DNA of 64,000 nt, from assembly GCA_026770705.1 (NCBI GenBank), contig JANJGN010000102.1, positions 434,001-498,000 of the forward strand, in the 5' to 3' direction. The number at the start of each line of letters is the position of its first letter. Within the stretch, counting starts at the first letter, position 1. This document shows positions 1 through 64,000 of this stretch, one piece after another. Source of the DNA: Isurus oxyrinchus. Lineage: Eukaryota. The notes under the pieces are model-generated. The model was given only the letters and a program-made list of their open reading frames with translations. It was not told the DNA's origin and made no database searches. The translations under genes and the position numbers were made by a program.

Positions 1-1941
1 CTGTGGAGGCCAGGTCATTGAGTGTATTTAAGACCAAGATAGATAGGTTCTTGATTGGTAAGGGGATCAGAGGTTACGAGGAGAAGGTGGGAGAATGAAG
101 TTGAGAAACATTTTATGCCATGATTGAATGGCGGAGCAGACTCGATGGGCCGATTGGCCTAATTTCTGCTTCTATGTCTTATGGTCTTATGGTCTAAGAG
201 ATAGGGAGGGTTGTAGGAGCTGCAGGAGGTTGCCATAAGATGTAGGAGCACAAGTAGGTCATTCGGCCCATCCAATCTGCTCTGCCATTCAATGAGATTA
301 TGGCTGATCTGATAAACCTCAAATCCGCTTCCCTGCCTTTTCCCCATAACCCTTGATTCCCTTATTGGTTAAAAGTCTGACACTTCCCTCCATGTCCAGC
401 CACACAGCAAAGATGCTCTCAGGCGGTGTACTTGAATGATAGAATTTTGCAGCACCAAAGGAGGCCATTCAGCCCATTGACTCTGTGCTATAAATCTGCT
501 GAGGCCACTGGAATTTTCATTAATCTGGATTGAGGAAATCTGGGTGATTTTATCTGAAGTCTTTTCTGCTCTGCCGCATTTTCTGAGGAGTTTTGAATCC
601 ATTGGCCTTCCATCTTCTGTAGCCAAGCCTTCCATCAACATAACCACCCTCCGCTTGCACCCTTACTTCTGATCTGCCGTGTGGATGGATTTTATCCAAG
701 AGTATAGCTCAGTATAGTTTTCTTATTTGTAAATAAATCTACCCATTAGTTTTAGCCTGAACGGAATGATTTACTTATAGTATCTACAATGTTTAAAGTC
801 AGGAGGAGGATTATTTTGGAACTAAAGGGTGATTGTTAATGTACGAGCTTTCAGGGTGTGAGCAAAGGCGTAGGCTTTGACTCACAGGGCGCTTAAACTT
901 CATTTAAATAAAATGTCATTCTGTCTCACAAGAGGCTCTTCAGTGCCTTTGGTCTACAAAGGGAGGATGGCGATTCCTGCCTATTTCAATTCTGCAATTA
1001 ACGGGTGTTTGCTTAGGCAAGGGTAGGTGTACAGGTCAGCCATGAGCTAACTGAACGGCAGGTGGAACAGGCTCAAGACACAGAATGGCCTGTTCCTGTG
1101 CTCTGATCAACATTCAGTTACACAACATTGAGCTTGGCAATGGGCCCTCCGCTGTTGAAAACCTTGCTGATGTTCACATGAGGAGGAGGAGTGGGCCAGA
1201 GGGCAACCAGCACCCATGGAGCGTAAGCCCTATTGACTTCAGGGAGAGAGGTGAGAAGACTTGGCAGAATCTGTTACATTAGCCAGCGTCCATGTTGATC
1301 TGACTTGTTAACACAGATCTGTAATAAAAATGCAGCAAAGTCTTTGTGAAGTTCTGGGGAAGAAACAGAGGAAGCATTCAAAAGCAAAACTGCATGTATT
1401 GTTAAAACATGGATTCATTTCTTTTCATTTCCTTCTAGACTCCTTCTAGACTCCTTCTAGTGGTACATGTTTGTATGGTAGCCTTGAGCAGACAAAATGC
1501 ACATTGCAATTTTCAATACACTGCGGTCATGTATATCCAAAGCCACTGATTAATGAGTGGTGTCTATTAACAGTGCATAGCACCAGAGAGTGCTGGGGCT
1601 TTAGCCTGCATATGCACAAGAGCCTCTTGTGAGACAGAATGACATTTTATTTAATGAAGTTGTTCCTCTCATTGGCAAGCTTAGTTGCATCCCTGGGGCA
1701 GCAATGTGCAGGGACGGGTGCAGCAGAAACGTCACTTGATTGGTTTCTGGCACTTTGTAGAAGCAAGATGCCAGGGATGTAGATGCCCGCCTGACAGCAG
1801 CCATGCCTGCCCACCCGCCCTCCCGTCTGTGTTGTGGCCCATAATCTCAAGGTGCCCAAGGGCCTGGGGAAAGAAACAAAGTTGTTCATACTAACCCGGC
1901 GCTGTGATATCTTCCGACCCTAATTCTACTTCGTTCCCCAG

Positions 1942-2043
1942 CTCCTAAGATGAAAAGCTGGCCGACTTACGGATACGTGACCGGGATAGTATTCATGATA
2001 CTTGGAATCATAGCCCTGGCTGGAGGAATCAGCAGGTGGAGAG
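1942..2043 (+). CDS. Second beta-chain (WB-like) paralogue: TM exon; upstream exons lie outside the window
   Basis: ttccccag| ... G|GTAGG, 102 nt, phase 1-1. PKMKSWPTYGYVTGIVFMILGIIALAGGISRWR carries GxxxxxxGxxxxxxG. Confidence 0.75.
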
Positions 2044-2108
2044 GTAGGAATATTGATGCATGTTCTAACCAACTCAGAAACTCCACCTGTTTGGCAATGA
2101 TGAGAGAT

Positions 2109-2502
2109 GGTAGTGTTGTGGTAATGTCACTGGACTAGTAACTCCAGAAGCCCAGGCTAATACTCTGGGGACACAGGGTATTCAAACCCCACCCCAGCTG
2201 CTGGTGGAATTTAAACTCAGTTAATAAAATCCAGAATTGGAAGCCAGTCTCAGTGATGGTGACCGTGAAACTACCATCGAATGTCATAAAAACCCCACCT
2301 GGTTCACTAATGTCCTTTAGGGAGGGAAATCTGCCGTCCTTACCCGGTCTGGCCGACACGTGACTCCAGACCCACAGCAATGCGGTTGACTCTTAACTGT
2401 CCCTCTGAAGTGGCCCTTAGCAAGATACTCAGTTTAGGGGGCAATTACAGACGGGCAACGATTGCTAGCCACGCCCACATCCCATGGAAGGATAAAGAAA
2501 AA
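2109..2502 (+). mobile_element. tRNA-derived SINE (further copies about 2900-3300 -, 29400-29710 -, 43478-43810 +, 44540-44810 -)
   Basis: A/B-box-like head, conserved ggttcactaatgtcctttagggagggaaatctgccgtcctt core, LINE-like tail ending A-rich. Confidence 0.75.
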
Positions 2503-2745
2503 TGATGTGCCTCCATGAGAGGGTGGCATGACAGATTTGTGTTTATAAGCCCCTGTGTACACAAAACCAGCCAGCCCATGAGTTCAGCCGTCACTTCCAT
2601 CTTTCCCCCATTAGGTGTTCCTGGATTGCAGAATGTGTTTCACTGGGGGATGGGTTTCACTGATTTCCGAGAGGATAGGGGCTGGCGGTGGGGAAGAGAG
2701 TGTCAGCCAAGGATTCGGAGCTAATGTTGACTATTTCTTTCCCAG

Positions 2746-2832
2746 GGCTCCATGCCTGTGGCTCACAACCTGAACCAAACCAGAGTCAAGTCAACACGCA
2801 TTCCAATGCGTATTCCTCTAACACGGATTTAG
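2746..2832 (+). CDS. Second WB-like gene: Ser-rich cytoplasmic exon
   Basis: ttctttcccag| ... G|GTAAC, 87 nt, phase 1-1. GLHACGSQPEPNQSQVNTHSNAYSSNTDL shares the HSNxxxS motif and size with 11236-11325. Confidence 0.68.
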   Translation, partial: GSMPVAHNLNQTRVKSTRIPMRIPLTRI

Positions 2833-3634
2833 GTAACAGAGTGACATTTGGTCTCTGCACTGTAGCACGCGTGCACAAGCACTTAATTTTCTTTTGTCCT
2901 TTCATGGGGATGTGGGCATTGCTGGCTAGCCCAGTATTTGTTGCCCATCCCCAATTGCCCCTTGAACTGAGTGGCTTGCTAGGGCCTTTCAGAGGGGAAG
3001 TTAAGAGTCAACCCCCACTGCTGTGGGACTGGAGTCATGTGTAGGCCAGACCAGGTAAGGACGACAGATTTCCTTCCCTAAAGGACATCAGTGAACCAGA
3101 TGGGGTTTTTACGACAATCGATGCCTAAAGGACAGCAGTTTTTACAACAAAGAAATCAATGCTATGAATATCTCGTTTTATATTCCAGATTTATTAATTA
3201 AATTTAAATCCCACCAATTGCTGTGTTGGGATTTGAACCTGTGCCCCCAAAGCATTAGCCTGGTCCTCTTAACTGTAAGTCCAGTGACAATACCACAATT
3301 CCACTGTCTCCTCAATGGTGCACTGTGTCTATAACCTCGCAGCTAAGTTCTGGATGGGAACTGCACTGTTGCTGAGGTGTGTGAAACTCATCCTCCACAT
3401 TAGCATGAGCTCTGCCCAACCTGCTTCAACTCTTGAGGTTCTTCAATCTTCCCAAGGACCCTTTCCCCAACTTCCTTCCCGATCTCAGTCCGGTAACTCC
3501 TGACGGAAAGCATGCAGGCAGACACAAGGCAAGGACGTTATCGGACCTGGCCGATGCTCACAGTCTGGCCTCCCACACAATGCACAACTCCTCAGATGAG
3601 CATAGAGGGTCTATGGACTCTGTGCCCCTGCAAG

Positions 3635-3666
3635 AGGCAGCGACTGCAGAGAAAGACAGATTGTAG
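3635..3666 (+). CDS. Second WB-like gene: last coding exon
   Basis: cccctgcaag| AG GCA GCG ACT GCA GAG AAA GAC AGA TTG TAG |GTAAAC = EAATAEKDRL*. Same KDxx-stop-donor design as 9131-9160. Confidence 0.55.
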
Positions 3667-4324
3667 GTAAACACCGAGAGAGACTATAGTGAAAGAGAGA
3701 CATGCTGCCAAAGCTTTTCATCTTGGACTCCTCAGGACGAACCTAAGAATGCCAACTGTCAGGCGATCACAACAGTTTATACTAGGGAGAAAGGTGCCAA
3801 TTGGTTGGCAGGTTGACTCTGATTGGCCGAGGAGTTACCATGGAGAAAGCAACAGGGAACCATTGGCTCCCTGAACTCCCGAGTAATTCAGAAAAGACAC
3901 AAACCTTGAACATGTTTCTTTTGCTTGCAGAGGGTGGGGCCCTGTGTATGAATGTATGTCACTTCGAGCAAGCATAAATGAGCCACATTACGTGCTTGAC
4001 TGATTATCTTAAATTGGTTGTTAGTGTCACTTGGCGCACTCAGGATTGTTCAGCAAATGCTGCACTTTGTCCTGACAAAAACATTGTTGGCAACACATCC
4101 CCTTTTCCAGCCATATTAAGTTCTGTGCTGTCAATTGACTGATGGTGAAATTACAGCAGCATTATAATTATCTTCTAAAATTAACGTGCTAGCACCATTC
4201 ACGTAGCCCTATACAGCTGCTCGGCAGCAATGGAGAATGTAACAGGAATTGGAGCGTTACAAACAATACTAAACTCTTGTTACCTGTAGATATCTGTCAT
4301 CCCCTCTTGCACTTTTCTTCCCAG

Positions 4325-4835
4325 GAGTATGGACACAGGGGGAGGCTAATCACCTCTATGTGGAAAGTGAACGGACTCCCAGACCCATACCCACTTGAAA
4401 CGGAGCATCAAACTCAGAACCCCCAACCCTCCCCATCCCCCTCCCAGATATCTGGAGACTGAGAGACGTCGGCTGAATCTGCCTCCACTCACCTTCCGAA
4501 AGAGCGTGTCCTGTGGAACCATGAGTCGGAATTCAGTCCAATCGATCACTTCAGAGACTGACTCAGAGGAGCTGACTCTGCGATACAATACACCTCTGGT
4601 TTAGTCTGTTTATTTAACTCTTACTACTCCAGGCTCTGTTAACCTGCGAGAAAAAAACTCATGGCTACTGTTCCACCCTTATTTAATTGATATAATTCTC
4701 ACGTGGCTCCTGCTTGTAGTTACTCCACCGTCACTTGTTACTTTCTGGATTGTTAAAATACATGAACGAGAATTATAAATGGAAACGAAATATACAAAAA
4801 CATAGGAACCAAATAAACTTTAATAGAAAATATGG
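4325..4835 (+). other. Probable 3' UTR exon of the second WB-like gene
   Basis: Pyrimidine-rich acceptor cttttcttcccag| at 4324, non-repeat sequence, AATAAA at 4812-4817. The end coordinate is approximate. Confidence 0.45.
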
Positions 4836-5229
4836 ATCCTCACACACAGAAGAATTAGGCTTTTGTTAATATAGATATAAACCTGATTGAAATTATTGGC
4901 TTTAATGTACAGCTCTCCCAATGATCTCCGATGCCACATTTGGCATCATTTGTTGATGTGACGGAGTTAGCAAAGTGCAGCAGTCAATTCATCATTAATT
5001 GCCCCCTTAAGGGCCCCAACTGGGGCTAGGGCTGGCCTTGGCTTCTAGGCTTCGTCCATCCCACTGTAAAATTTTGGACAGGCTGGGCAGGCTGGAGGAT
5101 GAAATCTCCCCACCAACTAGTCCGACAGTCCAGGAAAATAAAAGCTAAGCTCATTCATCTGGATTTCCACTCATGGGTGCTCATTCGTCCTTCAATCTTC
5201 GACACTGAATGCTCTTTTCAAACCAAATA

Positions 5230-8060
5230 TTGGAGAAGCTGGGACTGTTCTCCTTGGAGAAAAGGAGGTTGAGAGGAGATTTGATCGAGGTGTTCAAAAT
5301 CACGAGGAGTCTGGGACAGAGCAGATAGGGAGAAACTGTTCCCATTGGCGGAAGGATCGAGAACCAGAGGGACACGGATTTAAGGCGATTGGTAAAAGAA
5401 GCAAGGTAGATACGAGAAGGAATTTTTTCACGCATCAAGTGGTTAGGGAATGCACTGCCTGAGAGTGTGGGGGAGGCAGGGTGAATGAGAGCTTTCAAAA
5501 GGCAGTTAGGTCATTATTTGGAAAGGAAGAATGTGCAGGGTTACAGGGAGAGGACGGGGGAATGGCACTGGATGAGTTGCTCATTTGGAGAGCCAGTGCA
5601 GATAGGATGGGCTGAAAGGCCTCCTTCTGCGCTGTTACAATGCTGTGATCCTGCGATAATCTCCTGGCTCACATTCTGCACAAGGAGTACCAGCTTCTGT
5701 CTTCAATCGAGGTCCTGAGGATGACAAGTGAGAAGTGGACTTTACACAGGAGGCGTCTCTCTTGTTGGGGAACAAGGAACAAGAATCCTGCTTTATTAGA
5801 AAATCACTGGCACCTGGAGTCTGTGATCATCTCCTCCCCATGACTTTAATCCCAATCTGCTGCTTGCTCCCCTGATCTTGTGCCCTCATTCTAGATTCCC
5901 CCACAAGGGGGAAACATCCTGTCAGCATCTACCCTGTCAAACCCCCCTGGCTTCAGATTCTGATTTGTTTCAATAAAATCACCTCTCATTCTTCTAAACT
6001 GCAATGGGCACAGGCCCAACCGGCTGAACTTTTCCCCATAAGACAAACCTCTGATCCCAGGAATCAACCAAGTGAAGCTTCTCTGAACTACTTCCAATGA
6101 ACATACCCCACCTTAAATAAGGAGACCAAAACTGTACACAGTACTCCAGGTGCGGTCTCACCAATGCTCTGTACAGTTGCAGCAAGATTTCCCTACTTTT
6201 ATACTCTATCCCTCCTCGCAATAAATGCTAACCTTCCATTTGCCTTCCTAATCACTTGCTGCACTTGCGTACTAACTTCTGATTCATGCATTCATCACAG
6301 AACCTGCTGATTCAAGTATTTGTCATTACAGTAAAGGGTGGGGGGCATCATATTCAGTGCTAATACTTGAATGTGTCAATGGGAGACATCTATACACAAT
6401 TTTTCGACCCTCCCTTTGTGCATCATGTCCATCTTGTGACGTTCTTTCCTGTGAAGGGATACATTTTCTGAAGGAAGGAGGCGGAGAGACAGTATAAAAT
6501 AAAGGGTACAATTCTATAGTGGGTACAGGAGCAGAGGGACGAGGGTGTATATGTGCATAAATCATTGAAGGTGGCAGGACAGGTTGAAAGAGCTGTTTCC
6601 AAAGTATATCGTATCCTTGGCTTTATTAAGAGGGGCATAGAGTATAAGAGCAAGGAGGTTATGCTGAATTTATACAAGACACTCGGTTAGACCTCAGCTG
6701 GAGTATATATGGATGCCACATCATAGGAAGGATGTGAACACAAAGAGAGTGCAGACGAAGTTTACAAGAATGGGTGTTTCAGGAATAAAAAACTTCAGCT
6801 AATGAGGATAGATTGGAGAGGTTGGGACTGTTCTCTTTGGAGAGAAGGCTGGGAGGAGATTTGATAGAGAGGTTCAAAACCATGAGGGGGCTGGACAGAG
6901 TAGATTGGGAGAAGCTGTTCCCACTCGTAAAAGGATCAAGAACAAGAGGGCACAGATTTAAAGGAAACAAGCGTGATGTGAGAAATAAACTTTTTCACAT
7001 GGCGAGTGGTTCGGGTCTGGAATGCACTGCCTAGAAGTGTGGTGGAGGCAGGCTCAGTCGAGGCATTCAAGAGGGCATTAAATGGTTATTTGAATAGAAA
7101 TAATGTGGAAGGGTATGGGGAAAAGGCAGGGCAATGGCACTAGGTCATAATGCTCATTTGGAGCGCTAGCGCAGACACGATGGGCCGAATGGCCTCCTTC
7201 TGTGCCATTAAGGTTCTGTGATTGTGTGGTGTAGATAAGTTATTGAAGGTGACAGGACAGGTTGAGAGAATGGTTAATAAAGCAAGGAGTGTCCTAGGCT
7301 TCATTAATCGGGGCATACAGAACAAAAACAATGAGGTTATGGTAAAAAGATAAAAGCAAAATACTGCGGATGCTGGAAATCTGAAACAAAAACAGAAAAT
7401 GCTGCAAAAACTCAGCAGGTCTGACAGCATCTGTGGAGAGAGAAAAACAAAGTTAATGTTTCAAGTCCGTATGACCCTTCTTCAGAGCAGAGGTTATGAT
7501 AAACTTGCATAAAACACTAGTTCAGCCTCAGCTGGAGTATTGTGTCCAGTTCTGGGTGCTGCACTATATGAAGGATGTGAAGGCTTTAGAGAGAAAGAGA
7601 GAGAGAGAGTGAGTGCGGCAAAGATTCAAAAGAATGGTTCCAGGGATGAGGGACTTTGGTTCCATAGACAGATTGGAGAAGTTGGGACTGTTCTCCTTGG
7701 AGTAAAGGAGGTTGAGAGGAGATTTTTTGGAGGTGTTCAAAATCACGAGGGGTCTGGGACAGAGTAGATGGGAAGAAACTGCTCCCAGTGGCGGAAGGAT
7801 CAAGAACTAGAGGGACACTGATTTAAGGCGATTGGTAAAAGAAGCAACGGAGATGTGAGGAGAAACTTTTTCACACAGCGAGTGGTTAGGATCTGGAATG
7901 CGCTGCCCAAGAGTGTGGGGGAGGCAGGGTCAATTGAGACTTTCAAAAAGGAATTGGGGAATGGACAGGGCACTGGCACTGGGTGATTTGTTCTTGCATT
8001 GAGCCACCACAGACATAATGGGCCAAATGGCCTCCTTCTGTACTGTCACTATTCAGTGAT
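5230..8060. mobile_element. Cluster of nested, truncated CR1-group LINE 3' fragments (both strands)
   Basis: LVRPHLEYCVQFWSP and LGLFSLE.RRLRGDLIE motifs in several short ORFs. Confidence 0.85.
7347..7489 (-). mobile_element. Short Penelope 3'-end insertion inside a CR1 fragment
   Basis: Similar to 16460-16594. Flanked by GAGGTTATG(G/A)TAAA at 7333-7346 and 7490-7503. Confidence 0.75.
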
Positions 8061-9130
8061 TCCCTGATAATGCAGACTTCGGTGGAGGGCTGGAACGGAT
8101 TTGGGGGAGGGGGGTGTCAGGGGCGCTTGGTAGGTGCTGCGAAAAGATTCCGCATGAAACGCTGGTCAGAGTAGCTCATGGACAGCCCCCATGCGGCAAC
8201 CAAAGGGGAGGCCATTCAGCCCCTCGAGGCTGTTCCAACATTCAATCAGATCATTGACCACATTCCAAATGACACTCCAACTCAACAAAACTCTATCGAT
8301 CCAAGTCTTAACTATTTCAATTGACCCGCCATCTAATTGGGAAACAGTGCCCACGTGTTCTGGATTCCTCTGCCAAGGGGAACAGTTCCTCTGCATCCAC
8401 CCCCTCCCCAGCTGGTGTCGCCTTCCTTAAGGAGGTCTGTGGGTAACATCCCTGCCTCTGAGCCGGAAGCCACCGGTTCAAGTCCCACTCCAGGACCTGA
8501 TGATTCGTAACGCAGTCAAACAGGTTGAGTATCAACTTATAATTCCTTCCAACACACGCACCACTTAGAGTGGGAGAGATTCCTGGTCATTCATGTGGAG
8601 GAAGGAAATTAGCGCCTCTGACTGCCATTATCCATAGCTCTGGACTACAACATGCAGGTAACCCAGCCCTTCAGAGGGCTGGACTGCTGCTCTGGATCTG
8701 ACTGGTGCAAACAGCACAGTGCCAGATCCCTGTCCTGGCTGGGGTGGATTTGTGAGCTGTCCCTATCCACAATGGAGATCAGGGCACAGTGGGTCAGACA
8801 GCAAACTAGAGAAGGTAGCCTTCATGAGGGTGCAGTGCCCCAAGCTGAGCAGTTACTTCAATTGGGAAGTCTGAGCAAGGCGCTTATTGGCCTGAACTAC
8901 CACATCTTCCCCTTTATAACTTAGCACCCCTGCGATAAAGACTTTCTTTCAGCTTTGCCTGCTGCTTTCTGTACACGTTCATAGCTTGTAGTCTTCTGCT
9001 TCACTTGAGTCCTCATGGTCGTTCCCAAGCGAAGGCACTGAGGGTCCATTACAGGGGTGGTAGGGATGGGAGACAGACTCTCCTCTCCTTTAATAACTGG
9101 CAAATTGCGGACGACATACCATGCACTCAC

Positions 9131-9160
9131 CTTATACCGTGTCCTTTGTCAAGCCATCTC
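9131..9160 (-). pseudogene. WB: WB last coding exon
   Basis: ttctgtcttccag| GA GAT GGC TTG ACA AAG GAC ACG GTA TAA G |GTGAGT = GDGLTKDTV*, with a donor 1 nt after the stop. Confidence 0.7.
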
Positions 9161-9594
9161 CTGGAAGACAGAACAAAACTAAAGTCAGCGTGTGGACCGG
9201 GGTTTTGAGCTGGTACATTCTCAAACTGCTTACACCTCTACAGCGAGATCTCTGCTAACCAGTGTAATAGGGCTTGGCTAATGTTGGGCAAGCTGCTGGG
9301 CACTGGTCCTGCCCCATACTGTGTGGGCAATCCACTCACAGTGCAATTGTGACAAGTACAGAGGCTGAATCTGAATGTTCACGGACTGCAAGAGATGGGT
9401 GTCACTGCAGTCCTACAAGGAGAAGATGCCTTGACTAAGCTCAGCTGTTCTGCAAAACTGCCAATGTTTCAATTGACAGCAAGTGTAGAGTACTTGAGAG
9501 ATTCCACGGAGGCCTGGGGTGGATTAATCCAAAAGCTCTTTCTCACTCCTTCAATCGCAAACCCTTAACTTTCTGACCCAGAAGAGGCAACATT

Positions 9595-10380
9595 TACTGC
9601 CCATCCCTAGTTGCCCCTTGAGAAGATGGTGGTGAGCCACCTTCTTGAACCTCAGCAGTCTGTACGGTGTAGGTACACCGATGGTGCTGTTCGGGAGGGA
9701 GTTCCTGGATTTTGACCAAGTGACAGTGAAGAAATGGCTGATGTATTTCCAAGACAGGATGGTGAGTGACTTAGAGGGGAGATTCCAGGTGCTGGCGTTC
9801 CCATGTGTCTGCTGCCCTTGTCCTTCTAGATGGTAGCAGTTGTGGGTTTTGAATGTGCTGTCGAAGGAGCCTTGGCGAGTTCCTGCAGTGCATCTTAGAG
9901 ATGGTACACGCTGCTGCTACTGTGCGTCGGTGGTGGAGGGAGTGAATGTTTATGGATGTGGTGCCAATCAAGTGGGGCTGCTTTGTCCTGGATGGTTTCG
10001 AGCTTCTTGAGTGTTGTGGGAGCTGCACTCATCCAGGCAAGTGGGGAGTATTCCATCACACCCCTGTCTTGTGCCTTGTAGATGGTGGACAGGCTTTGGG
10101 GAGTCAGGAGGTGAGTTACACGCCACAGAATTCTCAGCCTCTGACCTGCTCTTGTAACCACAGTATTTATATGGCTAGTCCAGTTCAGTTTCTGGTCAAC
10201 GGTAACCCCCAGGATGTTGATAGTGGGGGATTCAGTGATGGTAATGCCATTGCTGCATTTGGACATGGACTCTTTTAGCATTTGGGGAGTTGGTAAACAA
10301 TCATCAGCGAACATCGCCAATCTGACCTTGTGATGGAGGGAAGGTCTTCAGTGAAGCAGCTGAAGACGTTTTGGCCGAGA
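9595..10380 (-). mobile_element. LINE 3' fragment of a second CR1/L2-group family (further copies about 30050-30490, 43820-44190, 44820-45160, 50000-50430)
   Basis: MFADD ... LGVTVDQKLNW ... MEYSPLAWMSAAPTTLKKL; tail shared with the local SINE. Confidence 0.8.
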
Positions 10381-10499
10381 ACAGAATAGGACATGATGGA
10401 GTCCATCTTTCTGTGCCTAAGGCCTCCAACCTGCACTACATCTAGTCTATTGAGCATTGCTGGAAAGGTGAGCTATATTGAGGGTCCGACTGATAATAA

Positions 10500-11065
10500 T
10501 GGGTGCCCGTGCGATGCCAGGTATGTAGGTTGTATGTGCCAAGGACTGGCAGGTCATATCAAATAGCACGTCCCTTCAGCTGTTCGCAATAGGCAGAGTA
10601 CTGAACGTCCTCAACCAGCTCGTGCTTGCAAAACTCAGAACATTAATGTCTAACATTAGATGTGATTCCATGATTGGAGAGCACTTACTGAACAAGCCTG
10701 AGCGTGCTAAGAATTATACTGACAACCATTCTAAGATTACCAGTCAGACTTGCAATGTGGCTCACTTATACCTGCTAAAAGCTACATATATTCGTTCGCA
10801 GGGTCCTGTCCTCTGCAGGCAAAAGGAACATGTCCAGGTATTGCGGCTTTTGTTCAATTGAACAAAGGTGTGGCGGACAATAGTTCCCTGGCAATGCCTC
10901 AACCTATCAGAGATATCTGCCAACCACTCAGCACTCTTTTCTTATGCAGTATAAATTGTTGTTCCCTCTGAAATTTGGCATTCTTGCGTCTGTCATGATG
11001 AGTGCATGACAAAAAGCTTCAATAGCCTCTCTCTTTTTTTCAGCTATACTCAAGTTCTGTACTAC
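10500..11065 (+). mobile_element. Second Penelope-like family, decayed GIY-YIG/3' end (related copies about 3690-4060 -, 31200-31520 +)
   Basis: CDARYVG...HVP...IGEHLL remnants; shared 3' block with a CTGATGA/GAAA-like motif. Confidence 0.65.
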
Positions 11066-11235
11066 AAAGTGACTAAGGAGACAAGTAACGGAGCTTGTTT
11101 TATAAATGTACATGCCGTTCCCTTTCTGAATGCCAGATAGATGCTGCCCTCACGCAGAGCACAATGCACAGAGGCCACAGCATGAGCCAGGCTTTTGACT
11201 ATCTTGTTCCCAGGCACCGGGGGTGGGGCCATTAC

Positions 11236-11325
11236 CTGAAGTTGCACTGGAGGCTGAGGTGTTCGAATGCATGCTGGTCTGAGTGCGGTTCGACTTCCGC
11301 TGCTGTTGATTTTTCCAGAAAAGCA
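11236..11325 (-). pseudogene. WB: WB cytoplasmic exon 2 (Ser/Thr-rich)
   Basis: ttccctacag| ... G|GTAATG; 90 nt, phase 1-1. VLFWKNQQQRKSNRTQTSMHSNTSASSATS resembles the paralogous exon at 2746-2832. Confidence 0.72.
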
Positions 11326-11437
11326 CTGTAGGGAAGCAAGAGTGACCAAGAGCTTTTGTGAATATAAGTGAGGTTCTCGCCATGTCGATGCCCGCGGTCA
11401 TTTCTTTTTTTGTGTGTGTTTGTGTATTTACACTTAC

Positions 11438-11467
11438 CTTTTAGTCCAGGGATTCGGGGTTGGTAGC
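11438..11467 (-). pseudogene. WB: WB cytoplasmic exon 1
   Basis: ttccctttcag| GC TAC CAA CCC CGA ATC CCT GGA CTA AAA G |GTAAGT = (G)YQPRIPGLK; 30 nt, phase 1-1, strong splice sites. Confidence 0.75.
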
Positions 11468-11989
11468 CTGAAAGGGAAATAAATCAGGGTTGAAATCTTG
11501 ACAAGTGAATGGAACGGCCAGTTAGAAGTTAGAAACGGGGGCAGGGGTAGGCCATTTGGCCCCTCAAGCCTGCTCCATCATTTAACAAGATCATGACTGA
11601 TCTTCTACCTCCACGCTACTTCTCGGACCTGTCTCCAAATCCTTTAATTCCCTCAATGTCCAAAAATCCATCGACCTTATTACGAACTCAGGACTCTATG
11701 TATTAAATTGTCGCTTTTAATTCAAGGTGAAGTTGATTTTCCTGGAGAGGGGGTTGTTGATCATCCTAAACTCCGCCCGGAGACAGGCCCTTGTGATCCA
11801 TCGCCAAAACCTATGGATAATGAGGCGGCAATTTTGACACAAAGGAGGGACAGCTGGTTTTCTGTGCATAGACATAGAGACCAGGAAAGAGAGACAGGAA
11901 CTGCTGTGAAAAGCAGAGTTAAAGACTGACTTTTATGTTAGTCACCACAATCTGCTGGTAAGCACTGGCTCTCTGTACAAAGAGAGGGC

Positions 11990-12790
11990 ACATGGCCTTT
12001 ATTGAAAGAAGGTTGGATTATAAAAGTAGGGAAATCTTGCTACAACTGAACAGGGCATTGGTGAGATCACACCTGGGATACTGCGTACAGCGTTGGTCTC
12101 CTTACTTAAGGACGGATACACTCACATTGGAAGCCGTTCAGAGAAAATTCACTCGGCTGATTCCTGGGATGAAGGGGTTTGTCTTATAGGGAAAGGTTGA
12201 GCAGGTTGGGCCTCTACCCATTGGAGCTTAGAAGAATAAGAAGTGAAAACATTGACAATTCTGAGGTGAGAAGCTTGACGAGGTGGATGCTAAGATGTTT
12301 CCCCCTCGTGGGGGAATCTGGAACTGCTGGCGGAGGTCACAGTTTCAGAATAAGGGGTCTCCCATTGAAGGCGGAGATAAGAAGGAATTTCTTCTCTCAG
12401 ATGGTCGTTCATCTCTCCCCCAGAGAGGAGTGGAGGCTGGCTCACTGAATATGTTCAAAGCCGAGTTAGACAGATTTTTGATCGACAAGGGAGTCGAGGG
12501 TTATGGAGAGGGGACAGACAGGAAAGTGGAGTTGAGGCCACAATCAGATCAGTCAGGGTTATCCTAGGAACCAGCCGAGAGAACCTTCACTGAACTGCTT
12601 CTCATGCAGTGATATCCATTCTTATGTAAGGAGATCACAACTGCTCTCAGTGCTCCAGGTGCATTCTAACTAAGGCACAGGACAGCTCTATAAAGATTTC
12701 TCTACTCTGATACTCCATCCCCCTCGTAATAAAGGCCAACATTCCATTTGCCTTCCCAACCACTTGCTGCATCTACGTACCAACATTTTG
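11990..12790. mobile_element. CR1 3' fragments
   Basis: ALVRSHLGYCVQRWSPYLR and LGLYPLE motifs. Confidence 0.8.
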
Positions 12791-13155
12791 TGGCCGGATT
12801 AGTTTCAGTCAGAGAAGATCCTTCCGGATTTTCTCCCCCCAGTTAGCCTGGGTTTGTAACCTGGCTCCTCACCTCTCCCAGGTGATGAGGTGTCTGTCAG
12901 GTGCAGAGGTGACTGCAGATCCTGGGATGCACAAGCATCAGTGGGGCGGGCTGGATGTGACACGCCCATTCCAGGAAAATCCTTTTTTTAGGGTTTTGTG
13001 GAGATCCTCGAGTCTCAGGTAGTTTGCAATTCGCGGGAAAGCAGGAAGGTGCTGGGAACGACCTTGGACCTCAGAGTTGGCACAGGCAGGAACATCAATG
13101 TTCCAGTGCCCTTGGAAAAGAGCAGAATGATTTCAGCAGCCATGAGGCCCCGTAC

Positions 13156-13266
13156 CTTGACGTTTCATTCGAAAAACAGCTCCAGTTACGGCAGTCAGGA
13201 TGCCACTAATTCCGAACAATATTCCAACAATGGCCGCAGCAGACAGTGAGCTCTTACGTTGGGGGT
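13156..13266 (-). pseudogene. WB: WB connecting peptide/TM exon (frame intact)
   Basis: Acceptor ttttggaag|, donor G|GTACGG, 111 nt (the class II beta TM exon size). DPQRKSSLSAAAIVGILFGISGILTAVTGAVFRMKRQ carries the beta-chain GxxxxxxGxxxxxxG motif. Confidence 0.88.
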
Positions 13267-13439
13267 CTTCCAAAAAGCCAAGGACACAAAGGGCAGAAAG
13301 ATCGAAAAGTGAATGAAAATAAAACAGAAAATGTCATCCACTTCAGCACAACGAAATTCCACTTTCCAATCACTGTTTCTGCACAACTTTCCGATTGTCC
13401 AGTCAGTGCTTTTCCAGGATAAACCATTGCGCAATCCTG

Positions 13440-13782
13440 ACCCCATCAAACACTCCCAGGACAGGTACAGCATGGGATTAGATACAGATTAAAGCTCCCC
13501 CTACATTGTCCCCATCAAACACTCTCTGGACAGGTACAGCACGGGGTTAGATACAGAGTAAAGCTCCCTCTACACTGTCCCCATCAAACACTCCCAGGAC
13601 AGATACAGCACGGGGTTAGATACAGAGTAAAGCTCCCTCTACACTGTCCCCATCAAACACTCCCAGGACAGATACAGCACGGGGTTAGATACAGAGTAAA
13701 GCTCCCTCTACACTGTCCCCATCAAACACTCCCAGGACAGGTACAGCACGGGGTTAGATACAGAGTAAAGCTCCCTCTACAC
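13440..13782 (+). repeat. 69-bp minisatellite (resumes at 16595-16731 after the Penelope insertion)
   Basis: Unit ctctacactgtccccatcaaacactcccaggacaggtacagcacggggttagatacagagtaaagctcc. Confidence 0.95.
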
Positions 13783-16594
13783 CAAAGCTTCCTCTAGGAC
13801 CCTCCACCCCAGCCTGTCCCTCCGTCCCCACCCCATCTTCCAATCCCAGCCCCAGCCGTGTATTCACTATACCCCCTGACCTTCCCCTCTCCGATGCTGA
13901 ACGTTCAGTGCTCAGCAAAGGACTTAGTTTCATACCCTTACGCCCTCACCTCAATGAATTTCGGGCTCGGCATGATACTGAACTCTTCTTTCGCCGTCTT
14001 CGTCTCCGGGCTCACTTCTTTGGGCAGGAGTCCTCTCCCAGTTCAACGGATCCTTTTACCCATCTCCAATATTCTCCCTCCACCTGGACCCCTCCCTCTG
14101 GATTCTTACCTTCTCTTGATCTTTTCATTGAGAACTGTCGGCGCGACATTAGTCGTCTCAATTTCTCTGCTCCTCTCACCCATTCTAACCTGTCTCTCTC
14201 TGAACTTACTGCACTCCATTCTCTCAGGTCCAACCCTGACATTGTCATCAAACCCGCTGACAAGGGTGGTGCTGTTGTTGTCTGGCGCACTGACCTCTAC
14301 CTCGCGGAGGCTGAGCGTCAACTCGCAGACACTTCCTCCTACCTCTCCCTGGACCATGACCCCACCACTGAACATCAAGCCATTGTTTCCAGGACTGTCA
14401 CTGACCTCATCTCCTCTGGGGATCTCCCTCCCACAGCTTCCAACCTGATAGTCGCCCAACCTCGGACGGCCCGCTTCTATCTCCTACCTAAAATCCACAA
14501 ACAGAACTGCCCCGGTAGACCGATCGTCTCAGCTTGCTCCTGCCCCACAGAACTCATTTCTCGTTATCTTGACTCCCTTCTCTCTCCCCTTGTCCAGGCC
14601 CTTCCCACCTACATCCGTGATTCCTCTGACACCTTACGTCACATCAACAATTTCCAGTTCCCTGGCTCCAACCGCTTCCTCTTCACCATGGACGTCCAAT
14701 CCCTCTACACCTCCATCCCCCACCAGGATGGTCTGAGGGCCCTTAGCTTCTTCCTCGAACAGAGGCCCGAACAATCCCCATCCACCACTACTCTCCTCCG
14801 TCTGGCTGAACTTGTTCTCACGTTGAACAATTTCTCCTTCAACTCCTCTCACTTTCTCCAAATAAAAGGTGTGGCTATGGGTACCCGCATGGGCCCCAGC
14901 TATGCCTGTCTCTTTATGGGATATGTGGAACATTCCTTGTTGCAGTCCTACCCCGGCCCCCTTCCACAACTTTTTCTCCGGTACATCGATGATTACTTCG
15001 GTGCCGCTTCGTGCTCTCGTCGGGACTTGGAAAAATTTATTAATTTTGCTTCCAATCTCCACCCTTCCATCATTTTCACGTGGTCCATCTCTGACACTTC
15101 CCTTCCCTTCCTTGACCTCTCTGTCTCAATCTCTGGTGATAGACTGTCCACTAATATCCATTACAAACCCACCGACTCCCACAGCTACCTCGACTACAGC
15201 TCCTCACACCCCGCTTCCTGTAAGGACTCCATCCCATTCTCCCAGTTCCTTCGCCTTCGTCGCATCTGTTCCGATGATGCTACCTTCAAAAACGGTTCCT
15301 CTGACATGTCCTCCTTCTTCCTTAACCGAGGTTTTCCACCGACGGTCGTTGACAGGGCCCTCAACCGTGTCCGGCCCATCTCCCGCGCATCCGCCCTCAC
15401 GCCTTCTCCTCCCTCCCAGAAACATGATAGGGTCCCCCTTGTCCTCACTTATCACCCCACCAGCCTCCGCATTCAAAGGATCATCCTCCGCCATTTCCGC
15501 CAACTCCAGCATGATGACACCACCAAACACATCTTCCCTTCACCCCCCTTATCGGCATTCCGTAGGGATCGCTCCCTCCGGGACACCCTGGTCCACTCCT
15601 CCATCACCCCCTACTCCTCAACCCCCTCCTATGGCACCACCCCATGCCCACGCAAAAGATGTAACACCTGCCCCTTCACTTCCTCTCTCCTCACCGTCCA
15701 AGGGCCCAAACACTCCTTTCAAGTGAAGCAGCATTTCACTTGCATTTCCCCCAACTTAGTCTACTGCATTCGTTGCTCCCAATGTGGTCTCCTCTACATT
15801 GGAGAGACCAAACGTAAACTGGGCGACCGCTTTGCAGAACACCTGCGGTCTGTCCGCAAGAATGACCCAAACCTCCCTGTCGCTTGCCATTTTAACACTC
15901 CACCCTGCTCTCTTGCCCACATGTCTGTCCTTGGCTTACTGCATTGTTCCAGTGAAGCCCAACGCAAACTGGAGGAACAACACCTCATCTTCCTACTAGG
16001 CACCTTACAGCCTTCCGGTCTGAATATTGAATTCAATAACTTTAGGTCGTGAGCTCCCTCCCCCATCCCCACCCCCTTTCTGTTTCCCCCTTTTTTTTCC
16101 CCCTTTTTTTTCCCTATAAATTTTATAGATTTTTCTTTTCCCACCTATTTCCATTATTTTTAAATATTTTAAAATCTTTTATGCTCCCCCCACCCCCACT
16201 AGAGCTGTACCTTGAGTGCCCTACCATCCATTCTTAATTAGCACATTCGTTTAGATAATATCACCAACTTTAACTTTAACACCTATGTGTTCTTTTGTCC
16301 CATTGTCACTGACATCTTTTGATGATCTGCTTCTATCACAGCTTGTTTGTCTACACAAGCACCTCTGTCTCTCTCTCTCTCTCCGCCACCCCCCCCCCCG
16401 CCCGCCCCACACACCTTAAACCAGCTTATATTTCAACTCTTTCCTGGACTCGAAATCAAGTTCTGTCGAAGGGTCATGAAGACTCGAAACGTCAACTCTT
16501 TTCTTCTCCGCCGATGCTGCCAGACCTGCTGAGTTTTTCCAGGTAATTCTGTTTTTGTTTTGGATTTCCAGCATCCGCAGTTTCCTTTGTTTTA
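13783..16594 (+). mobile_element. Penelope-like retroelement, 5'-truncated, young
   Basis: Uninterrupted RT + GIY-YIG ORF and 3' terminal region. CCTCTACAC is duplicated at 13774-13782 and 16595-16603. Confidence 0.93.
13908..16052 (+). CDS. Penelope-type reverse transcriptase with GIY-YIG endonuclease
   Basis: IKPADKGGAVV, LPKIHK, RPIVS, MDVQSLYT, GVAMG, RYIDD; C-terminal NLVYCIRC..CGLLYIGETKR.L..RF.EH. The listed start is a GTG, and the frame continues to the truncation point. Confidence 0.93.
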   Translation: MLSKGLSFIPLRPHLNEFRARHDTELFFRRLRLRAHFFGQESSPSSTDPFTHLQYSPSTWTPPSGFLPSLDLFIENCRRDISRLNFSAPLTHSNLSLSELTALHSLRSNPDIVIKPADKGGAVVVWRTDLYLAEAERQLADTSSYLSLDHDPTTEHQAIVSRTVTDLISSGDLPPTASNLIVAQPRTARFYLLPKIHKQNCPGRPIVSACSCPTELISRYLDSLLSPLVQALPTYIRDSSDTLRHINNFQFPGSNRFLFTMDVQSLYTSIPHQDGLRALSFFLEQRPEQSPSTTTLLRLAELVLTLNNFSFNSSHFLQIKGVAMGTRMGPSYACLFMGYVEHSLLQSYPGPLPQLFLRYIDDYFGAASCSRRDLEKFINFASNLHPSIIFTWSISDTSLPFLDLSVSISGDRLSTNIHYKPTDSHSYLDYSSSHPASCKDSIPFSQFLRLRRICSDDATFKNGSSDMSSFFLNRGFPPTVVDRALNRVRPISRASALTPSPPSQKHDRVPLVLTYHPTSLRIQRIILRHFRQLQHDDTTKHIFPSPPLSAFRRDRSLRDTLVHSSITPYSSTPSYGTTPCPRKRCNTCPFTSSLLTVQGPKHSFQVKQHFTCISPNLVYCIRCSQCGLLYIGETKRKLGDRFAEHLRSVRKNDPNLPVACHFNTPPCSLAHMSVLGLLHCSSEAQRKLEEQHLIFLLGTLQPSGLNIEFNNFRS

Positions 16595-16855
16595 CCTCTA
16601 CACTGTCCCCATCAAACACTCCCAGGACAAGTACAGCACCGGGTTAGATACAGTGTAAAGCTCCCTCTGCATTGTCCCCATCAAACACTCCCAGGACAGG
16701 TACAGCACGGGGTTAGATACAGAGTAAAGCTGTGTTTACACCTTCACCCAGGGTTGATTGGTCAGTTTATGAGGCATTGTTTGTCTCCCACCCTCTTTTA
16801 CTGGACACATCGAGCCTATTGCTTAATGCATGTATCGAGGGTGATCAGGACCTAC

Positions 16856-17126
16856 CCCAGTTGGTGCGGTGTCCATCTGGAAAAGTGACATGCTCCACAA
16901 AGCACGTGTACATGTCCTCTGTCTTGGGGTCAATGTTGATGAATGCAGCCGTCTGGAAGGCCTTCTCACTGTTGGGAAGGATCTGAGTCTGTACCACTTG
17001 CTCGTCAATGTTCCCATCATTTTTTAGCCAGGGCGCTTGGATCGAAGCCGGCGACTGTACACTGAAGTTGGCTGGAATGGTCAAAGTCTTCCAGATCGTA
17101 GAAGGAGATGGTCACTGAAGGGGACG
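16856..17126 (-). pseudogene. WB: WB beta2 Ig C1-set exon with a frameshifting deletion
   Basis: Acceptor ccattctcag|, donor TGG G|GTAGG. Frame A reads SPSVTISFYDLEDFDHSSQLQCTVAGFDPSA; frame B reads WLKNDGNIDEQVVQTQILPNSEKAFQTAAFINIDPKTEDMYTCFVEHVTFPDGHRTNW. Length 271 nt, 11 short of the usual 282-nt beta2 exon. Confidence 0.88.
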
Positions 17127-17264
17127 CTGAGAATGGACAGGGTTATTTTCAATTCAGCACTCCCTCTCACACCTGCTCCCAATATTTCCTCCAAGCCCGT
17201 CTCCCACTCTCACTGGGCTACTGCCTCCAAGGACAGTGACTGTTCTCTGCTACTTACCTTCATT

Positions 17265-18020
17265 AGGAACACAGGAACATGAGGAGGCCCATTCAGCCCC
17301 TCCTCGAGCTTGTAACACAAGAACAGGAGGAGGCCCATTCAGACCCTCCTCAAGCCTGTTACACAGGAACCAGAGGAGGCCCATTCAGCCCCTCGAGCCT
17401 ATTACACAGGAACAGGACAAGGCTCATTCAGTCCGTCATGAAGCCTGTTGCACAGGAACAGGAGGAGACCCATTCACCCCCTCCTTAAGCCTGTTACACA
17501 GGAACGGGGGAAGCCATTCAGCCTCCATTTCGAGCCTGTTACACAGGAACAGGAGGAGGCCATTCAGCCCCTCTCGAGTCTGTTATACAGGAACAGGATG
17601 TGGCCATTCTGCCACCTCTTGAGTCTGTTACACAGGAACAGGAAGAGTCCAGCCCCCTTCTCGAGCCTGTTACACAGGAACAGGAGGAGGCCATTCAGCC
17701 CCTCTCGAGTCTGTTATACAGGAACAGGAGGTGGCCATTCTGCCACCTCTTGAGTCTGTTACACAGGAACAGGAAGAGTCCAGCCCCCTTCTCGAGCCTG
17801 TTACACAGGAACAGGAGGAGGCCATTCAGCCCCTTTCGAGTCTGTTATACAGGAACAGGAGGTGGCCATTCTGCCACCTCTTGAGTCTGTTACACATGAA
17901 CAGGAAGAGTCCAGCCCCCTTCTCGAGCCTGTTACACAGGAACAGGAGGAGGCTATTCAGACCCCTCTTGAGCCTCTAACACAGTAACAAAAAAGAGGCC
18001 ATTCTGCATCCTCATGCCTA
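17265..18020 (+). repeat. About 43-bp minisatellite with a 131-bp higher-order unit (also about 23545-23865)
   Basis: Unit acacaggaacaggaggaggccattcagcccctcgagcctgtt. Confidence 0.9.
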
Positions 18021-18499
18021 TTGCGCCATTCAATGAGGTCATAGCTCTTCTGTGACCTAACTTCACATACCCGCCTTCGCCTCATATCCCTTAACACCTC
18101 TGGCTTGAAAAAAATCTCTCAATCTCTCTTTTAGAATTAAGAATCGGTGCAGCATTAAATCGCCATTTATGAGAGAGTCCCAAGCTCTCTATCACACTTT
18201 ACGTGTGGAATTCCCAGGTCTAGAGACACGTGAGGCAGTCAAAGCACAAGCTTCGGTCGGTTTCCATAGCCAGTTTCTCCTGCAACAGGTTGCAGGAGGC
18301 TATAGCTCGAGGACTGCCTCTCCACATCAAGCACTCCTCACCAGGAGACCCTCGTGCCTGCCAAAGGCATAGTGGAAGGATTGACAGGTCATTAATCAAC
18401 TAGCCTGGCCTTGTTATTGTTTATTGCAAGGGGAATTGAATACAAAAGGAGGGAGGTTATGCTTCAGTTGTGCAGGGCACTGGGGAGACCACACCTTGA

Positions 18500-21400
18500 G
18501 ATCTTGCTGTGCACGGCACCACTGTCACATCGGTTGAGGGTAGCAGTGTTCGCTGCCGAAGGAATCAAGCTGTGTGCGAGTGAGAGGCACGCTGAGCCTG
18601 ATGAGCAGGCGGTGGGAGGAGGACGGGGAAGTGTGGGAGGGCACGTGTCTCTGCGCGCTGTTTAGGGAGCTTCTCCCAACTGTCGCACGTCTTATTGCTT
18701 CCTCGCAGACGCTGAGGAGCATGACAGTGACACTTCCGTCAGCCTTAGCCAACTGGCAAAAAAAACATGTCACGTGGTGAGGGAATGGAAAGATTCTGGA
18801 TTTATTGCATAGGATGAGGCCAGCCAGCACAATTGGATATTTTCCATACATTCAACAGACCCAGAGCTCTGAGATGCAGAGGAATCAGGGTGTCCCAGTG
18901 CATGAATCACATAGTAGGCAGGTACAGCAAGTCATAAGGAAAGCTAATTGAATGTTATCGTTTATTGTGAGCTGAATTGAACGGAAAAGTAGGGAGGTTA
19001 TGCTTCAGTTGTACAGGGCACTGGTGAGACCACATTTGAAGTACTGTGTACAGTATTGGTCACCTTATTTAAGGAAGGATGTAAATACATCAGAAGCGGT
19101 TCAGAGAAGGTTTACCAGACTAATACCAGGAATGGGCGGGTTGTCTAATGAGGAAAGGTTGGCTAGGCTTGTATCCGCTGGAGTTTAGAAGAGTAAGAGG
19201 TGACTTGATTGAATCCTTTAAGATCCTGAGGGGTCTTGACAGGCTGGATGTGGAGAGAATGTTTCCTCTTGTGGGAGAATCTAGAAGCAGGGGGGTCACT
19301 GTTTAAAAATAAGGGGTCACCCATTTAAGAAAGAGATAAGGAGAAATTTATTCTCTCAGAGGGTTGTGAGTCTTTGGAACTCTCTTCCTCCATAGGTGGT
19401 GGAAGCAGAGTCTTTGAATATTTTTAAGGCAGAGGTGTATAGATTCTTGATAAGCAAGGGGGTGAAAGGTTGGTGGGAATGTGGGGTTGAGGTTACAATC
19501 GGATCAGCCATGATCTTATTGAATGGCAGAGCAGGTTTGAGGGGCTGAGTGGCCTACACCTGCCCTGAATTTGTACGTTCAATACCAGTGTACCTTCGTT
19601 GGCCATCAAGTCCTGTGGTGTAGTATGGACACTACACGCTGCACCACTGGACCTGCTCTTTGTGTATAGGAATCTTTCCTCATTTCACTCCTGAAAGATC
19701 TGCCTCTCACTTTTTAGACTCTGCCCCGTCATCCCAGACTCCCCCAACTTCAATCAAATCACCCCCTGAACTTTGTAGCATTGGAGGCGGTACAGTGAAG
19801 GTTCTCGAGATTGGTCCCTGGGATGAGGGGGGTTGTCCTATGGTGAGAGGCTGAGTAAATTGGTCCGATATTCTCTAGGGTTTAGAAGAATGAGAGGCGA
19901 TCTCATTGAGACATACAAAATTCTGAAGGGGTTTGACAGGGTGGACACAGAGAGATCATTTCCACTGCTCGGGGAATCTAAAACACGGGGGCACAGTCTC
20001 AGGCTAAGGGGCTGATCGTTTCGGACTGAGATGAGAAGTTTCTTCACTCAAACGGTTGTGACTCTTTGGAACTCTCTCCGCCAGAGGGTTGTGGATGCTC
20101 CATTGTTGAAGACATTTAAGGCTGGGATGGACGGATGTTTGGTCTCTCAGGGAACTGAGGGGAGCAGGTGGGATAATGGAGTTGAAGCCCAAGATCAGCC
20201 ATGATCATATTGAATGGCGGGCCAGGCTTAATGGGCCAAATGGTCCACTCCTGCTCCCATTTTTTGTGTTTTTGTGAATAATATTCTAGAGCAGGAACCG
20301 TCATTGAATGCCCAGCCTCCCACAGGCCATGAATGCTGAAAGGAGTTCCAGTAATAGTTCACACCAACCCAATTTGGGGTCCGCTAAAACGGTGCAGTCC
20401 TGGGATCAGGGACACTTCACAGCAATGCTTTTAACCGCAGGTACTTTAAGAGAATTAAATAGGGCTAAGAAAGTGCAATGACTTCATCGCATTGACAAGC
20501 TCTTCACATCCATATATCCCTACTGTGGCTACAAGCGCAGGTCTGAGGCTGGGAATCCCACGGTGACTACTAACTCACCTCCTGACTCCCCAAAGCCTGT
20601 CCACCATCTACAAGTCAGGAGTGTGATGGAATACTCCCCACTTGCCTGGATGAGTCTAGCTCCAACAACACTCAAGAAGCTCGACACCGTCCAGGGCAAA
20701 GCAGCCCCGCTTGATCAGCACTCTATCCACCAACATTCACTCCCTCCACCACTGACACACAGTAATAGCAGTGCGTATCATCTCTTGCTCCAACTGGACA
20801 GGGCGTTAGTGAGGCTGCACCTGGAGTACTGTGTCAGCTTACTTAAGGGGGGATAGACTCACACTGGAGGCCCTTCAGAGAAGGTTCACTCAGCTGATTC
20901 CTGGGATGAAGGGGGTTTGTCTTATGGGGAAAGGTTCAGCAGGTTGGGCCTGTACCCATTGGAGTTTAGAAGAATGAGAGGTGATCTTATTGAAACATAT
21001 CACTGTCGCTGGGTCAAAATCCTGGAAACCCCCTTCCCAAACATCACAGTGGGTGTACCTACACCACACAGACTGCAGCGGCTCAAGAAGGCGGCTCCCC
21101 ACCACCTTCTCAAGGGGCAATTAGGGATGGGCAACAAATGCTGCGCTTGGCCAGCGATGCCCACATCCCGTGAATGAGTGAAAATAAAGAAATTAAGTGA
21201 CCTGCATTTTACGAGCTGCCTAATCTGATCTCTCAAAAAAAAATACCCCGGCACACTACAAAACTGTTCTTGGCTTGCAATTGTTAAACTTCCCACAGCC
21301 AGTGGAACAGAAGTCAGTCTTAGATTTTTTCACAAAGTGAGACATTATAAATGTACAGCTTCAGACTCGACTACCCAGTGTCTCTTTTGAGCACAATAAA

Positions 21401-22400
21401 CAACTAATTAAACAAATTAACTAATTAACAGCCCCTGAAAGGGGCACTGTAACAGAAAAATCCCCAAAAATTTAGGTTAATACTCCTGGGGCTGATGACA
21501 CGCTCCAGCCCCTGTGGCTGTTGAATCTCAATCTCCTGGCTGAGACACGGGGAAGCTACCCACCCGCTTCACAAGATCACCAATGCCACCTTGCACTCTT
21601 TTAAGTAACCATTAAAAATTAAACCAATTAACAAGTAAACTAAAAGACAGGTTAATGGGGCACTGTCACAAAAAGACAAAACTTTAATGAAAAGTTAGCA
21701 ACTTAAATTAAAATGTCATTTCCGTGGCTGATGAGGCACTCCAGACCCCGTGGTGCCCACTGGCTACAGAAGGCCTCAAGCGCAACGGGCAGAAAGTGCC
21801 TCTTTGTACGTGCTCGAATAATCATTCAACCAACGCCCTCTGCTTCTATATACTTAAGCTTAATTTACACAATTAACAACTAGAGCAGTGCATTCAATCC
21901 TGGTTGCCACACTTGAGGAAGGATGTGAAGGTCTGTGAGCGGGTGAGGAGGGGGGTTTACCAGAAAAGCTCCAGGGATGAGGGATCTGTAGCTCCAGGGT
22001 TAGGTTGGAGAAGCTGGGGTTGTTCTCCTTGGAGCAAAGGAGAGATTTGGTAGAGGTGCACGAGGCTAGGACAGGTTTGGATAAGATAGACAAGGAAAAG
22101 CCATTCCCATTAGCCGACAGTACAGGAATTGGGGAGGGACACAGTTTGAAGGTTCTGGGCGAAGAGGGGATGCGAGGAGGAGCTTTATCGCGCAGCAAGC
22201 AGTAACAGCCTGGAACTCGCTGCCCACAAGGGTAGTGGAAGGGGAGATGAATGGTTTCGAATGGAAATTGGACAGTTTTCTTGAGGGAAATAAACTCGCA
22301 AGGGCTCGAGGGAGAGTGCGGGTGGAATGGGACTGATGGGATTGCTTTACAGAGAGATTGCATGGAGTAGATAGACCGAGAAGTCTCCTTCTGTGCTTTA
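18500..22400. mobile_element. Mosaic of CR1 and other LINE fragments in a WB intron
   Basis: Repeated CR1 ORF2 C-terminal motifs at 19000, 19833, 20917 and 22005. Confidence 0.75.
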
Positions 22401-24120
22401 ATGATTATATGGCTTCACTTTCAGTGTGTTAATTTGAGGAGCAGTGGCTACTGCAGGGGCAGTCAAAGCACTGGGTAAAGTCCCCATACAGAAGCCAGGC
22501 CACTGACCGATTGACCGGTCTTCGTTGGGTCAAATCGTGACCTGCCCTCAAAGAAAATGACACTTAACTGTTCTCGTAAGGGAACTACAGGAATTTTTAA
22601 GTCAACATGAATAAACGGTTAGGGTCTTGAATAAACAGGGGTTCCCAGGAGAGTGTGACAGTATGCACAGGGGTCCCCGAGGGACTGTGTCAGTATTTAC
22701 AGGGGGTCCCCGAGGGGTGTGTCAGTATTTACAGGTGGTCCCGGGGAGTATGTCAGTATTTACAGGGGGTCCCCGAGGGGTGTGTCAGTATTTACAGGGG
22801 GTCCCGGGGAGTATGTCAGTATTTACAGGGGGTCCCGGGGAGCATGTCAGTATTTACAGGGGGTCCCGGGGAGTGTGTCAGTGTTTACAGGGGGTCCCGG
22901 GGTGTGTGTCAGTATTTACAGGGGGTCCCGGGGAATGTGTCAGCTGCTGCACTGATTGCATATGGGAAATAACATTACCGAGAGGAGGCATGTTCGAGCA
23001 CCCACTCCAACTGGGGGACACCAAAGTGCATAAATCACAGAGGTGTCACGCGAGTTTGACAAATCCTCCACCAAATCCAAAGGCTTCTCAAGAGTCCTTA
23101 AGAAAACAGCCTTTGAGTTCAGGATCACTGCTTCTGGCAATGAAAGAACAGGCCTGCTAGTATCGGTTGAATCTCAGCACAGTTAATTATTTGAGAAATG
23201 TCATCACCTTAGTTTCAGTGACAGTGGATTTGATTTGTGTTTTCAGCCTTGCTCGGGCGCAAAGAGTTCCTGGTTAGGCTCATTTGAGATTAATCACACC
23301 TCTTATGTAAAGACTCTTATGTAATTCTCTCTGGCAGCATGATACGATGCTGTGCAATTCCAAGAATTCCCCATATCTAATCCTGCACATCTGAGGGGTT
23401 TTTTTGGGCAGTCTACCTGACCTCTGCAGGGTGCATCAGCTCGGATCAGAGTTGTGGTTGTGGGGTTTAGTTGTGTTAAGCTGTCTTGTTCCTGTAAAGG
23501 TACGGGAACTGCCTGTGGGGAAGTGGTCCAGATGGAGTTAAAAAGGAACAGGAGGAGAACATTCAGCCCCTCACGAGCATGATACACAGGAACAGGAAGA
23601 GGCTATTCAGCACCTCTTGAGCCTGTTGCACAGGAACAGGAGAATGCCATTCAGCCCCTCTTAAGCCTGTTTCTCAGGAACAGAAGCAGGGCATTCAGCT
23701 CCATTCGAGCCTTTTTCACAGAAACGGTAGGAGGCCATTCAGCCCCTCTCGGGCCTGTTGCATAGGAACAGGAGGAGGCCATTGAGCACCAACACCCCCT
23801 GCCTCACACCAGCCTGTTATACATAAACAGGAGGAGGCCATCCAGCCCTCTCGAGCCTATTATGCCTGGGGGAGGAATCTGTCTCTTGGCCTCGCGCAGC
23901 TGCTTGTGGGACCTTGCTGTGCGCAAAGAAGCTAAGGTGGTAACAGCAGTGACTGCAGTCCAGAAATCGTCCATGGGCTACAAAATGTGTTGGGACGTCC
24001 TGAGGTGGGAGGGGGGCAAGGGGGTGAGGTGAAAGTGTCAGTTGAGGAAGGCTCCTGACTCCCCCACCCCGCTTAAACCGACGTTTCAAATCCTGACACT
24101 CCCCCTAACCCCCTCCCGCC

Positions 24121-24214
24121 TCACATCAGTGAATTGACAGCTTTCTCATCCATGGCATAAACGGAGTAATCTGATCCGTCACAGACACAATGCAGTTCCT
24201 GTAAGGAAGTGGAT
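24121..24214 (-). pseudogene. WB: WB: probable truncated 5' part of the beta1 exon
   Basis: Acceptor ctgttctttcag| followed, one base out of phase, by LQELHCVCDGSDYSVYAMDEKAVNSLM* and then unrelated G-rich sequence. Position and early Cys fit a beta1 start. Confidence 0.5.
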
Positions 24215-24683
24215 CTGAAAGAACAGAGGTGTGAGGAGTCCCCTGTCTGAGATGGGGGCGGGGGTGGGGTGGGGGGGGGGGGGGGGGGGGGGGGTTGGTG
24301 GGGGGCTGGGAGTTAAAAATAAAATATTACCCAACTTCATCAGAACTGTGAGCTGCTTTGCGGTCAACCTCCTGTTTTGAGAAGAGTGGAACTGATTTTG
24401 CAGGGGTCAGCACAGACAGCTGAGCTCACAGCGCTGACACGTGCTTGCTCTCTGACAATTTATTTACCCAGCCATAAACAGAGATGCTGGGCATCTCCTG
24501 AATAAATGCAGGAGAGCAGAAGGCGTTCTCTTGCACACTCTTAATGTCACTGAGCTGTTTTGTGGCTTTTGCCAGTTGTAGTTGCATCTGAGGAAGGAAT
24601 GATTTGTTGAGAGTGAGAGAGGGAGAGAGAGGTAGAGAGAGATAAGTCGTGAGCAGGAAAGAGCGACTTTAACTTGCTGGAAC

Positions 24684-24768
24684 ATGGGCTGTCCAAGGCA
24701 AAAAAATAAAGCTGGTTTTCTCTGCGCATTGCTGTTAGCATGGCTGTTGGGCTCCGCGATAGAATGTG
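24684..24768 (+). CDS. WA: MHC W-category alpha chain (WA), exon 1: signal peptide
   Basis: ATG at 24684 reads MGCPRQKNKAGFLCALLLAWLLGSAIEC (basic N-region, hydrophobic core). Ends in a phase-1 donor G|GTAAG, as MHC leader exons do. Confidence 0.85.
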
Positions 24769-24874
24769 GTAAGATGATGATTTTAATCGATTCTTTAACT
24801 CTTTTTAACCCAATGTTAGGTTGGGGCGATGTCAGAGGAAGAATGTGAAATATTTACACACTTCTGTTACATTG

Positions 24875-25545
24875 AACATTCCCAGGGCACATACAGCATG
24901 ACGTTAGATACAGAGTAAAGCCCCCTCTACATTGTCCCCATTAGACAGTCCCAGGACAGGTACAGCATGGGATTAGATACAGATTAAAGCTCCCTCTACA
25001 CTGTCCCCATCAAACACTCCCAGGACAGATACAGCACGGGGTTAGATACAGAGTAAAGCTCCCTCTACACTGTCCCCATCAAACACTCCCAGGACAGATA
25101 CAGCACGGGGTTAGATACAGAGTAAAGCTCCCTCTACACTGTCCCCATCAAACACTCCCAGGACAGGTACAGCACGGGGTTAGATACAGAGTAAAGCTCC
25201 CTCTACACTGTCCCCATCAAACACTCCCAGGACAGGTACAGCACGGGGTAGATACAGAGTAAAGCTCCCTCTACACCATCCCCATCAAACAATCCCAGGA
25301 CAGGTACAGCACGGGATTAGACACAGAGTAAAGCTCCCCCTACACTGTCCCCATCAAACACTCCCAGGACAGGTACAGCACGAGGTTAGATACAGAGTAA
25401 AGCTCCCTCTACACCGTCCCCATCAAACACTCCCAGGACAGGTACAGCACAGAGTTAGATACTGAGTAAAGCTCCCTCTACACTGTCCCCATCAAACACT
25501 CCCAGGACAGGTACAACACAGGGTTAGATACAGGGTAAAGCCATC
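24875..25545 (+). repeat. 69-bp minisatellite array
   Basis: About 9-10 units. Confidence 0.95.
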
Positions 25546-25685
25546 TCAACTGGCACATTTTGGGGTTAATGGCTGTTGGTGAGTGGAGACTGACAGGTCT
25601 TTGTGAATTCTCAGCTCAGGTGGGAGAAAGACCAGCGTTGGTCTTGGAAACTGGAGATAGCTTAAGTTGTATTTGTATTTATAGG

Positions 25686-26882
25686 TGTTAGGAATAAGCT
25701 GTAGCTTTAAGTTTAAATTTAATTTTTATTTCTGTATTTGTTTTTTAAAGGAACCTGAGTTTTAATTTCGCTTTAAACTGATGCCTGCAATTTGAGGGCT
25801 TTGTTTGTATACCTGAATTCTACTAAGATTTTATGGCTCTTGAAGTAGGAAAAATTATGCTGTTGCCTAGCAACAGGGGGGTCCACAGAGACAGAATAGC
25901 AGTTTTAGTTCACTTGGAAGCAGGTGCCAGGAGAAGCTGGACACAAGAGAGGGGACTGCAGGAAGCAGGTTCGAAAGGATGAGAAGTTCCCAAACCAGGG
26001 AGTGGCTCAGGAGAAAAGTCCCAGGAAGACAGTGAAGTCAAGGGAGAAGAACAAGAATTTGAACAAGGTCCTGCCTAGTGAAGTTAAACTTAGGAGCAGA
26101 GGACAATGCTCCAAATTAAAGAGAGAAAGCTGCAGAGAACAGACTTAAAGCAAATTAGGCATGTTGGAAGGCAAAAGATCCAAGGAGACAGCTGAGGGTC
26201 GAAAACTCTTTACTATGAGCATGTGAAGCAGGCACGGCTGAGTATCGGAGAGAGAGTACAAGGAAGGCAAAGTTTGAATGCACATGGTGATCCAGAGGAG
26301 AGGAACATCAGAAGGAAAGATCGAAAGCCTGGAAGTGGACCCTTGTGGAAGGCGTCAGAGAGAAAACGTCATTTGGGAGAAGATTCTAAAGCAAATTCTT
26401 CACAAGTGGAGATTGGAAACCTTCGTATAAAAGATGAAGTTCAGTGAGCCCGGTTGGCTCACTGTGTGACAAGTGTCTGGGGGGAGCTGATGAGAGATCC
26501 TTCGCATGCATTTGGGGTGGCACTGTCACTTGGTTACAGAGTGTGGTGTGTCTGACCACAGGTCGATTATTGGTTTACATGGACTATGTACTTACAGTGA
26601 AGCTTAGAGGATAGGATAGCTTTTTAACTTGTGTTACCTTTATGAATCTATATATATCCATGAAGGTGTAGTTGTGGGTAATGGAGTATTGTTAATATAG
26701 TTCATCTTTTCTTGCTTAATAAATGTTTTATTGTTTTGTTAAAAATTCATCAGCTGTCTCCTGTGACTGTTCAGTGGCTGCCCTCCACGTTTCTAAATAA
26801 AAAATAAAAGTTAGGTTCTATCCAGCTGAGTTCCAACTTGGGATCTGAATTGTCCAGTAGTAACATCAGCTGGGATCGTAAC
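25686..26882 (+). mobile_element. Probable solo LTR in WA intron 1
   Basis: Begins TGTTA, ends GATCGTAAC, with AATAAA signals near the 3' end and no coding content. No clear TSD. Confidence 0.45.
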
Positions 26883-27059
26883 TGACGCTTAGTCCGTTTT
26901 TAGGTGACAGTGGCTGTCACCCTCTAAATATCACACACCAGATGTCATGCTGCACACATCTTAACCATTCTTGCAAATGATTATTTCAAAGCAGAGAGAA
27001 AGAGGGAGAGAGAGAGAGAGGAATTCTAGTCAAGGGTAGGAATCAGATGGAACAGTCAG

Positions 27060-28220
27060 AGAATGGCTGTGGCACAGAAGGAGACATTCAGCCCATCGTG
27101 CCCTCTGCAAGAGATCTCACCCAGTCCCACTCCCAACCTTTTCCCCGTAACCCTGTACATTCTTCCTTTTCATATAACAATCCAATTCCCCTTTTGAAAG
27201 CCTCGACGGATCCTGCCTCCATCAGGCTCTCAGGCAGCACATTCCAGATCCTAACCACTCGCTGTGTGAAAAAGTTTCTCCTCATGACTCCATTGCTTAG
27301 AACCATAGAAAAGTTACAGTGCAGAAAGAGGCCATTCAGCCCATTGTGTCTGTACCGGCCATAAAGAGAAAAGAAGTTAACCTCTTTTTTAATCCCACTT
27401 TCCAGCACCTGGTCCATAGCCTTGCAGGTTACAGTACCTCAGGTGCAGATCCTGGTACCTCCTAAATGTGTTGAGTGTTTCAGCCTCAACCACTAATTTC
27501 AGGCAGTGAATTCCAGATCCCCACCACACTCTGGGTGAAGAAGTTTTTCCTCATGTCCTCTCTAATCATTCTATCAATCACCTGAAATCTGTGCCCCCTG
27601 GTAATTGACCCCTCAGCTAGGGGGAAACGGGTCTTTCCTGTCTATCCTATCTAGGCATCTCATAATTTTGTACACCTCAATTAGGTCACCCCTCAGCCTC
27701 CTCTGTTCTAAGGAAAACAACTCCAGCCAATCCAATCTTTCCCCATAGCTGCAATTTTCCAGCTCTGGCAACATTCTTGTAAATTTCCTCTGTGCTCTCT
27801 CCAAAGCGATTATGACCTTCTTGTACAAAAAATTCCAGCTGTGGCCTAACCAGCATTTTATACAGTTCCATCATTTCATTCCTCCTTTTGTATTCAATAC
27901 TTCATCCAATAAAGGAAAGCATTCCACATGCTTTCTTGATCACTTTGTCCACCTGTCCTGCCACCTTCAGGGACCTGCAGACATGCAGTCCAAGGCTTCT
28001 CACTTCCTCAACCTCTCTCAATATCCTCCCGTTTATTGAGTAGTCCCTTGTCTTTTTTGAACCCCCTCCAAATGCATCTCTGGATTAAATCCATTTGCCA
28101 CTTTTCCGCCCACTCAACCAAACTTTCTTTTGCCAATTGCCTTAAATCTGTCTCCTCTGGTTCTCGATTCTTCCACCAAGTTTCTCCCTATCTACTCTGT
28201 CCCAGGCCCCTCATGATTTT
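27060..28220 (-). mobile_element. CR1 3' fragments
   Basis: LELFSLEQRRLRGDLIEVYK; RRNFFTQRVVRIWN. Confidence 0.8.
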
Positions 28221-28639
28221 CAAAGTGGAATCGTTATATTTTATAAGATATTCCAAACCATCTTTGATTAATAAGCTAAAGCATGAATGTCTGAATATGA
28301 CTGATTGCACCTATGTTATTTACTTTATTAACTACAATAGCTGAGGGAACACAATAGTTCGCTTAATATCCAAAGCACATATTTCATTCTGCTTTTTTCA
28401 TTCTGCCAGTGTGCAAATAAATCATCGCAATTGAATTCCTTGGTGCAACGTTCCTTGTATACGATGGTAACCTGCACCAGCTGTCTTCTTTTATTCTGCA
28501 TTATTTTCAGGATAATGTGGGTGTCCTTTACCTAGCATTCATAGCAGCAGGGAAACCAGCCAATCCCCCTCCCTTTTCTTTTCTGTTCCAGTCTCACTCA
28601 GCCAACCCCCCCCTCCGCACCCTCACTTCTTCTTCCAGT

Positions 28640-29320
28640 ACATTGATGACAGCCGCTTCCTCTGCTGGTCCTGAACCGGAACATTTCAATCAACTTTGCT
28701 TCCAATCTCCACACTTATGTTCAGTCCACGGGCGTCACCCTGAAATTCTGGTTGCCTGTCTCTTTAATTTTCCACCTCACTCTGACTCTGATCTCCCTGC
28801 CCTCGGTCTGCAGTGCCGTTCTGATTCTGACCTCCCTGCCCTCGGCCTGCGGCGTTGTTCTGACTCTGACTTCCATGTCCTCGGTCTGCGGTGCCGTTCT
28901 GACTCTGACCTCCCTGCCCTCGGACTGTGGCGCCATTCCAATGAAGCTCAAGGAGTAACACATCTTTTAATTAGTCGCTTTACAGCCTTCTGGACTCAAC
29001 ATTGAGTTCAACAATTTTAGATCATAATCTCTATTCCCATGCTTTGGGCGGCAGCTGTTGGTGATGATCCTATGTTTCCCGTTTACACCTCCTCTAGATC
29101 TATCATCCATTTCTATTTTGTCTAATTACCATCTTTTTTGTCCTTGCACCCTCCTCCCATTTGTCATTTAATCTCTCCCGTCTTCTCTACCCTATTCCAG
29201 ACCTTCACTTTTGTTCTTCCTACCCCTCCCCACTCCTCTGTATTTGTTTGAAACCTGTCATCTCTCTTTCCCCAGCTCCAATGTAAGGTCTTCGAGCTTG
29301 AATGTTAACCCTGTTTCCCT
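28640..29320 (+). mobile_element. Decayed Penelope-like 3' fragment with an internal 42-bp tandem repeat (about 28780-28935)
   Basis: Similar to 15870-16050 (ttgcctgtc..tttaa, ttccaatgaagctcaa, acagccttctggactcaacattgagttcaacaa). Confidence 0.65.
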
Positions 29321-30786
29321 CGACAGCATTACTGCCTTGGCTCTGGACCATTCCTGGCTTTTTCAGAGTCCCTTACTTATGCTTGTGTGTTTATTTTCTA
29401 TTCCTTCTTGGGATGTAAGTGTTGCTGGCGAACCGGCATTTGCTGCCCACCCCAAATTGCTTCTTGAACTGAGTGTCTCACTAGAGCCACTTCAGAGGGG
29501 CCAATTAAGAGTCAGCCACATTGCTGTGGGCCTGGAGTCACATGTAGGCCAGACTGGGTAAGGATGGCAGATTTCCTTACCTGAAGGGACAGTGAACCAG
29601 ATGGGGTTTTTACACCAATCCAGTAATCTCATGATTATATCAGCTTTTTAAATTCTGGGTTTATTAATGAATTTCATTTACATTTCCCCAGCTGCCATGG
29701 TGGGATTTGAATTCATGGGCAGGATTTTTTGAATGGGTCCCGCGCCATCACCCACAGAGTCAATGGGGACACTACCTCGCTGATCCTGGCAGCCGTTGAA
29801 CACTCCATGAGGCTTTCGTTGTCTAAGTTTGAGGCCATTGCCTCACCACCACCCCCATCCCCCGCCCCCACCCACCCCCCCCCCACCCCACCCCAAACCT
29901 GGGGAGGGGGAGCCATCGTAAGAGAGCTGCTGGTTAACCTGATTGGCTGACAGAACTATAGTCCCAGCAGCGCCACGTTTGAGCGGTGCCCACTGCTAAG
30001 GCTACAGCCAGTCCTCGAAGAGGAGGTTATGAAGGCCGGTGTTTTTTTATTCTTTCATGGGATGTGGGCATCGCTGGCTAGACCAGCAACTATTGCCACC
30101 CCCTATTGACCTTGAGAAGGTGGTGGTGAGCCGCCTTCTTGAACTACTGCAATCCCTGTGCTGTAGGTACACCCACAGCACTACTAGGGAGGGAGTTCCA
30201 GGATTTTGACCCAGCGACAGTGGAGGAACGGCTGATGTATTTCCATGTCAGATGGTGAGTGGGTCGGAGGGGAGCTCACAGGCGGTAGTGTTCCCATGTG
30301 TCTGCTGCCTTTGTCCTTCTAAGTAGTAGTGGTCGCGTGTTTGGGCGGTACTGTCACAGGAGCCTTGGTGAGTTGCTGCAGTGCATCTTGTCGATGGTAC
30401 ACACACTGCTGCCCCTGTGTGTTGGAGGGAGTGAATGTTAAAGGTGTGGATGAGGTGTCGAACAAGCAGGGCTGCTTTGTCTTGGATGATGCCCATGGAG
30501 TGGCCAGGTAAAGAGCCTCAACAGGTCCAGGGGGCCCCACACCTCCACTGCCCCCCTCCCACCACCCCCACCCCCACCACCCCCCCACCCCCCTCCATAA
30601 GATAAGAGACAGCTCGGAGTGGGTGGGTACGTGGCAGACAGGCCACTTGCTGCATATCACCAGCAGTGCCACCGGGTTCGCAAGTGGGGGGGAACCATAA
30701 AACCATGGCTCTGGATTATGAGCCCAATGACATCCACAGTAAGTTACCATCCCCTGAAGCTGATCCCAATTATTTTTCACTTCTAG

Positions 30787-31035
30787 CAGAGCAAAGAGTG
30801 CGGGGGATGATTTTCAGCGTCTCTGACAGCCGGACCTCCATCGTCACCTCGACCACTGATGACATGACCCTCGCCTACCATAACAGCACCGAGTCCAACT
30901 TTGTGTTCCTTATCGAGGCGCTGAATGCGCTCCATGCTGAGTCAAACAATCTCATCCAGAAATACCAGAGCTATCTGACATTGAATGAAATCTTTCTCAA
31001 CGAAATGGCGAACCGCATCCCGGAGAAACAAAACG
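30787..31035 (+). CDS. WA: WA exon 2: alpha1 (membrane-distal) domain
   Basis: Acceptor ttttcacttctag| (NAGNAG alternative at 30790), phase 1-1, 249 nt, donor G|GTAAT. Reads AEQRVRGMIFSVSDSRTSIVTSTTDDMTLAYHNSTESNFVFLIEALNALHAESNNLIQKYQSYLTLNEIFLNEMANRIPEKQN. TTDDMTLAYHNS resembles the MHC alpha1 VDDxxFVxFDS segment. Confidence 0.85.
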
Positions 31036-32482
31036 GTAATTTGAATAGTCACTTGGTGGTACGGAATATGAGCATTGGTGAAAAACAGACATGATGTTGA
31101 AACTTTTTGTCTCACAATCATCAGGATAGATGGAAGAATGCCAAATTTCAAAGGGGAGAGAGAACAAAGAATGACACTAAGAACTACACCAATGACCATT
31201 TTTAAATTATCAGTGGGATTCGCACATACACATGCTAGAAGCTACATATATTCATATGCAGGGACCTGCCCTCTGCAGACAGAAGGAACATATCCAGCCA
31301 TGGCACCTTTTTCGAACTAAATAAAAGTGTGAGGGACAAAAGCTCCCTGGTGCATTCTCCATGGCAACACCTTGACCAATAAGAATTGACTTTCCAGCCA
31401 ATCAGCACCCTATTCTCATGCAGTATAAATTGTTGCTCCCTCAGAAATTTGGCATTCTTGCTTCTGTCCTGGTGAGTCCAAGAGAAAAAGCTTTGACAGC
31501 ATGTTTCTTTTCTCAGCAATCCTCAAATGCTGTACTGTCAGGTGACCAGTCTTTAATTCTATGATTCCTTTCTCAATTACCTCATGCTCCCCCTCATAGA
31601 GTTAAACAGCACAGAAACAGGCCCTTCAGCCCGTATTTGTCTCAGTTTGAGATATCCCATCCACCCCATCGCCTGCTTTATGCTCAGTTCTCAATCCTCC
31701 TCCCTTACTTATTGGAACATCCCGGGAGCTCCAAGACGGTGAGGCACTAGGCTCGGGACACGAGTCAAGGAACAGGGGAGGCCATTCAGCCCCTTGAGCC
31801 TGCATCACCATTCAATCCAATCGTGGCTGATCTACAACCTAACTCCATTTTAGGCCACACCTGGAGTCACTGTGAGCAGTTCTGGGCATCACACCTTCGG
31901 AAAGATATGCTGACCTCGGAGAGGGTTCTGTATTGATTGACCAGAATGATCCCTGGACTCCAAGGGTTAAATTCTGAGGAGAGGTATCAGAAACTATGCT
32001 CATATTCCCTGGAATTGAGAAGATTAAGGGGGTGATCTGAACAAAGTTTTCGAGATATTCATGGGAACTGATAGCTCTGATTGAGAGGGATCGTTTCTCG
32101 CTGGTCGGGGGGGTAGGGTAGTCTGGGACAAGGGGGCAGAGTCTGAAAATGAGAGCTAGACCCTTCAGGAGTGAAGTGAGGAAAAACTCCTACACACAAA
32201 GGGTGGTTGGAGCTTGAAACTCTCTTCCCCAAATGGCCATTGATGCCGGGTCAATTGTTAATTTTAAATCTGTGAGATTGAGAGATTTTTGCTAACCAAA
32301 GGTTTTAAGGGATACTGGGCGAAGGCAGGTAGGTGGAGATAGGTGACAGATCAGACATGATCTCGCTGAATGGTCAAAGTCTTCCTGTTCTGTCTATTTG
32401 GGGGGGGCGATCTGCTTAATTTTGAAGATGCGAGCTCTGCTGCTAACACCCCCTTTCAAGTTTTTAACCTTGTGCCTTCCAG

Positions 32483-32761
32483 ACGACCCCATAGTGTTGC
32501 TTTATCCGGGTGAACCCTTCACCTTAGGGGGGAAGAACACCCTGAATTGTTTTGTGAGTCATCTGTTTCCGCCAGTGGCCCATGTGTCCTTCCTGAAGAA
32601 CGATCAGCCCCTATCTGGGCAAGTGAGGTCCTCGCAGTTCACCTTCGACAACAGCTGGACGTTTCAAATCTTGAAATATGTGCAAATTGAGCCTGCTGTC
32701 GGGGACAACTATTCGTGTGTGGTGGAGCTAGTCACCAAGGAGCAGTTCCAAGCCTACTGGG
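32483..32761 (+). CDS. WA: WA exon 3: alpha2 Ig C1-set domain with beta-2-microglobulin-like residues
   Basis: Acceptor ccttccag|, 279 nt, phase 1-1. Reads DDPIVLLYPGEPFTLGGKNTLNCFVSHLFPPVAHVSFLKNDQPLSGQVRSSQFTFDNSWTFQILKYVQIEPAVGDNYSCVVELVTKEQFQAYW. Two Ig cysteines; FTFDNSWTF parallels b2m LSFSKDWSF; VSFLKN lacks the canonical C-strand Trp. Confidence 0.92.
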
Positions 32762-33645
32762 GTACAGTCCATCATTAAAACTGGGGTACATTGATCATTA
32801 ACACTGCGGTATACTTATCATTAATACTGGGGTACAGACCATCATTAACACTGGGGTACAGATCATCATTAACACTGGGGTACAGTCCATCATTAGCACT
32901 GGGGTACAGATCATCATTAACACTGGGGTACCCTGATCATTAACACTGGGGTACAGACCATCATTAACACTGGGGTACAGATCATCATTAACACTGGGGT
33001 ACAGTCCATCATTAGCACTGGGGTACAGATCATCATTAACACTGGGTTACCCTGATCATTAACACTGGGGTACAGACCATCATTAACACTGGGGTACAGA
33101 TCATCATTAACACTGGGGTACAGTCCATCATTAGCACTGGGATACAGTTATCATTAACACTGGGATATACTGATCATAAACACTGGGGTACAATTATTAA
33201 CACTGGGATACACTGATCATTAACACTGGGGTACCCTGATCATTAACACTGGGGTGCAGTCCATCATTAACACTGGGGTACACTGATCATTAACACTGGA
33301 ATACAATCCATCATTAACACTGGCGTACAGTCTGTCATTAACACTGGGATATACTGATCGTTAACACTGGGATAAAGTGATCATTAACACTGGGGTACAC
33401 TGACCATTAACACTGGGGTACACTGATCATTAACACTGGGGTACACTGAACCTTAGCACTGGGATACACTGAACCTTAGCACTGGGATACACTGATCATT
33501 AGCACTGGGGTTTACTGAACATTAGCACCAGGGTACAATCCATCATTAACACTGGGATATACTAATCATTAACACTGGGGTACACTGATCATTAACATTT
33601 GGGTAAAGTCCATCATTCACAGTGGGATACAGTATGTCATTAACA
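32757..33645 (+). repeat. About 22-24-bp minisatellite starting at the WA alpha2 splice donor
   Basis: Unit ctggggtacagtccatcattaaca. Confidence 0.93.
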
Positions 33646-34385
33646 GTGCGACACAGTAACTGACAGACAAGGCACAAACTGACAGACAGACATTTACAGA
33701 CTGACAGACAGGCAGAGACGAATTGACAGACATAGACTGCGAGGCAGACAGGTGCAGACTGAGACAGATAGACACAGACTGATGGAAAGATACACAGGCA
33801 GACATTGACAGCCGGTAAAAACACACTGAAAGACAGATACACACAGGGCAGACAGGGGTTTCAGACCCATTCACAACAGCAGAGGTGAAGGTAGACACGG
33901 TCAGAGACAGACACACACACACACCACACACACAGTGACAAACACACACACACAATCACAGAAACCCACAGTCATAAACACTCACTGTCACAAACACAGT
34001 CACAAAGATACACACTGTCATATATATGCACACAGTCGTAAATGCACACACAATCACAGACACACACTCATAACATGCAGTCACAGGCACACACATAGTC
34101 AAAGACATACACAGTCACAGACACACACAGTCATAAACACAGACAATCACAAACACACACAGTCACAAACACACACAGTCACAAACACACACAGTCATAA
34201 ACACACACAATCACAAACACACACAGTCACAAACACACACAGTCACAAACACACACAAAGACATACACAGTCACAAACACACACAGTCACAAACACACAC
34301 AGTGAAAGACATACACAGTCACAAACACACACAGTCACAGACACACACAATTACAAACACACACACAATCAAAGACATACACACA

Positions 34386-35975
34386 GGGCAGAATTTTACA
34401 TCTCGCAGACGAGTCCCCACCCGACGTGATTGGGTGTAAAATAGTGCGCGATGACATCAGGTGAGCGTCCCGACGTCATCCTGCGCTCACACGATATTTT
34501 GCTCAGTGAGCGCACATGGGAGTCGGAGCCGTGCCCATCATCAATTAGAAGGCTGCTTCAGGCCATTAAAAAGGCAATTGACCAAGGTTTCACGTTGCCT
34601 GCGATTTCATGCTCATTGCACGGGTAGGTGGGCAGCCGACATTTTGGCAAAACCTCATCCAAGGACGGGATAAAAAGGGTTAGCAGCATTGCCAGTGTGA
34701 GGACTTTGGTAGATAGTTTGCTGCCGGTTCCTTATTGGTACTTGGCAGCTTCATCTCTGTCCAGGGCTTCATTGATAGCATTTCCAGGCTGGATGTGAGG
34801 ACTCCTTGATGTTTTCAAGGCTCCTGGAGGATTTTGACCGTATAGACCCTTCCAGGTGTGACCCTGGTAATGGGGATTGTGCTCCCCGCTGGAGGCACCT
34901 CCTCTGAAGAGGAAGAGAGGGGCAGAAGGGAGAGGAGGCCTGCTATCCCAATGCAGCTTCTGGGGGGGAGCGAACTGTGGGGGGAAAGGTGCAGGCACAG
35001 CGGGCACAGAGCCAGCAGGTATCCCACAGCGGAAGGGGCCTCAGTGGACGCCACTATCCTGCTGCCAGGGTTTACAGGTGGCAGTGCAGCTACATCAATA
35101 TGTCCGGCTGACCCACTGGTGCCTTGATGGCCACATGTGTGCAGTCGATGGTACCCTGGACGCAGGGGAACCTAGCAATCATTGCAAAGCCTCTGGCTCA
35201 CTCAACCTGGCTGGCCTCGTTCGTACGGAAATGAATAACTGTCAGTGCCCACCTGATCAGAGCTTCTCTCACCAGCTTCATGCAACTGTGAACAGCTGAC
35301 TGGGAGACTCCACACAGATTCCCCACTGACCCCTGGAAAGTGCCAGAGGCATAGAAGTTGAGGAGCACTGTGGCCTTCAGAGCCACTGGCTTGAGGTGTC
35401 CACCCACACAACCGGAGATGATCTCAGATCCAGTCATCTGGCAAACGGAGGTCACGGTCTCCCTTGAGAGGCAGAGCCTCCTTCGGCATTGCACCTCCGA
35501 CATATAGAGGTAGCTGCATCGCCGCCTGTAAACCCTAGCAGCAGGATAGTGGCATCTTCTGCAGCCCCTTCTGCCTTGGACTACCTGCTGGCCCTGCACC
35601 CCCTGTGCCTGCACCTCTCATCCCACAGGTCGCTCCCCTGGAGGCTGAATATCGACACCTGGCCTCCTCCCCCTTCTGCCCTCTCTTCCTCCTCAGAGGA
35701 GGTGCCTCCAGCGGAGACCACAATATCCATTACCTGGGTAACAAGAGGATGTTTGATACCTGGAAGGGTCCACATGATCTGAATTCTCCAAGGTCCTTAG
35801 AGACACCAAGGAGTCCTCAATTGAAGTCTGGAAATGCTAACAATGAAGCCCCAAACAGAGATGAAGCTGCTATATAGCAATAAGTCACCAGCAGCAAACT
35901 ATCTACCAAACTCCCCACTTCTCATTTTGGCAATGCTGCTGACCCTTTTTATCCCATCCGTGGATGAGATTTTTG
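34386..35975. mobile_element. PIF/Harbinger transposon remnants: two left-end pieces in inverted orientation
   Basis: Minus-strand LNFYASGTFQGSVGNLCGVSQSAV and FPCVQGTIDCTHVAIK (HARBI1-like DDE motifs). Terminus GGGCAGAATTTT at 34386. Confidence 0.8.
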
Positions 35976-36637
35976 AAAAAAAACAGTCACAAACAAACAC
36001 ACACACAGTCACGCACACACACACAGTCACAAACACACTCAGTCACAAACACAGTCACAAACAAACACCACACAGTCTCAATCACAGTCACACACGTACA
36101 CACAGAGTCACAAACACGCTCAGTCACAAAGTCACGCACGCACACACACAATCACAAACATGATTAGTCACAAACATAGTCACAAACAAACACACATATA
36201 GTCTCAAACACAGTCACGCACGCACACACACAGTCACAAATACGCTCAGTCACAAACAAAGTCACGCACGCACACACACAGTCTCAAATACGCTCAGTCA
36301 CAAACAAAGTCACGCACGCACGCACACACACAGTCACAAATACGCTCAGTCACAAACAAAGTCACACACGCACACACACAGTCACAAACACGCTTAGTCA
36401 CAAACACAGTCACAAACAAACACACACAGGCACAAACACGCTTAGTTACAAACACAGTCACAAACAAACACATACACACACACAGTCACAAACACGCTCA
36501 GTCACAAACACAGTCACGCACAAACACACACACACAGTCAAAAATATGCTCAGTCACAAAAACAGTCACGCATGCACACACACACACACGATCACAAACA
36601 CAGTCGCGCACAAATACACACACACACACACACACAC

Positions 36638-36753
36638 GGCAGAATTTTATGACAGCGGGGATTTTACATTCCCGCTGTTGTCAATGGCATTTATAACAGC
36701 CCGCCGCATTTTACGGCTCTGTCCCCATGGTAACGGGGCCGTAAAATTCTGCC
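36638..36753. mobile_element. MITE sharing its terminus with the Harbinger element
   Basis: TIRs GGCAGAATTTTA ... TAAAATTCTGCC, flanked by CAC on both sides within a CA-rich tract. Confidence 0.75.
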
Positions 36754-36916
36754 CACACGGTCACAAACATGCTCAGTCACAAACACAGTCATGCACAAAT
36801 ACACATACACATTTACACACACACAGTCAAAATCATGCTTAGTCACAAACACAGTCACGGACAAGCACACACACACAGACAAAAACATGCTCAGTTACAA
36901 ACACAGTCATGCACAA

Positions 36917-36949
<33 letters not shown>

Positions 36950-37276
36950 GACAAAAACATGCTCAGTCACAAACACAGTCACGCATACACACACAGTCAC
37001 AAACATGCTCAGTTACAAACACAATCACGCATTCACACAGTCACAAACAGTTACACACACACACACACACAGTCACAAACACAATCGCAGTCACAGACAT
37101 ACACACACACTCACAAATCTGCTCAGTCACAAACACAGTCAGGCACACACACACATACACAAAGAACGCACACACACAAACATTTACACACAGACTCATA
37201 CAAACGCACACATATTACATACACATAGAGAATCAAACTAACTAAATTAAACTAACTAATACCCTTCGATTTACAG

Positions 37277-37401
37277 AGGCAACGGCATCAGACAATCATA
37301 AAAACCCAGTACAGATTGCAATCTGCACAGTCGGCTTTGTGATTGGTGCCCTGGGGATGATGACTGGCCTCTGCCTGATTTTCTACAAGCGGGGAAATGA
37401 G
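37277..37401 (+). CDS. WA: WA exon 4: connecting peptide and transmembrane segment
   Basis: Acceptor tttacag|, donor GAG|GTAAAT (phase 0). EATASDNHKNPVQIAICTVGFVIGALGMMTGLCLIFYKRGNE carries the class II alpha-chain TM motif CxxGxxxGxxGxxxG. Confidence 0.9.
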
Positions 37402-37671
37402 GTAAATCGATTTAATTGTCTCTGGGGGCGGATATCTCTGACCTTCCAGCCAAACAAATTGCTGAGAAATAGGTTTCTCTCCAAACTCCTCTTTGTTAAT
37501 GAACTATGCTCAGCACCGGCAACAATCAGCACAGGAGAAATTAAACTGTTCACGGTGGAATGAGTTTGAGGTAGTTAGTATTGATTGCTCAAATCTCACA
37601 CCAAACTGCATGGGGTAGGGTAAAACTCGAATGAGACCAGTAAAGAACTCTGTTCTCAGTTGAAAATTTGA

Positions 37672-39648
37672 AGGGGACTGTGTAGAGGAGCTTTACTCTG
37701 TACCTAGCCCCGTGCCGTACCTGTCCTGGGAGTGTTTGATGGGGACAGTGTAGAGGGAGCTTTACTCTGTATCTAACCCCGTGCTGTACCTGTCCTGGGA
37801 GTGTTTGATGGGGACAGTGTCGAGGGAGCTTTACTCTGTATCTAACCCCGTGCTGTACCTGTCTTGGGAGTGTTTGATGGGGACGGTGTAGAGGAGCTTT
37901 ACTCTGTATCTAACCCCATGCTGTACCTGTCCTGGGAGTGTTTGATGGGGACAGTGTAGAGGGAGCTTTACTCTGTATCTAACCCTGTGCTGTACCTGTC
38001 CTGGGAGTGTTTGATGGGGACAGTGTCGAGGGAGCTTTACTCTGTATCTAACCCCGTGCTGTACCTGTCCTGGGAGTGTTTGATGGGGACGGTGTAGAGG
38101 GAGCTTTACTCTGTATCTAACCCCATGCTGTACCTGTCCTGGGAGTGTTTGATGGGGACAGTGTAGAGGGAGCTTTACTCTGTATCTAACCCTGTGCTGT
38201 ACCTGTCCTGGGAGTGTTTGATGGGGACAGTGTACAGGGAACTTTACTCTGTATCTAACCCCGTGCTGTACCTGTCCTGGGAGTGTTTGATGGGGACAGT
38301 GTAGAGGGAGCTTTACTCTGTATCTAACCCTGTGCTGTACCTGTCCTGGGAGTGTTTGATGGGGACGGTGTAGAGGGAGCTTTACTCTGTATCTAACCCC
38401 GTGCTGTACCTGTCCTGGGAGTGTTCGATGAGAACGGTGTAGAGGAAGCTTTAAACTTTATCAAAACCCGTGCTGTACCTGTCCTGGGAGTGTTTGATGG
38501 GGTCAGTGTACAGGGAACTTTACTCTTTATCTAACCCCGTGCTGTACCTTTCCTGGGAGTGTTTGATGGGGACGGTGTAGAGGGAGCTTTACTCTGTATC
38601 TAACCCCGTGCGGTACCTGTCTTGGGAGTGTTTGATGGGGACAGTGTAGAGGGAGCTTTACTCTGTATCTAACCCCGTGCTGTACCTGTCCTGGGAGTGT
38701 TTGATGGGGACAGTGTAGAGGGAGCTTTACTCTGTATCTAACCCTGTGCTGTACCTGTCCTGGGAGTGTTTGATGGGGACGGTGTAGAGGGAGCTTTACT
38801 CTGTATCTAACCCTGTGCTGTACCTGTCCTGGGAGTGTTCGATGAGAACGGTGTAGAGGAAGCTTTAAACTTTATCAAAACCCGTGCTGTACCTGTCCTA
38901 GGAGTGTTTGATGGGGTCAGTGTACAGGGAACTTTACTCTGTATCTAACCCCGTGCTGTACCTGTCCTGGGAGTGTTTGATGGGGACGGTGTAGAGGGAG
39001 CTTTACTCTGTATCTAACCCCGTGCTGTACCTGTCCTGGGAGTGTTTGATGGGGACGGTGTAGAGGGAGTTTTACTCTGTATCTAACCCCGTGCTGTACC
39101 TGTCCTGGGAGTGTTTGATGGGGACGGTGTAGAGGGAGCTTTACTCTGTATCTAACCCCGTGCTGTACCTGTCCTGGGAGTGTTTGATGGGGATGGTGTA
39201 GAGGGAGCTTTACTCTGTATCTAACCCCGTGCTGTAGCTGTCCTGGGAGTGTTTGATGGGGACGGTGTAGAGGGAGCTTTACTCTGTATCTAACCCCGTG
39301 CTATACCTGTCCTGGGTGTGTTTGATGGGGATGGTGTAGAGGGAGCTTTACTCTGTATCTAACCCCGTGCTGTACCTGTCCTGGGAGTGTTTGATGGGGA
39401 CGGTGTAGAGGGAGCTTTTCTCTGTATCTAACCCCGTGCTGTACCTGTTCTGGGAGTGTTTGATGGGGACAGTGTAGAGAGAGCTTTATTCTGTATCTAA
39501 CCCCGTGCTGTACCTGTCCTGGGAGTGTTTGATGGGGACAGTGTAGAGGCAGCTTTATACCGTATCTAACCCCGTGCTGTACCTGTCCTGGGAGTGTTTC
39601 ATGGGGACGGTGTAGAGAGAGCTTTACACTGTATCTAACCCTGTGCTT
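37672..39648 (-). repeat. 69-bp minisatellite array
   Basis: About 28 units, reverse orientation. Confidence 0.95.
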
Positions 39649-39949
39649 CAATACCCCTGGACTAAGGAGGCTTCAGACATCCTGGTTCCCTGATCTCTTT
39701 GCCAGTGAGCCCTATCCATTTGGGACAGTTTCGGTTTGGCTATCGTGCTACCTCCAAGGTCGATTAGCCTACCGAGATCTACCACATGCATGAAGAACAG
39801 CTGCCAGGGTGTGCTATCTGAGACCCATGGAAACTATAGCCCTTAAAGCAGCAGAGGAGAACGGCGGGTGGGCAGAATATTGAATCTGATGGCTGGGTGC
39901 TCGGTTTGGCAGACACCCAGCACTACAAATATCTTTTGTCACAAACAAG

Positions 39950-40078
39950 GTGGGGTCCAGGGATCAGCAAACCATACCTGCGGAGGAGCCACAGGACTCG
40001 ATGCTGAATGGAGAAGGGGCACAAGATGAAGGGACCCGTGTGGATCGGAGTGATCCAAACCAACCAGCAGAATGTTGA
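39950..40078 (+). CDS. WA: WA probable exon 5: cytoplasmic tail
   Basis: Acceptor cttttgtcacaaacaag|, phase 0 matches exon 4. 129 nt open to TGA: VGSRDQQTIPAEEPQDSMLNGEGAQDEGTRVDRSDPNQPAEC*. No homology check was possible. Confidence 0.55.
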   Translation: MGSRDQQTIPAEEPQDSMLNGEGAQDEGTRVDRSDPNQPAEC

Positions 40079-40208
40079 GCCAATCTGTGTCCTAATCTGA
40101 TCTCACACACACACTCTTGTTCCTCAAAACTGTGTTTCCTTCAAAAAAAATTACATAATTTCTGCAAACGTGATACTGTTTTATTGTTAATTTTAGACTT
40201 TGTAAATA

Positions 40209-40220
40209 GTGTGTGTATTT

Positions 40221-40300
<80 letters not shown>
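40209..40300. repeat. (GT)n microsatellite
   Basis: Long, near-perfect GT run. Confidence 0.95.
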
Positions 40301-40301
<1 letters not shown>

Positions 40302-40389
40302 GTTTAACATTCTGCCCGTCTCTCTCTCCCTGCCACTTTGAGGTTTGGAAGCACTTCCTCATTCCAGGGATGAGGAACTTGAGTACATA

Positions 40390-43130
40390 GAATCGTTGGC
40401 TGGCACAGCACAGAAGGAGGTCATTCAGCTCATCGTGCCTGTGCTTTCTGTTTGAAAGAGCCATCCAATTGGTCCCCTATTCTCCATGGATAAAATTTTT
40501 CCCCTTCAAGTATTTATTCAATTTCCCCTTTGTGAGCGTGAATCTGCTACCACTGCCCTTTCAGGCAGTGCCTTCCAGATCACAACAACTCGCTGCATCA
40601 AAAAAATTCTCCTCATTTCCCCCTCTGGTTCTTCTACCGATTCTCTTCAATCTGTTTGAACCCCCTCCCACCACCCCCCCTCTGGTTACCGCCCCACCTG
40701 CCACTGGAAACAGTTTCTCCTTATTTACTCAATTGAAACCTTTCATGATTTTGGATGCCTCGATTCAATCTCCCCTTTAACCTTCTCTGCACCAAGGAGA
40801 ACAATCCCAGCTTCTCCAGTCCCTCCACATGAACTGAGGTCCCCTCATCCCTGGGAACCGTTCTGGTAAATCTCCTGTGCCTTCCCTGGTACAGGAGATG
40901 GTACTGAGGGAGTTCCGTGGATGGATTGGAGAAGTTGGGAGTGTTCTCCTTGGGAAGAGAAAGTTGAGAAGAGATTTGAAAGAGGTGTTCAAAATCTCAA
41001 GAGGCTCTGGGACAGAGTAGATAGGGAGAAACTGTTCCCATTGGCGGAAGGATTGAAAACCAAAGGGACACAGATTTAAGGCGGTTGGTAAAAGAAGCAA
41101 TGGGGACATGAGGAGAAACTTTTTCATGCAGTGAGTGGTTAGGATCTGGAATGTGCTGCCTGAGAATGTGGTGGAGGCAGGGTCAATCGAGGCTTTCCGA
41201 AGGGGAATTTGTTCATTATCTGAAAAGGAAGAATGTGAAGGGTTACGGGGAGAAGCCATGGGATGGCACCAGTTGAATTGCTCATGCGGAGAGCCAGTGC
41301 AGACACGATGAGCCAAATGGCTTGCTCCCCGTGACGTAGCAATTCGGTGATTCTGATTAACTGCCCAGAGATGCTCACATCTGTGGACGGCAGCTGAAGA
41401 CTATGGTTGATTCTGCTGCCTTCACATGCGTTTTGAGTGCAGAGTCGAAGACCGAGAACATAGGAGGCCATTCAGCCCCTCAGGTCTATTCCCCCATTCA
41501 ACAAGATCACGGCTGATCTGTGACCTATATCCAGATACCCACCTTTGCCCCAAATCCCTTAATACCTTTGGCTAACAAAAATCTCTCAATCTCAGTTTAA
41601 AATTAACTGACCCGGCATTAATTGCCATTTGGTGAAGAGAGTTCCAAACTCCGACCACCCTTTGTGTGTCGAAGTCTTTCCTCATTTCACTCTCATTTTT
41701 GGACTCTGCCCTCTCATCCCAGGCTTCCCCAACCAGCGGGAAACAGTTTCCCTCTGTCAACACTCTCAGTTCCCCTTAATGTCCTGAAAACTTTGATTAA
41801 ATCACTCCCTGAATCTTCTAAATTCTGGGGAATACAACCCTTGTTTGTATAAATGGATCACCCGGGAGAGATTCTATTGGATCCAGTATCGCAATGGATT
41901 TCAACGCCTTCGAGACAGCTGGGGCAGGTTATGCTACATGGATAAAACTGGAAGAAAGCATTTATAAACAATGAGTAAAATATACTGCGGGTGGCTATTG
42001 AACAATAAGTTGGGAATATCTTGCACATATGAACGTATGAATTAGGAACAGGACAAGGTCACTCAGCCCCTCGAGCCTGCTCCGCCATTCAATATCATGG
42101 CTGATCTGATTGTAACCTCAACCCCACATTCCTTCCAACCCCCCGATAACCTTTCACCCCCTTGTTAATTCAGAATCTGTCCACCTCTGCCTTAAAAATA
42201 TTCAAAGACTCTGCTTCCACTGTCATTTGAGGAAGAAAGTTCCAAAGGCACTCGAACCTCTGAGAGACAAGATTTCTCCTCATCTCCATCCTAAATGGGC
42301 GAACCCTTACATTTAAACAGTGACCCCACGTTCTAGATTCTCCCACAAGAGGAAACGTCCTCTCTACATCCACCCTGTCAAGACCACTCAGGAACTTAAA
42401 GGTTTCAATCAAGTAGCCTCTTACTCTTCTAAACTCTAGCGGATACAAGCCTAGCCTGACCAATCTTTCCTCATAAGACAATCCACCCATTCCAGGTATT
42501 ACTCTGGTAAACCTTCTCTGACCTGCTTCTAACGCATTTACATCCTTCCTTAAATAAGGTGACCAATACTGTACACGATACTCCAAATGTGGTCTCACCA
42601 GTGCCCTGTACAACTGAAGCAAAACCTCCCTACTTTTGTGTTCAATTTAGCTCACAAAAAAATGCTATCATTCTATTAGCTTTCCTAATGACTTGCTGTG
42701 CCTGCATATGAGCCTTCTGTGATTCATGCAGTAGGACACCCAGATCCCTCTGCACCTCAGAGCTCTGGGCCCATTGAATGTATGGAAAATATCCGATTGT
42801 GCCAGCTGGCCTCATCCTATGCAATAAATCCAGAATCTATTCATCCCTCACCATGCAATGTGTATTTTGAGAGTTGGCGAAGGCTGGTGAAGGTGTCACC
42901 GCCTGCCCCTCACCGCCTGCGAGGAAGTAATGAGATGTCTGTTCTGAGAACAACAGTTCAGAGACGCTCCCTAAACAACGTGCGGAGAAACGTGTCCAAC
43001 TAAAAGTCTTCAAGCCTTCCACCCCCCGCTGATCAGGTCCAATGTGCCTCTTGCGTGCATGTAGCTTGATTCCTTTAGCGACGAACACTGCTACCCCCAA
43101 CTGAGACAAGATCCCGCCTGCAATCATTAA
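40390..43130. mobile_element. CR1 fragment cluster downstream of WA
   Basis: ORF 42170-42622 (-) is a clear CR1 ORF2 C-terminus; the flanking pieces are similar. Confidence 0.8.
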
Positions 43131-46100
43131 AAACTCACAGTGCCGGTCCCACCTTCCTCTATTGTCCGTAACTCTGGAAGCTCCTCATCCTCGAGAAACT
43201 GTTCAACTCCCTTTTGAAAGTATTGATTCAGCTTAGGGCGTTTTATAAGGGACATATCTTTTTAATTCTGTCGGGCTGTTGTAAAGAACATATCCTTTAA
43301 GTTTCTGTTGGACTGTCGATTAGAATTACAACAGCTGCAGGTTGAAAGGCATGCCCACTGGGACAGGATGAGGGGTAAATACAATGTTGCAGTTCTGGGA
43401 CAGAGTGTGTCATGAAAGACAGGATGGTGCCAGAAAGAAATTCAGGACCAAGGGAGCAGACTGACAATAGCAACAGACGGTGGTATAGTGGTATTGTCAC
43501 TAGATTGGTATTCTAGAGATCCAGGGAAATGCTCTGGATACGCATGTTTGAATCTCACCATGGCAGAAAGTGAAATTTGAATTCAATAAAAATCTCCAAT
43601 TAAAAGCCTGATGTTGACCATGTTATAAAAACCCATCTGGTTCACTAATGTCCTTTAGGAAAAGAAATCTGCTGTCCTTACATGTGTACATCCAAACCCA
43701 CAGCACATGGTGGACTCTTAAAATGCTCCATGAACAAGGAGCAATTAGGGATGGGCAATAAATGCTGGCCTAGCCAGCAAAGCTTGCATGCCACGAACAA
43801 ATAAAAAAACAAATCTACCACCTTAAACATTCACTCCCTCCACCACTGATGCACAGTGGCAGCAGTGTGTGTACCATCTACAAGATGCACTGCAGGAACT
43901 CACCAAGGCTCCTTTGACAGTGCTGCCCAAACCATGACTTTTACCATCTAGAAGGACAAGGGCAGCAGAAACATAGGAACACCACCACCTGGAGGAACAC
44001 CACCCCTCTGAGCCACTCGCCATCCTGACTTGGAAATATATCGGCTGTTCCTTCACTGTCGCTAGGCCAAAATCCTGGAACTCCCTCCCTAACAGAACTA
44101 TGGGTGTACCTCCACCGCAAGGACTGCAGTGGTTCAAGAAGGTGGCTCACCACCACCTTCTCCAAGGGCAATAAATGCTGGGCCCAGCCAGCAATGCTTG
44201 TTGTGATGCCTTGCAGGCCCACTCAACCTGTCCGCTTAGCAGTGACAGCAGGCTGAGGGCTGTTCCGGGCCACGGTGTTTACTGATTGAGGTGGAGTGAT
44301 GCTTCTGCTGAAGGCCCAGGGCAGCCTCACTGTTGCCCAGTGGCTTGCTTAAGAACCCGATCTGAGATGCCAATTAGGGGGTTGTGTACAGTGTCAGCTG
44401 GGCCGAGAGGGCCTGGGGTTGGGGGGCTGACGGGTTGGAAGCAAGAAAGAGGGGACTGATTCCTGACTTTGGGGGCTGGGTTTGTGAGGGTCTATCATAT
44501 AAAACATCAGCGACCTTATGTATAACACTTAGACCTTGTTATTCTTTCACGAAATGTGAGTGTCGCTGGTGAGGCCAGCATTTATTGCCCATCCCTAATT
44601 GCCCTCAAACTGAATGTCTTGCAAGGGCCATTTCAGTGGGCAATCAGAGGTCAACCACATTGCTGTGGGCCTGGAGTCACGTGTAGGTCAGACGGGGTAA
44701 GTAAGGCAGATTTCCCTCCCTATAGGACATTTAGTGAACCAAGTGGGTTTTTACAACAATCGATGATAATTTTCATGGGCACCGTCACAGATTCTGGCTT
44801 CTAATTACAGATTTATTCACAGGATGTGGGCATCGCTGGCTAAGCCAGTATTTAATGCCCATCCCTAAAGGCCCTTTGGGAAGTTGCTGGTGAGCTGCCT
44901 TCTTGAACTACAGGAGTCCATGTACTGTAGGTACATCCACAGCGCTGTGAGGGAGGGAGTTCCAGGATTCTGACCCAGCGACAGTGAAGTAATGGCTGAT
45001 ATATTTCCAAGTCAGGATGGTGAGTGGCTCAGAGGGGAATTTCCAGGTGGTGGTGTTCCCATGTACCTGCTGCCCTTGTCCTTTTAGATGGTAGAGGTCT
45101 TGGGTTTGGAAGGTGCTGTCTATGGAGGTGAGTTCCTGTAGTGCATCTCGCAGATGGTACACAGAAATTCACCAAGGCTCCTTTGACAGCACCTTGCAAA
45201 ATTCCACCAGCTGCCGTGATGGGATTTGAACCAGTGTGCCTAGGGCATTAGCTTGGTCCTCTGGATTACTCATCTAGTGATATTACCACAACACCACTGG
45301 CTCCCATTGTGATCTCCTGAGCTGGTTACGATCACCTGACGGGTGTTGGAGAGGAATTTTCCAGCCAAATTTGTTTTCCCTTCTGGGTCCTGCCCTTGCT
45401 TTTGTTTGCCTCTCCTAGTAGTTACATAGCTCCAGTAGGGGCGGGGTAAGTGTTTAGTCCCAAAGCTTTTGCCATCATGGTACAGGGCTGGCTTGATGGG
45501 CCAGCTAAACCCCTCCTGTTTCGTATGTAATGCAACCCAGGGCCAAGTGACAGAATTTGATGCACCGCGGTGAGACACAATACCAGCAGCTCTGGTTTCG
45601 CTCATTCACAGATGTAGCCGCAACTCGACAGGTGCAGCAAGCGATTCAGTAGCCAAATGGAATGTTGTCCTTTATAGTGAGGGGGATGGACTACAGAAGT
45701 CGGGAAGACTTGCTACAACTGTACAGGGCGTTGGTGAGACTGCTCCTGGGGCATTGTGTACAGTTCTGGTCTCCATACTTAAGGAGGGATAGACTCGCAT
45801 TGAAAGCCATTCAGAGAATGTTCGCTTGGCTGATTCCTGGGAATGAAGGGGTTTCTCTTATGAGGAAAGGTTGAGCAGGTTGAGTCTGTATCCATTGGAG
45901 TTTAGAAGAATGAGAGGTGACCTTATTGAAACATATCAGATTATGGTGGGGGGTGGGGTTGGGGGCTTGACAGGGTGGATGCTGAGAGGATATTTCCCCC
46001 TCTTGGGGGGAATCTAGAATGGAAGGGACAGTTTCAGAACAAGGGGTCTCCCATTGAAGACGGAGATGAGAAGGAATTTCTTCTCCTAGCGGGTCATCAG

Positions 46101-46214
46101 TTTGTGGAATTCTCTCCCCCAGAGAGCAGTGGAGGCTGGCTGATTGAATATATTCAAGGCTGAGTTAGACAGAATTTTTGATCAACAGAGGAGTCGAGGG
46201 TTATTGGGGGGCGA

Positions 46215-48400
46215 AACATAAGAACATAAGAACTAGGAGTAGGCAATTTAGCCCCTCGAGCCTGCCCCGCCATTCAATATGATCATGGCTGATCTCATTT
46301 CGGCCTCAACTCCAATTTCCCACCCTCTCCCCATAACCTTTCAACCTGTTACTAATTAAAAATCTGTCTATTTCCTCCTTAAATTTATTCAGCGTCCTGG
46401 CATCCACTGCACTCCAAGGTAGTGAATTCCACAAATTCACCACCCTTTGAGAAAAGTAATTCCTTCTCATCTCTGATTTAAATCTACCACCCCTTCGCCT
46501 AAAACTATGGCCTCTCATTCTAGAATGCACCAGAGGGGGAAACATCTGCTCACGTCTACTTTGTCCATCCCCTTTAGCATCTTATATACCTCAATTAGAT
46601 CTCCTTTCATCCTTCTAAACTCTAGCGAGTGTCGGCCTAAGCTGCTCAATCTCTCCTCATAAGACAAGCCCCGCATCTCTGGAATCAATCTAGTGAACCT
46701 CCTCTGAACCGTCTCCAGTGCAACTATGTCCTTCCTCAAGTAAAGGGACCAAAGCTGTGCACAGTACTTCAGGTGCAGTCTCACCAATGCCTTGTACACT
46801 TGCAACAACACTTCCCTATTTTTATACTCTATTCCTTTAGCAAGAGATGCCAAAATTCCATTTGCCTTCCTTATTACCTGCTCCGCCTGCATACTAGCTT
46901 TCAGCGATTCATGCACAAGGACACCCAGATCCCTCTGCACTGAAGCATTCTGAAGTTTCTCTCCAATTAAGTAATAAGTCGCCTTTTTATTCTTCTGACT
47001 AAAATGGATAACCTCACACTTATCCACGTTAGACTCCATCTGCCAAATTTTGGCCCATTCACCTAACCTGTCTATATCCATTTGTAAATTTCTTATTTCT
47101 TCACTGCAACTTACTTTCCCACCTATTTTGGTGTCATCTGCAAATTTAGCTATAGTACCTTCTATCCCTGAATTCAAGTCATTAATACAGATTGTAAATA
47201 GTTGGGGCCCAAGGACCGAACCCCATGGCACCCCACTAGTTAAGCTTGCCATCCAGAAAAGTACCCATTTATCTCGAATCTCTGCTTTCTGTTGGTTAGC
47301 CAATCCTCTATCCAATCTAATGTATTACCCCTAATTCCATGTGATCTTATCTTGTGTATTAATCTCTTATGTGCCACCTTGTCAAAGGCCTTCTGCAAGT
47401 CCAGATATACTAAATCTAGAGGATCCACTTGATTGTCACATCTTCAAAGAACTCTAGCAAATTAGTCGAAAACAATTTACTCTTCATAAAACCATGCTGA
47501 CTCTGATGGATTGCATTTTGACCTTCCAAATGCCCCATTACTACTTCCTTAATAATGGATTCCAACAATTTCCCAATGACAGACGTTAAACTAACTGGTC
47601 TATTGTTTCCCACTTTCTGCCTCCCCCACTTTTTGAAGAAGGGCGTTACATTAGCATTTTTCCAATCCACAGGAACCTTTCCAGAACCCAGGGAATTTTG
47701 GAATATTATAGTCAATGCATCCACTATCTCCACTGCCACTTCCTTTAAGACACTGGGATGTAGGCCATCAGGTCCAGAGGACTTGTCACCCTTTAATCCC
47801 AATAGTTTGCTCAGTACTTTTTCTCCAGTGATGATGATTGTTCTAAGTTCCTCCTTCTCGATACCCTCTGCACTACCTGTTACTATTGGGGTGGTACTAG
47901 TGTCCTGCACCGTGAAAACTGAGGCAAAATGTTGATTGAGCGTCTCTGCCAATTCTGGTCCTCCAAGGGACCAACATTCACTTTAGCTACTCTCTTTCCT
48001 TTTATATACTTGTGGAAGCTTTTGCTATCAGTGTTTACATCTTGCGCTAGTTTTCTTTCATAATTTACCTTTGCTCTTTTTATTATTTTTTTAGTAACCC
48101 TTTGTTGATCATTAAAAATTTCCCAATCTTCCATCCTGCCACTGATCTTTGCAATTTGCTATGCCTTAGTTTTTGCCTTTATGTTATCTTTAACCTCCTT
48201 GCTTAGCCATGGATGTTTTTTCCCCTCTTACCAGCTTTCTTCCTCTTTAGAATATATTTTACTTGGGAGGAATTGAATATCTCCTTAAATATCTGCCACT
48301 GTTCATCAACTGTCCCACCTTGTAGTCTTCCTGCCCAGTCCACAAGGGCCAAATCTGCCCTCATGCCTATGTAGTTAACTTTGTTTAACTCCAGAACACT
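46215..48400 (-). mobile_element. CR1-group LINE, 3' 2.2 kb with frameshifted RT
   Basis: ORF pieces GPDGLHP, RPVSLTSV, SQHGF, YLDLQKAFDKV, GVPWGSVLGP, KFADDTK and a typical 3' tail. Confidence 0.93.
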
Positions 48401-49909
48401 AGGAACAGGCAGGAAAGTGTAGCTGAGGTTACAGTCAGATCAGCCATGATCTTACTGAGTGACAGAGCAGGCTCGATGGGCTGAATGGCCTACTCCAGCT
48501 CTGAATTCCTGTGTCCTTATGGTTCGACTGATTCTTTTTATTATACAACATAATTCATGGTGGGATGTGGATGTTGCTGCCAAGGCTGCTGATTATTGCC
48601 CATCTCCTACAGTTGCCCTATCCTGTGCACACCCCCAACACCCCCCTCCCCCCATTGCAAAAAGTGCCAGCCTGGATGATGGGCCAAAGCGGGAGCGTCT
48701 TAACGCCGAGTGAGGCTGCCCTGTGCGCACGAGCGGAATTGAGGTCGCTTCGAAAAATGCCTCGGCGAACCCGACCAACTGCATTTTGGTCGTGGCCCCA
48801 ATTCGAGGCACCGGAAGTTTCTACTAGGAAAGACTTTGAGCCTTTTCACCTTTTCTAACCAGCGGGCGGAGCAAAGCTACCAGCTGAGGTTTCCTGTCAC
48901 CCCAATGGCATCATTCACACTGTAAACTGTTCTCGTTTCTTTCAATCCAGTTTACGCATCACGTTTTCTTAAGCTTTGACTTACAGTCTCTCCAATTTCA
49001 CCAGTAATTTGGAAGAAGGTCATTATATTTTTTTGACGTTCCTGCTCCGCCTTTTTTTTCTGGCAATGTGTTGGGATCCACGGGGTTGTGGTGGGGAGGT
49101 GGGGCATTGAAGCGCGCAGGAAGCAGCAGGTGGTTTCACACCCTCCCTCCCACCTCGTGTCTCTCTTGTGGTCAAGCTGCACTTTTTGAAATGTAAACGG
49201 TTGCCTGTTCCTCTCCGACAGAGAGCGAGGGAGGGGCGTTGTCGACACGTGGGTGGGGAACGAGAGAAAGACAGGCAGCATCAGAGAGCCAGAAGGGAGT
49301 CAGAGGGACAGAGACGCGCGCACTCAGAGATAGAGCAAGATGGAGAGGCACACTAACAGATAAGAAGATAAAGAAGGTAGGAAGACGGGAAGAGAGACGG
49401 GGGCACAGAGTAAGAGGGAAGCGGAGACAGAAGGAGTGAGACAGAGGGAGGCAGGGAAAGGATAGACGGACGCAGTTAGACGTTGATAGAAAGGAGACTG
49501 CGGGAGGTAAAACAGGAGTTTGGACAGGTACAGGGAGAGAGGAGAATACATGGGTGTATATGAAGAAGGACAGATACAGCAGGGCATTTAGACAGTCAGG
49601 AGTGATATCAAGCCATACCTCCGCACACTGTACTCAGGAAAGGTTGACCATCTGCAGGAATGCTCAAAGGCTCAAGAGGGCCAAAGATGCTTCTGCATTG
49701 AATAGGCAGAAGGGACAGTCTCTGTCATCTGGATTGAAGGGCCCCGTGTGAAATGGTGATCAGGGGGGCCAGTCCACACCAGCCAAACATCAGCACCAGA
49801 AACCTGAGTTGGGGCTTCTCTGGACAGGACTGAAAACCGACCCCACATCACTTGTCAACCGACTGGGGAGAGACGGAGGCAGAGGCTGTTACAAGGGGAA
49901 GACCTGGAA

Positions 49910-49943
49910 ATGGGTGGCACTCAGCATAACCAGAGTTGTAAAG
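49910..49943 (+). CDS. SIT1: SIT1-like adaptor, first coding exon
   Basis: MGGTQHNQSCK G|GTAAG. N-glycosylation sequon plus Cys, like the SIT1 ectodomain NCT. In-frame stop upstream at 49805. Confidence 0.65.
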
Positions 49944-50729
49944 GTAAGAGATGGAACCTGCTTTAACTCTTTGGGCGGAAAGGAGAAAAGTGGGCCCTAC
50001 CAGGTGGTAGGGGTTGAGGGGTTTGGAAGGTGCTGTCGAAGGAGCCTTGGCGAGTTGCTGCAGTGCATCTTGTAGATGGTACACACACACTGCTGCCCCT
50101 GTGCGTCGGTGGTGGAGGGAGTGAATGTTTGTGGATGGGGAGCTGATCAATCGAGGCTGCTTTGTCCTGGATGGTGTCGAGCTTCTTGAGTGTTGTGGGA
50201 GCTGCACTCATCCAGGCAAGTGGGGAGTATTCCATCACACTCCTGACTTGTACCTTGTAGATGGTGGACAGGCTTTGGGGAGTCAGGGGGTGAGTTATTC
50301 ATCGCAGGATTCCCAGCCTCTGACCTGCTCTTGTCGCCACAACATTTATATGGCTGGTCCAGTTCCGTTTCTGGTGAAAGGTAACCCGCCCCCTTAGGAT
50401 GTTAGGATGGGGGATTGAGTGATGGTAATGACATGAAAGATGGTCATTGCCTGGCACTTGTGTGGCATGAATGTAACTGGCACCATGAGAGTGGGACTCA
50501 TAGGGGTGAATTCAGGACAATATTTCACACCAATCCATGGCAGGACAAATGGGTGTGGGGCCAAGCTAAGGAGATGTGAACAGGGGGCCGCAAGTGCAGG
50601 ACATCTCTTTGGGAGGGGAATTGGTGGAACGGAGACAAATATAAGAATGGCTGGGTCTTTGGGGTAGGGTTAAGAAGTGACCACCTCTCCTGTGCCTGTT
50701 TAACTCTGTGAACTGTGTTGACCTGGCAG

Positions 50730-50846
50730 GATTACAGGATCTGTGCTGCAGTTCCCTGATGTGGACCATCTTTGGGGCCACAGGATTTTTCCTGTTCCTC
50801 TCTGTGACTTGTAACATTCTCTGCTGTGCTCGGAGCTACAGAAAAG
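50730..50846 (+). CDS. SIT1: SIT1-like exon 2: transmembrane
   Basis: ctggcag| ... G|GTAAC, 117 nt. GLQDLCCSSLMWTIFGATGFFLFLSVTCNILCCARSYRK. Confidence 0.85.
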
Positions 50847-51124
50847 GTAACATGTCTTGCCAGACAGCTTCTGCTATAGGTGGCTTTGGGGGAGTTGAGG
50901 AGGGCTAGGTGTGGTTAGGTTGGTTTGGTCACAGGACGAGCAGGAGTGGCTCAGTCACTGGGGCTGAAATGCTTCCCACTCACATCTAGATTGCGCAGTC
51001 ACTCAATGTCCTGCTGAGCAAACAGCATGTGGCCTCCCGGTATCAGCTACGGCTCAGTGTGTCAAAGGGTAGTGGGGTCAAGCCCCACCCAACACACAAA
51101 ATCCAGGCTGACTCTTCTATTGCA

Positions 51125-51500
51125 GTACTGTCGGATGGTCAGTGTTGAGGGAGAGCCGCACTGTTGGATGGTCAGGACTCAGGGAGTGCCGCACTGTTGG
51201 AGGGTCAGTACTGAGGGAGAGCCGCACTGTCGGAGGGTCAGTGCTGAGGGAGAGCCGCACTGTTGGAGGGTCAGTGCTGAGGGAGAGCCGCACTGTCGGA
51301 GGGTCAGTACTGAGGGAGCGCCGCACTGTCGGAGGGTCAGTACTGAGGGAGTGCCGCATTGTCGGAGGGTCAGTGTTGAGGGAGTGCCGCACTGTCGGAG
51401 GGTCAGTGTTGAGGGAGCGCCGCACTGTCGGGTGGTCAGGACTGAGGGAGTGCCGCACTGTCAGAGGGTCAGTACTGAGGGAGTGCTGCACTGTCAGAGG
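51125..51500 (+). repeat. 33-bp minisatellite
   Basis: Unit gtcagtactgagggagtgccgcactgtcggagg; 11-aa periodicity in the ORF track. Confidence 0.92.
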
Positions 51501-52067
51501 TGTGTACTAGTGTAAAGAGTTAGTTTATCTTGCAGCTGCTTGCCTGACACAGTTAACCCTTACATAATGCAGGCACGTATCTGGAATCTCTCGCCTGTAA
51601 CAGACTTTATGCCCAGGGCTTACTTCTGCGCTGCTCAACCGCTGCAAGTGTGGGTGGGCTCAGGAAATGCTGCAACCAATCCTGGGTGTGTCTGAAAAGT
51701 GACCTGGGCTGCCGTTGCCTTGGAATTTGGCCTCTCTCCATGGCCGAAGTCAAACGCGACGAGGAGGAGAGGCTGTGCCCTCTTGAGGTGAGGTGTCTCC
51801 AGGGCTGAGCTTACCTCGGACCTGCTGGGGGGGGGTCTGCTTTGTACTGACAACCCACAAAGCCCACGGTAACCCCAGGCATGTCCAGCGAGGGCAGACA
51901 GGGGACATGGAGCGACCTACAGGAAACAAACAGGCAGAGTATGGGGAAGGTGGTGCGGGGAAGGGGGTGGTGCTTGGCAGGGGCGGGTGGTGAAGCTGTA
52001 GCCTAACGCACCCACCGTGCCACACCCACAGTCGATGATCAGTCAACAACATGTTTCTTTCTCCCAG

Positions 52068-52104
52068 GTCACTCCACAAAGTTCCTACCTCGCTTCCGGA
52101 GAAG
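52068..52104 (+). CDS. SIT1: SIT1-like exon 3
   Basis: ttctttctcccag| GHSTKFLPRFRR AG|GTAAGT; phase 1-2. Confidence 0.78.
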
Positions 52105-52868
52105 GTAAGTTGAAAAATAATCAGTGCGCTCGCCGATCAATTTGCAGCTTACGGATGCTGGTCACGGCTTAACACCCTGACCATTTGTTGCAGCACCACC
52201 CCCCCAGCCCCACGGGACTGATTGTGTTACAGCTGATTCATGGCTGTAAGTGTTGTAGCTCCACATGTCTTCCGTTCACCCACAACCCTTTATATATAAG
52301 TATATATAATGTATTTAATTTTCATCCACCAATAACCACGGCAGTCAAAAATCTCAGATTTAGGATTAGCAGTCGATGAAGCCTCAAGTGCCATTTGGGG
52401 GAAGAGAGTTCCAAACTCCAACCACCCTTTGTGTGTAGGAGTCTTTCCTCATTTCACTCCTGAACGGTCTGCCTCTCATTTTCAGACTCGGCCCCTCGTC
52501 CCAGACTTCCCCCAGCCAGGGTGAAATGGTCCCCCTCTATTGGGCCTATCAGTTCCCCTGAATATCTCCAAAACTTTGATCAGGTCGCCCTCAGAGCAGT
52601 CTCCATTCCAGGGAACACAACCCTCGATTGCGTTTAATCTCTCCTCATCATTTAACCTTGGAGTCCAGGTAAATCCACACTGAACTCCCTCTGAGGTCTT
52701 CCTTAGGCAAGTGACAGGTGCATGAGATTTTCTCATCCAAAGTGTGCCCAATGCCTCTCTAAACAAATTGTCACTGAGGTATAGTATCTGTCTAGCTTTT
52801 GCAAGACTGACTGTGGTTTCTAGCTGACTCACAGTGTCAACCAGATGTTCTTATTCATTGTGCCTCAG

Positions 52869-52936
52869 TTTTAGTTTCAAGTCGAAAGAAGTGGAAGACA
52901 GTCCTGTTTATGGAAACATCAACTACATTTACACAG
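52869..52936 (+). CDS. SIT1: SIT1-like exon 4 (YGN motif)
   Basis: tgcctcag| (or 52875) SFSFKSKEVEDSPVYGNINYIYT G|GTAAG; phase 2-1. Matches SIT1 PLYGNLHYLQTG and TRIM EDTPIYGNL. Confidence 0.88.
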
Positions 52937-53139
52937 GTAAGAAGCTCAGCCTCCTATTCACACCCGAATTCTCACACCTCTATATTTAGATGCAGGGCTA
53001 TTGGCCCCAGGGACCACTGACATCCCACCTATACTGACAGCATCATTCATTCAATTCGAGAAATGTGCACTGATCTAACTTTTCCTGGGCAAAGTCACAG
53101 CAGATTTATGTGTATAATGATACAGGCACAAAATATATA

Positions 53140-54985
53140 GATACACACACTCTGTCTCTCTCTCTCACGCACACTCTCTCTGATGCATACACACACACTC
53201 TCATACACACACACACTCTCTCTCTCACATACACACACACACTCACACACTCTCTCACATACNNNNNNNNNNNNNNNNNNNNNNNNNNNNNNNNNNNNNN
53301 NNNNNNNNNNNNNNNNNNNNNNNNNNNNNNNNNNNNNNNNNNNNNNNNNNNNNNNNNNNNNNNNNNNNNNNNNNNNNNNNNNNNNNNNNNNNNNNNNNNN
53401 NNNNNNNNNNNNNNNNNNNNNNNNNNNNNNNNNNNNNNNNNNNNNNNNNNNNNNNNNNNNNNNNNNNNNNNNNNNNNNNNNNNNNNNNNNNNNNNNNNNN
53501 NNNNNNNNNNNNNNNNNNNNNNNNNNNNNNNNNNNNNNNNNNNNNNNNNNNNNNNNNNNNNNNNNCTCTCTCACATTCGCACTCTCGCTAACACACACAC
53601 TCTCTCTCACATACACACTCTTTCATACACATACATGTACACTCACAAATATTTGCACATGCGCGCATACACACACTGATGCACACATGCACACAGAAAG
53701 GCACACACATAGACACAGTCACATGCACACTTGCACACACAGCCACACATCTCAGCACACAAGTGCACATACATGCACACACACTCACTTGCACACACAG
53801 CCACACATCTCAGCACACGCACATGCACATACACGCACATACATTTGCACAGACACAGCCACTCACACACGCACTCTCAAACACATTCACCCTCACACAA
53901 CACACGCACATGTGCATGCACATACAGTCACTCTGACACATACACACAGTCATTCTCTCACACACACACACAATCTCACAACCATTTGCACATGCATGCA
54001 CACACACACACACACACATACACTCGCACACACAAAGACACAGGCATGTGCACACTTGCACATACAGCCACATATCTCAGCACAGAAACACATGCACACA
54101 CTCACTCACTCACTTACACACACACACAGCCACACACAGGCTCTCAAACACATTCACTCACACACACTCAAACACACATTTACACACACACACATACACA
54201 CACATACACAGTCACACACACAAACACTGTCACACACACCCAGTCACTCACACACCCACTCACACACATTCTCACAAACACTTACCCCCAGTCACTCACA
54301 CACACATTCCCAGTCACTCTCTCACACACACATCCCCACTCTCACACACCCACAGTCACTCGCTCACACACACACACATCCCCACAGACTCACACACACA
54401 CTCTCACAAACATTTGCACATGTGCGCATACACACACATACACAGATGCACATGTGCACACACAGAGGCACACACATATACAGTCACATGCACACTCGCA
54501 CACATATGCACATCTCAGCACACAAACACACACATGCACATACAGACACACACACTCACTTGCACACACAACACACACACACACAGCAACACACTCTCAA
54601 ACACATATTCACTCACACACACTCACCACAAACACACACGCACACTTGCGCACACCCAGTCACACACACACACACCCAGTCACTCGCACATGTGCGCATG
54701 CACACACACTTGCATGTGTACACATATGTGCACACACGCATAGACACATGCATTCTTACACACAGATGCACATCTCACCTCCCAGCACATGTGCACATGC
54801 GTACACACACACACTCACTTGCACACACAGCCACACGCTCATACACATGCATACTCTCAAACACATTCACTCAAACACACGCATACACACTCACCACACA
54901 AACACATGCACGCACATACACACACACGTACATACACAAACACTCACTTGCACACACAGCCACATATACAAACGCGCACGCAGAC
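53140..54985. repeat. CA/CT-rich low-complexity tract containing an assembly gap (N at 53263-53565)
   Basis: Seen directly. Confidence 0.95.
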
Positions 54986-55176
54986 AAAACTCTCTCCCAG
55001 CTTTCACATCGATTATTACACACCAATCCATTACTCTCCATGCATTACCACACATCCATCACTCTGCATTCTCCTTCATTTTTAAGTCATCCTAATCCAG
55101 GTAACATCACGAGGTGATGTTCACAGTGAACACAACCCTTGATGTACTCATCAAAATTGACTCATTGTCTCTACAG

Positions 55177-55229
55177 GGATGGAGAGACAGAGCAACGGGC
55201 AGTCAGTGGAAGCTGGAACAGGACTAAAG
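55177..55229 (+). CDS. SIT1: SIT1-like exon 5
   Basis: tgtctctacag| GMERQSNGQSVEAGTGLK |GTTGGT; phase 1-0, which bridges exons 4 and 6. Confidence 0.7.
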
Positions 55230-56213
55230 GTTGGTATTGAAGCCGAGTTGGATGCCGAAGGTTTATTCTGGTTTTACCGAGCATTTCCCCGCAAAAACTG
55301 GAATGAGCAGTCTGTCGTCTCGCCGCTCTTGGCGGGATTTTGCTGTGTGGCAGAGGGCCATCTATTCACCTACATAAGCCAGGTCATTGTGCTTCAGGGT
55401 GCAGTGCTCGAAATATCTCCTGAGAGAGAGAGAGAGACAGACAGAGGGGGAGAGAGAGACGTGATGGGGTTCTCCGCAAACACCCGGCTCAAGACCTTTC
55501 TCTACCTGAAAGGATGCGTGCAAAATTCTGCGGGCTACGTTTCATGATAGAAAAATGTAAAGTTCTGCTGCACCTGACTGGAACAGGAAACTGGGGTTTT
55601 ATTTCTTTTTTATTTGTAAATTCAGGAGCGGCCGCCAAGGCTGGCAAATTCTCCACCTAACTCACTGTTGGAAAATGATCTCCCCGAGACCGGCTTAAAA
55701 CGTGGGGCAGAGGGATTCACTCCCGCTTTCTCATTTCTTTCGTCCTCACGGGATTGAGGGGTTGGGTGTCTGTGAGTTTGCCTGGAGTCTGTGTTTCACT
55801 GCCCTCCTGGTGGCTCACAAGGTCTCTCACCATGCCGAGCTTCCTGTCCCTGACCTACATTACATTCTGCACTTGCACTGTGTGAATGCAGCGGCAGCCA
55901 GCGAGGGAGACAGGCCTGTGGTCACGTTCACTGTGCCTAACAATACACAGAGTACACAATCCAGGTTCTGTCGCAGGGTCATGAGGACTCGAAACGTCAA
56001 CTCTTTTCTTCTCCGCCGATGCTGCCAGACCTGCTGAGATTTTCCAGGTAATTCTGTTTTTGTTCCAGGTTTCACGTGTCAGTTTGGATGAGACACCCAT
56101 TCCCAGTTCTAGGATCTTCCAGCGCCCACTGTTGGCCTATATGTGTCGTCCACTGCTTGTCAGAGTTTAGATGGGTACAGGTCCAAGCCTGACTTTGTGG
56201 GGGAAATGTTGCC

Positions 56214-57056
56214 AGTGTAGAGGGAGCTTTACTCTGTATCTAACCCCGTGCTGTACCTGTCCTGGGAGTGTTTGATGGGGACGGTGTAGAGGGAGCTTTA
56301 CTCTGTATCTAACCCCGTGCTGTACCTGTCCTGGGAGTGTTTGATGGGGACGGTGTAGAGGGAGCTTTACTCTGTATCTAACCCGGTGCTGTACCTGTCC
56401 TGGGAGTGTTTGATGGGGACGGTGTAGAGGGAGCTTTACTTTGTATCTAACCCTGTGCTGTACCTGTCCTGGGAGTGTTTGACGGAGACGGTGTAGAAGG
56501 AGCTTTACTCTGTATCTAACCCCGTGCTGTACCTGCCCTGGGAGTGTTTGATGGGGACAGTGTAGAGGGAGCTGTACTCTGTATCTAACCCCGTGCTGTT
56601 CCTGTCCTGGGAGTGTTTGATGGGGATGGTGTAGAGGGAGCTTTACTCTGTATCTAACACCGTGCTGTACCTGTCCTGGGAGTGTTTGATGGGGACGGTG
56701 TAGAGGAAGCTTTACTCTGTATCTAACCCTGTGCTGTACCTGTCCTGGGAGTGTTTGATGGGGACAGTGTAGAGGGAGCTTTACTCTGTATCTGACCCCG
56801 TGCTGTACCTGTCCTGGGAGTGTTTGATGGGGACAGTGTAGAGGGAGCTTTACTCTGTATCTAACCCCTTGCTGTACCTGTCCTGGGAATGTTTGATGGG
56901 GACAGTGTAGAGGGAGCTTTACTCTGTATCTAACCCCGTGCTGTACCTGTCCTGGGAGTGTTTGATGGGGACATGTAGAGGGAGCTTTACTCTGTATCTA
57001 ACCCCATGCTGTACCTGTCCTGGGAGTGTTTGATGGGGACATGTAGAGGGAGCTAT
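56214..57056 (-). repeat. 69-bp minisatellite array
   Basis: About 12 units. Confidence 0.95.
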
Positions 57057-57236
57057 ATGCCTGTATACCTTGGACTGTGTCAGTATTTACAGGGGAACCT
57101 GGGTATTGTGTCAGTATTTACAGGGGGTCCCTGGGGAGGGTGTCAGGGTTATTAATAAGGATCCCCCAGGCAGTGAGTATTTACAGAGAGTCCCTGGGGA
57201 GTGCGTCACGATCTCTCACACTCTCGCTTCCCACAG

Positions 57237-57548
57237 GCTATCACTCCACGGCAAATCTGTTACGCCAAGCTCGAGCTCCCTGCCTCCCGTGACCACCGAG
57301 GCAGGAAGTTGACCAAGACGCAATATACCGAGACCCTGAACATGTTGAAGAAAAGCAGGATGGACAGAAAGGAGCAGCAGGGGGCCTCGAAGATCCAGGC
57401 TGACAGCTCTCTGAGCAGGACTGTGCCCCAATTCCTGGCCAGTCAGGACCTGGAGCACTCCGAACTTTACGCCTCAGTCTGCCTGGACCAGCGAGAGGGC
57501 AAGGGGCGGAGTGAGGAGTACGCGAACAAGGAAAGCCTTAAAATTTAA
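57237..57548 (+). CDS. SIT1: SIT1-like last exon with four tyrosine motifs
   Basis: cttcccacag| phase 0. ICYAKL, TQYTET, ELYASVC and EEYANK are colinear with mammalian SIT1 MCYTSL, VKYSEV, ELYASVC and QAYANS. Spliced CDS is 621 nt (206 aa). Confidence 0.9.
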   Translation, partial: AITPRQICYAKLELPASRDHRGRKLTKTQYTETLNMLKKSRMDRKEQQGASKIQADSSLSRTVPQFLASQDLEHSELYASVCLDQREGKGRSEEYANKESLKI

Positions 57549-58051
57549 CAAGACAAATCCCTCGTGACGCTGCATCATGGATCTGTATTTACTTCATCCA
57601 CAATCTCTCGCCAAAATTCAAATTTTTCGAATCAAAATTCTTTACTGATGGAGTAAACAATCCCGTGTGCTGGTGGATAGTCCAAAAGTGAATCTTGCTC
57701 CTTGAGAATCAAGAACGGTTCCAGAACAAAGAGGTCCAATAACTGCTCTGGACACAGAGTACTCCCAGACAACTGAGGGAGTCAAACATTCAGGACCAAA
57801 TCAAGTCCAGGCTTTGCTCATTCACGTATATTATTTCAGGGGTTTATTTGTGCAGGTACAAATCTCAACGTCCTAGGTCAGAGGAGATAAATTTCATCAG
57901 AAATCGAGATACATTCTTGTTTGCCGTCTCTCCCGTTCCAGTTTCCAAGACCAAATTCTCAGCTCTATTATCCTTTAAGCACCTCCACCGGCAGCCGAAA
58001 CTGAATGACTTAGTGAACAGATATTTACAGGTCTCTGGGTGTGGGCATTAA

Positions 58052-60372
58052 CAGGGGACCCCTGGAAGTGTCAGCATTTGCAGTGGCTATCCGGGGGAGT
58101 GTGTCAGTATTTACAGGGGGTCCCCGGGGAGTGTGTCAGTATTTACAGGGGGTCCCCGGGGAATGTGTCAATATTTACAGGGAGTCCCCAGGGGAGTGTG
58201 TCAATATTTACAGGGAGTCCCTAGGGGGAGTGTGTCAGTATTTACAGGGTGGTCTCCGGGGAGTGTGTCAGTATTTACAGGGGTACCCTGGGGAGTGTGT
58301 CAGTATTTACAGGGGGTCCCTGGGGGGAGTGTGTCAGTATTTACAGGGTGGTCTCCGGGGAGTGTGTCAGTATTTACAGGGGTACCCTGGGGAGTGTGTC
58401 AGTATTTACAGGGGGTCCCCGGGGAGTGCGTCAGTATTGACAGGGGGTACCCCGGGGAGTGTGTCAGTATTTACAGGGGGTCCCCGGGGAATGTGTCAAT
58501 ATTTACAGGGAATCCCCGGGGGGGGTGTGTGTCAGTATTTACAGGGAGTGCCCGGGGGAGTGTGTCAGTATTTACAGGGGGTCCCTGGGGAGTGTGTCAG
58601 TATTTACAGGGAGTCCCCAGGGGAGTGTGTCAATATTTACAGGGAGTCCCTGGGGGAGTGTGTCAGTATTTACAGGGTGGTCTCCGGGGAGTGTGTCAGT
58701 ATTTACAGGGGTACCCTGGGGAGTGTGTCAGTATTTACAGGGGGTCCCCGGGGAGTGCGTCAGTATTGACAGGGGGTACCCCGGGGAGTGTGTCAGTATT
58801 TACAGGGGGTCCCCGGGGAATGTGTCAATATTTACAGGGAATCCCCGGGGGGGGTGTGTGTGTCAGTATTTACAGGGAGTCCCCAGGGGAGTGTGTCAAT
58901 ATTTACAGGGAGTCCCTGGGGGAGTGTGTCAGTATTTACAGGGTGGTCTCCGGGGAGTGTGTCAGTATTTACAGGGGTATCCTGGGGAGTGAGTCAGTAT
59001 TTACAGGGGGTCCCCGGGGAGTGTGTCAGTATTTACAGGGTGGTCTCCGGGGAGTGTGTCAGTATTTACAGGGGTCCCCAGGGAGTGCGTCAGTATTGAC
59101 AGGGGGTACCCCGGGGAGTGTGACAGTATTTACAGGGGGTCCCTGGGGAGTGTCAGTATTTACAGGGAATCCCCAGGGGGGGGGAATGTGTCAGTATTTA
59201 CAGGGAATCCCCAGGGGGGGGGGGGGGTGTGTCAGTATTTACAGGGAGTGCCCGGGGGAGTGTGTCAGTATTTACAGGGAGTCCCCAGGGGAGTGTGTCA
59301 ATATTTACAGGGAGTCCCTGGGGGAGTGTGTCAGTATTTACAGGGTGGTCTCCGGGGAGTGTGTCAGTATTTACAGGGGTACCCTGGGGAATGTGTCAAT
59401 ATTTACAGGGGGTCCCCGGGGAGTGTGTCAGTATTTACAGGGTGGTCTCCGGGGAGTGTGTCAGTATTTACAGGGGTACCCTGGGGAGTGTGTCAGTATT
59501 TACAGGGGGTCCCTGGGGGAGTGTGACAGTATTTGCAGGGTGGTCTCCGGGGAGTGTGTCAGTATTTACAGGGGTACCCTGGGGAGTGTGTCAGTATTTA
59601 CAGGGGGTCCCCAGGGAGTGCGTCAGTATTGACAGGGGGTACCCCGGGGAGTGTGACAGTATTTACAGGGGGTCCCTGGGGAGTGTCAGTATTTACAGGG
59701 GTACCCCAGGGAGTGTATCAGTATTTACAGGGTGGTCTCCGGGGAGTGTCAATATTTACAGGGGGTCCTCGGGGAGTGTGTCAGTATTTACAGGGGGTCC
59801 CCGGGGAGTGTGTCAGTATTTACAGGGGGTCCCTGGGGGAGTGTGTCAGTATTTACAGGGGGTCCCCGGGGTGTGTGACAGTATTTACAGGGTGGTTTCC
59901 GGGGAGTGTGTCAGTACTTACAGGGGGTCCCTGGGGGAGTGTGTCAGTATTTACAGGGGGAACCCGGGGGAGTGTGACAGTATTTACAGGGTGGTTTCCG
60001 GGGAGTGTGTCAGTATTTACAGGGGGTCCTCGGGGAGTGTGTCAGTATTTACAGGGGGTCCCCAGGGAGTGTGTCAGTATTTACAGGGTGTCCTTGGGGT
60101 GTGTGACAGTATTTACAGGGTGGTTTCCGGGGAATGTGTCAGTATTTACAGGGTGGTCTCCGGGGAGTGTGTCAGTACTTACAGGGGGTCCTTGGGGAGT
60201 GTGTCAGTACTTACAGGGGTGTCCCCGGGGAGTGTGTCAGTACTTACAGGGGGTCCCCGGGGAGTGTGTCAGTATTTACAGGGGGTCCCCGGGGTGTGTG
60301 ACAGTATTTACAGGGTGGTTTCCGGGGAGTGTGTCAGTATTTACAGGGGGGTCCCTGGGGAATGTATTTACA
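58052..60372 (+). repeat. About 32-bp G-rich minisatellite (also 22637-22943 and 57070-57207)
   Basis: Unit gtgtgtcagtatttacagggggtccccgggga with higher-order variants. Confidence 0.95.
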
Positions 60373-60659
60373 CACCTGTGTTAGGCACTGTGTAGTCACT
60401 GTTCACCTCACTGAAATAATGCAATCATGGACTGAGATCAATAGCCTGTGACACTGCATTCTATGTAGGTAGATCCACTGATCTTATAACATTACACACA
60501 GTGAGTACTGCAGAGCAAACTTTAAAAGTGATCCATTTTCTTCCTGGAACAGCTTGGATGTTGCGGGTCAAAGTATGACTTAAAAGAGCTTTTTAAAACA
60601 AAAATCAAAAGAAAATGGTAAAACATGCAGTTTGCAAGAGCATCAAAAGATACATGATG

Positions 60660-61990
60660 AATCGTAGGCTGAAACGGCACAGAAGGCGACCGTTCAGCCC
60701 ATCCTGCTTATGCCGGCTCTTTGAAAGAGCTATCTAATTGGTCCCCCTTTTCCTAATGGCTGTTCAAATTTTTCCCCTTCGAGTATTTCTCCAATTCCCC
60801 CTTTTGAACGTTCCTATTGAATCTGCTTCCACCGCTCTTTCAGGCAGCGCCTTCCAGATCACAACAACTCGCTGTGTCAAAAAAATTCTCCTCATCCCCC
60901 CCCCCTCTGAATCTTTTATCGATTCCCTTCAATCTGTGTTCCCCCCCTCTGGTTACCGACCCTCCTGCCACTGGAAACACTTTCTCCTCATTTACTCAAT
61001 CCAAACCCCCTCGTGATTCTGAACGCCTCGATTCAATCTCCCCCTTAAACTTCTCCGCTCTAAGGAGAACAATCCCGGCTTCTCCAAACACTCCACGTGA
61101 ACTGAAGTCTCTCATCCCTGGAACCGTTCTAATAAATCTCCTCATTGCGAATACAGTACCAAGACAGTGCTGCACATCGCTCAGGATGAGACATTAAACT
61201 GAGATCGCTATCTGCTCTTTCAGGTGGACTTGAAAGATTCCACTGCCACTAATGGAGGAGGTGAGGGTGGGGGTTGGTGGACTAATAATCCTCCCTCATC
61301 ATCACCAACAGATCAACTACTCATTCATCTCACAACTGTTTGTGGGAGCTTGCTGTGCGCAAATTGACTGCTGCACTTTCTACATTTAGACAATGACTGT
61401 ATTCCAAAAGAATGTCAAGTGTGCAGTTTTGGTCTCCTTATTTAAAGAAGCATGCAAATGTGCTGGGAGATGGTTCAGAGGAGGTTTACTAGATTAATAC
61501 CTGGAATGAGCGGGTTGTCTGATGAGGAAAGGTTAGAGGCTGGGTTTGTTTCTACTGGAGTTTAGATGAGTGATGGGTGGGGGGGGGGGGTGATTTGATT
61601 GAAGTATACAAGATCCTGAACGGCCTTGACAAGGTGGACGTGGAAAGGATCTTTCCTCTTGTGGGTGAGTCCAGAACTAGCGGGCACTGTTTTAAAATCA
61701 TGGGTTGCGCTTTCAGGACAGAGATGAGGAGAAATCTTTTTCTGTCAGAGGGCTGTGCAATTTTGGACCTCTCTGTCTCAGAAGGCGGTGGAGGTGGGGT
61801 TGCTGAATATTTTTAAGGCGGAGGTAGATATATTCTTGTTCGGCAATATAAACAGATTTTTGATCAACAAGAATCGAGCGTTATAGGGGTCAGGTAAGTG
61901 GAGTTGAGATCACAATCAGATCAGCCATGATTGTATCGAATGGGGGAGCAGGCTTGATGGACCGAATGGCCTACTCCTGCTTCTTATGTT
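60660..61990. mobile_element. CR1 fragments with a DeuSINE-like remnant (about 61150-61410)
   Basis: CR1 motifs, plus ggatgagacattaaac...caggtggac and tgtgggagcttgctgtgcgcaaattg blocks that I recall from Deu-domain SINEs. Confidence 0.6.
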
Positions 61991-62489
61991 GTCACTTGCT
62001 GACATTTAACTAGTAACTGCAGTTAGATAAAATGACTTTAATATATTTTCCAGTGTCTCCAGCTGTCCCAAAAACTCTTCACAGCCAAGTAAATACTTTT
62101 ATTTTCGAAGTGTGGTCACTGTTGTAGTGCAGGAAATGCAGCAGCCAATTTGTATACAGCAAGCTCCAACAAACAGCAATATAGTATTGGCCCAGATGGT
62201 TGGTTTTAGCTATGCTTGAGATTTCAATGCTTGGGTTTCAATCTACCAGATCTCTCATTAAGGCAAGGACAAAAAAAAAACCTGAGAAAATACTTACTGT
62301 TGTTCCAAAGTGATTTTTTTCGTTGTAAAAATAGCAGCAGGTCATATGTCCATTAGACACTGACCTCCTTCATCTGGAACCCAGGTCCACAGGCTAATGG
62401 GGGGAATCTTTCCACTGGTTATAAAAAGTCTCTGGGAGGAGAATCTGTAGCAGCCATATCACTATCCCACAAAGGCTCACACAATCTAG

Positions 62490-63160
62490 GGGGAACTTTA
62501 CTCTGTGTCTATCCCCGTACCTGTCCTGGGTGTTTGATGGGGACGGTGTAGAGGGAGCTTTACTCTGTATATAACCCCGTGCTGTACCTGTCCTGTGAGT
62601 GTTTGATTGGGACAGTGTAGAGGGAGCTTTACTCTGTATCTATCCCCGTGCTGTACCTGTCCTGGGAGTGTTTGATGGGGAGGGTGTAGAGGGAGATTTA
62701 CTCTATATCTAACCCCGTGCTGTACCTGTCCTGGGTGTGTTTGATGGGGACGGTGTAGAGGGAGCTTTACTCAGTATCTAACCCCGTGCCGTACCTGTCC
62801 TGGGAGTGTTTGATGGGGTCAGTGTAGAGGGAGCTGTACTCTGTATCTAACCCCGTGCTGTACCTGTCCTGGGAGTGTTTGATGGGGTCAGTGTAGAGGG
62901 AGCTGTACTCTGTATCTTACCCCGTGCTGTACCAGTCCTGGGAGTGTTTCATGGGGACAGTGTAGAAGGAGCTTTACTCTATCTAACGCCACGCTGTACC
63001 TGTCCTGGGTGTTTGATGGGGACAGTGTAGAGGGAGCTTTACTCTGTATCTAACCCCGTGCTGTACCTGTCCTGGGAGTGTTTGATGGGGACAGTGTAGA
63101 AGGAGCTTTACTCTATCTAACGCCATGCTGTACCTGTCCTGGGTGTTTGATGGGGACAGT
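62490..63160 (-). repeat. 69-bp minisatellite array
   Basis: About 10 diverged units. Confidence 0.93.
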
Positions 63161-64000
63161 GCTTACTTTGTATTTGATAGCGGGTGCCTGAAGTGGATGA
63201 ACACTGGGCTGCCTCAATTGAATGTATGTAAAGTTCACAGAAAGGATTGTGGTTAGTTGAAGATTTAACTCACATTTCTGATAATGAATGTACATGTTTG
63301 CACTTCGTAGCTCTGTGGGGTCAGTAATCTCATTGGAAAATTGAAGCATGATATTACACAATGTGCAAGAATTGAATTTTTAATAAAACGTCAGTAAAAT
63401 TAGCTCAAAATTCATTATTTATGGAATTAACACCACCTCATCACCCGACCCCATTGTGGGACAGGGAGCTAGGGAGGTCCAGTCTGGGTAGCAGCCCTGA
63501 GCAGAGTTGAAACTACAACATTTGCAAGGTTTTCCTCACTGTATCTCGTAGCTTCTGATTTCACTGATCTCTTTGCAACTGGATTAACATCGATTCCAAT
63601 ATAACTCATCTTCGGAGCCGGTTTTTTTTCCAGAGAAGAATCATATCGGACTCGAAACATTAACTCAGTTTCTCACTCCGCATTTGCTAGGCCGGCTGAA
63701 GATTTTCCAGCACTTCCTGTTTTTATTTCAGATTTCCAGGATCCGCAGTATTTTGCTTTTATTCCTTCACAGTCGGTTTGTTCTGCAGGGTTGGGGGCGT
63801 GGGGGGGGGGGGGGGGGGGGGGGGAAGGATAGGAGTTACGCTTCCTTGGAAACCTGCTCAACTCTAATGCGATCACGTGTGTTTAGGCAGGATTATTACC
63901 GGAGACGGAAACATTTGAAGGGTGCCGACATTAATTGCAACCGCATGTGCAGCCACTGAACATTCCGGCGCTATTCCCCTTCAAAGGCAAATCCCGACAG

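What the first reader, a model, noticed from the sequence alone, without database searches (positions are those of the whole stretch)
1942..4835. A second, diverged WB-like gene converges tail-to-tail: a W-category cluster
Seen: exon-by-exon parallels with the minus-strand gene, namely the GxxxxxxGxxxxxxG TM, a PGL mini-exon, an HSNxxxS exon of 87 vs 90 nt, and a KDxx-stop exon followed at once by a donor. Low identity implies an old duplication. Inference: the layout is WB> <WB(pseudo) WA>, probably with another WA to the left, and the intact WA may pair with this other beta chain.
Basis: partly seen in the sequence, partly recalled or inferred. Interest (0 to 1): 0.75.

Follow-up and report, generated by a model that had tools for sequence, protein, structure and literature searches.

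The report
Broken copy of shark MHC-W gene
This is the back half of an already described shark immune gene (the MHC W-category beta chain DS1) in an already described gene cluster; its immunoglobulin exon is broken here, so it is likely a dead duplicate and unlikely to be a spare partner for the neighbouring alpha chain.

Summary
The plus-strand gene is real and is a W-category beta chain, but it is the known WB-DS1 (Okamura 2021). Its exons 1942-2043, 2746-2832 and 4325 onward match white shark DS1 at 31/33, 27/28 and 21/23 residues. The minus gene is WB-DS3 and the alpha gene WA-Nds3L. Multicopy shark W clusters, including a pseudo-WB beside this WA, are published.

The PGL mini-exon and KDxx-stop exon appear in 0 of 23 related chains and are not spliced into either laid transcript contig. 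The true last exon starts at 4325.

It has a 13-nt frameshifting deletion and lacks its last 189 nt. DNA of a related shark shares the 13-nt deletion, while transcript contigs of both organisms appear to carry another beta2. White shark has two DS1 models on one contig, one without beta2.

Most likely this is a pseudogene copy in a tandemly repeated block (0.65); an intronic relic exon is the main rival. Pairing with the intact WA is unsupported. Already known; low interest.

The parts
623..702 (+). 5' fragment of the WB-DS1 beta2 (Ig C1) exon: AG acceptor, 13-nt frameshifting deletion near 660, in-frame stop, last 189 nt absent
   Evidence: tblastn of DS1 proteins hits 619-660 and 660-701 in two frames; 77 nt where the orthologue has 90; 3' two-thirds not found in the window
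1942..2043 (+). WB-DS1 connecting peptide/TM exon with class II beta glycine spacing
   Evidence: 31/33 and 32/33 identical to white shark P0013 and P0001; covered by RNA-like contigs in X17 and X18
2615..2636 (+). PGL stretch; possible vestige of the DS3-type mini-exon, not a used exon
   Evidence: nearest donors out of frame; weak likeness; RNA depth 0 in bin 2514-2664; 0 of 23 related chains
2746..2832 (+). 87-nt cytoplasmic exon, alternatively skipped
   Evidence: 27/28 identical to white shark; GT..AG joint 2832 to 4325 in X18, depth 312; with/without isoforms in 5 species
3596..3666 (+). KDRL-stop-GT stretch; intronic, not a used exon
   Evidence: no likeness to the DS3 last exon; only an unspliced depth-3 contig 3607-3790 is listed over it; 0 of 23 related chains end so
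4325..4900 (+). true terminal exon: 23 codons, stop 4396-4398, 3' UTR (AATAAA at 4812; RNA contigs run on past 4900)
   Evidence: 21/23 identical to white shark; X18 contig 4323-4900, X17 contig 4443-4900
9131..17126 (-). WB-DS3 pseudogene: beta2 16856-17126 (271 nt, frameshifted), TM 13156-13266, exons 11438-11467, 11236-11325, 9131-9160; beta1 and leader not found
   Evidence: Dataset S2/S3 rows
24684..40078 (+). WA-Nds3L, intact: exons 24684-24768, 30787-31035, 32483-32761, 37277-37401, 39950-40078
   Evidence: 288 aa open, 279/288 identical to white shark P0024

Best explanation
The finding is the TM and tail half of the shark W-category beta gene WB-DS1; its beta2 exon in this window is frameshifted and cut short, so this copy is likely a pseudogene left by a tandem duplication of part of the W cluster, and the working DS1 chain likely comes from a sister copy elsewhere. 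The working gene splices TM to an optional 87-nt exon to a last exon at 4325, giving a long and a short tail. It would pair, class II-style, with its own head-to-head alpha partner (likely DS10). The intact WA-Nds3L here would pair with an intact DS3 copy from another repeat. Shown: identity, exon use, the two lesions. Inferred: pseudogene status, the sister copy in this species, gene conversion keeping the copies' 3' parts alike, and the pairings.
For: Identity: exon-by-exon match to white shark DS1. Lesions: 13 nt missing inside 623-702 and 189 nt missing after it. Position is that of the real beta2 exon, 1.24 kb before TM: in organism B, contigs have 109 unlaid letters past 702 and 38-60 unlaid letters before 707. 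Organism B DNA matches 502-702 with 0 gaps, so it has a copy with the same 13-nt deletion. Transcript contigs of A and B lie only on 660-702 (42 nt each), then join 1941 through unlaid letters, so the expressed beta2 differs from this one. White shark has two DS1 models on one 9.48-Mb contig, one whole (XP_041035565) and one running beta1 to TM with no beta2 (XP_041035582), plus repeated Nds3L. PMC10751288 Suppl. Fig. 3 and 5 list two DS3, three Nds3L and a pseudo-WB beside XP_041037342, the top hit of this WA. An intron contig of B has 10 private differences in 707-1022 and none in 1023-1231 among those listed (18 of 22 shown; p about 0.006): two versions that differ near beta2 and are alike further on.
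Against: The organism A transcript differs from the window by only 1 of 104 nt in TM and 5 of 458 nt in the distal UTR, as if it came from this very locus; the pseudogene reading needs conversion or a recent copy. The TM and tail exons are open with good splice sites. Okamura's white shark DS1-like entry joins P0001-type beta1 and TM to an intact beta2. The letters between 702 and 1941 in the transcripts were not shown, so their being an intact beta2 is inferred from length (735 nt 5' of TM against 589 needed). No DNA left of the window was available. Raw reads of a second individual were too thin (about 1-3x) to confirm either lesion.
Confidence: 0.65

Rival explanations
1. The gene is functional. 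623-702 is an old decayed duplicate of the beta2 exon inside the intron, the real beta2 lies left of the window, and the TM and tail exons here are the expressed ones.
For: The A transcript is about 99% identical to the window in TM and distal UTR. The fragment is more diverged from white shark beta2 (20/26) than the other exons are (79/84). It would explain why B shares the 13-nt deletion.
Against: It does not explain the white shark model that skips beta2 beside a whole second copy, the two intron versions in B, or why 113 nt of the A transcript at 4325-4442 did not lie on the window at 88%. Against basking shark the fragment is no more diverged than the other exons (22/26 against 73/84).
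Confidence: 0.18
2. One DS1 locus with two old alleles, a working one and a beta2-null one shared between species; the window shows the null haplotype. The extra 189-nt loss is private to it or an assembly error.
For: A divergence peak around beta2 with near-identical flanks fits alleles too. The best DNA holders share 0.91 of the words but may be the window's source.
Against: Two DS1 models lie on one white shark contig, and the neighbouring genes are repeated there, which points to copies, not alleles.
Confidence: 0.09
3. The copy is alive in short form: all exons are phase 1, so skipping the dead beta2 gives an in-frame beta1-TM-tail chain without an Ig domain.
For: The white shark model XP_041035582 has this form, and its beta1 differs from the whole copy by one residue. 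TM and tail exons are open.
Against: That model is a chimera that begins with exons of a neighbouring gene. No beta1-to-TM transcript was seen, though beta1 lies outside the laid stretch. Conversion alone can keep the exons open.
Confidence: 0.05
4. One reading: this beta chain is intact and pairs with the widowed WA-Nds3L.
For: The DS3 neighbour is dead, the WA is intact, and both TMs keep class II glycines.
Against: Broken beta2 here; DS3 models exist in other white shark repeats; published pairs are head-to-head neighbours; salamander WA did not mature with a distant (fish) WB.
Confidence: 0.03

Closest known systems
[quoted passage not shown] 2021, PMC8713811)
   Same: TM, optional 29-aa exon and last exon match at 91-97% (white shark); same long/short tail isoforms; same cluster with DS3 and Nds3L.
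   Different: The beta2 exon is frameshifted and lacks its last 189 nt in this window.
White shark model XP_041035582 (LOC121272835)
   Same: DS1 beta1 joined straight to TM with no beta2; best TM match (32/33).
   Different: It is a chimeric prediction that starts with adaptor-gene exons and an Nds5L tail exon; its genomic beta2 could not be read.
Elasmobranch W-type clusters (Verissimo et al. 2023, PMC10751288, Suppl. Fig. 3)
   Same: Multicopy WA/WB outside the MHC; a pseudo-WB beside WA XP_041037342; SIT1 among the neighbours in sawfish.
   Different: No broken DS1 copy is listed there.
WB-DS3 (minus-strand neighbour)
   Same: Homologous TM and HSN exons from an old duplication.
   Different: DS3 uses a 30-nt mini-exon and a KDTV-stop last exon; DS1 uses neither.

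Membership tests
W-category beta chain (WB) | Class II beta-type TM with spaced glycines | tested here: met
   G-x6-G-x6-G in 1942-2043; matches the WB rows of Dataset S3
WB subgroup DS1 | Orthology to DS1 rather than DS3, Nds5L or class IIB | tested here: met
   TM score 162-174 to lamniform DS1, 48 to DS3, 41 to a class IIB; three exons 91-97% identical. No tree was built. The sevengill chain's TM scored higher with the minus TM (82 against 62)
W-category beta chain (WB) | Class II architecture: leader, beta1, Ig C1 beta2, TM/CY | tested here: inconclusive
   beta2 start and TM/CY present; leader and beta1 lie outside the window; the orthologue has all parts
W-category beta chain (WB) | P57 and no W61 (mostly G61) in beta2 | tested here: inconclusive
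   These positions fall in the part missing from the window; the white shark orthologue has P and G there, read by eye from Dataset S2
W-category beta chain (WB) | Head-to-head WA partner | not testable with these tools
   5' end outside the window; no genome held
W-category beta chain (WB) | Heterodimer and surface expression with WA | not testable with these tools
   shown only for salamander in PMC8713811
Functional WB-DS1 gene | Intact beta2 exon | tested here: not met
   13-nt deletion, stop, 189 nt missing; an intact exon left of the window is not excluded
Conventional MHC class IIB | MHC_II_beta domain and invariant W61 | tested here: not met
   tested on the orthologue P0013: PF00969 15.5 bits, cut-off 20.9; G, not W, at 61
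W-category alpha chain Nds3L (neighbour) | Y8, F/L37 and W61 in alpha2 | tested here: met
   read by eye against the Dataset S2 row; C1-set 59.9 bits

The most novel reading that the evidence does not exclude
Mackerel sharks keep a duplicate DS1 whose beta2 exon died before their species split but whose beta1, TM and tail stay matched to the working copy. Skipping the dead exon in frame would give a one-domain W beta chain that acts as a decoy or regulator of WA pairing.
Probability: 0.06. Interest if true: 0.55.

Novelty: already known. Interest (0 to 1): 0.2.

Why it matters
W-category molecules are proposed intermediates between MHC class II and class I, and their function is open (PMC8713811). 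This window adds no new member. It adds a small birth-and-death detail: both beta genes flanking an intact alpha gene appear broken, and one lesion is shared with a related shark. The practical use is a warning not to clone this copy for pairing tests. No W-category chain was among the 60 best of 668 PDB matches of the orthologue.

Tried and rejected
- No genome is held, so the left flank could not be read.
- No listed holder is on record as RNA; X17 and X18 are 'RNA?' guesses, though X18 shows a GT..AG joint.
- Raw reads X21 gave about 1-3x depth in unique sequence and no verdict on the lesions.
- The X17 TM-to-4325 joint rests on length alone (113 letters between, 113 expected with the 4-nt indel; 200 with the 87-nt exon).
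- DS3 beta1/leader and DS1 beta1 and beta2 3' part: no credible tblastn hit in the window, while the DS3 beta2 control hit at 5e-33. A 12-motif scan found none either. The window has a 303-N gap near 53.2-53.5 kb, away from these genes.
- Pfam gave nothing above cut-off for the TM, tail, KDRL or adaptor exons.
- No complex prediction was run: any class II-like alpha/beta pair tends to pass by likeness to solved structures, so it could not tell DS1 from DS3.
- Earlier findings of this scan: none.
- Paper searches showed no report of a broken DS1 copy. The SI Appendix PDF of PMC8713811 (Fig. S11, the white shark cluster) could not be read and may describe one.

Full report
What was checked. The window is shark DNA. 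Its alpha gene is 279/288 identical to a white shark protein, so the species is a close lamniform relative. No genome is held. I mapped exons by script, fetched relatives, laid 4 of 24 listed runs on 400-4900 and read the literature.

Papers seen. PMC8713811: main text parts 1-5 of 6, Dataset S3 parts 1-2 of 3, Dataset S2 part 1 of 6 and searched rows, Dataset S1 searched rows. Its SI Appendix PDF was unreadable. PMC10751288: 8 passages and supplement parts 95-96 as extracted text, whose layout may be off. PMC12619710: 4 passages. PMC13399432, PMC12674619 and PMC11429698: listing only.

Identity. [quoted passage not shown] They match RefSeq P0013 at 31/33, 27/28 and 21/23 residues. The minus gene is DS3: its beta2 exon is 271 nt and frameshifted, and no beta1 or leader was found. 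The alpha gene is Nds3L and is intact. [quoted passage not shown] Verissimo et al. call elasmobranch W genes multicopy. They list seven on white shark chr35 plus a pseudo-WB beside WA XP_041037342, the top hit of this window's WA. So gene, cluster and a pseudo-WB neighbour are in print.

TM and the 87/90-nt exons are homologous: 7 of 2000 shuffles each at DNA level, 1 and 5 of 5000 at protein level (the DNA shuffle is my own approximate dinucleotide shuffle). The PGL stretch has a good acceptor and the right spacing, and the intron behind it resembles DS3's somewhat (15 of 2000), so it may be a vestige. Its nearest donors are out of frame. The KDRL-stop stretch is no more like the DS3 last exon than chance (627 of 2000). 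Neither peptide occurs in 23 related chains from 11 species, isoforms included and so not independent; one holds PGL inside its 87-nt-type exon. In X18 the 87-nt exon joins 4325 by GT..AG at depth 312. Depth is 0 in the mini-exon bin in X17 and X18, and the KDRL stretch has only an unspliced depth-3 contig listed (many rows were not shown). With/without isoforms exist in white shark, basking shark, houndshark, catshark and sevengill.

At 623 an AG acceptor opens a DS1 beta2 exon. It lacks 13 nt near 660, hits a stop, and ends at 702; 189 nt are missing and occur nowhere in the window. Organism B, whose letters at 2777, 4383 and 4394 give the white shark residues, has a DNA contig over 502-702 with 5 substitutions and no gap, so it shares the 13-nt deletion. 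That contig runs 109 unlaid letters past 702, and two contigs carry 38-60 unlaid letters before 707, so the larger loss is not shared. The transcript contigs of both organisms lie only on 660-702 and then join 1941 through letters not shown. I infer that they carry a whole beta2 from another copy.

Mechanism. White shark has two DS1 models on one contig, a whole one and one that runs beta1 to TM without beta2. The second starts with exons that here lie right of the WA (49910-50846) and includes an Nds5L tail exon. That order suggests a tandemly repeated block of DS1, DS3, Nds3L and an adaptor gene (inference). Two DS3 and three Nds3L models agree. I take the window's DS1 as the beta2-dead copy of such a block, kept alike to the working copy in its 3' half by conversion. 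B's intron contig differs from B's DNA only near beta2: 10 listed differences in 707-1022, none in 1023-1231. Against this, the A transcript is about 99% identical to the window in TM and distal UTR, and Okamura's white shark entry has this copy's beta1 and TM with a whole beta2. An intronic relic exon with the real beta2 further left (0.18) and an old null allele (0.09) therefore remain open.

Pairing. With three pairs and the names Nds3L and Nds5L (my reading: next to DS3, next to DS5), DS1 is left with DS10. In catshark the DS10-type WA accessions 468 and 529 flank the DS1 accessions 469 and 527. This is indirect. Nothing supports Nds3L pairing with DS1, and other DS3 copies would serve it.

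Verdict. Observation partly confirmed, interpretation partly supported, already known. The one detail not found in my searches is the broken DS1 beta2, and the unread SI Appendix may hold it. Interest 0.2.

Noticed in passing
window 2116-2510 and 2879-3298: An inverted pair of repeat elements (74% identical over 428 nt) brackets the skipped 87-nt exon and is predicted to fold into a long RNA stem (no shuffles). It could promote skipping, but skipping is older than these sharks and the link is untested.
   Followed up: partly
window 49910-52936 (+): Exons of a small type III membrane adaptor with a YGNI motif, likely SIT1-like (motif likeness recalled; SIT1 lies in the sawfish W cluster; no Pfam hit). 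Its first two exons open the chimeric white shark model XP_041035582.
   Followed up: partly
window 4325-4465: A tract more diverged from organism B (10 substitutions and a 4-nt indel in about 140 nt) than the rest of the exon; the organism A transcript did not lie on most of it. Possibly an unconverted tract.
   Followed up: partly
window 17127-24683: No DS3 beta1 or leader found between the DS3 beta2 exon and the WA start; the DS3 pseudogene seems to have lost its 5' half.
   Followed up: yes
window 896-940 and 1618-1661: A 45-nt inverted repeat, 98% identical, in the beta2-TM intron.
   Followed up: no
   Followed up: no

Follow-up and report, generated by a model that had tools for sequence, protein, structure and literature searches.

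The window, i.e. the whole stretch of 64,000 nucleotides of Isurus oxyrinchus DNA analysed here, contains a W-category beta-chain gene whose cytoplasmic tail is assembled from several small exons. The initial annotation of this DNA regarded the tail as class I-like and suggested that the class I tail design may trace to a WB-like beta chain. The question that the locus raises is whether this tail carries information on the origin of class I tails or represents a lengthened tail of the class II beta type.

Identity of the gene and the published record

Judged from its sequence, the gene encodes a WB DS3-like member of the W-category beta chains, a kind already published, and by similarity the DNA is probably that of a lamniform shark. 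A beta-2 fragment as the query gave the white shark (Carcharodon) protein P0001, which is 95% identical over that query, and P0001 used as the query in its turn gave five further shark orthologues, one cluster member being named WB_DS3_01 (BBO94057). The beta-2 domain of WB chains lacks the class II W61 and has the class I-type P57. The same holds in the window, where beta-2, aligned as in the rows of Dataset S2, reads ILPNSEKAFQ with P57 present and K at position 61, which is also not the usual G. WB genes are paired head-to-head with a WA gene carrying Y8, F/L37, F57 and W61 in alpha-2, and all four residues occur (by comparison with a Dataset S2 row) in the WA Nds3L-like neighbour:

24684..40078, plus strand: WA Nds3L-like gene, head-to-head partner, open frame over five exons
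24684-24768, plus strand: candidate leader exon
30787-31035, plus strand: alpha-1 exon
32483-32761, plus strand: alpha-2 exon
37277-37401, plus strand: TM exon
39950-40078, plus strand: tail exon

The published WB DS3 and DS3-like genes (Okamura et al. 2021, PMC8713811; BBO94057, XP_041035560) share with the window gene the domain plan, the head-to-head pairing with WA Nds3L, the TM segment and the entire 54-aa tail. According to the same paper, the WB-WA heterodimer has been demonstrated at the cell surface in the tiger salamander only (PMC8713811). A search of the PDB returned class I and class II chains only, with no W-category entry, among the best 60 of 1066 matches.

The tail sequence itself is already published, since the tail of the white shark orthologue is printed, along with that of the banded houndshark, in Dataset S3 of Okamura et al. 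2021 (PMC8713811), and Fig. 2 of this paper marks exon borders inside the CP/TM/CY region. In its main text the words “tail”, “tyrosine” and “serine” are absent and “cytoplasmic” occurs once, class I is not represented in Dataset S3, and passages of other W-category papers, as well as the W-type passages of PMC10751288, are silent on W tails. The comparison of WB tails with class I tails, not made in the main text or Dataset S3, may be unpublished; the SI Appendix may bear on that.

Exon structure of the tail

The chain from the connecting peptide to the stop codon is encoded by four exons:

13266-13156, minus strand: connecting peptide/TM exon, 111 nt, with class II beta-type glycines
11467-11438, minus strand: tail exon 1 (CY1), 30 nt, begins GYQP
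11325-11236, minus strand: tail exon 2 (CY2), 90 nt, Ser/Thr-rich
9160-9132, minus strand: tail exon 3 (CY3), terminal, 29 nt including the stop (nine codons and stop), ends in Val

An AG acceptor precedes each of the four exons and a GT donor follows each of the three internal ones. The TM-CY1-CY2-CY3 junctions are in phase 1 throughout, and the predicted spliced frame is open, giving a tail of 54 aa. Joined from TM to stop, the peptide has 86 residues, of which 79 are shared with P0001, the white shark RefSeq protein, and seven differ, with no gaps; because of this gap-free match the three tail exons are not a product of chance, and the initial description of the tail, as about 54 residues over a 30-nt GYQP exon, a Ser/Thr-rich exon and a terminal exon ending in Val, was correct. 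The peptide of CY3 matches the last nine residues of P0001, and an alternative acceptor of CY2 at 11352 corresponds to the white shark isoform X1 (P0004). When positions 9100-13160 were scanned without bias for open exons in phase 1 at both ends and with fair splice sites, five candidates came up at three places; no donor scored higher than that of CY1, and CY2, where the acceptor is strong, was the second place. Ser and Thr make up 11 of the 30 residues of CY2, and 10 of these are located in its last 18.

Degeneration of the window copy

The window copy cannot make the protein and is classed as a pseudogene of the WB family; it may be an inactivated paralogue or, alternatively, a null allele. 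While leader, beta-1, beta-2 and CP/TM/CY are intact in the orthologues and in presumed RNA contigs, the window copy differs from published WB DS3 by the lack of beta-1 and by frameshifts in leader and beta-2:

22941..22991, minus strand: leader remnant, which has lost 1 nt behind about codon 11 and is truncated further on by the minisatellite
22635-22943: 31-bp minisatellite, which cuts off the leader
16856..17126, minus strand: beta-2 exon, shortened from 282 to 271 nt by an 11-nt deletion near 17029 that leads to a frameshift and an early stop; GFYP is changed to GFDP

This upstream breakage had been missed in the initial annotation. When orthologues were used in tblastn, the leader start, beta-2, TM and tail were recovered (beta-2 as a control at E 7e-44), and a beta-1 exon was not found anywhere in the window with four orthologue queries and three matrices (best E 0.08). 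A beta-1-like match at 24463-24344 was rejected: its E value is 0.13, it contains a stop and it lies upstream of the leader.

The leader and beta-1 lesions are read from the assembly only; for the beta-2 exon, four sequencing runs were compared with positions 16740-17260. The 11-nt deletion is not an assembly slip, since a contig of the possible source sample that covers this whole stretch has it; this sample gave the deleted form only (83% of a run's contigs). The deletion was also present in two of five raw reads of another sample, namely the two covering the site (4% of the run; maybe one fragment). Two contigs of one further sample, X19 and X20, which bear the same species label and are RNA by guess, retain the 11 nt and run past the ends of the beta-2 exon through the beta-1/beta-2 and beta-2/TM joins, X20 joining beta-2 to the TM exon. 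An intact spliced version exists, because these contigs keep the 11 nt and continue into beta-1 and TM. Compared with it, the window copy carries, over beta-2 plus the first codon of TM, four amino-acid and two silent changes, including the Tyr to Asp change in GFYP. Bearing on the choice between paralogue and allele, X19 and X20 are two intact variants from one sample, and a single scaffold of the white shark has a pair of DS3-like models.

The window also contains the remains of a second WB gene:

623..4398, plus strand: 3' part of a DS1-like WB gene, also broken; beta-2 remnant at about 623-703, TM at 1942-2043
2746-2832 and 4325-4398, plus strand: DS1-like tail exons, 87 and 74 nt

Its tail is encoded by two exons and has neither G-Y nor a terminal Val. 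That both WB genes are broken next to a WA gene with an open frame fits the birth-and-death turnover of a multicopy shark W cluster. The tails read from this window should be treated with caution as pseudogene tails; that of the DS3-like copy is never reached in frame.

Length, composition and layout of the tails

WB tails are long in comparison with the short class II beta tails, as had been proposed: the median lengths are 54, 56 and 36 aa in three WB groups versus 19.5 aa in eight class II beta chains. They are also generally richer in Ser. The Ser+Thr medians are 0.24 in WB DS3 and 0.25-0.27 in class I versus 0.12 in class II beta, with lower values, 0.16-0.17, in WB DS1 and in the salamander and coelacanth WB. 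A homologous Ser-rich exon of 87-90 nt can be detected in both the DS1 and DS3 subgroups.

The multi-exon layout makes a weak premise for separating WB from class II, given the exon plan of human DRB and DMB, in which the TM exon is followed by a short exon and a terminal exon, as in WB. Beta-type TM glycines are common to WB and class II beta, and DM-beta carries a G/S-Y equally far from the membrane. The tails of class II beta and DM-beta differ in being 13-24 aa long and in lacking the Ser-rich 90-nt exon of WB. Class I tails have in common with WB several small tail exons, a Ser-rich distal part and a G-Y-x-P near the membrane, the latter being found in lamniform WB. The WB tail differs from them in its length (54 aa versus a median of 31), the absence of YxxA, an unconserved Tyr, a 90-nt middle exon and the lack of alignment beyond composition. 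The initial idea is supported as regards the length and Ser content of WB tails relative to class II beta, but not as regards the Tyr and the terminal Val as class I marks.

Tyrosine and terminal valine

A conserved class I-like Tyr was one argument for the link with class I, and it was staked on conservation among orthologues, which it does not show. At codon 2 of CY1, white and basking shark have Y, catshark and houndshark H, Heptranchias C and whale shark R, and the sawshark model lacks the segment, so that Tyr occurs in two of seven orthologues, both lamniform. The columns that are invariant in all seven are V264, F266, K268, S275, R277, S281, N285, S290, A291, S293 and G294, with no Tyr among them. 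In Dataset S3, a G-Y after the membrane is found in one of the 29 WB rows, and a Tyr at the same distance from the membrane in all seven DMB (DM-beta) rows. The tail is likely uninformative on the origin of class I tails, because the Tyr is missing in most related sharks.

The motif itself also deviates. The class I tail consensus is given as YxxA (PMC6769792), and of 72 unique class I tails with a median length of 31 aa, 48 contained [YF]xxA; these are predicted proteins, with turtles and sturgeons heavily represented and no sharks, and the set excludes tails below 15 or above 70 aa and those lacking a clear TM. In the WB tail of the window the motif is YQPR with Arg at Y+3, and none of the seven orthologues has YxxA. 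The same Arg distinguishes it from the true YxxPhi signal of DM-beta (PMC8010645). A terminal Val, put forward as a mark of class I, is a poor one, for only three of the 72 class I tails end so, compared with four of the seven WB DS3 orthologues. The spiny dogfish class I tail has GYNPA, then a Ser-rich end and Ala as the final residue (PMC4364491 supplement); by eye, its GYNPA is visibly close to the lamniform GYQP, this being the sole shark class I tail compared and standing outside the scored sets. No shark class I protein was found among the best 120 of 908 profile matches.

Alignment of WB tails with class I and class II tails

Mean local-alignment scores were calculated between hand-picked groups of tails (7 WB DS3, 7 WB DS1, 3 lobe-finned WB, 3 DM-beta, 8 class II beta, 6 ray-finned and 8 lobe-finned class I), several members of which are unnamed and assigned by sequence, and which contain no shark class I protein. 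Shuffling of whole tails was rejected as a control because it breaks up the Ser clusters, and we used window shuffles, which keep the local composition, and reversed sequences. For WB DS3 versus ray-finned class I, z was 5.8 under whole-tail shuffles and fell to 1.3-1.6 under window shuffles; versus lobe-finned class I, window shuffles gave -1.3 to -0.8. Under the same shuffles the controls reached 11-12 (class I versus class I) and 5.5-6.0 (WB DS3 versus WB DS1). These z values are not probabilities, since the members of a group are related.

The hhalign probability for WB DS3 versus class I was 0.6%, with 94% for the class I control; reversed WB DS3 tails scored about equally (23.8 versus 25.8 and 22.4 versus 21.1); and the Ser-rich CY2 matched class I tails no better than window-shuffled or reversed sequences, in a test whose power is low at such depth. 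For WB DS3 versus class II beta or DM-beta, z was 0.3-1.6, with no significant signal. One of the six WB-class I pairs, WB DS1 versus ray-finned class I, kept a z of 2.5-2.8 under window shuffles, which was not repeated with lobe-finned class I. The tests thus give no sequence signal between WB DS3 and class I beyond composition, and the likeness of the two appears to be compositional. A null score between WB and class I is compatible with an old homology, since the same test misses the link between shark WB and the salamander and coelacanth WB (z -0.3 to 0.3).

Origin of the WB tail

Taken together, the locus presents the 54-residue tail of a known WB DS3-like chain in a broken copy. The tail is likely of the class II beta type, lengthened by a Ser-rich exon, and its Tyr lineage-restricted rather than an inherited class I motif. 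We hold this origin to be likely, and the function proposed below less so. On the exon sizes of DRB and DMB, CY1 and CY3 would correspond to the short exon 5 and the terminal exon 6 of class II beta, and the middle exon CY2 would be an addition of shark WB. In an intact gene, the tail may act through the invariant V-x-F-x-K at the start of CY2 and the S-x-R...S...N...S-A-x-S-G cluster, most plausibly as a phosphorylation-regulated trafficking or docking segment and not as a Tyr-based sorting signal. The K-V-L-F present in four of the seven orthologues fits the PP1 docking consensus RVxF, and we regard this as a lead only.

Alternatively, the beta lineage may have had from the outset a succession of short exon, Ser-rich exon and short end exon, the Ser-rich exon having been kept by class I and WB and lost by classical class II beta; CY2 would then be a homologue of class I exon 7 whose motifs diverged beyond recognition. 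We consider this unlikely, even if several observations are in its favour: in both models of class I origin the heavy chain receives CP/TM/CY along with the beta-type domains (PMC8236899; PMC8713811), three tail exons are known in H2-Kb (PMC4950430), WB tails are long and rich in Ser or in Ser and acidic residues in sharks, teleosts, salamanders and coelacanth, the Ser+Thr content of WB DS3 is close to that of class I and about twice that of class II beta, and the DS1 pair with ray-finned class I holds its score. These are opposed by the roughly equal scores of reversed tails, which argue for a compositional likeness, by the modest Ser+Thr content of WB DS1 and of the salamander and coelacanth WB, and by the variation of tail exon number within WB itself (two in DS1, three in DS3). 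Moreover, tail lengthening took place on the alpha side too, since WA Nds3L has a long tail with an added exon.

Two readings that attach weight to the Tyr appear far less credible. The initial annotation in its strong form would make the GYQP exon the homologue of class I exon 6 together with its Tyr, and the terminal Val that of class I. GYQP does resemble the GYNPA, GYSPA and GYTPA of fish class I, and an ancestral Tyr is not impossible because Y is one transition from H and from C. This form is nevertheless very improbable, having been largely refuted by the orthologue alignment; the lack of Ala at Y+3 also speaks against it, and the scarcity of a final Val in class I, with Ala in dogfish, weakens its second part. 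The WB Tyr is the first full codon of CY1, behind a Gly codon split at the junction, whereas the class I Tyr lies mid-exon, and a 10-codon exon contains a Tyr by chance about one time in four. It is equally hard to believe that CY1 is what is left of a Tyr sorting exon resembling that of DM-beta (G-Y-x-x-I/L-P-G) and inherited from the class II side, although the best single alignment of the lamniform CY1 is with an amphibian-type DM-beta tail (P0143, six identities in eight columns with one gap) and the Tyr stands at a matching membrane distance throughout the DMB rows. YQPR is not a YxxPhi signal, the Tyr is unconserved, the group test gives a z of 1.5-1.6, chondrichthyan class II beta lacks the Tyr, and DM has been reported absent from sharks (PMC8010645).

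That the Ser-rich exon shared by the shark WB subgroups is a true homologue of class I exon 7 we hold to be improbable. With the present data the arguments from Tyr and Val fall away, and only the compositional likeness is left. If the homology were true, a W-type beta chain would have passed the tail on to class I as a fourth region, in addition to three interdomain interfaces. It would thus give independent support for class I arising from a W-type class II-like pair, and the class I trafficking signals would predate the split of the classes.

Tail motif and splicing of the WB DS3-like gene

The start of tail exon 2 (11325-11311, minus strand) carries the motif V-x-F-x-K, which is invariant in the alignment A1 of WB DS3 orthologues (7/7 tails); K-V-L-F is present in four of the seven. 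The consensus for PP1 docking is RVxF, and the K-V-L-F of these four tails is compatible with it. The other features of this region and of its neighbours are as follows.

623-4398, plus strand: second WB gene of the window, DS1-like, broken
11352, minus strand: alternative acceptor of tail exon 2 of the WB DS3-like gene, adding nine residues
13758-16052, plus strand: retroelement open frame, reverse transcriptase, 764 aa, in the intron between the beta-2 and TM exons of the WB DS3-like gene
24684-40078, plus strand: WA Nds3L-like gene, five exons, open frame

The extension provided by the acceptor at 11352 is the same as that found in the white shark isoforms X1, X2, and X4. The TM-exon acceptor of the window gene is AAG, weak and pyrimidine-poor. 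In the white shark RefSeq models P0002 and P0006 (isoforms X4 and X5), the TM exon is skipped and the tail is kept; these models predict a soluble WB. The retroelement ends in a GIY-YIG-like C-terminal segment and, judged by eye, is Penelope-like.

Neighbouring and related genes

In the DS1-like gene, the beta-2 exon is frameshifted and residues ~134-196 are missing; the TM exon and the two tail exons each keep an open frame. The WA Nds3L-like gene is open across its five exons, yet its head-to-head WB partner is dead; the WA tail exon is acidic (42 aa) with a phase 0 junction. One white shark scaffold bears two DS3-like models; the second, P0007 (XP_041035497), has an unusual N-terminus, its tail is frameshifted, and it is possibly a decaying duplicate.

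The tail ends of WB Nds5L resemble those of DS3, with a Ser run followed by D-G/D-L-T-K (Okamura Dataset S3, PMC8713811). This likeness of sequence suggests that the last two tail exons are common to the shark subgroups Nds5L and DS3.

What the first reader, a model, noticed from the sequence alone, without database searches (positions are those of the whole stretch)
16856..17126. Partner beta chain has a class I alpha3-like Ig domain but is frameshifted
Seen: ILPNSEKAFQ aligns with class I alpha3 RPxGDGTFQ (Pro kept) and lacks the Trp of class II beta2 NGDWTFQ, complementary to the Trp on the WA side. About 4 residues are missing between GFDPSA and WLKN. The exon is 271 nt rather than 282, giving a premature TGA, and GFYP reads GFDP. 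Inference: a WB pseudogene or null allele beside an intact WA; an assembly error is possible.
Basis: partly seen in the sequence, partly recalled or inferred. Interest (0 to 1): 0.8.

Follow-up and report, generated by a model that had tools for sequence, protein, structure and literature searches.

The report
Dead shark W-category MHC beta gene
This is the immunoglobulin-like exon of a shark "W-category" MHC beta-chain gene that has lost 11 bases, which shifts its reading frame, so it is an ordinary recently dead copy of a gene family described in 2021.

Summary
Window 16856-17126 (minus strand) is a 271-nt Ig C1-type exon with good splice sites. Its frame switches between GFDPSA and WLKNDG, giving TGA at 17019-17017.

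Independent contigs of a DNA run of the same organism reproduce the exon with 0 differences at full single-copy depth. A sister organism has 11 extra letters at 17029, giving a 282-nt exon. Its translation is 93 of 93 identical to great white shark XP_041035560. So this is not an assembly error.

All 8 of 8 related WB proteins read GFYP-x-A-[LV]-N-[VI]-[ST]-W there.

In the assembly the gene is broken further:
- The signal-peptide exon has lost one base and then runs into a minisatellite.
- No beta1 exon exists in the window.
- The TM and tail exons are still open.

Low-depth, apparently spliced RNA contigs of the same organism carry the ancestral letters, GFYP included. Another WB copy or allele is therefore expressed.

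The class I alpha3-like traits (Pro57, no Trp61) are already published for WB (PMC8713811). Verdict: a young WB pseudogene in a lamnid shark, a new member of a known kind, of low to moderate interest.

The parts
16856..17126 (-). beta2 (Ig C1-set) exon of a W-category MHC beta-chain (WB) gene, 271 nt instead of 282, frame broken
   Evidence: Splice sites and the two frames. tblastn with white shark P0034: E 5e-44, in two pieces (93.8% and 86.2% identity) in different frames. Pfam C1-set E 1e-6 on the C-terminal piece.
17029..17032 (.). site of the 11-nt deletion; placement is ambiguous over 3 nt because a 3-nt direct repeat flanks the lost segment
   Evidence: table 4: 11 letters put in behind 17029 in organism B run X8 (50 of 50 depth), 0 of 44 in organism A run X1, 0 of 6.2 in X15. 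Repeat and ambiguity worked out.
17017..17019 (-). premature TGA, four codons after the deletion in the upstream frame
17041..17043 (-). GAT (Asp) codon in place of TAT (Tyr) of the conserved GFYP motif
   Evidence: 17043 C>A in X8 and X15; codon 28 is TAT in organism B and GAT in the window. 8 of 8 homologues have GFYP.
22942..22991 (-). remnant of the signal-peptide exon: MPPLGNVISHM in one frame, AISAAA in the next frame (one base lost at 22959), then no further leader sequence
   Evidence: the only hit with 7 or more of 11 identities among 127,936 positions (9 of 11), and the only exact AISAAA among 127,966 positions, sharing base 22959. Sequence read.
22635..22943 (.). 31-nt minisatellite (9.8 copies) that abuts and replaces the 3' part of the leader exon
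13156..13266 (-). connecting-peptide/transmembrane exon, open, with AG and GT sites, phase 1 to 1
   Evidence: tblastn with P0034: 87.5% identity, E 2e-15. X1 contig 12730-13265 has 0 differences.
11438..11467 (-). cytoplasmic exon 1 (GYQPRIPGLK), intact
   Evidence: (10 of 10 identical to P0034). X1 contig 11210-11567 has 0 differences.
11236..11325 (-). cytoplasmic exon 2 (Ser-rich), intact
   Evidence: (85.7% identity). X1 contig 11210-11567 has 0 differences.
9132..9160 (-). last cytoplasmic exon (GDGLTKDTV, then stop), intact
32521..32772 (+). alpha2 exon of the head-to-head WA gene (context: the presumed partner chain)
Evidence: VSFLKND, DNSWTFQ. Pfam C1-set E 4.8e-15.

Best explanation
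The stretch is the membrane-proximal Ig-like (beta2) exon of a W-category MHC beta-chain gene (WB) of a lamnid shark. The gene lies head-to-head with a WA gene and tail-to-tail with a second, different WB gene. It is the counterpart of the great white shark gene that encodes XP_041035556-563.

In this species the gene is a young unprocessed pseudogene. An 11-nt deletion between two 3-nt direct repeats, typical of replication slippage, removed the C-strand residues LNVT, including a conserved N-glycosylation sequon. It shifts the frame into a TGA four codons later. The Tyr of GFYP became Asp.

In the assembly the signal-peptide exon has also lost a base and its 3' half, and the whole beta1 exon is gone. 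No WB chain can be made from this locus. The downstream TM and tail exons are still open, so the decay is recent, after the split from the white shark lineage.

Shown here: the deletion is real in reads, the sister species has the intact exon, and the homologues are conserved at that place. Inferred: fixation in the species, the slippage mechanism, orthology by position, and that the expressed WB seen in RNA comes from a paralogue.
For: Real deletion:
- An X1 contig (organism A DNA) covers 16919-17200 with 0 differences and 0 gaps, at depth 44.
- Neighbouring zero-difference contigs of the same run have depth 47.3-50.8.
- X8 (organism B) has one 710-letter contig over 16702-17200 with 14 other letters and the 11 letters put in.

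Sister species and homologues:
- The organism B exon is 282 nt and translates 93 of 93 identical to P0034 (Carcharodon), 88 of 93 to Cetorhinus P0039.
- 8 of 8 WB homologues keep GFYP and the four residues.
- P0034 belongs to Carcharodon gene XP_041035556-563, whose accessions lie next to those of the second WB type, XP_041035565/566. This mirrors the adjacency in the window.

Other lesions and intact parts:
- No beta1 exon: tblastn with P0001, P0031, P0019, P0034 and P0033 gives nothing credible. An HMM of 8 beta1 domains gives best E 6.6 over 3074 six-frame segments.
- The leader remnant is frameshifted and cut by a minisatellite.
- The downstream exons are open with splice sites.

Changes on the window's lineage: H9Y, Y28D and T75M are absent from Carcharodon and Cetorhinus, and also from the X15 contigs.
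Against: - X1 may come from the same individual as the assembly, so it excludes an assembly or consensus error but says little about the population.
- A minor version with white-shark-like letters exists in X1 at 16912 (depth 16.8 of 55) and in the intron at 11744-12007 (depth 14-22). A second haplotype or copy is therefore present, and X1's tables were truncated ('some differences were not counted').
- X15 contigs labelled organism A carry the ancestral letters, and both end at the deletion site. This could be an intact allele and not a paralogue.
- The loss of beta1 and of the leader's 3' half was seen only in the assembly.
- 12 of the 14 X8 differences were listed. The two unlisted ones could lie in the exon. 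They would have to be silent, since the translation already equals P0034.
Confidence: 0.8

Rival explanations
1. A polymorphic null allele: the deletion haplotype segregates in the species beside an intact, expressed allele of the same gene.
For::
- X15 (organism A label, another sample and study) has exon contigs with the ancestral letters at 16912, 17025, 17043, 17095 and 17100, and the window's letter at 16939.
- One of them (236 letters) runs on for 131 letters unlike the intron at the exon edge, so it looks spliced.
- X1 holds a minor version with G at 16912 (16.8 of 55).
- X1 differs from the window at 11774 in all 3 contigs.
Against: - The deletion-bearing contig in X1 has depth 44, against 47-51 for single-copy neighbours. 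A heterozygote should give about half.
- The X15 version differs from the window at 5 places plus the indel in about 250 nt, but from the white shark at only 1 listed place. That is a lot for alleles and expected for a constrained paralogue.
- Earlier notes place another WB gene about 65-68 kb upstream (s1-871696, s1-871786; not checked).
- The 5' lesions would have to ride on the same haplotype.
Confidence: 0.15
2. An assembly or sequencing artefact: the true exon is 282 nt and in frame.
For: None from the tools.
Against: -: Logan's independent contig of run X1 reproduces the window letter for letter across the site at depth 44.
- The change is an 11-nt loss in non-repetitive sequence, not a homopolymer slip.
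- It comes with three window-specific amino-acid replacements in the same exon.
Confidence: 0.02
3. The locus still makes a product, for example by skipping the broken exon (all exons are phase 1-1) or from the open TM and tail exons.
For: - The TM and tail exons and their splice sites are intact.
- White shark models include isoforms that skip the TM exon (P0038, P0042).
Against: - There is no beta1 exon and no complete signal peptide in the window.
- RNA-like runs X15 and X17 have depth 0 over the TM exon bins 13010-13409 and over 11210-11409.
- The two X15 pieces on the beta2 exon do not carry the window's letters.
Confidence: 0.03

Closest known systems
W-category MHC beta chain (WB) of Okamura, Dijkstra et al. 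2021 (PMC8713811); banded houndshark (Triakis scyllium) protein P0033 and great white shark XP_041035560 (P0034)
   Same: - The same beta2 exon, with Pro57 and no Trp61.
- The same CP/TM and Ser-rich multi-exon tail ending GDGLTKDTV.
- Head-to-head with a WA gene whose alpha2 has Trp61 and Phe at position 37.
- 86-94% identity to the white shark protein per exon piece, and 54-77% to Triakis in beta2.
   Different: - 11 nt lost, causing a frameshift and a stop.
- GFYP reads GFDP.
- The leader is truncated and beta1 is absent, so this is a dead copy.
- Position 61 is Lys, not the 'mostly Gly' of WB. This is shared with the white shark and basking shark proteins.
MHC class I heavy-chain alpha3 domain (MR1 in particular)
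   Same: The best solved-structure sequence matches of the 58-aa C-terminal piece are MR1 alpha3 domains: the top 4 rows, E 7.7e-9 to 1.2e-6. The first class II beta chain comes at E 1.1e-5. Pro57 is kept and there is no Trp61.
   Different: The gene has class II beta architecture. The orthologues have one membrane-distal domain, one Ig domain and a TM region. It is not a class I heavy chain.
Conventional MHC class II beta chain (beta2 domain)
   Same: Exon plan, phase 1-1 Ig exon, GFYP...W...YxC C1-set frame. NCBI's automatic names for the orthologues are 'class II ... beta chain-like'.
   Different: It lacks the invariant Trp61 of class II beta2 (PMC8713811, section 8). The Pfam MHC_II_beta model scores only E 0.031, below its cut-off, on the orthologue's beta1.

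Membership tests
W-category MHC beta chain (WB) | Class II beta-type gene plan: signal peptide, beta1, Ig-like beta2, and CP/TM/CY exons | tested here: not met
   Beta2, CP/TM and three CY exons are present. The leader is only a frameshifted remnant. No beta1 exon is present. The locus is a remnant of such a gene, not an intact member.
W-category MHC beta chain (WB) | Beta2 is a C1-set Ig domain with the conserved Cys pair and Trp37 | tested here: met
   QLQC, WLKN and YTC are all present but split over two frames. Pfam C1-set gives E 1e-6 on the C-terminal piece and no hit for the 31-aa N-terminal piece alone.
W-category MHC beta chain (WB) | Pro57 present and no Trp at position 61 of beta2 (class I alpha3-like; PMC8713811, section 8) | tested here: met
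   ILPNSEKAFQ has Pro at 57 and Lys at 61. Of the 8 aligned homologues, 0 have Trp there, 7 have Pro57 and 3 have Gly61.
W-category MHC beta chain (WB) | Paired in the genome, head-to-head, with a WA gene whose alpha2 has Trp61 and Phe/Leu37 | tested here: met
   The WA alpha2 exon at 32521-32772 (+) reads VSFLKND and DNSWTFQ and matches C1-set at E 4.8e-15. The rest of WA was not checked here (note s1-864163).
W-category MHC beta chain (WB) | Sequence kinship with the named WB of banded houndshark | tested here: met
   tblastn of P0033 (Triakis scyllium 'MHC class II beta chain like protein') on the exon gives E 7.7e-28. That P0033 is the paper's WB is my inference from species and name.
Conventional MHC class II beta chain | Invariant Trp61 in beta2 | tested here: not met
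   Lys is at that place. 0 of 8 homologues have Trp.
MHC class I heavy chain | Two membrane-distal domains (alpha1, alpha2) and alpha3 in one chain | tested here: not met
   The orthologous proteins have a single membrane-distal domain before the Ig domain.
Unprocessed pseudogene | A disabling lesion that is real in the DNA, while the orthologue in a sister species is intact | tested here: met
   X1 against X8; 282 nt, 93 of 93 identical to P0034.
Unprocessed pseudogene | No functional transcript from the locus | tested here: inconclusive
   the X15 contigs on the exon carry the other version's letters. Depth is 0 on the TM and tail exons in X15 and X17. These runs are small (116 and 150 million letters) and their RNA label is a guess.

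The most novel reading that the evidence does not exclude
In this lamnid shark both WB genes that flank intact, transcribed WA genes in this part of the cluster are dead. This one has lost 11 nt, beta1 and half its leader. The second type, at 619-701, is frameshifted and truncated. If so, the WA chains must be served in trans by one surviving WB encoded tens of kilobases away (one beta chain for several alpha chains), or act without a beta partner. That would make this species a natural knock-out for testing whether W-category chains need their in-cis partner.
Probability: 0.2. Interest if true: 0.5.

Novelty: new member of a known kind. Interest (0 to 1): 0.25.

Why it matters
[quoted passage not shown] A species-specific loss of a WB gene whose white shark counterpart is intact has three uses:
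- It shows that the family turns over by birth and death, like other MHC families.
- It warns annotators not to pair this WA with its neighbour.
- It gives a dated natural knock-out next to an apparently working WA.

It adds no new kind of molecule. The class I-like traits of the domain are the published hallmark of WB.

Tried and rejected
Alternative readings of the frame break
- I considered a one-base slip in the run of six A's at 17020-17025. Rejected: removing one A gives GFDPSALAKNDG, which still lacks the conserved Trp and is still four residues short. Organism B shows the difference is an 11-letter block.
- I considered that the short C strand is normal for this WB subgroup. Rejected: 8 of 8 homologues have the full length.

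Search for the beta1 exon
- tblastn with five proteins found nothing credible. The weak match of P0034 residues 37-80 at 24463-24344 (E 1.1, with a stop inside) lies 5' of the leader remnant.
- The beta1 HMM did not back that match. Its 12 best rows, up to E 36, do not include it.

Searches that led nowhere
- The search for homologous proteins with the 88-aa stop-free segment of the exon found no candidate. By the tool's length rule this says nothing of longer kin.
- Literature: 'W-category' with 'MHC' and 'class II' gave 3 papers. 'W-category' with 'pseudogene' gave 1 paper, on axolotl; I read its one passage on W-category, which does not concern WB decay.
- In PMC8713811 I read Results parts 1-2 and the multigene-family section. 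The words 'pseudogene' and 'frameshift' occur 0 times in its main text.
- Its supplements are closed. SI Fig. S11 covers the white shark cluster of three pairs, and there are also Table S1 and the Datasets. They may already state which shark copies are broken and give subgroup names. The name 'Nds3L' comes only from earlier notes, not from anything I saw.

Limits kept
- The spliced model was never joined. Window exons were searched one by one, and the joined step was left out.
- The N run at 53263-53565 was not touched.

Full report
WHAT IS THERE

On the minus strand an AG acceptor (17128-17127) is followed by an exon from 17126 to 16856 and a GT donor (16855-16854). The exon is 271 nt long.

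Read from its phase-1 start it gives SPSVTISFYDLEDFDHSSQLQCTVAGFDPSALAKK and then TGA at 17019-17017. The frame that fits the phase-1 donor gives WLKNDGNIDEQVVQTQILPNSEKAFQTAAFINIDPKTEDMYTCFVEHVTFPDGHRTNW.

The C-terminal piece matches Pfam C1-set (E 1e-6, above the cut-off). The 31-aa N-terminal piece alone gives no hit.

WHAT GENE IT IS

An exhaustive HMMER search with the 58-aa piece gave 32 proteins at E up to 0.001. The best was a 302-aa Scyliorhinus protein, P0001 (E 2e-21).

Searches with P0001 and then P0034 gave 5 and 6 proteins:
- Scyliorhinus canicula
- Triakis scyllium, named 'MHC class II beta chain like protein'; this is the banded houndshark, the species in which Okamura et al. 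defined the W-category
- Carcharodon carcharias
- Heptranchias perlo
- Pristiophorus japonicus
- Rhincodon typus

The 90% cluster of P0034 holds five isoforms of one white shark gene (XP_041035556-563), a second white shark gene (XP_041035497) and a basking shark protein.

tblastn of P0034 on the window finds the following:
- the beta2 exon in two pieces in different frames (93.8% and 86.2% identity, E 5e-44)
- the CP/TM exon, 13156-13266
- three cytoplasmic exons: 11438-11467, 11236-11325 and 9132-9160

The CP/TM and cytoplasmic exons are open and have AG and GT sites.

The gene lies tail-to-tail with a second, different WB-type gene (619-4395, plus strand) and head-to-head with a WA gene. 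The WA alpha2 exon (32521-32772) shows Phe at the Trp37 place and Trp in DNSWTFQ. These are the W-category hallmarks described in PMC8713811 (sections read).

IS THE FRAMESHIFT REAL

The look-up of sequencing runs listed 24 runs, of which 20 hold the stretch or a part of it. They include 4 DNA runs of one sample of organism A (0.76-0.88 of the words) and many runs of organism B (about 0.52). I laid 4 of the 24 (X1, X15, X8, X17) on 11210-17200.

X1 (organism A, DNA):
- A 380-letter contig covers 16919-17200 with 0 other letters and 0 gaps, at depth 44.
- Neighbouring zero-difference contigs of the same run have depth 49 (16705-16811), 47.3 (12730-13265) and 50.8 (11210-11567).
- The 271-nt form is therefore in the reads at about full single-copy depth.

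X8 (organism B, DNA):
- One 710-letter contig covers 16702-17200 with 14 other letters, 12 of which are listed.
- It has 11 letters put in behind 17029 (depth 50 of 50).

Applying these differences in a script gives a 282-nt exon. Its translation is 93 of 93 identical to white shark P0034, 89 of 93 to the second white shark gene and 88 of 93 to the basking shark. Organism B is thus, by inference, the great white shark. The window comes from another lamnid that is 2.8% different in this 499-nt stretch.

The lost block sits between two copies of a 3-nt repeat, which is why its place is ambiguous over 17029-17032. That is the usual footprint of slippage (inference).

All 8 aligned homologues keep GFYP-x-A-[LV]-N-[VI]-[ST]-W, an N-glycosylation sequon in the C strand.

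OTHER DAMAGE

Compared with the white shark, the basking shark and the X15 contigs, the window's lineage has H9Y, Y28D (GFYP to GFDP) and T75M in this exon.

Upstream, the only match to the white shark leader is MPPLGNVISHM at 22959-22991. It has 9 of 11 identities and is the only hit with 7 or more among 127,936 positions. It is followed in the next frame by AISAAA at 22942-22959, the only exact hit among 127,966 positions. This implies one lost base. After that the sequence is a 31-nt minisatellite (22635-22943) instead of the rest of the signal peptide.

No beta1 exon is found:
- tblastn with five WB proteins gives nothing credible.
- An HMM built from 8 beta1 domains gives best E 6.6 among 3074 six-frame segments of the whole window.

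These 5' lesions were seen in the assembly only. The single read-laying run did not cover them.

ANOTHER WB IS EXPRESSED

X15 is labelled organism A, comes from another sample and study, and holds 116 million letters. Its RNA label is the tool's guess. I accept it, because a DNA run that small could not assemble a single-copy exon.

It gives two low-depth contigs inside the exon:
- 16876-17032, depth 3.8
- 17029-17125, depth 2.4

They carry the white-shark-like letters at 16912, 17025, 17043, 17095 and 17100, and the window's letter at 16939. They therefore encode His9, Tyr28 and Thr75. Both end at the deletion site. The second contig runs on for 131 letters that do not fit the intron beyond the exon edge, as a spliced message would.

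X1 also holds a minor version with G at 16912 (16.8 of 55). It has white-shark-like minor contigs at 11744-12007 (depth 14-22).

Given the full depth of the deletion contig, I read this as a second WB copy and not an allele. Earlier notes place a WB gene 65-68 kb upstream, which I did not check. The allele reading keeps about 0.15.

COMPARISON WITH WHAT IS KNOWN

They are exactly what PMC8713811 reports for WB beta2.

The PDB sequence search agrees. The top four rows are MR1 alpha3 (E 7.7e-9 to 1.2e-6), ahead of class II beta chains (from 1.1e-5).

Position 61 is Lys here and in the white shark and basking shark, not the 'mostly Gly' of the family.

The paper's main text does not mention pseudogenes. 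Its supplements, which show the white shark cluster, were closed.

VERDICT

This is a recently dead lamnid copy of a known WB gene. It is a new member of a known kind and of low to moderate interest.

The more interesting open point is that the other WB gene in the window is also broken in beta2. How the neighbouring WA genes find a partner is worth a look.

Noticed in passing
window 619-701 (+), with later exons at 1941-2072, 2739-2834 and 4324-4395: The second WB-type gene is closest to white shark XP_041035565 and basking shark XP_078391005. It is also broken in beta2. AKPSINITTLRLH and PLLLICRVDGFYPR lie in different frames, with about four residues missing between them. The exon then stops (V, TAG), and the remaining 60-odd residues of the Ig domain are found nowhere in the window. 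Its TM and tail exons are open. None of this was checked with reads.
   Followed up: partly
window 13908-16052 (+), inside the intron between the beta2 and TM exons: An open 714-aa ORF has reverse transcriptase (RVT_1, E 6.6e-8) and a weak GIY-YIG match (E 6.9e-4, below cut-off). This points to a Penelope-like retroelement. It is bracketed by arrays of the same 69-nt repeat (13437-13782 and 16595-16731). Contigs of all four runs pile on it at very high depth. Two short-sided joints in the white-shark-like run (13715 to 16711 and 13782 to 16708) might mean that species lacks the insertion, but they could equally be repeat cross-matches.
   Followed up: partly
window 11744-12007 and 11774: DNA run X1 of the window's own organism differs from the window at 11774 in all 3 contigs. 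It also holds minor contigs (depth 14-22) with 5-8 white-shark-like letters. This indicates a second haplotype or a paralogous copy of this intron.
   Followed up: no
window 22991 to 24684: The WB leader remnant lies about 1.7 kb from the noted start of WA. The 'extremely compact shared promoter' placed at 24121-24768 by another note does not therefore hold for this pair. The stretch between contains a 44-nt minisatellite (23544-23787) and a 52-nt G run (24254-24305).
   Followed up: partly
window 17269-18004: A minisatellite of 89/131-nt units starts 143 nt upstream of the beta2 exon. A related 44-nt array lies at 23544-23787. The introns of this gene are largely repeats.
   Followed up: no
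proteins P0038 and P0042 (white shark XP_041035562 and XP_041035563): Predicted white shark isoforms join the beta2 exon directly to the first cytoplasmic exon, skipping the TM exon. That would give a soluble WB chain.
   Followed up: no

Follow-up and report, generated by a model that had tools for sequence, protein, structure and literature searches.

Whether a W-category alpha gene (WA) and the beta gene (WB) lying head-to-head with it are driven from one compact, shared promoter is the question raised by this locus. The DNA analyzed, here called the window, is a stretch of 64,000 nt from Isurus oxyrinchus (contig JANJGN010000102.1, positions 434,001–498,000 of the forward strand; assembly GCA_026770705.1). 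In the initial annotation a putative WB beta1 acceptor at position 24214 on the minus strand lay only 470 bp from the WA ATG at 24684 on the plus strand, and the WB leader, its first intron and both promoters would have had to fit into that gap. The data below indicate that the window probably holds a head-to-head pair of lamnid type in which an intact, spliced WA gene of the Nds3L type faces a dead WB gene of the DS3L type. From one start codon to the other the distance is 1,693 bp, an interval that contains no Y box, and the beta chain is likely supplied by a duplicate of the pair. The 470-bp dual promoter is not a real feature, and the window contains a known kind of W-category pair.

An intact WA gene and its probable spliced transcript

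The WA ATG at 24684 was borne out and opens an intact gene of five coding exons on the plus strand, with canonical splice sites, intron phases of 1,1,1,0 and an 867-nt open frame encoding 288 residues. The coding part of exon 1 (24684–24768), specifying the signal peptide, was located by a tblastn match to P0012 and P0015, two white shark proteins, combined with a splice check, and is closed by the phase-1 donor GTAAGA; alignment of three probable RNA contigs ends exactly at 24768. The alpha1 exon (30787–31035) agrees with the row for white shark WA Nds3L in Okamura Dataset S1, the alpha2 Ig-C1 exon (32483–32761) was recognized as Pfam C1-set (E 3e-16) and follows the numbering of Dataset S2, and the exons for the connecting peptide and TM region (37277–37401) and for the cytoplasmic tail with its stop codon (39950–40078) were placed by tblastn and splice check. 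The product has the class II-type chain plan of leader, membrane-distal domain, Ig-C1 domain, TM region and cytoplasmic tail. Read against the Nds3L row of Dataset S2, its alpha2 domain carries the W-category beta2m-like residues Y8, F37, F57 and W61, and position 55 is F rather than L, as in the published white shark Nds3L. Identity amounts to 279 of 288 residues with both P0012 and P0015 and to 248 of 281 with basking shark P0018. At the alpha1 exon a tandem CTAG/CAG acceptor (30784–30790, plus strand) corresponds to the 288- and 287-residue isoforms in RefSeq.

Read evidence consisted of contigs from four of the 20 listed runs, namely X1, X5 and X7 (probable RNA) and X16 (DNA of organism B). 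The X1, X5 and X7 contigs are unstranded, their RNA label is a guess, none of the 20 runs being recorded as RNA, and they give neither strand nor start. Contigs from all three leave the genomic alignment at the WA donor 24768 and run on, indicating that they are spliced. The X1 contig (1,083 nt) covers 24443–24768 with no differences in 326 nt and continues for a further 757 nt, and the contigs from X7 and X5 reach upstream to 24498 and 24575, respectively. Together they define a WA 5′ leader (24443–24683) that measures 241 nt or more in its longest form, from X1. This form may be minor or poorly translated, and the transcribed WA copy could be an identical one elsewhere. The GA-rich tract assigned to the promoter gap at about 24608–24642 is indeed present (24609–24642), but the WA contigs of X1, X5 and X7 all span it and it is therefore part of the transcribed WA leader rather than of a promoter. 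No contig of these three runs covers 23952–24420, a gap that carries no weight as evidence. A reading of the X1 contig as an antisense WB exon was dropped, there being no loose letters at 24443.

The longest leader holds four short out-of-frame uORFs (24484–24610, plus strand; 5, 12, 15 and 3 codons), about as many as expected by chance, the third of which is lost in organism B (24545 T>C). A short palindrome at 24480–24496 inside the leader and a 15-nt inverted repeat (87%) at 24340–24437, just upstream of the WA 5′ end, are both probably chance occurrences.

WB is a pseudogene of the DS3 lineage

The divergent orientation of the pair was confirmed, WA reading on the plus strand from 24684 and WB on the minus strand from 22991. 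A search with the WB beta2 domain led to one cluster, represented by P0001, a DS3-lineage WB. Nine of 11 residues at the N-terminus of P0001 agree with 22991–22959, which places a WB-DS3L leader remnant at 22942–22991; its ATG is the one at 22991, and another ATG follows at 22961. The tblastn match taken alone is weak (E 0.5–1). The identity of the leader was settled by a 144-nt X7 contig that follows 23015–22942 with three differences and an extra base and then continues in other letters exactly where P0001 continues with Leu. The remnant has lost 1 nt behind 22958, after which the next frame reads ISAAA to 22942, and it is broken after the third Ala codon (22942), the sequence then passing straight into a 31-bp minisatellite (22635–22943) found by repeat scan.

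A WB beta1 exon is absent from the window. The beta2 exon (16856–17126, 271 nt), identified by tblastn and the Dataset S2 row, carries an 11-nt deletion, with CCTG microhomology at the deletion, that produces a frameshift and an immediate stop; in the shifted frame P57 and K61 (non-W61) are read, as in white shark DS3L. The connecting peptide/TM exon (13156–13266), two cytoplasmic exons (11438–11467 and 11236–11352) and the last coding exon with its stop (9132–9160) follow on the minus strand, all located by tblastn. With its leader broken, its beta1 exon absent and its beta2 exon frameshifted, WB is a pseudogene of the DS3 lineage.

A second acceptor near 11325 in the WB cytoplasmic exon at 11236–11352 fits the shorter RefSeq isoforms. 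The beta2–TM intron carries on the opposite strand (13758–16052, plus) an open frame of 764 codons for a reverse transcriptase that has a GIY-YIG-like endonuclease at its C-terminus, presumably a Penelope-like element.

Promoter elements between the start codons

The two start codons (WB 22991, minus; WA 24684, plus) are separated by 1,693 bp. The "extremely compact" architecture of 470 bp rested on a mis-assigned exon, the WB coding start lying elsewhere than had been supposed. Bidirectional promoters have starts less than about 1 kb apart, and CpG-island character is typical of them. The interval lacks such character: CpG o/e was 0.15–0.40 in nine of ten 200-nt segments and 0.65 in that containing WA exon 1, against 0.35 for the whole window.

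The failure to see an S-X-Y module in the short gap held over the true interval (22992–24683, 1,692 bp) by motif scan. None of 21 consensus promoter motifs was clearly enriched relative to 200 shuffles, the lowest P being 0.05 for the X1 motif at three mismatches, with three of the five X1 matches lying inside a 44-bp tandem repeat (23544–23787, repeat scan). CCAAT/ATTGG did not occur on either strand of 22992–24683 (shuffle mean 3.9), nor did an ISRE, an exact kB site or a TATA box, and the RUNX-, E-box-, ETS- and GATA-like sites present were not enriched. X-Y composites numbered none at 0–1 mismatches (null mean 0.57 at up to one) and two at two mismatches (null mean 3.7), these counts referring to a consensus of mammalian origin, applied without a positive control from shark, and to a geometry taken from the GLAM2 alignment in the PMC4381081 supplement. 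An Rfam search of 22900–24900 returned two matches far below the gathering score, taken as chance.

From this sequence content it would be a fair inference that the pair is regulated by something other than the CIITA enhanceosome. The proposal of a bidirectional promoter unlike those of classical class II genes survives to the extent that a divergent pair exists with neither a Y box nor an X-Y module between its start codons; its compact layout does not, and WB is a pseudogene. WA transcription would proceed from a promoter immediately 5′ of approximately 24443, poor in CpG and lacking a TATA box, and this promoter would be independent of the CIITA/RFX/NF-Y enhanceosome. The likely core-promoter zone, positioned from the WA contigs, is 24306–24442 on the plus strand. 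It has neither TATA nor CCAAT; a RUNX-like site (TGCGGT, 24359) and two E-boxes (24417 and 24438) occur in it, but these motifs showed no enrichment relative to shuffled sequence. Upstream of the WA 5′ end, repeat and motif scans also found a poly-G tract with one GGGCGG (24254–24305, plus strand). The ancestral WB start may have lain between approximately 23107 and 23950, and the WA and ancestral WB promoters would then have stood back to back, 0.5–1.3 kb apart. Contig ends set an upper bound of 1,336 bp on the distance between the mapped 5′ ends; should the low-depth pieces of X7 at 23122–23297 and 23455–23533 represent WB pre-mRNA, this bound falls to 910 bp. That the two genes shared promoter sequence, in the sense of having upstream elements in common, is conceivable, and we hold it to be somewhat doubtful.

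Evidence of a second copy and likely pairing in trans

A low-depth X1 contig over 22959–23107 differs from the window at 10 positions in 149 nt and represents a second copy of the WB-DS3L leader, 93% identical, in a run whose WA contig matches the window exactly. X7 carries an intact-type WB leader, and its WA has the C3Y change of P0012/P0015. DNA depths in X16 alternate between 82–91 and 150–170, and an X16 WA exon-1 contig shows 11 differences in 175 nt that are not common to the X7 transcript; the depth steps and this divergent contig together point to two copies. The paralogous WA exon 1 of organism B (X16 contig 15, 24634–24806) carries two additional nucleotides ahead of the ATG and a Leu-to-Pro change in the signal-peptide core (24733 T>C).

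With basking shark P0018 as outgroup, the window WA has three derived residues in common with P0012/P0015 and none with the paralogue P0016. In beta2 and TM the two white shark WB copies have two residues in common against the window, and on these residues the window WB would fit poorly as a simple orthologue of the leaderless P0007 unless gene conversion is assumed. In white shark, "WB pseudo" is listed on NW_024470715.1 beside WA XP_041037342.1 (P0012) in the available text of Suppl. Fig. S3 of Verissimo 2023 (PMC10751288). The basking shark WA and WB have consecutive accessions on one 943-kb contig and are both full length.

The pair would have been duplicated before the split of the window species from white shark, after which this copy would have lost its beta gene. 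Because surface expression of W chains in a salamander test depended on the presence of both partners, the WA alpha chain would pair with a beta chain encoded by the sister copy; the WA/WB heterodimer at the cell surface was shown for salamander proteins, according to the sections available of PMC8713811.

A more far-reaching version, in which the lamnid Nds3L/DS3L duplicates decayed reciprocally so that alpha alone survives in one and beta alone in the other and the heterodimer forms in trans, is unlikely, though some observations agree with it. The expressed WA is of the type found beside the pseudo-WB and the expressed WB leader comes from another copy; moreover, the sister WA is represented by a 187-residue RefSeq model and the sister exon 1 has Pro for Leu in its signal core. 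However, in the available portions of the Okamura datasets the WA of the sister type is complete, its alpha1, alpha2 and TM all being given in full (PMC8713811), and the gene order is known from figure text alone; the order on white shark chr35, guessed from the layout of that text, is given no weight here. Were reciprocal decay true, there would be two CIITA-independent intergenic units, each selected in one direction only, providing a natural experiment for mapping direction-specific elements of a W-gene promoter.

The 90-nt stretch at 24214 and alternative readings of WB

The stretch originally taken as a beta1 remnant (24125–24214, minus strand) is a 90-nt segment of AG..GT form without beta1 similarity. 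An acceptor-like CAG does end at 24215, 470 bp from the WA ATG, but it is not that of WB beta1. When the seven DS3 cluster members were used in tblastn, the WB beta2, TM and cytoplasmic exons were placed and nothing was placed at 24214, and a beta1 profile built from six DS3 proteins gave a best iE of 12 among 3,741 six-frame ORF fragments of the window. On a broader beta1 profile, made from the seven DS3 proteins and 22 of 150 listed representatives (short single-stretch matches covering the distal domain), the candidate frame scored −1.5 bits and ranked 901 of 1,572, against 22–29 bits for true 30-residue beta1 pieces; with its DS3 members removed, the broad profile is weak on 30-residue pieces (4–11 bits or unlisted). 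A Pfam search of the 24124–24234 frame returned no families, a six-frame short-motif search for DS3-type beta1 gave chance matches only, and no signal peptide was found behind any of the four minus-strand ATGs in 24215–24683. The beta1-looking frame requires a phase-2 intron, while WA introns 1–3 are all in phase 1; the phase-1 frame gives unrelated sequence and runs into a stop. The stretch also sits upstream of the true WB leader, which had been expected within the 470-bp gap and is found 1.2 kb further along, at 22991–22942. A GTRAG donor lies 50–300 nt downstream of 13 of the 43 strong minus-strand acceptors in the window, AG..GT pairs like that at 24214 being common by chance. In short, where a WB beta1 exon would resemble beta1 and follow the leader with an acceptor in phase 1, this stretch does neither, and 24125–24214 is intergenic DNA or at most a candidate 5′ UTR exon.

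As such an exon it would be non-coding, preceded by a first exon running to a donor near 24331 and spliced to an acceptor at 23010, an arrangement we consider improbable. The splice signals are plausible, with 14 of 17 pyrimidines at the acceptor and GTGAGG at the donor of the stretch, together with a donor GTAATA at 24330 and an acceptor CCCCAG at 23011, and in organism B DNA the segment 24124–24238 is one double-depth contig, apparently identical in both copies. Set against these signals are the chance frequency of AG..GT pairs given above and the X1 leader contig, which is unspliced through 23010 up to 23107. The 24124–24238 block departs from the window at three of 115 nt, as much as the adjoining segment does (six of 205), and was accordingly dropped as a candidate constrained element. 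If 24125–24214 were a WB 5′ UTR exon, the WB and WA starts would fall within approximately 100 bp of each other, making a genuinely compact bidirectional core promoter such as the initial annotation had proposed on other grounds.

An assembly artefact as the source of the WB damage, with a misjoin in the minisatellite dropping the leader end and beta1 and with sequencing errors accounting for the indels, is very improbable. The break does fall into a 31-bp minisatellite of enormous depth in shark DNA, and the assembly has at least one N gap (53263–53565), but three separate lesions would have to be explained, up to 6 kb apart and including a deletion with microhomology, and no N occurs between the leader and beta2 (17127–22941). 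One X16 contig crosses the leader–minisatellite junction with at most one mismatch, by 15 letters on the repeat side, which is short of the 31-letter bridging rule; it hints that the leader break is common to organism B. The pseudo-WB next to WA of the same type in white shark, as it appears in the available text of PMC10751288, likewise speaks for real lesions.

The original 470-bp arrangement, with 24214 as beta1 acceptor, is almost certainly wrong: one frame is loosely beta1-like, with CxC as in the Nds5L-type WB rows seen in Dataset S1 (PMC8713811), and the low sensitivity of the profile lacking DS3 members would leave room for an ancient remnant from some distant lineage, but the WB leader lies downstream of 24214, the intron phase is wrong, the minus-strand ATGs have no signal peptide and the WA leader alone fills 241 of the 470 bp, so that 229 nt, including the 52-nt poly-G run, remain between the WA 5′ end and 24214.

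Comparison with known systems

White and basking shark WA Nds3L and WB DS3L are of the same lineages and have the same exon plan and divergent orientation in the available part of PMC8713811 (RefSeq entries compared: XP_041037342, XP_041035580, XP_041035560, XP_078391008-10). The WB of the window is destroyed, whereas both basking shark genes are full length, and the leaderless white shark model XP_041035497 retains beta1, in contrast to the WB of the window. On white shark NW_024470715.1 an intact WA of the same paralogue type likewise stands next to a pseudogene WB; the presence of WA beside a pseudo-WB is thus already published for white shark in a supplementary figure, the accessible text of which leaves the lesions undescribed (PMC10751288).

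Classical class II genes with S-X-Y (CIITA/RFX/CREB/NF-Y) promoters also include alpha/beta pairs in opposite orientation, as described in the accessible parts of PMC4381081 and PMC1802633, whereas the window pair has no CCAAT/Y box or X-Y composite in its ATG-to-ATG interval. The human TAP1/LMP2 (PSMB9) genes are likewise divergent immune genes with a TATA-less promoter, a 593-bp bidirectional one for which activity in both directions, driven by GC boxes and NF-kB, is shown in the available text of PMC2191963; in contrast, the gap in the window may span as much as 1.3 kb, is poor in CpG and holds a single GC box and no exact kB site or ISRE, and one of the two genes is dead. Many non-classical MHC genes are without SXY, opossum class I genes providing examples in the part of PMC1351924 consulted. 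The missing Y box across the true interval is a small but usable datum, pointing to a W pair that is not of CIITA type; with half of the pair a pseudogene, the locus is a poor model for co-regulation. The word "promoter" is absent from the main text of Okamura as available (PMC8713811), and a literature search, with most subscription papers outside its reach, found no study of a W-gene promoter. Tissue expression is named as the first step for W genes in a commentary by Kaufman (PMC8812513).

Other features of the window

Another WB pseudogene, belonging to DS1, lies at 623–706, 1941–2044 and 2746–2832 on the plus strand, tail-to-tail with the DS3L pseudogene. It comprises a beta2 fragment with a frameshift and a stop, and TM and cytoplasmic exons nearly identical to those of white shark WB DS1-like. 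The only N gap of the window (53263–53565) falls within a CA-rich low-complexity array. Four tyrosine motifs (YAKL, YTET, YASV and YANK) are encoded by a terminal exon at 57237–57548 (plus strand), for which the Atlas gave PF15330 at 0.84 as a lead only; we take it to be likely that this exon belongs to a SIT1/TRAT1-type adaptor. SIT1 is named beside the sawfish W cluster in the available text of Verissimo 2023 (PMC10751288).
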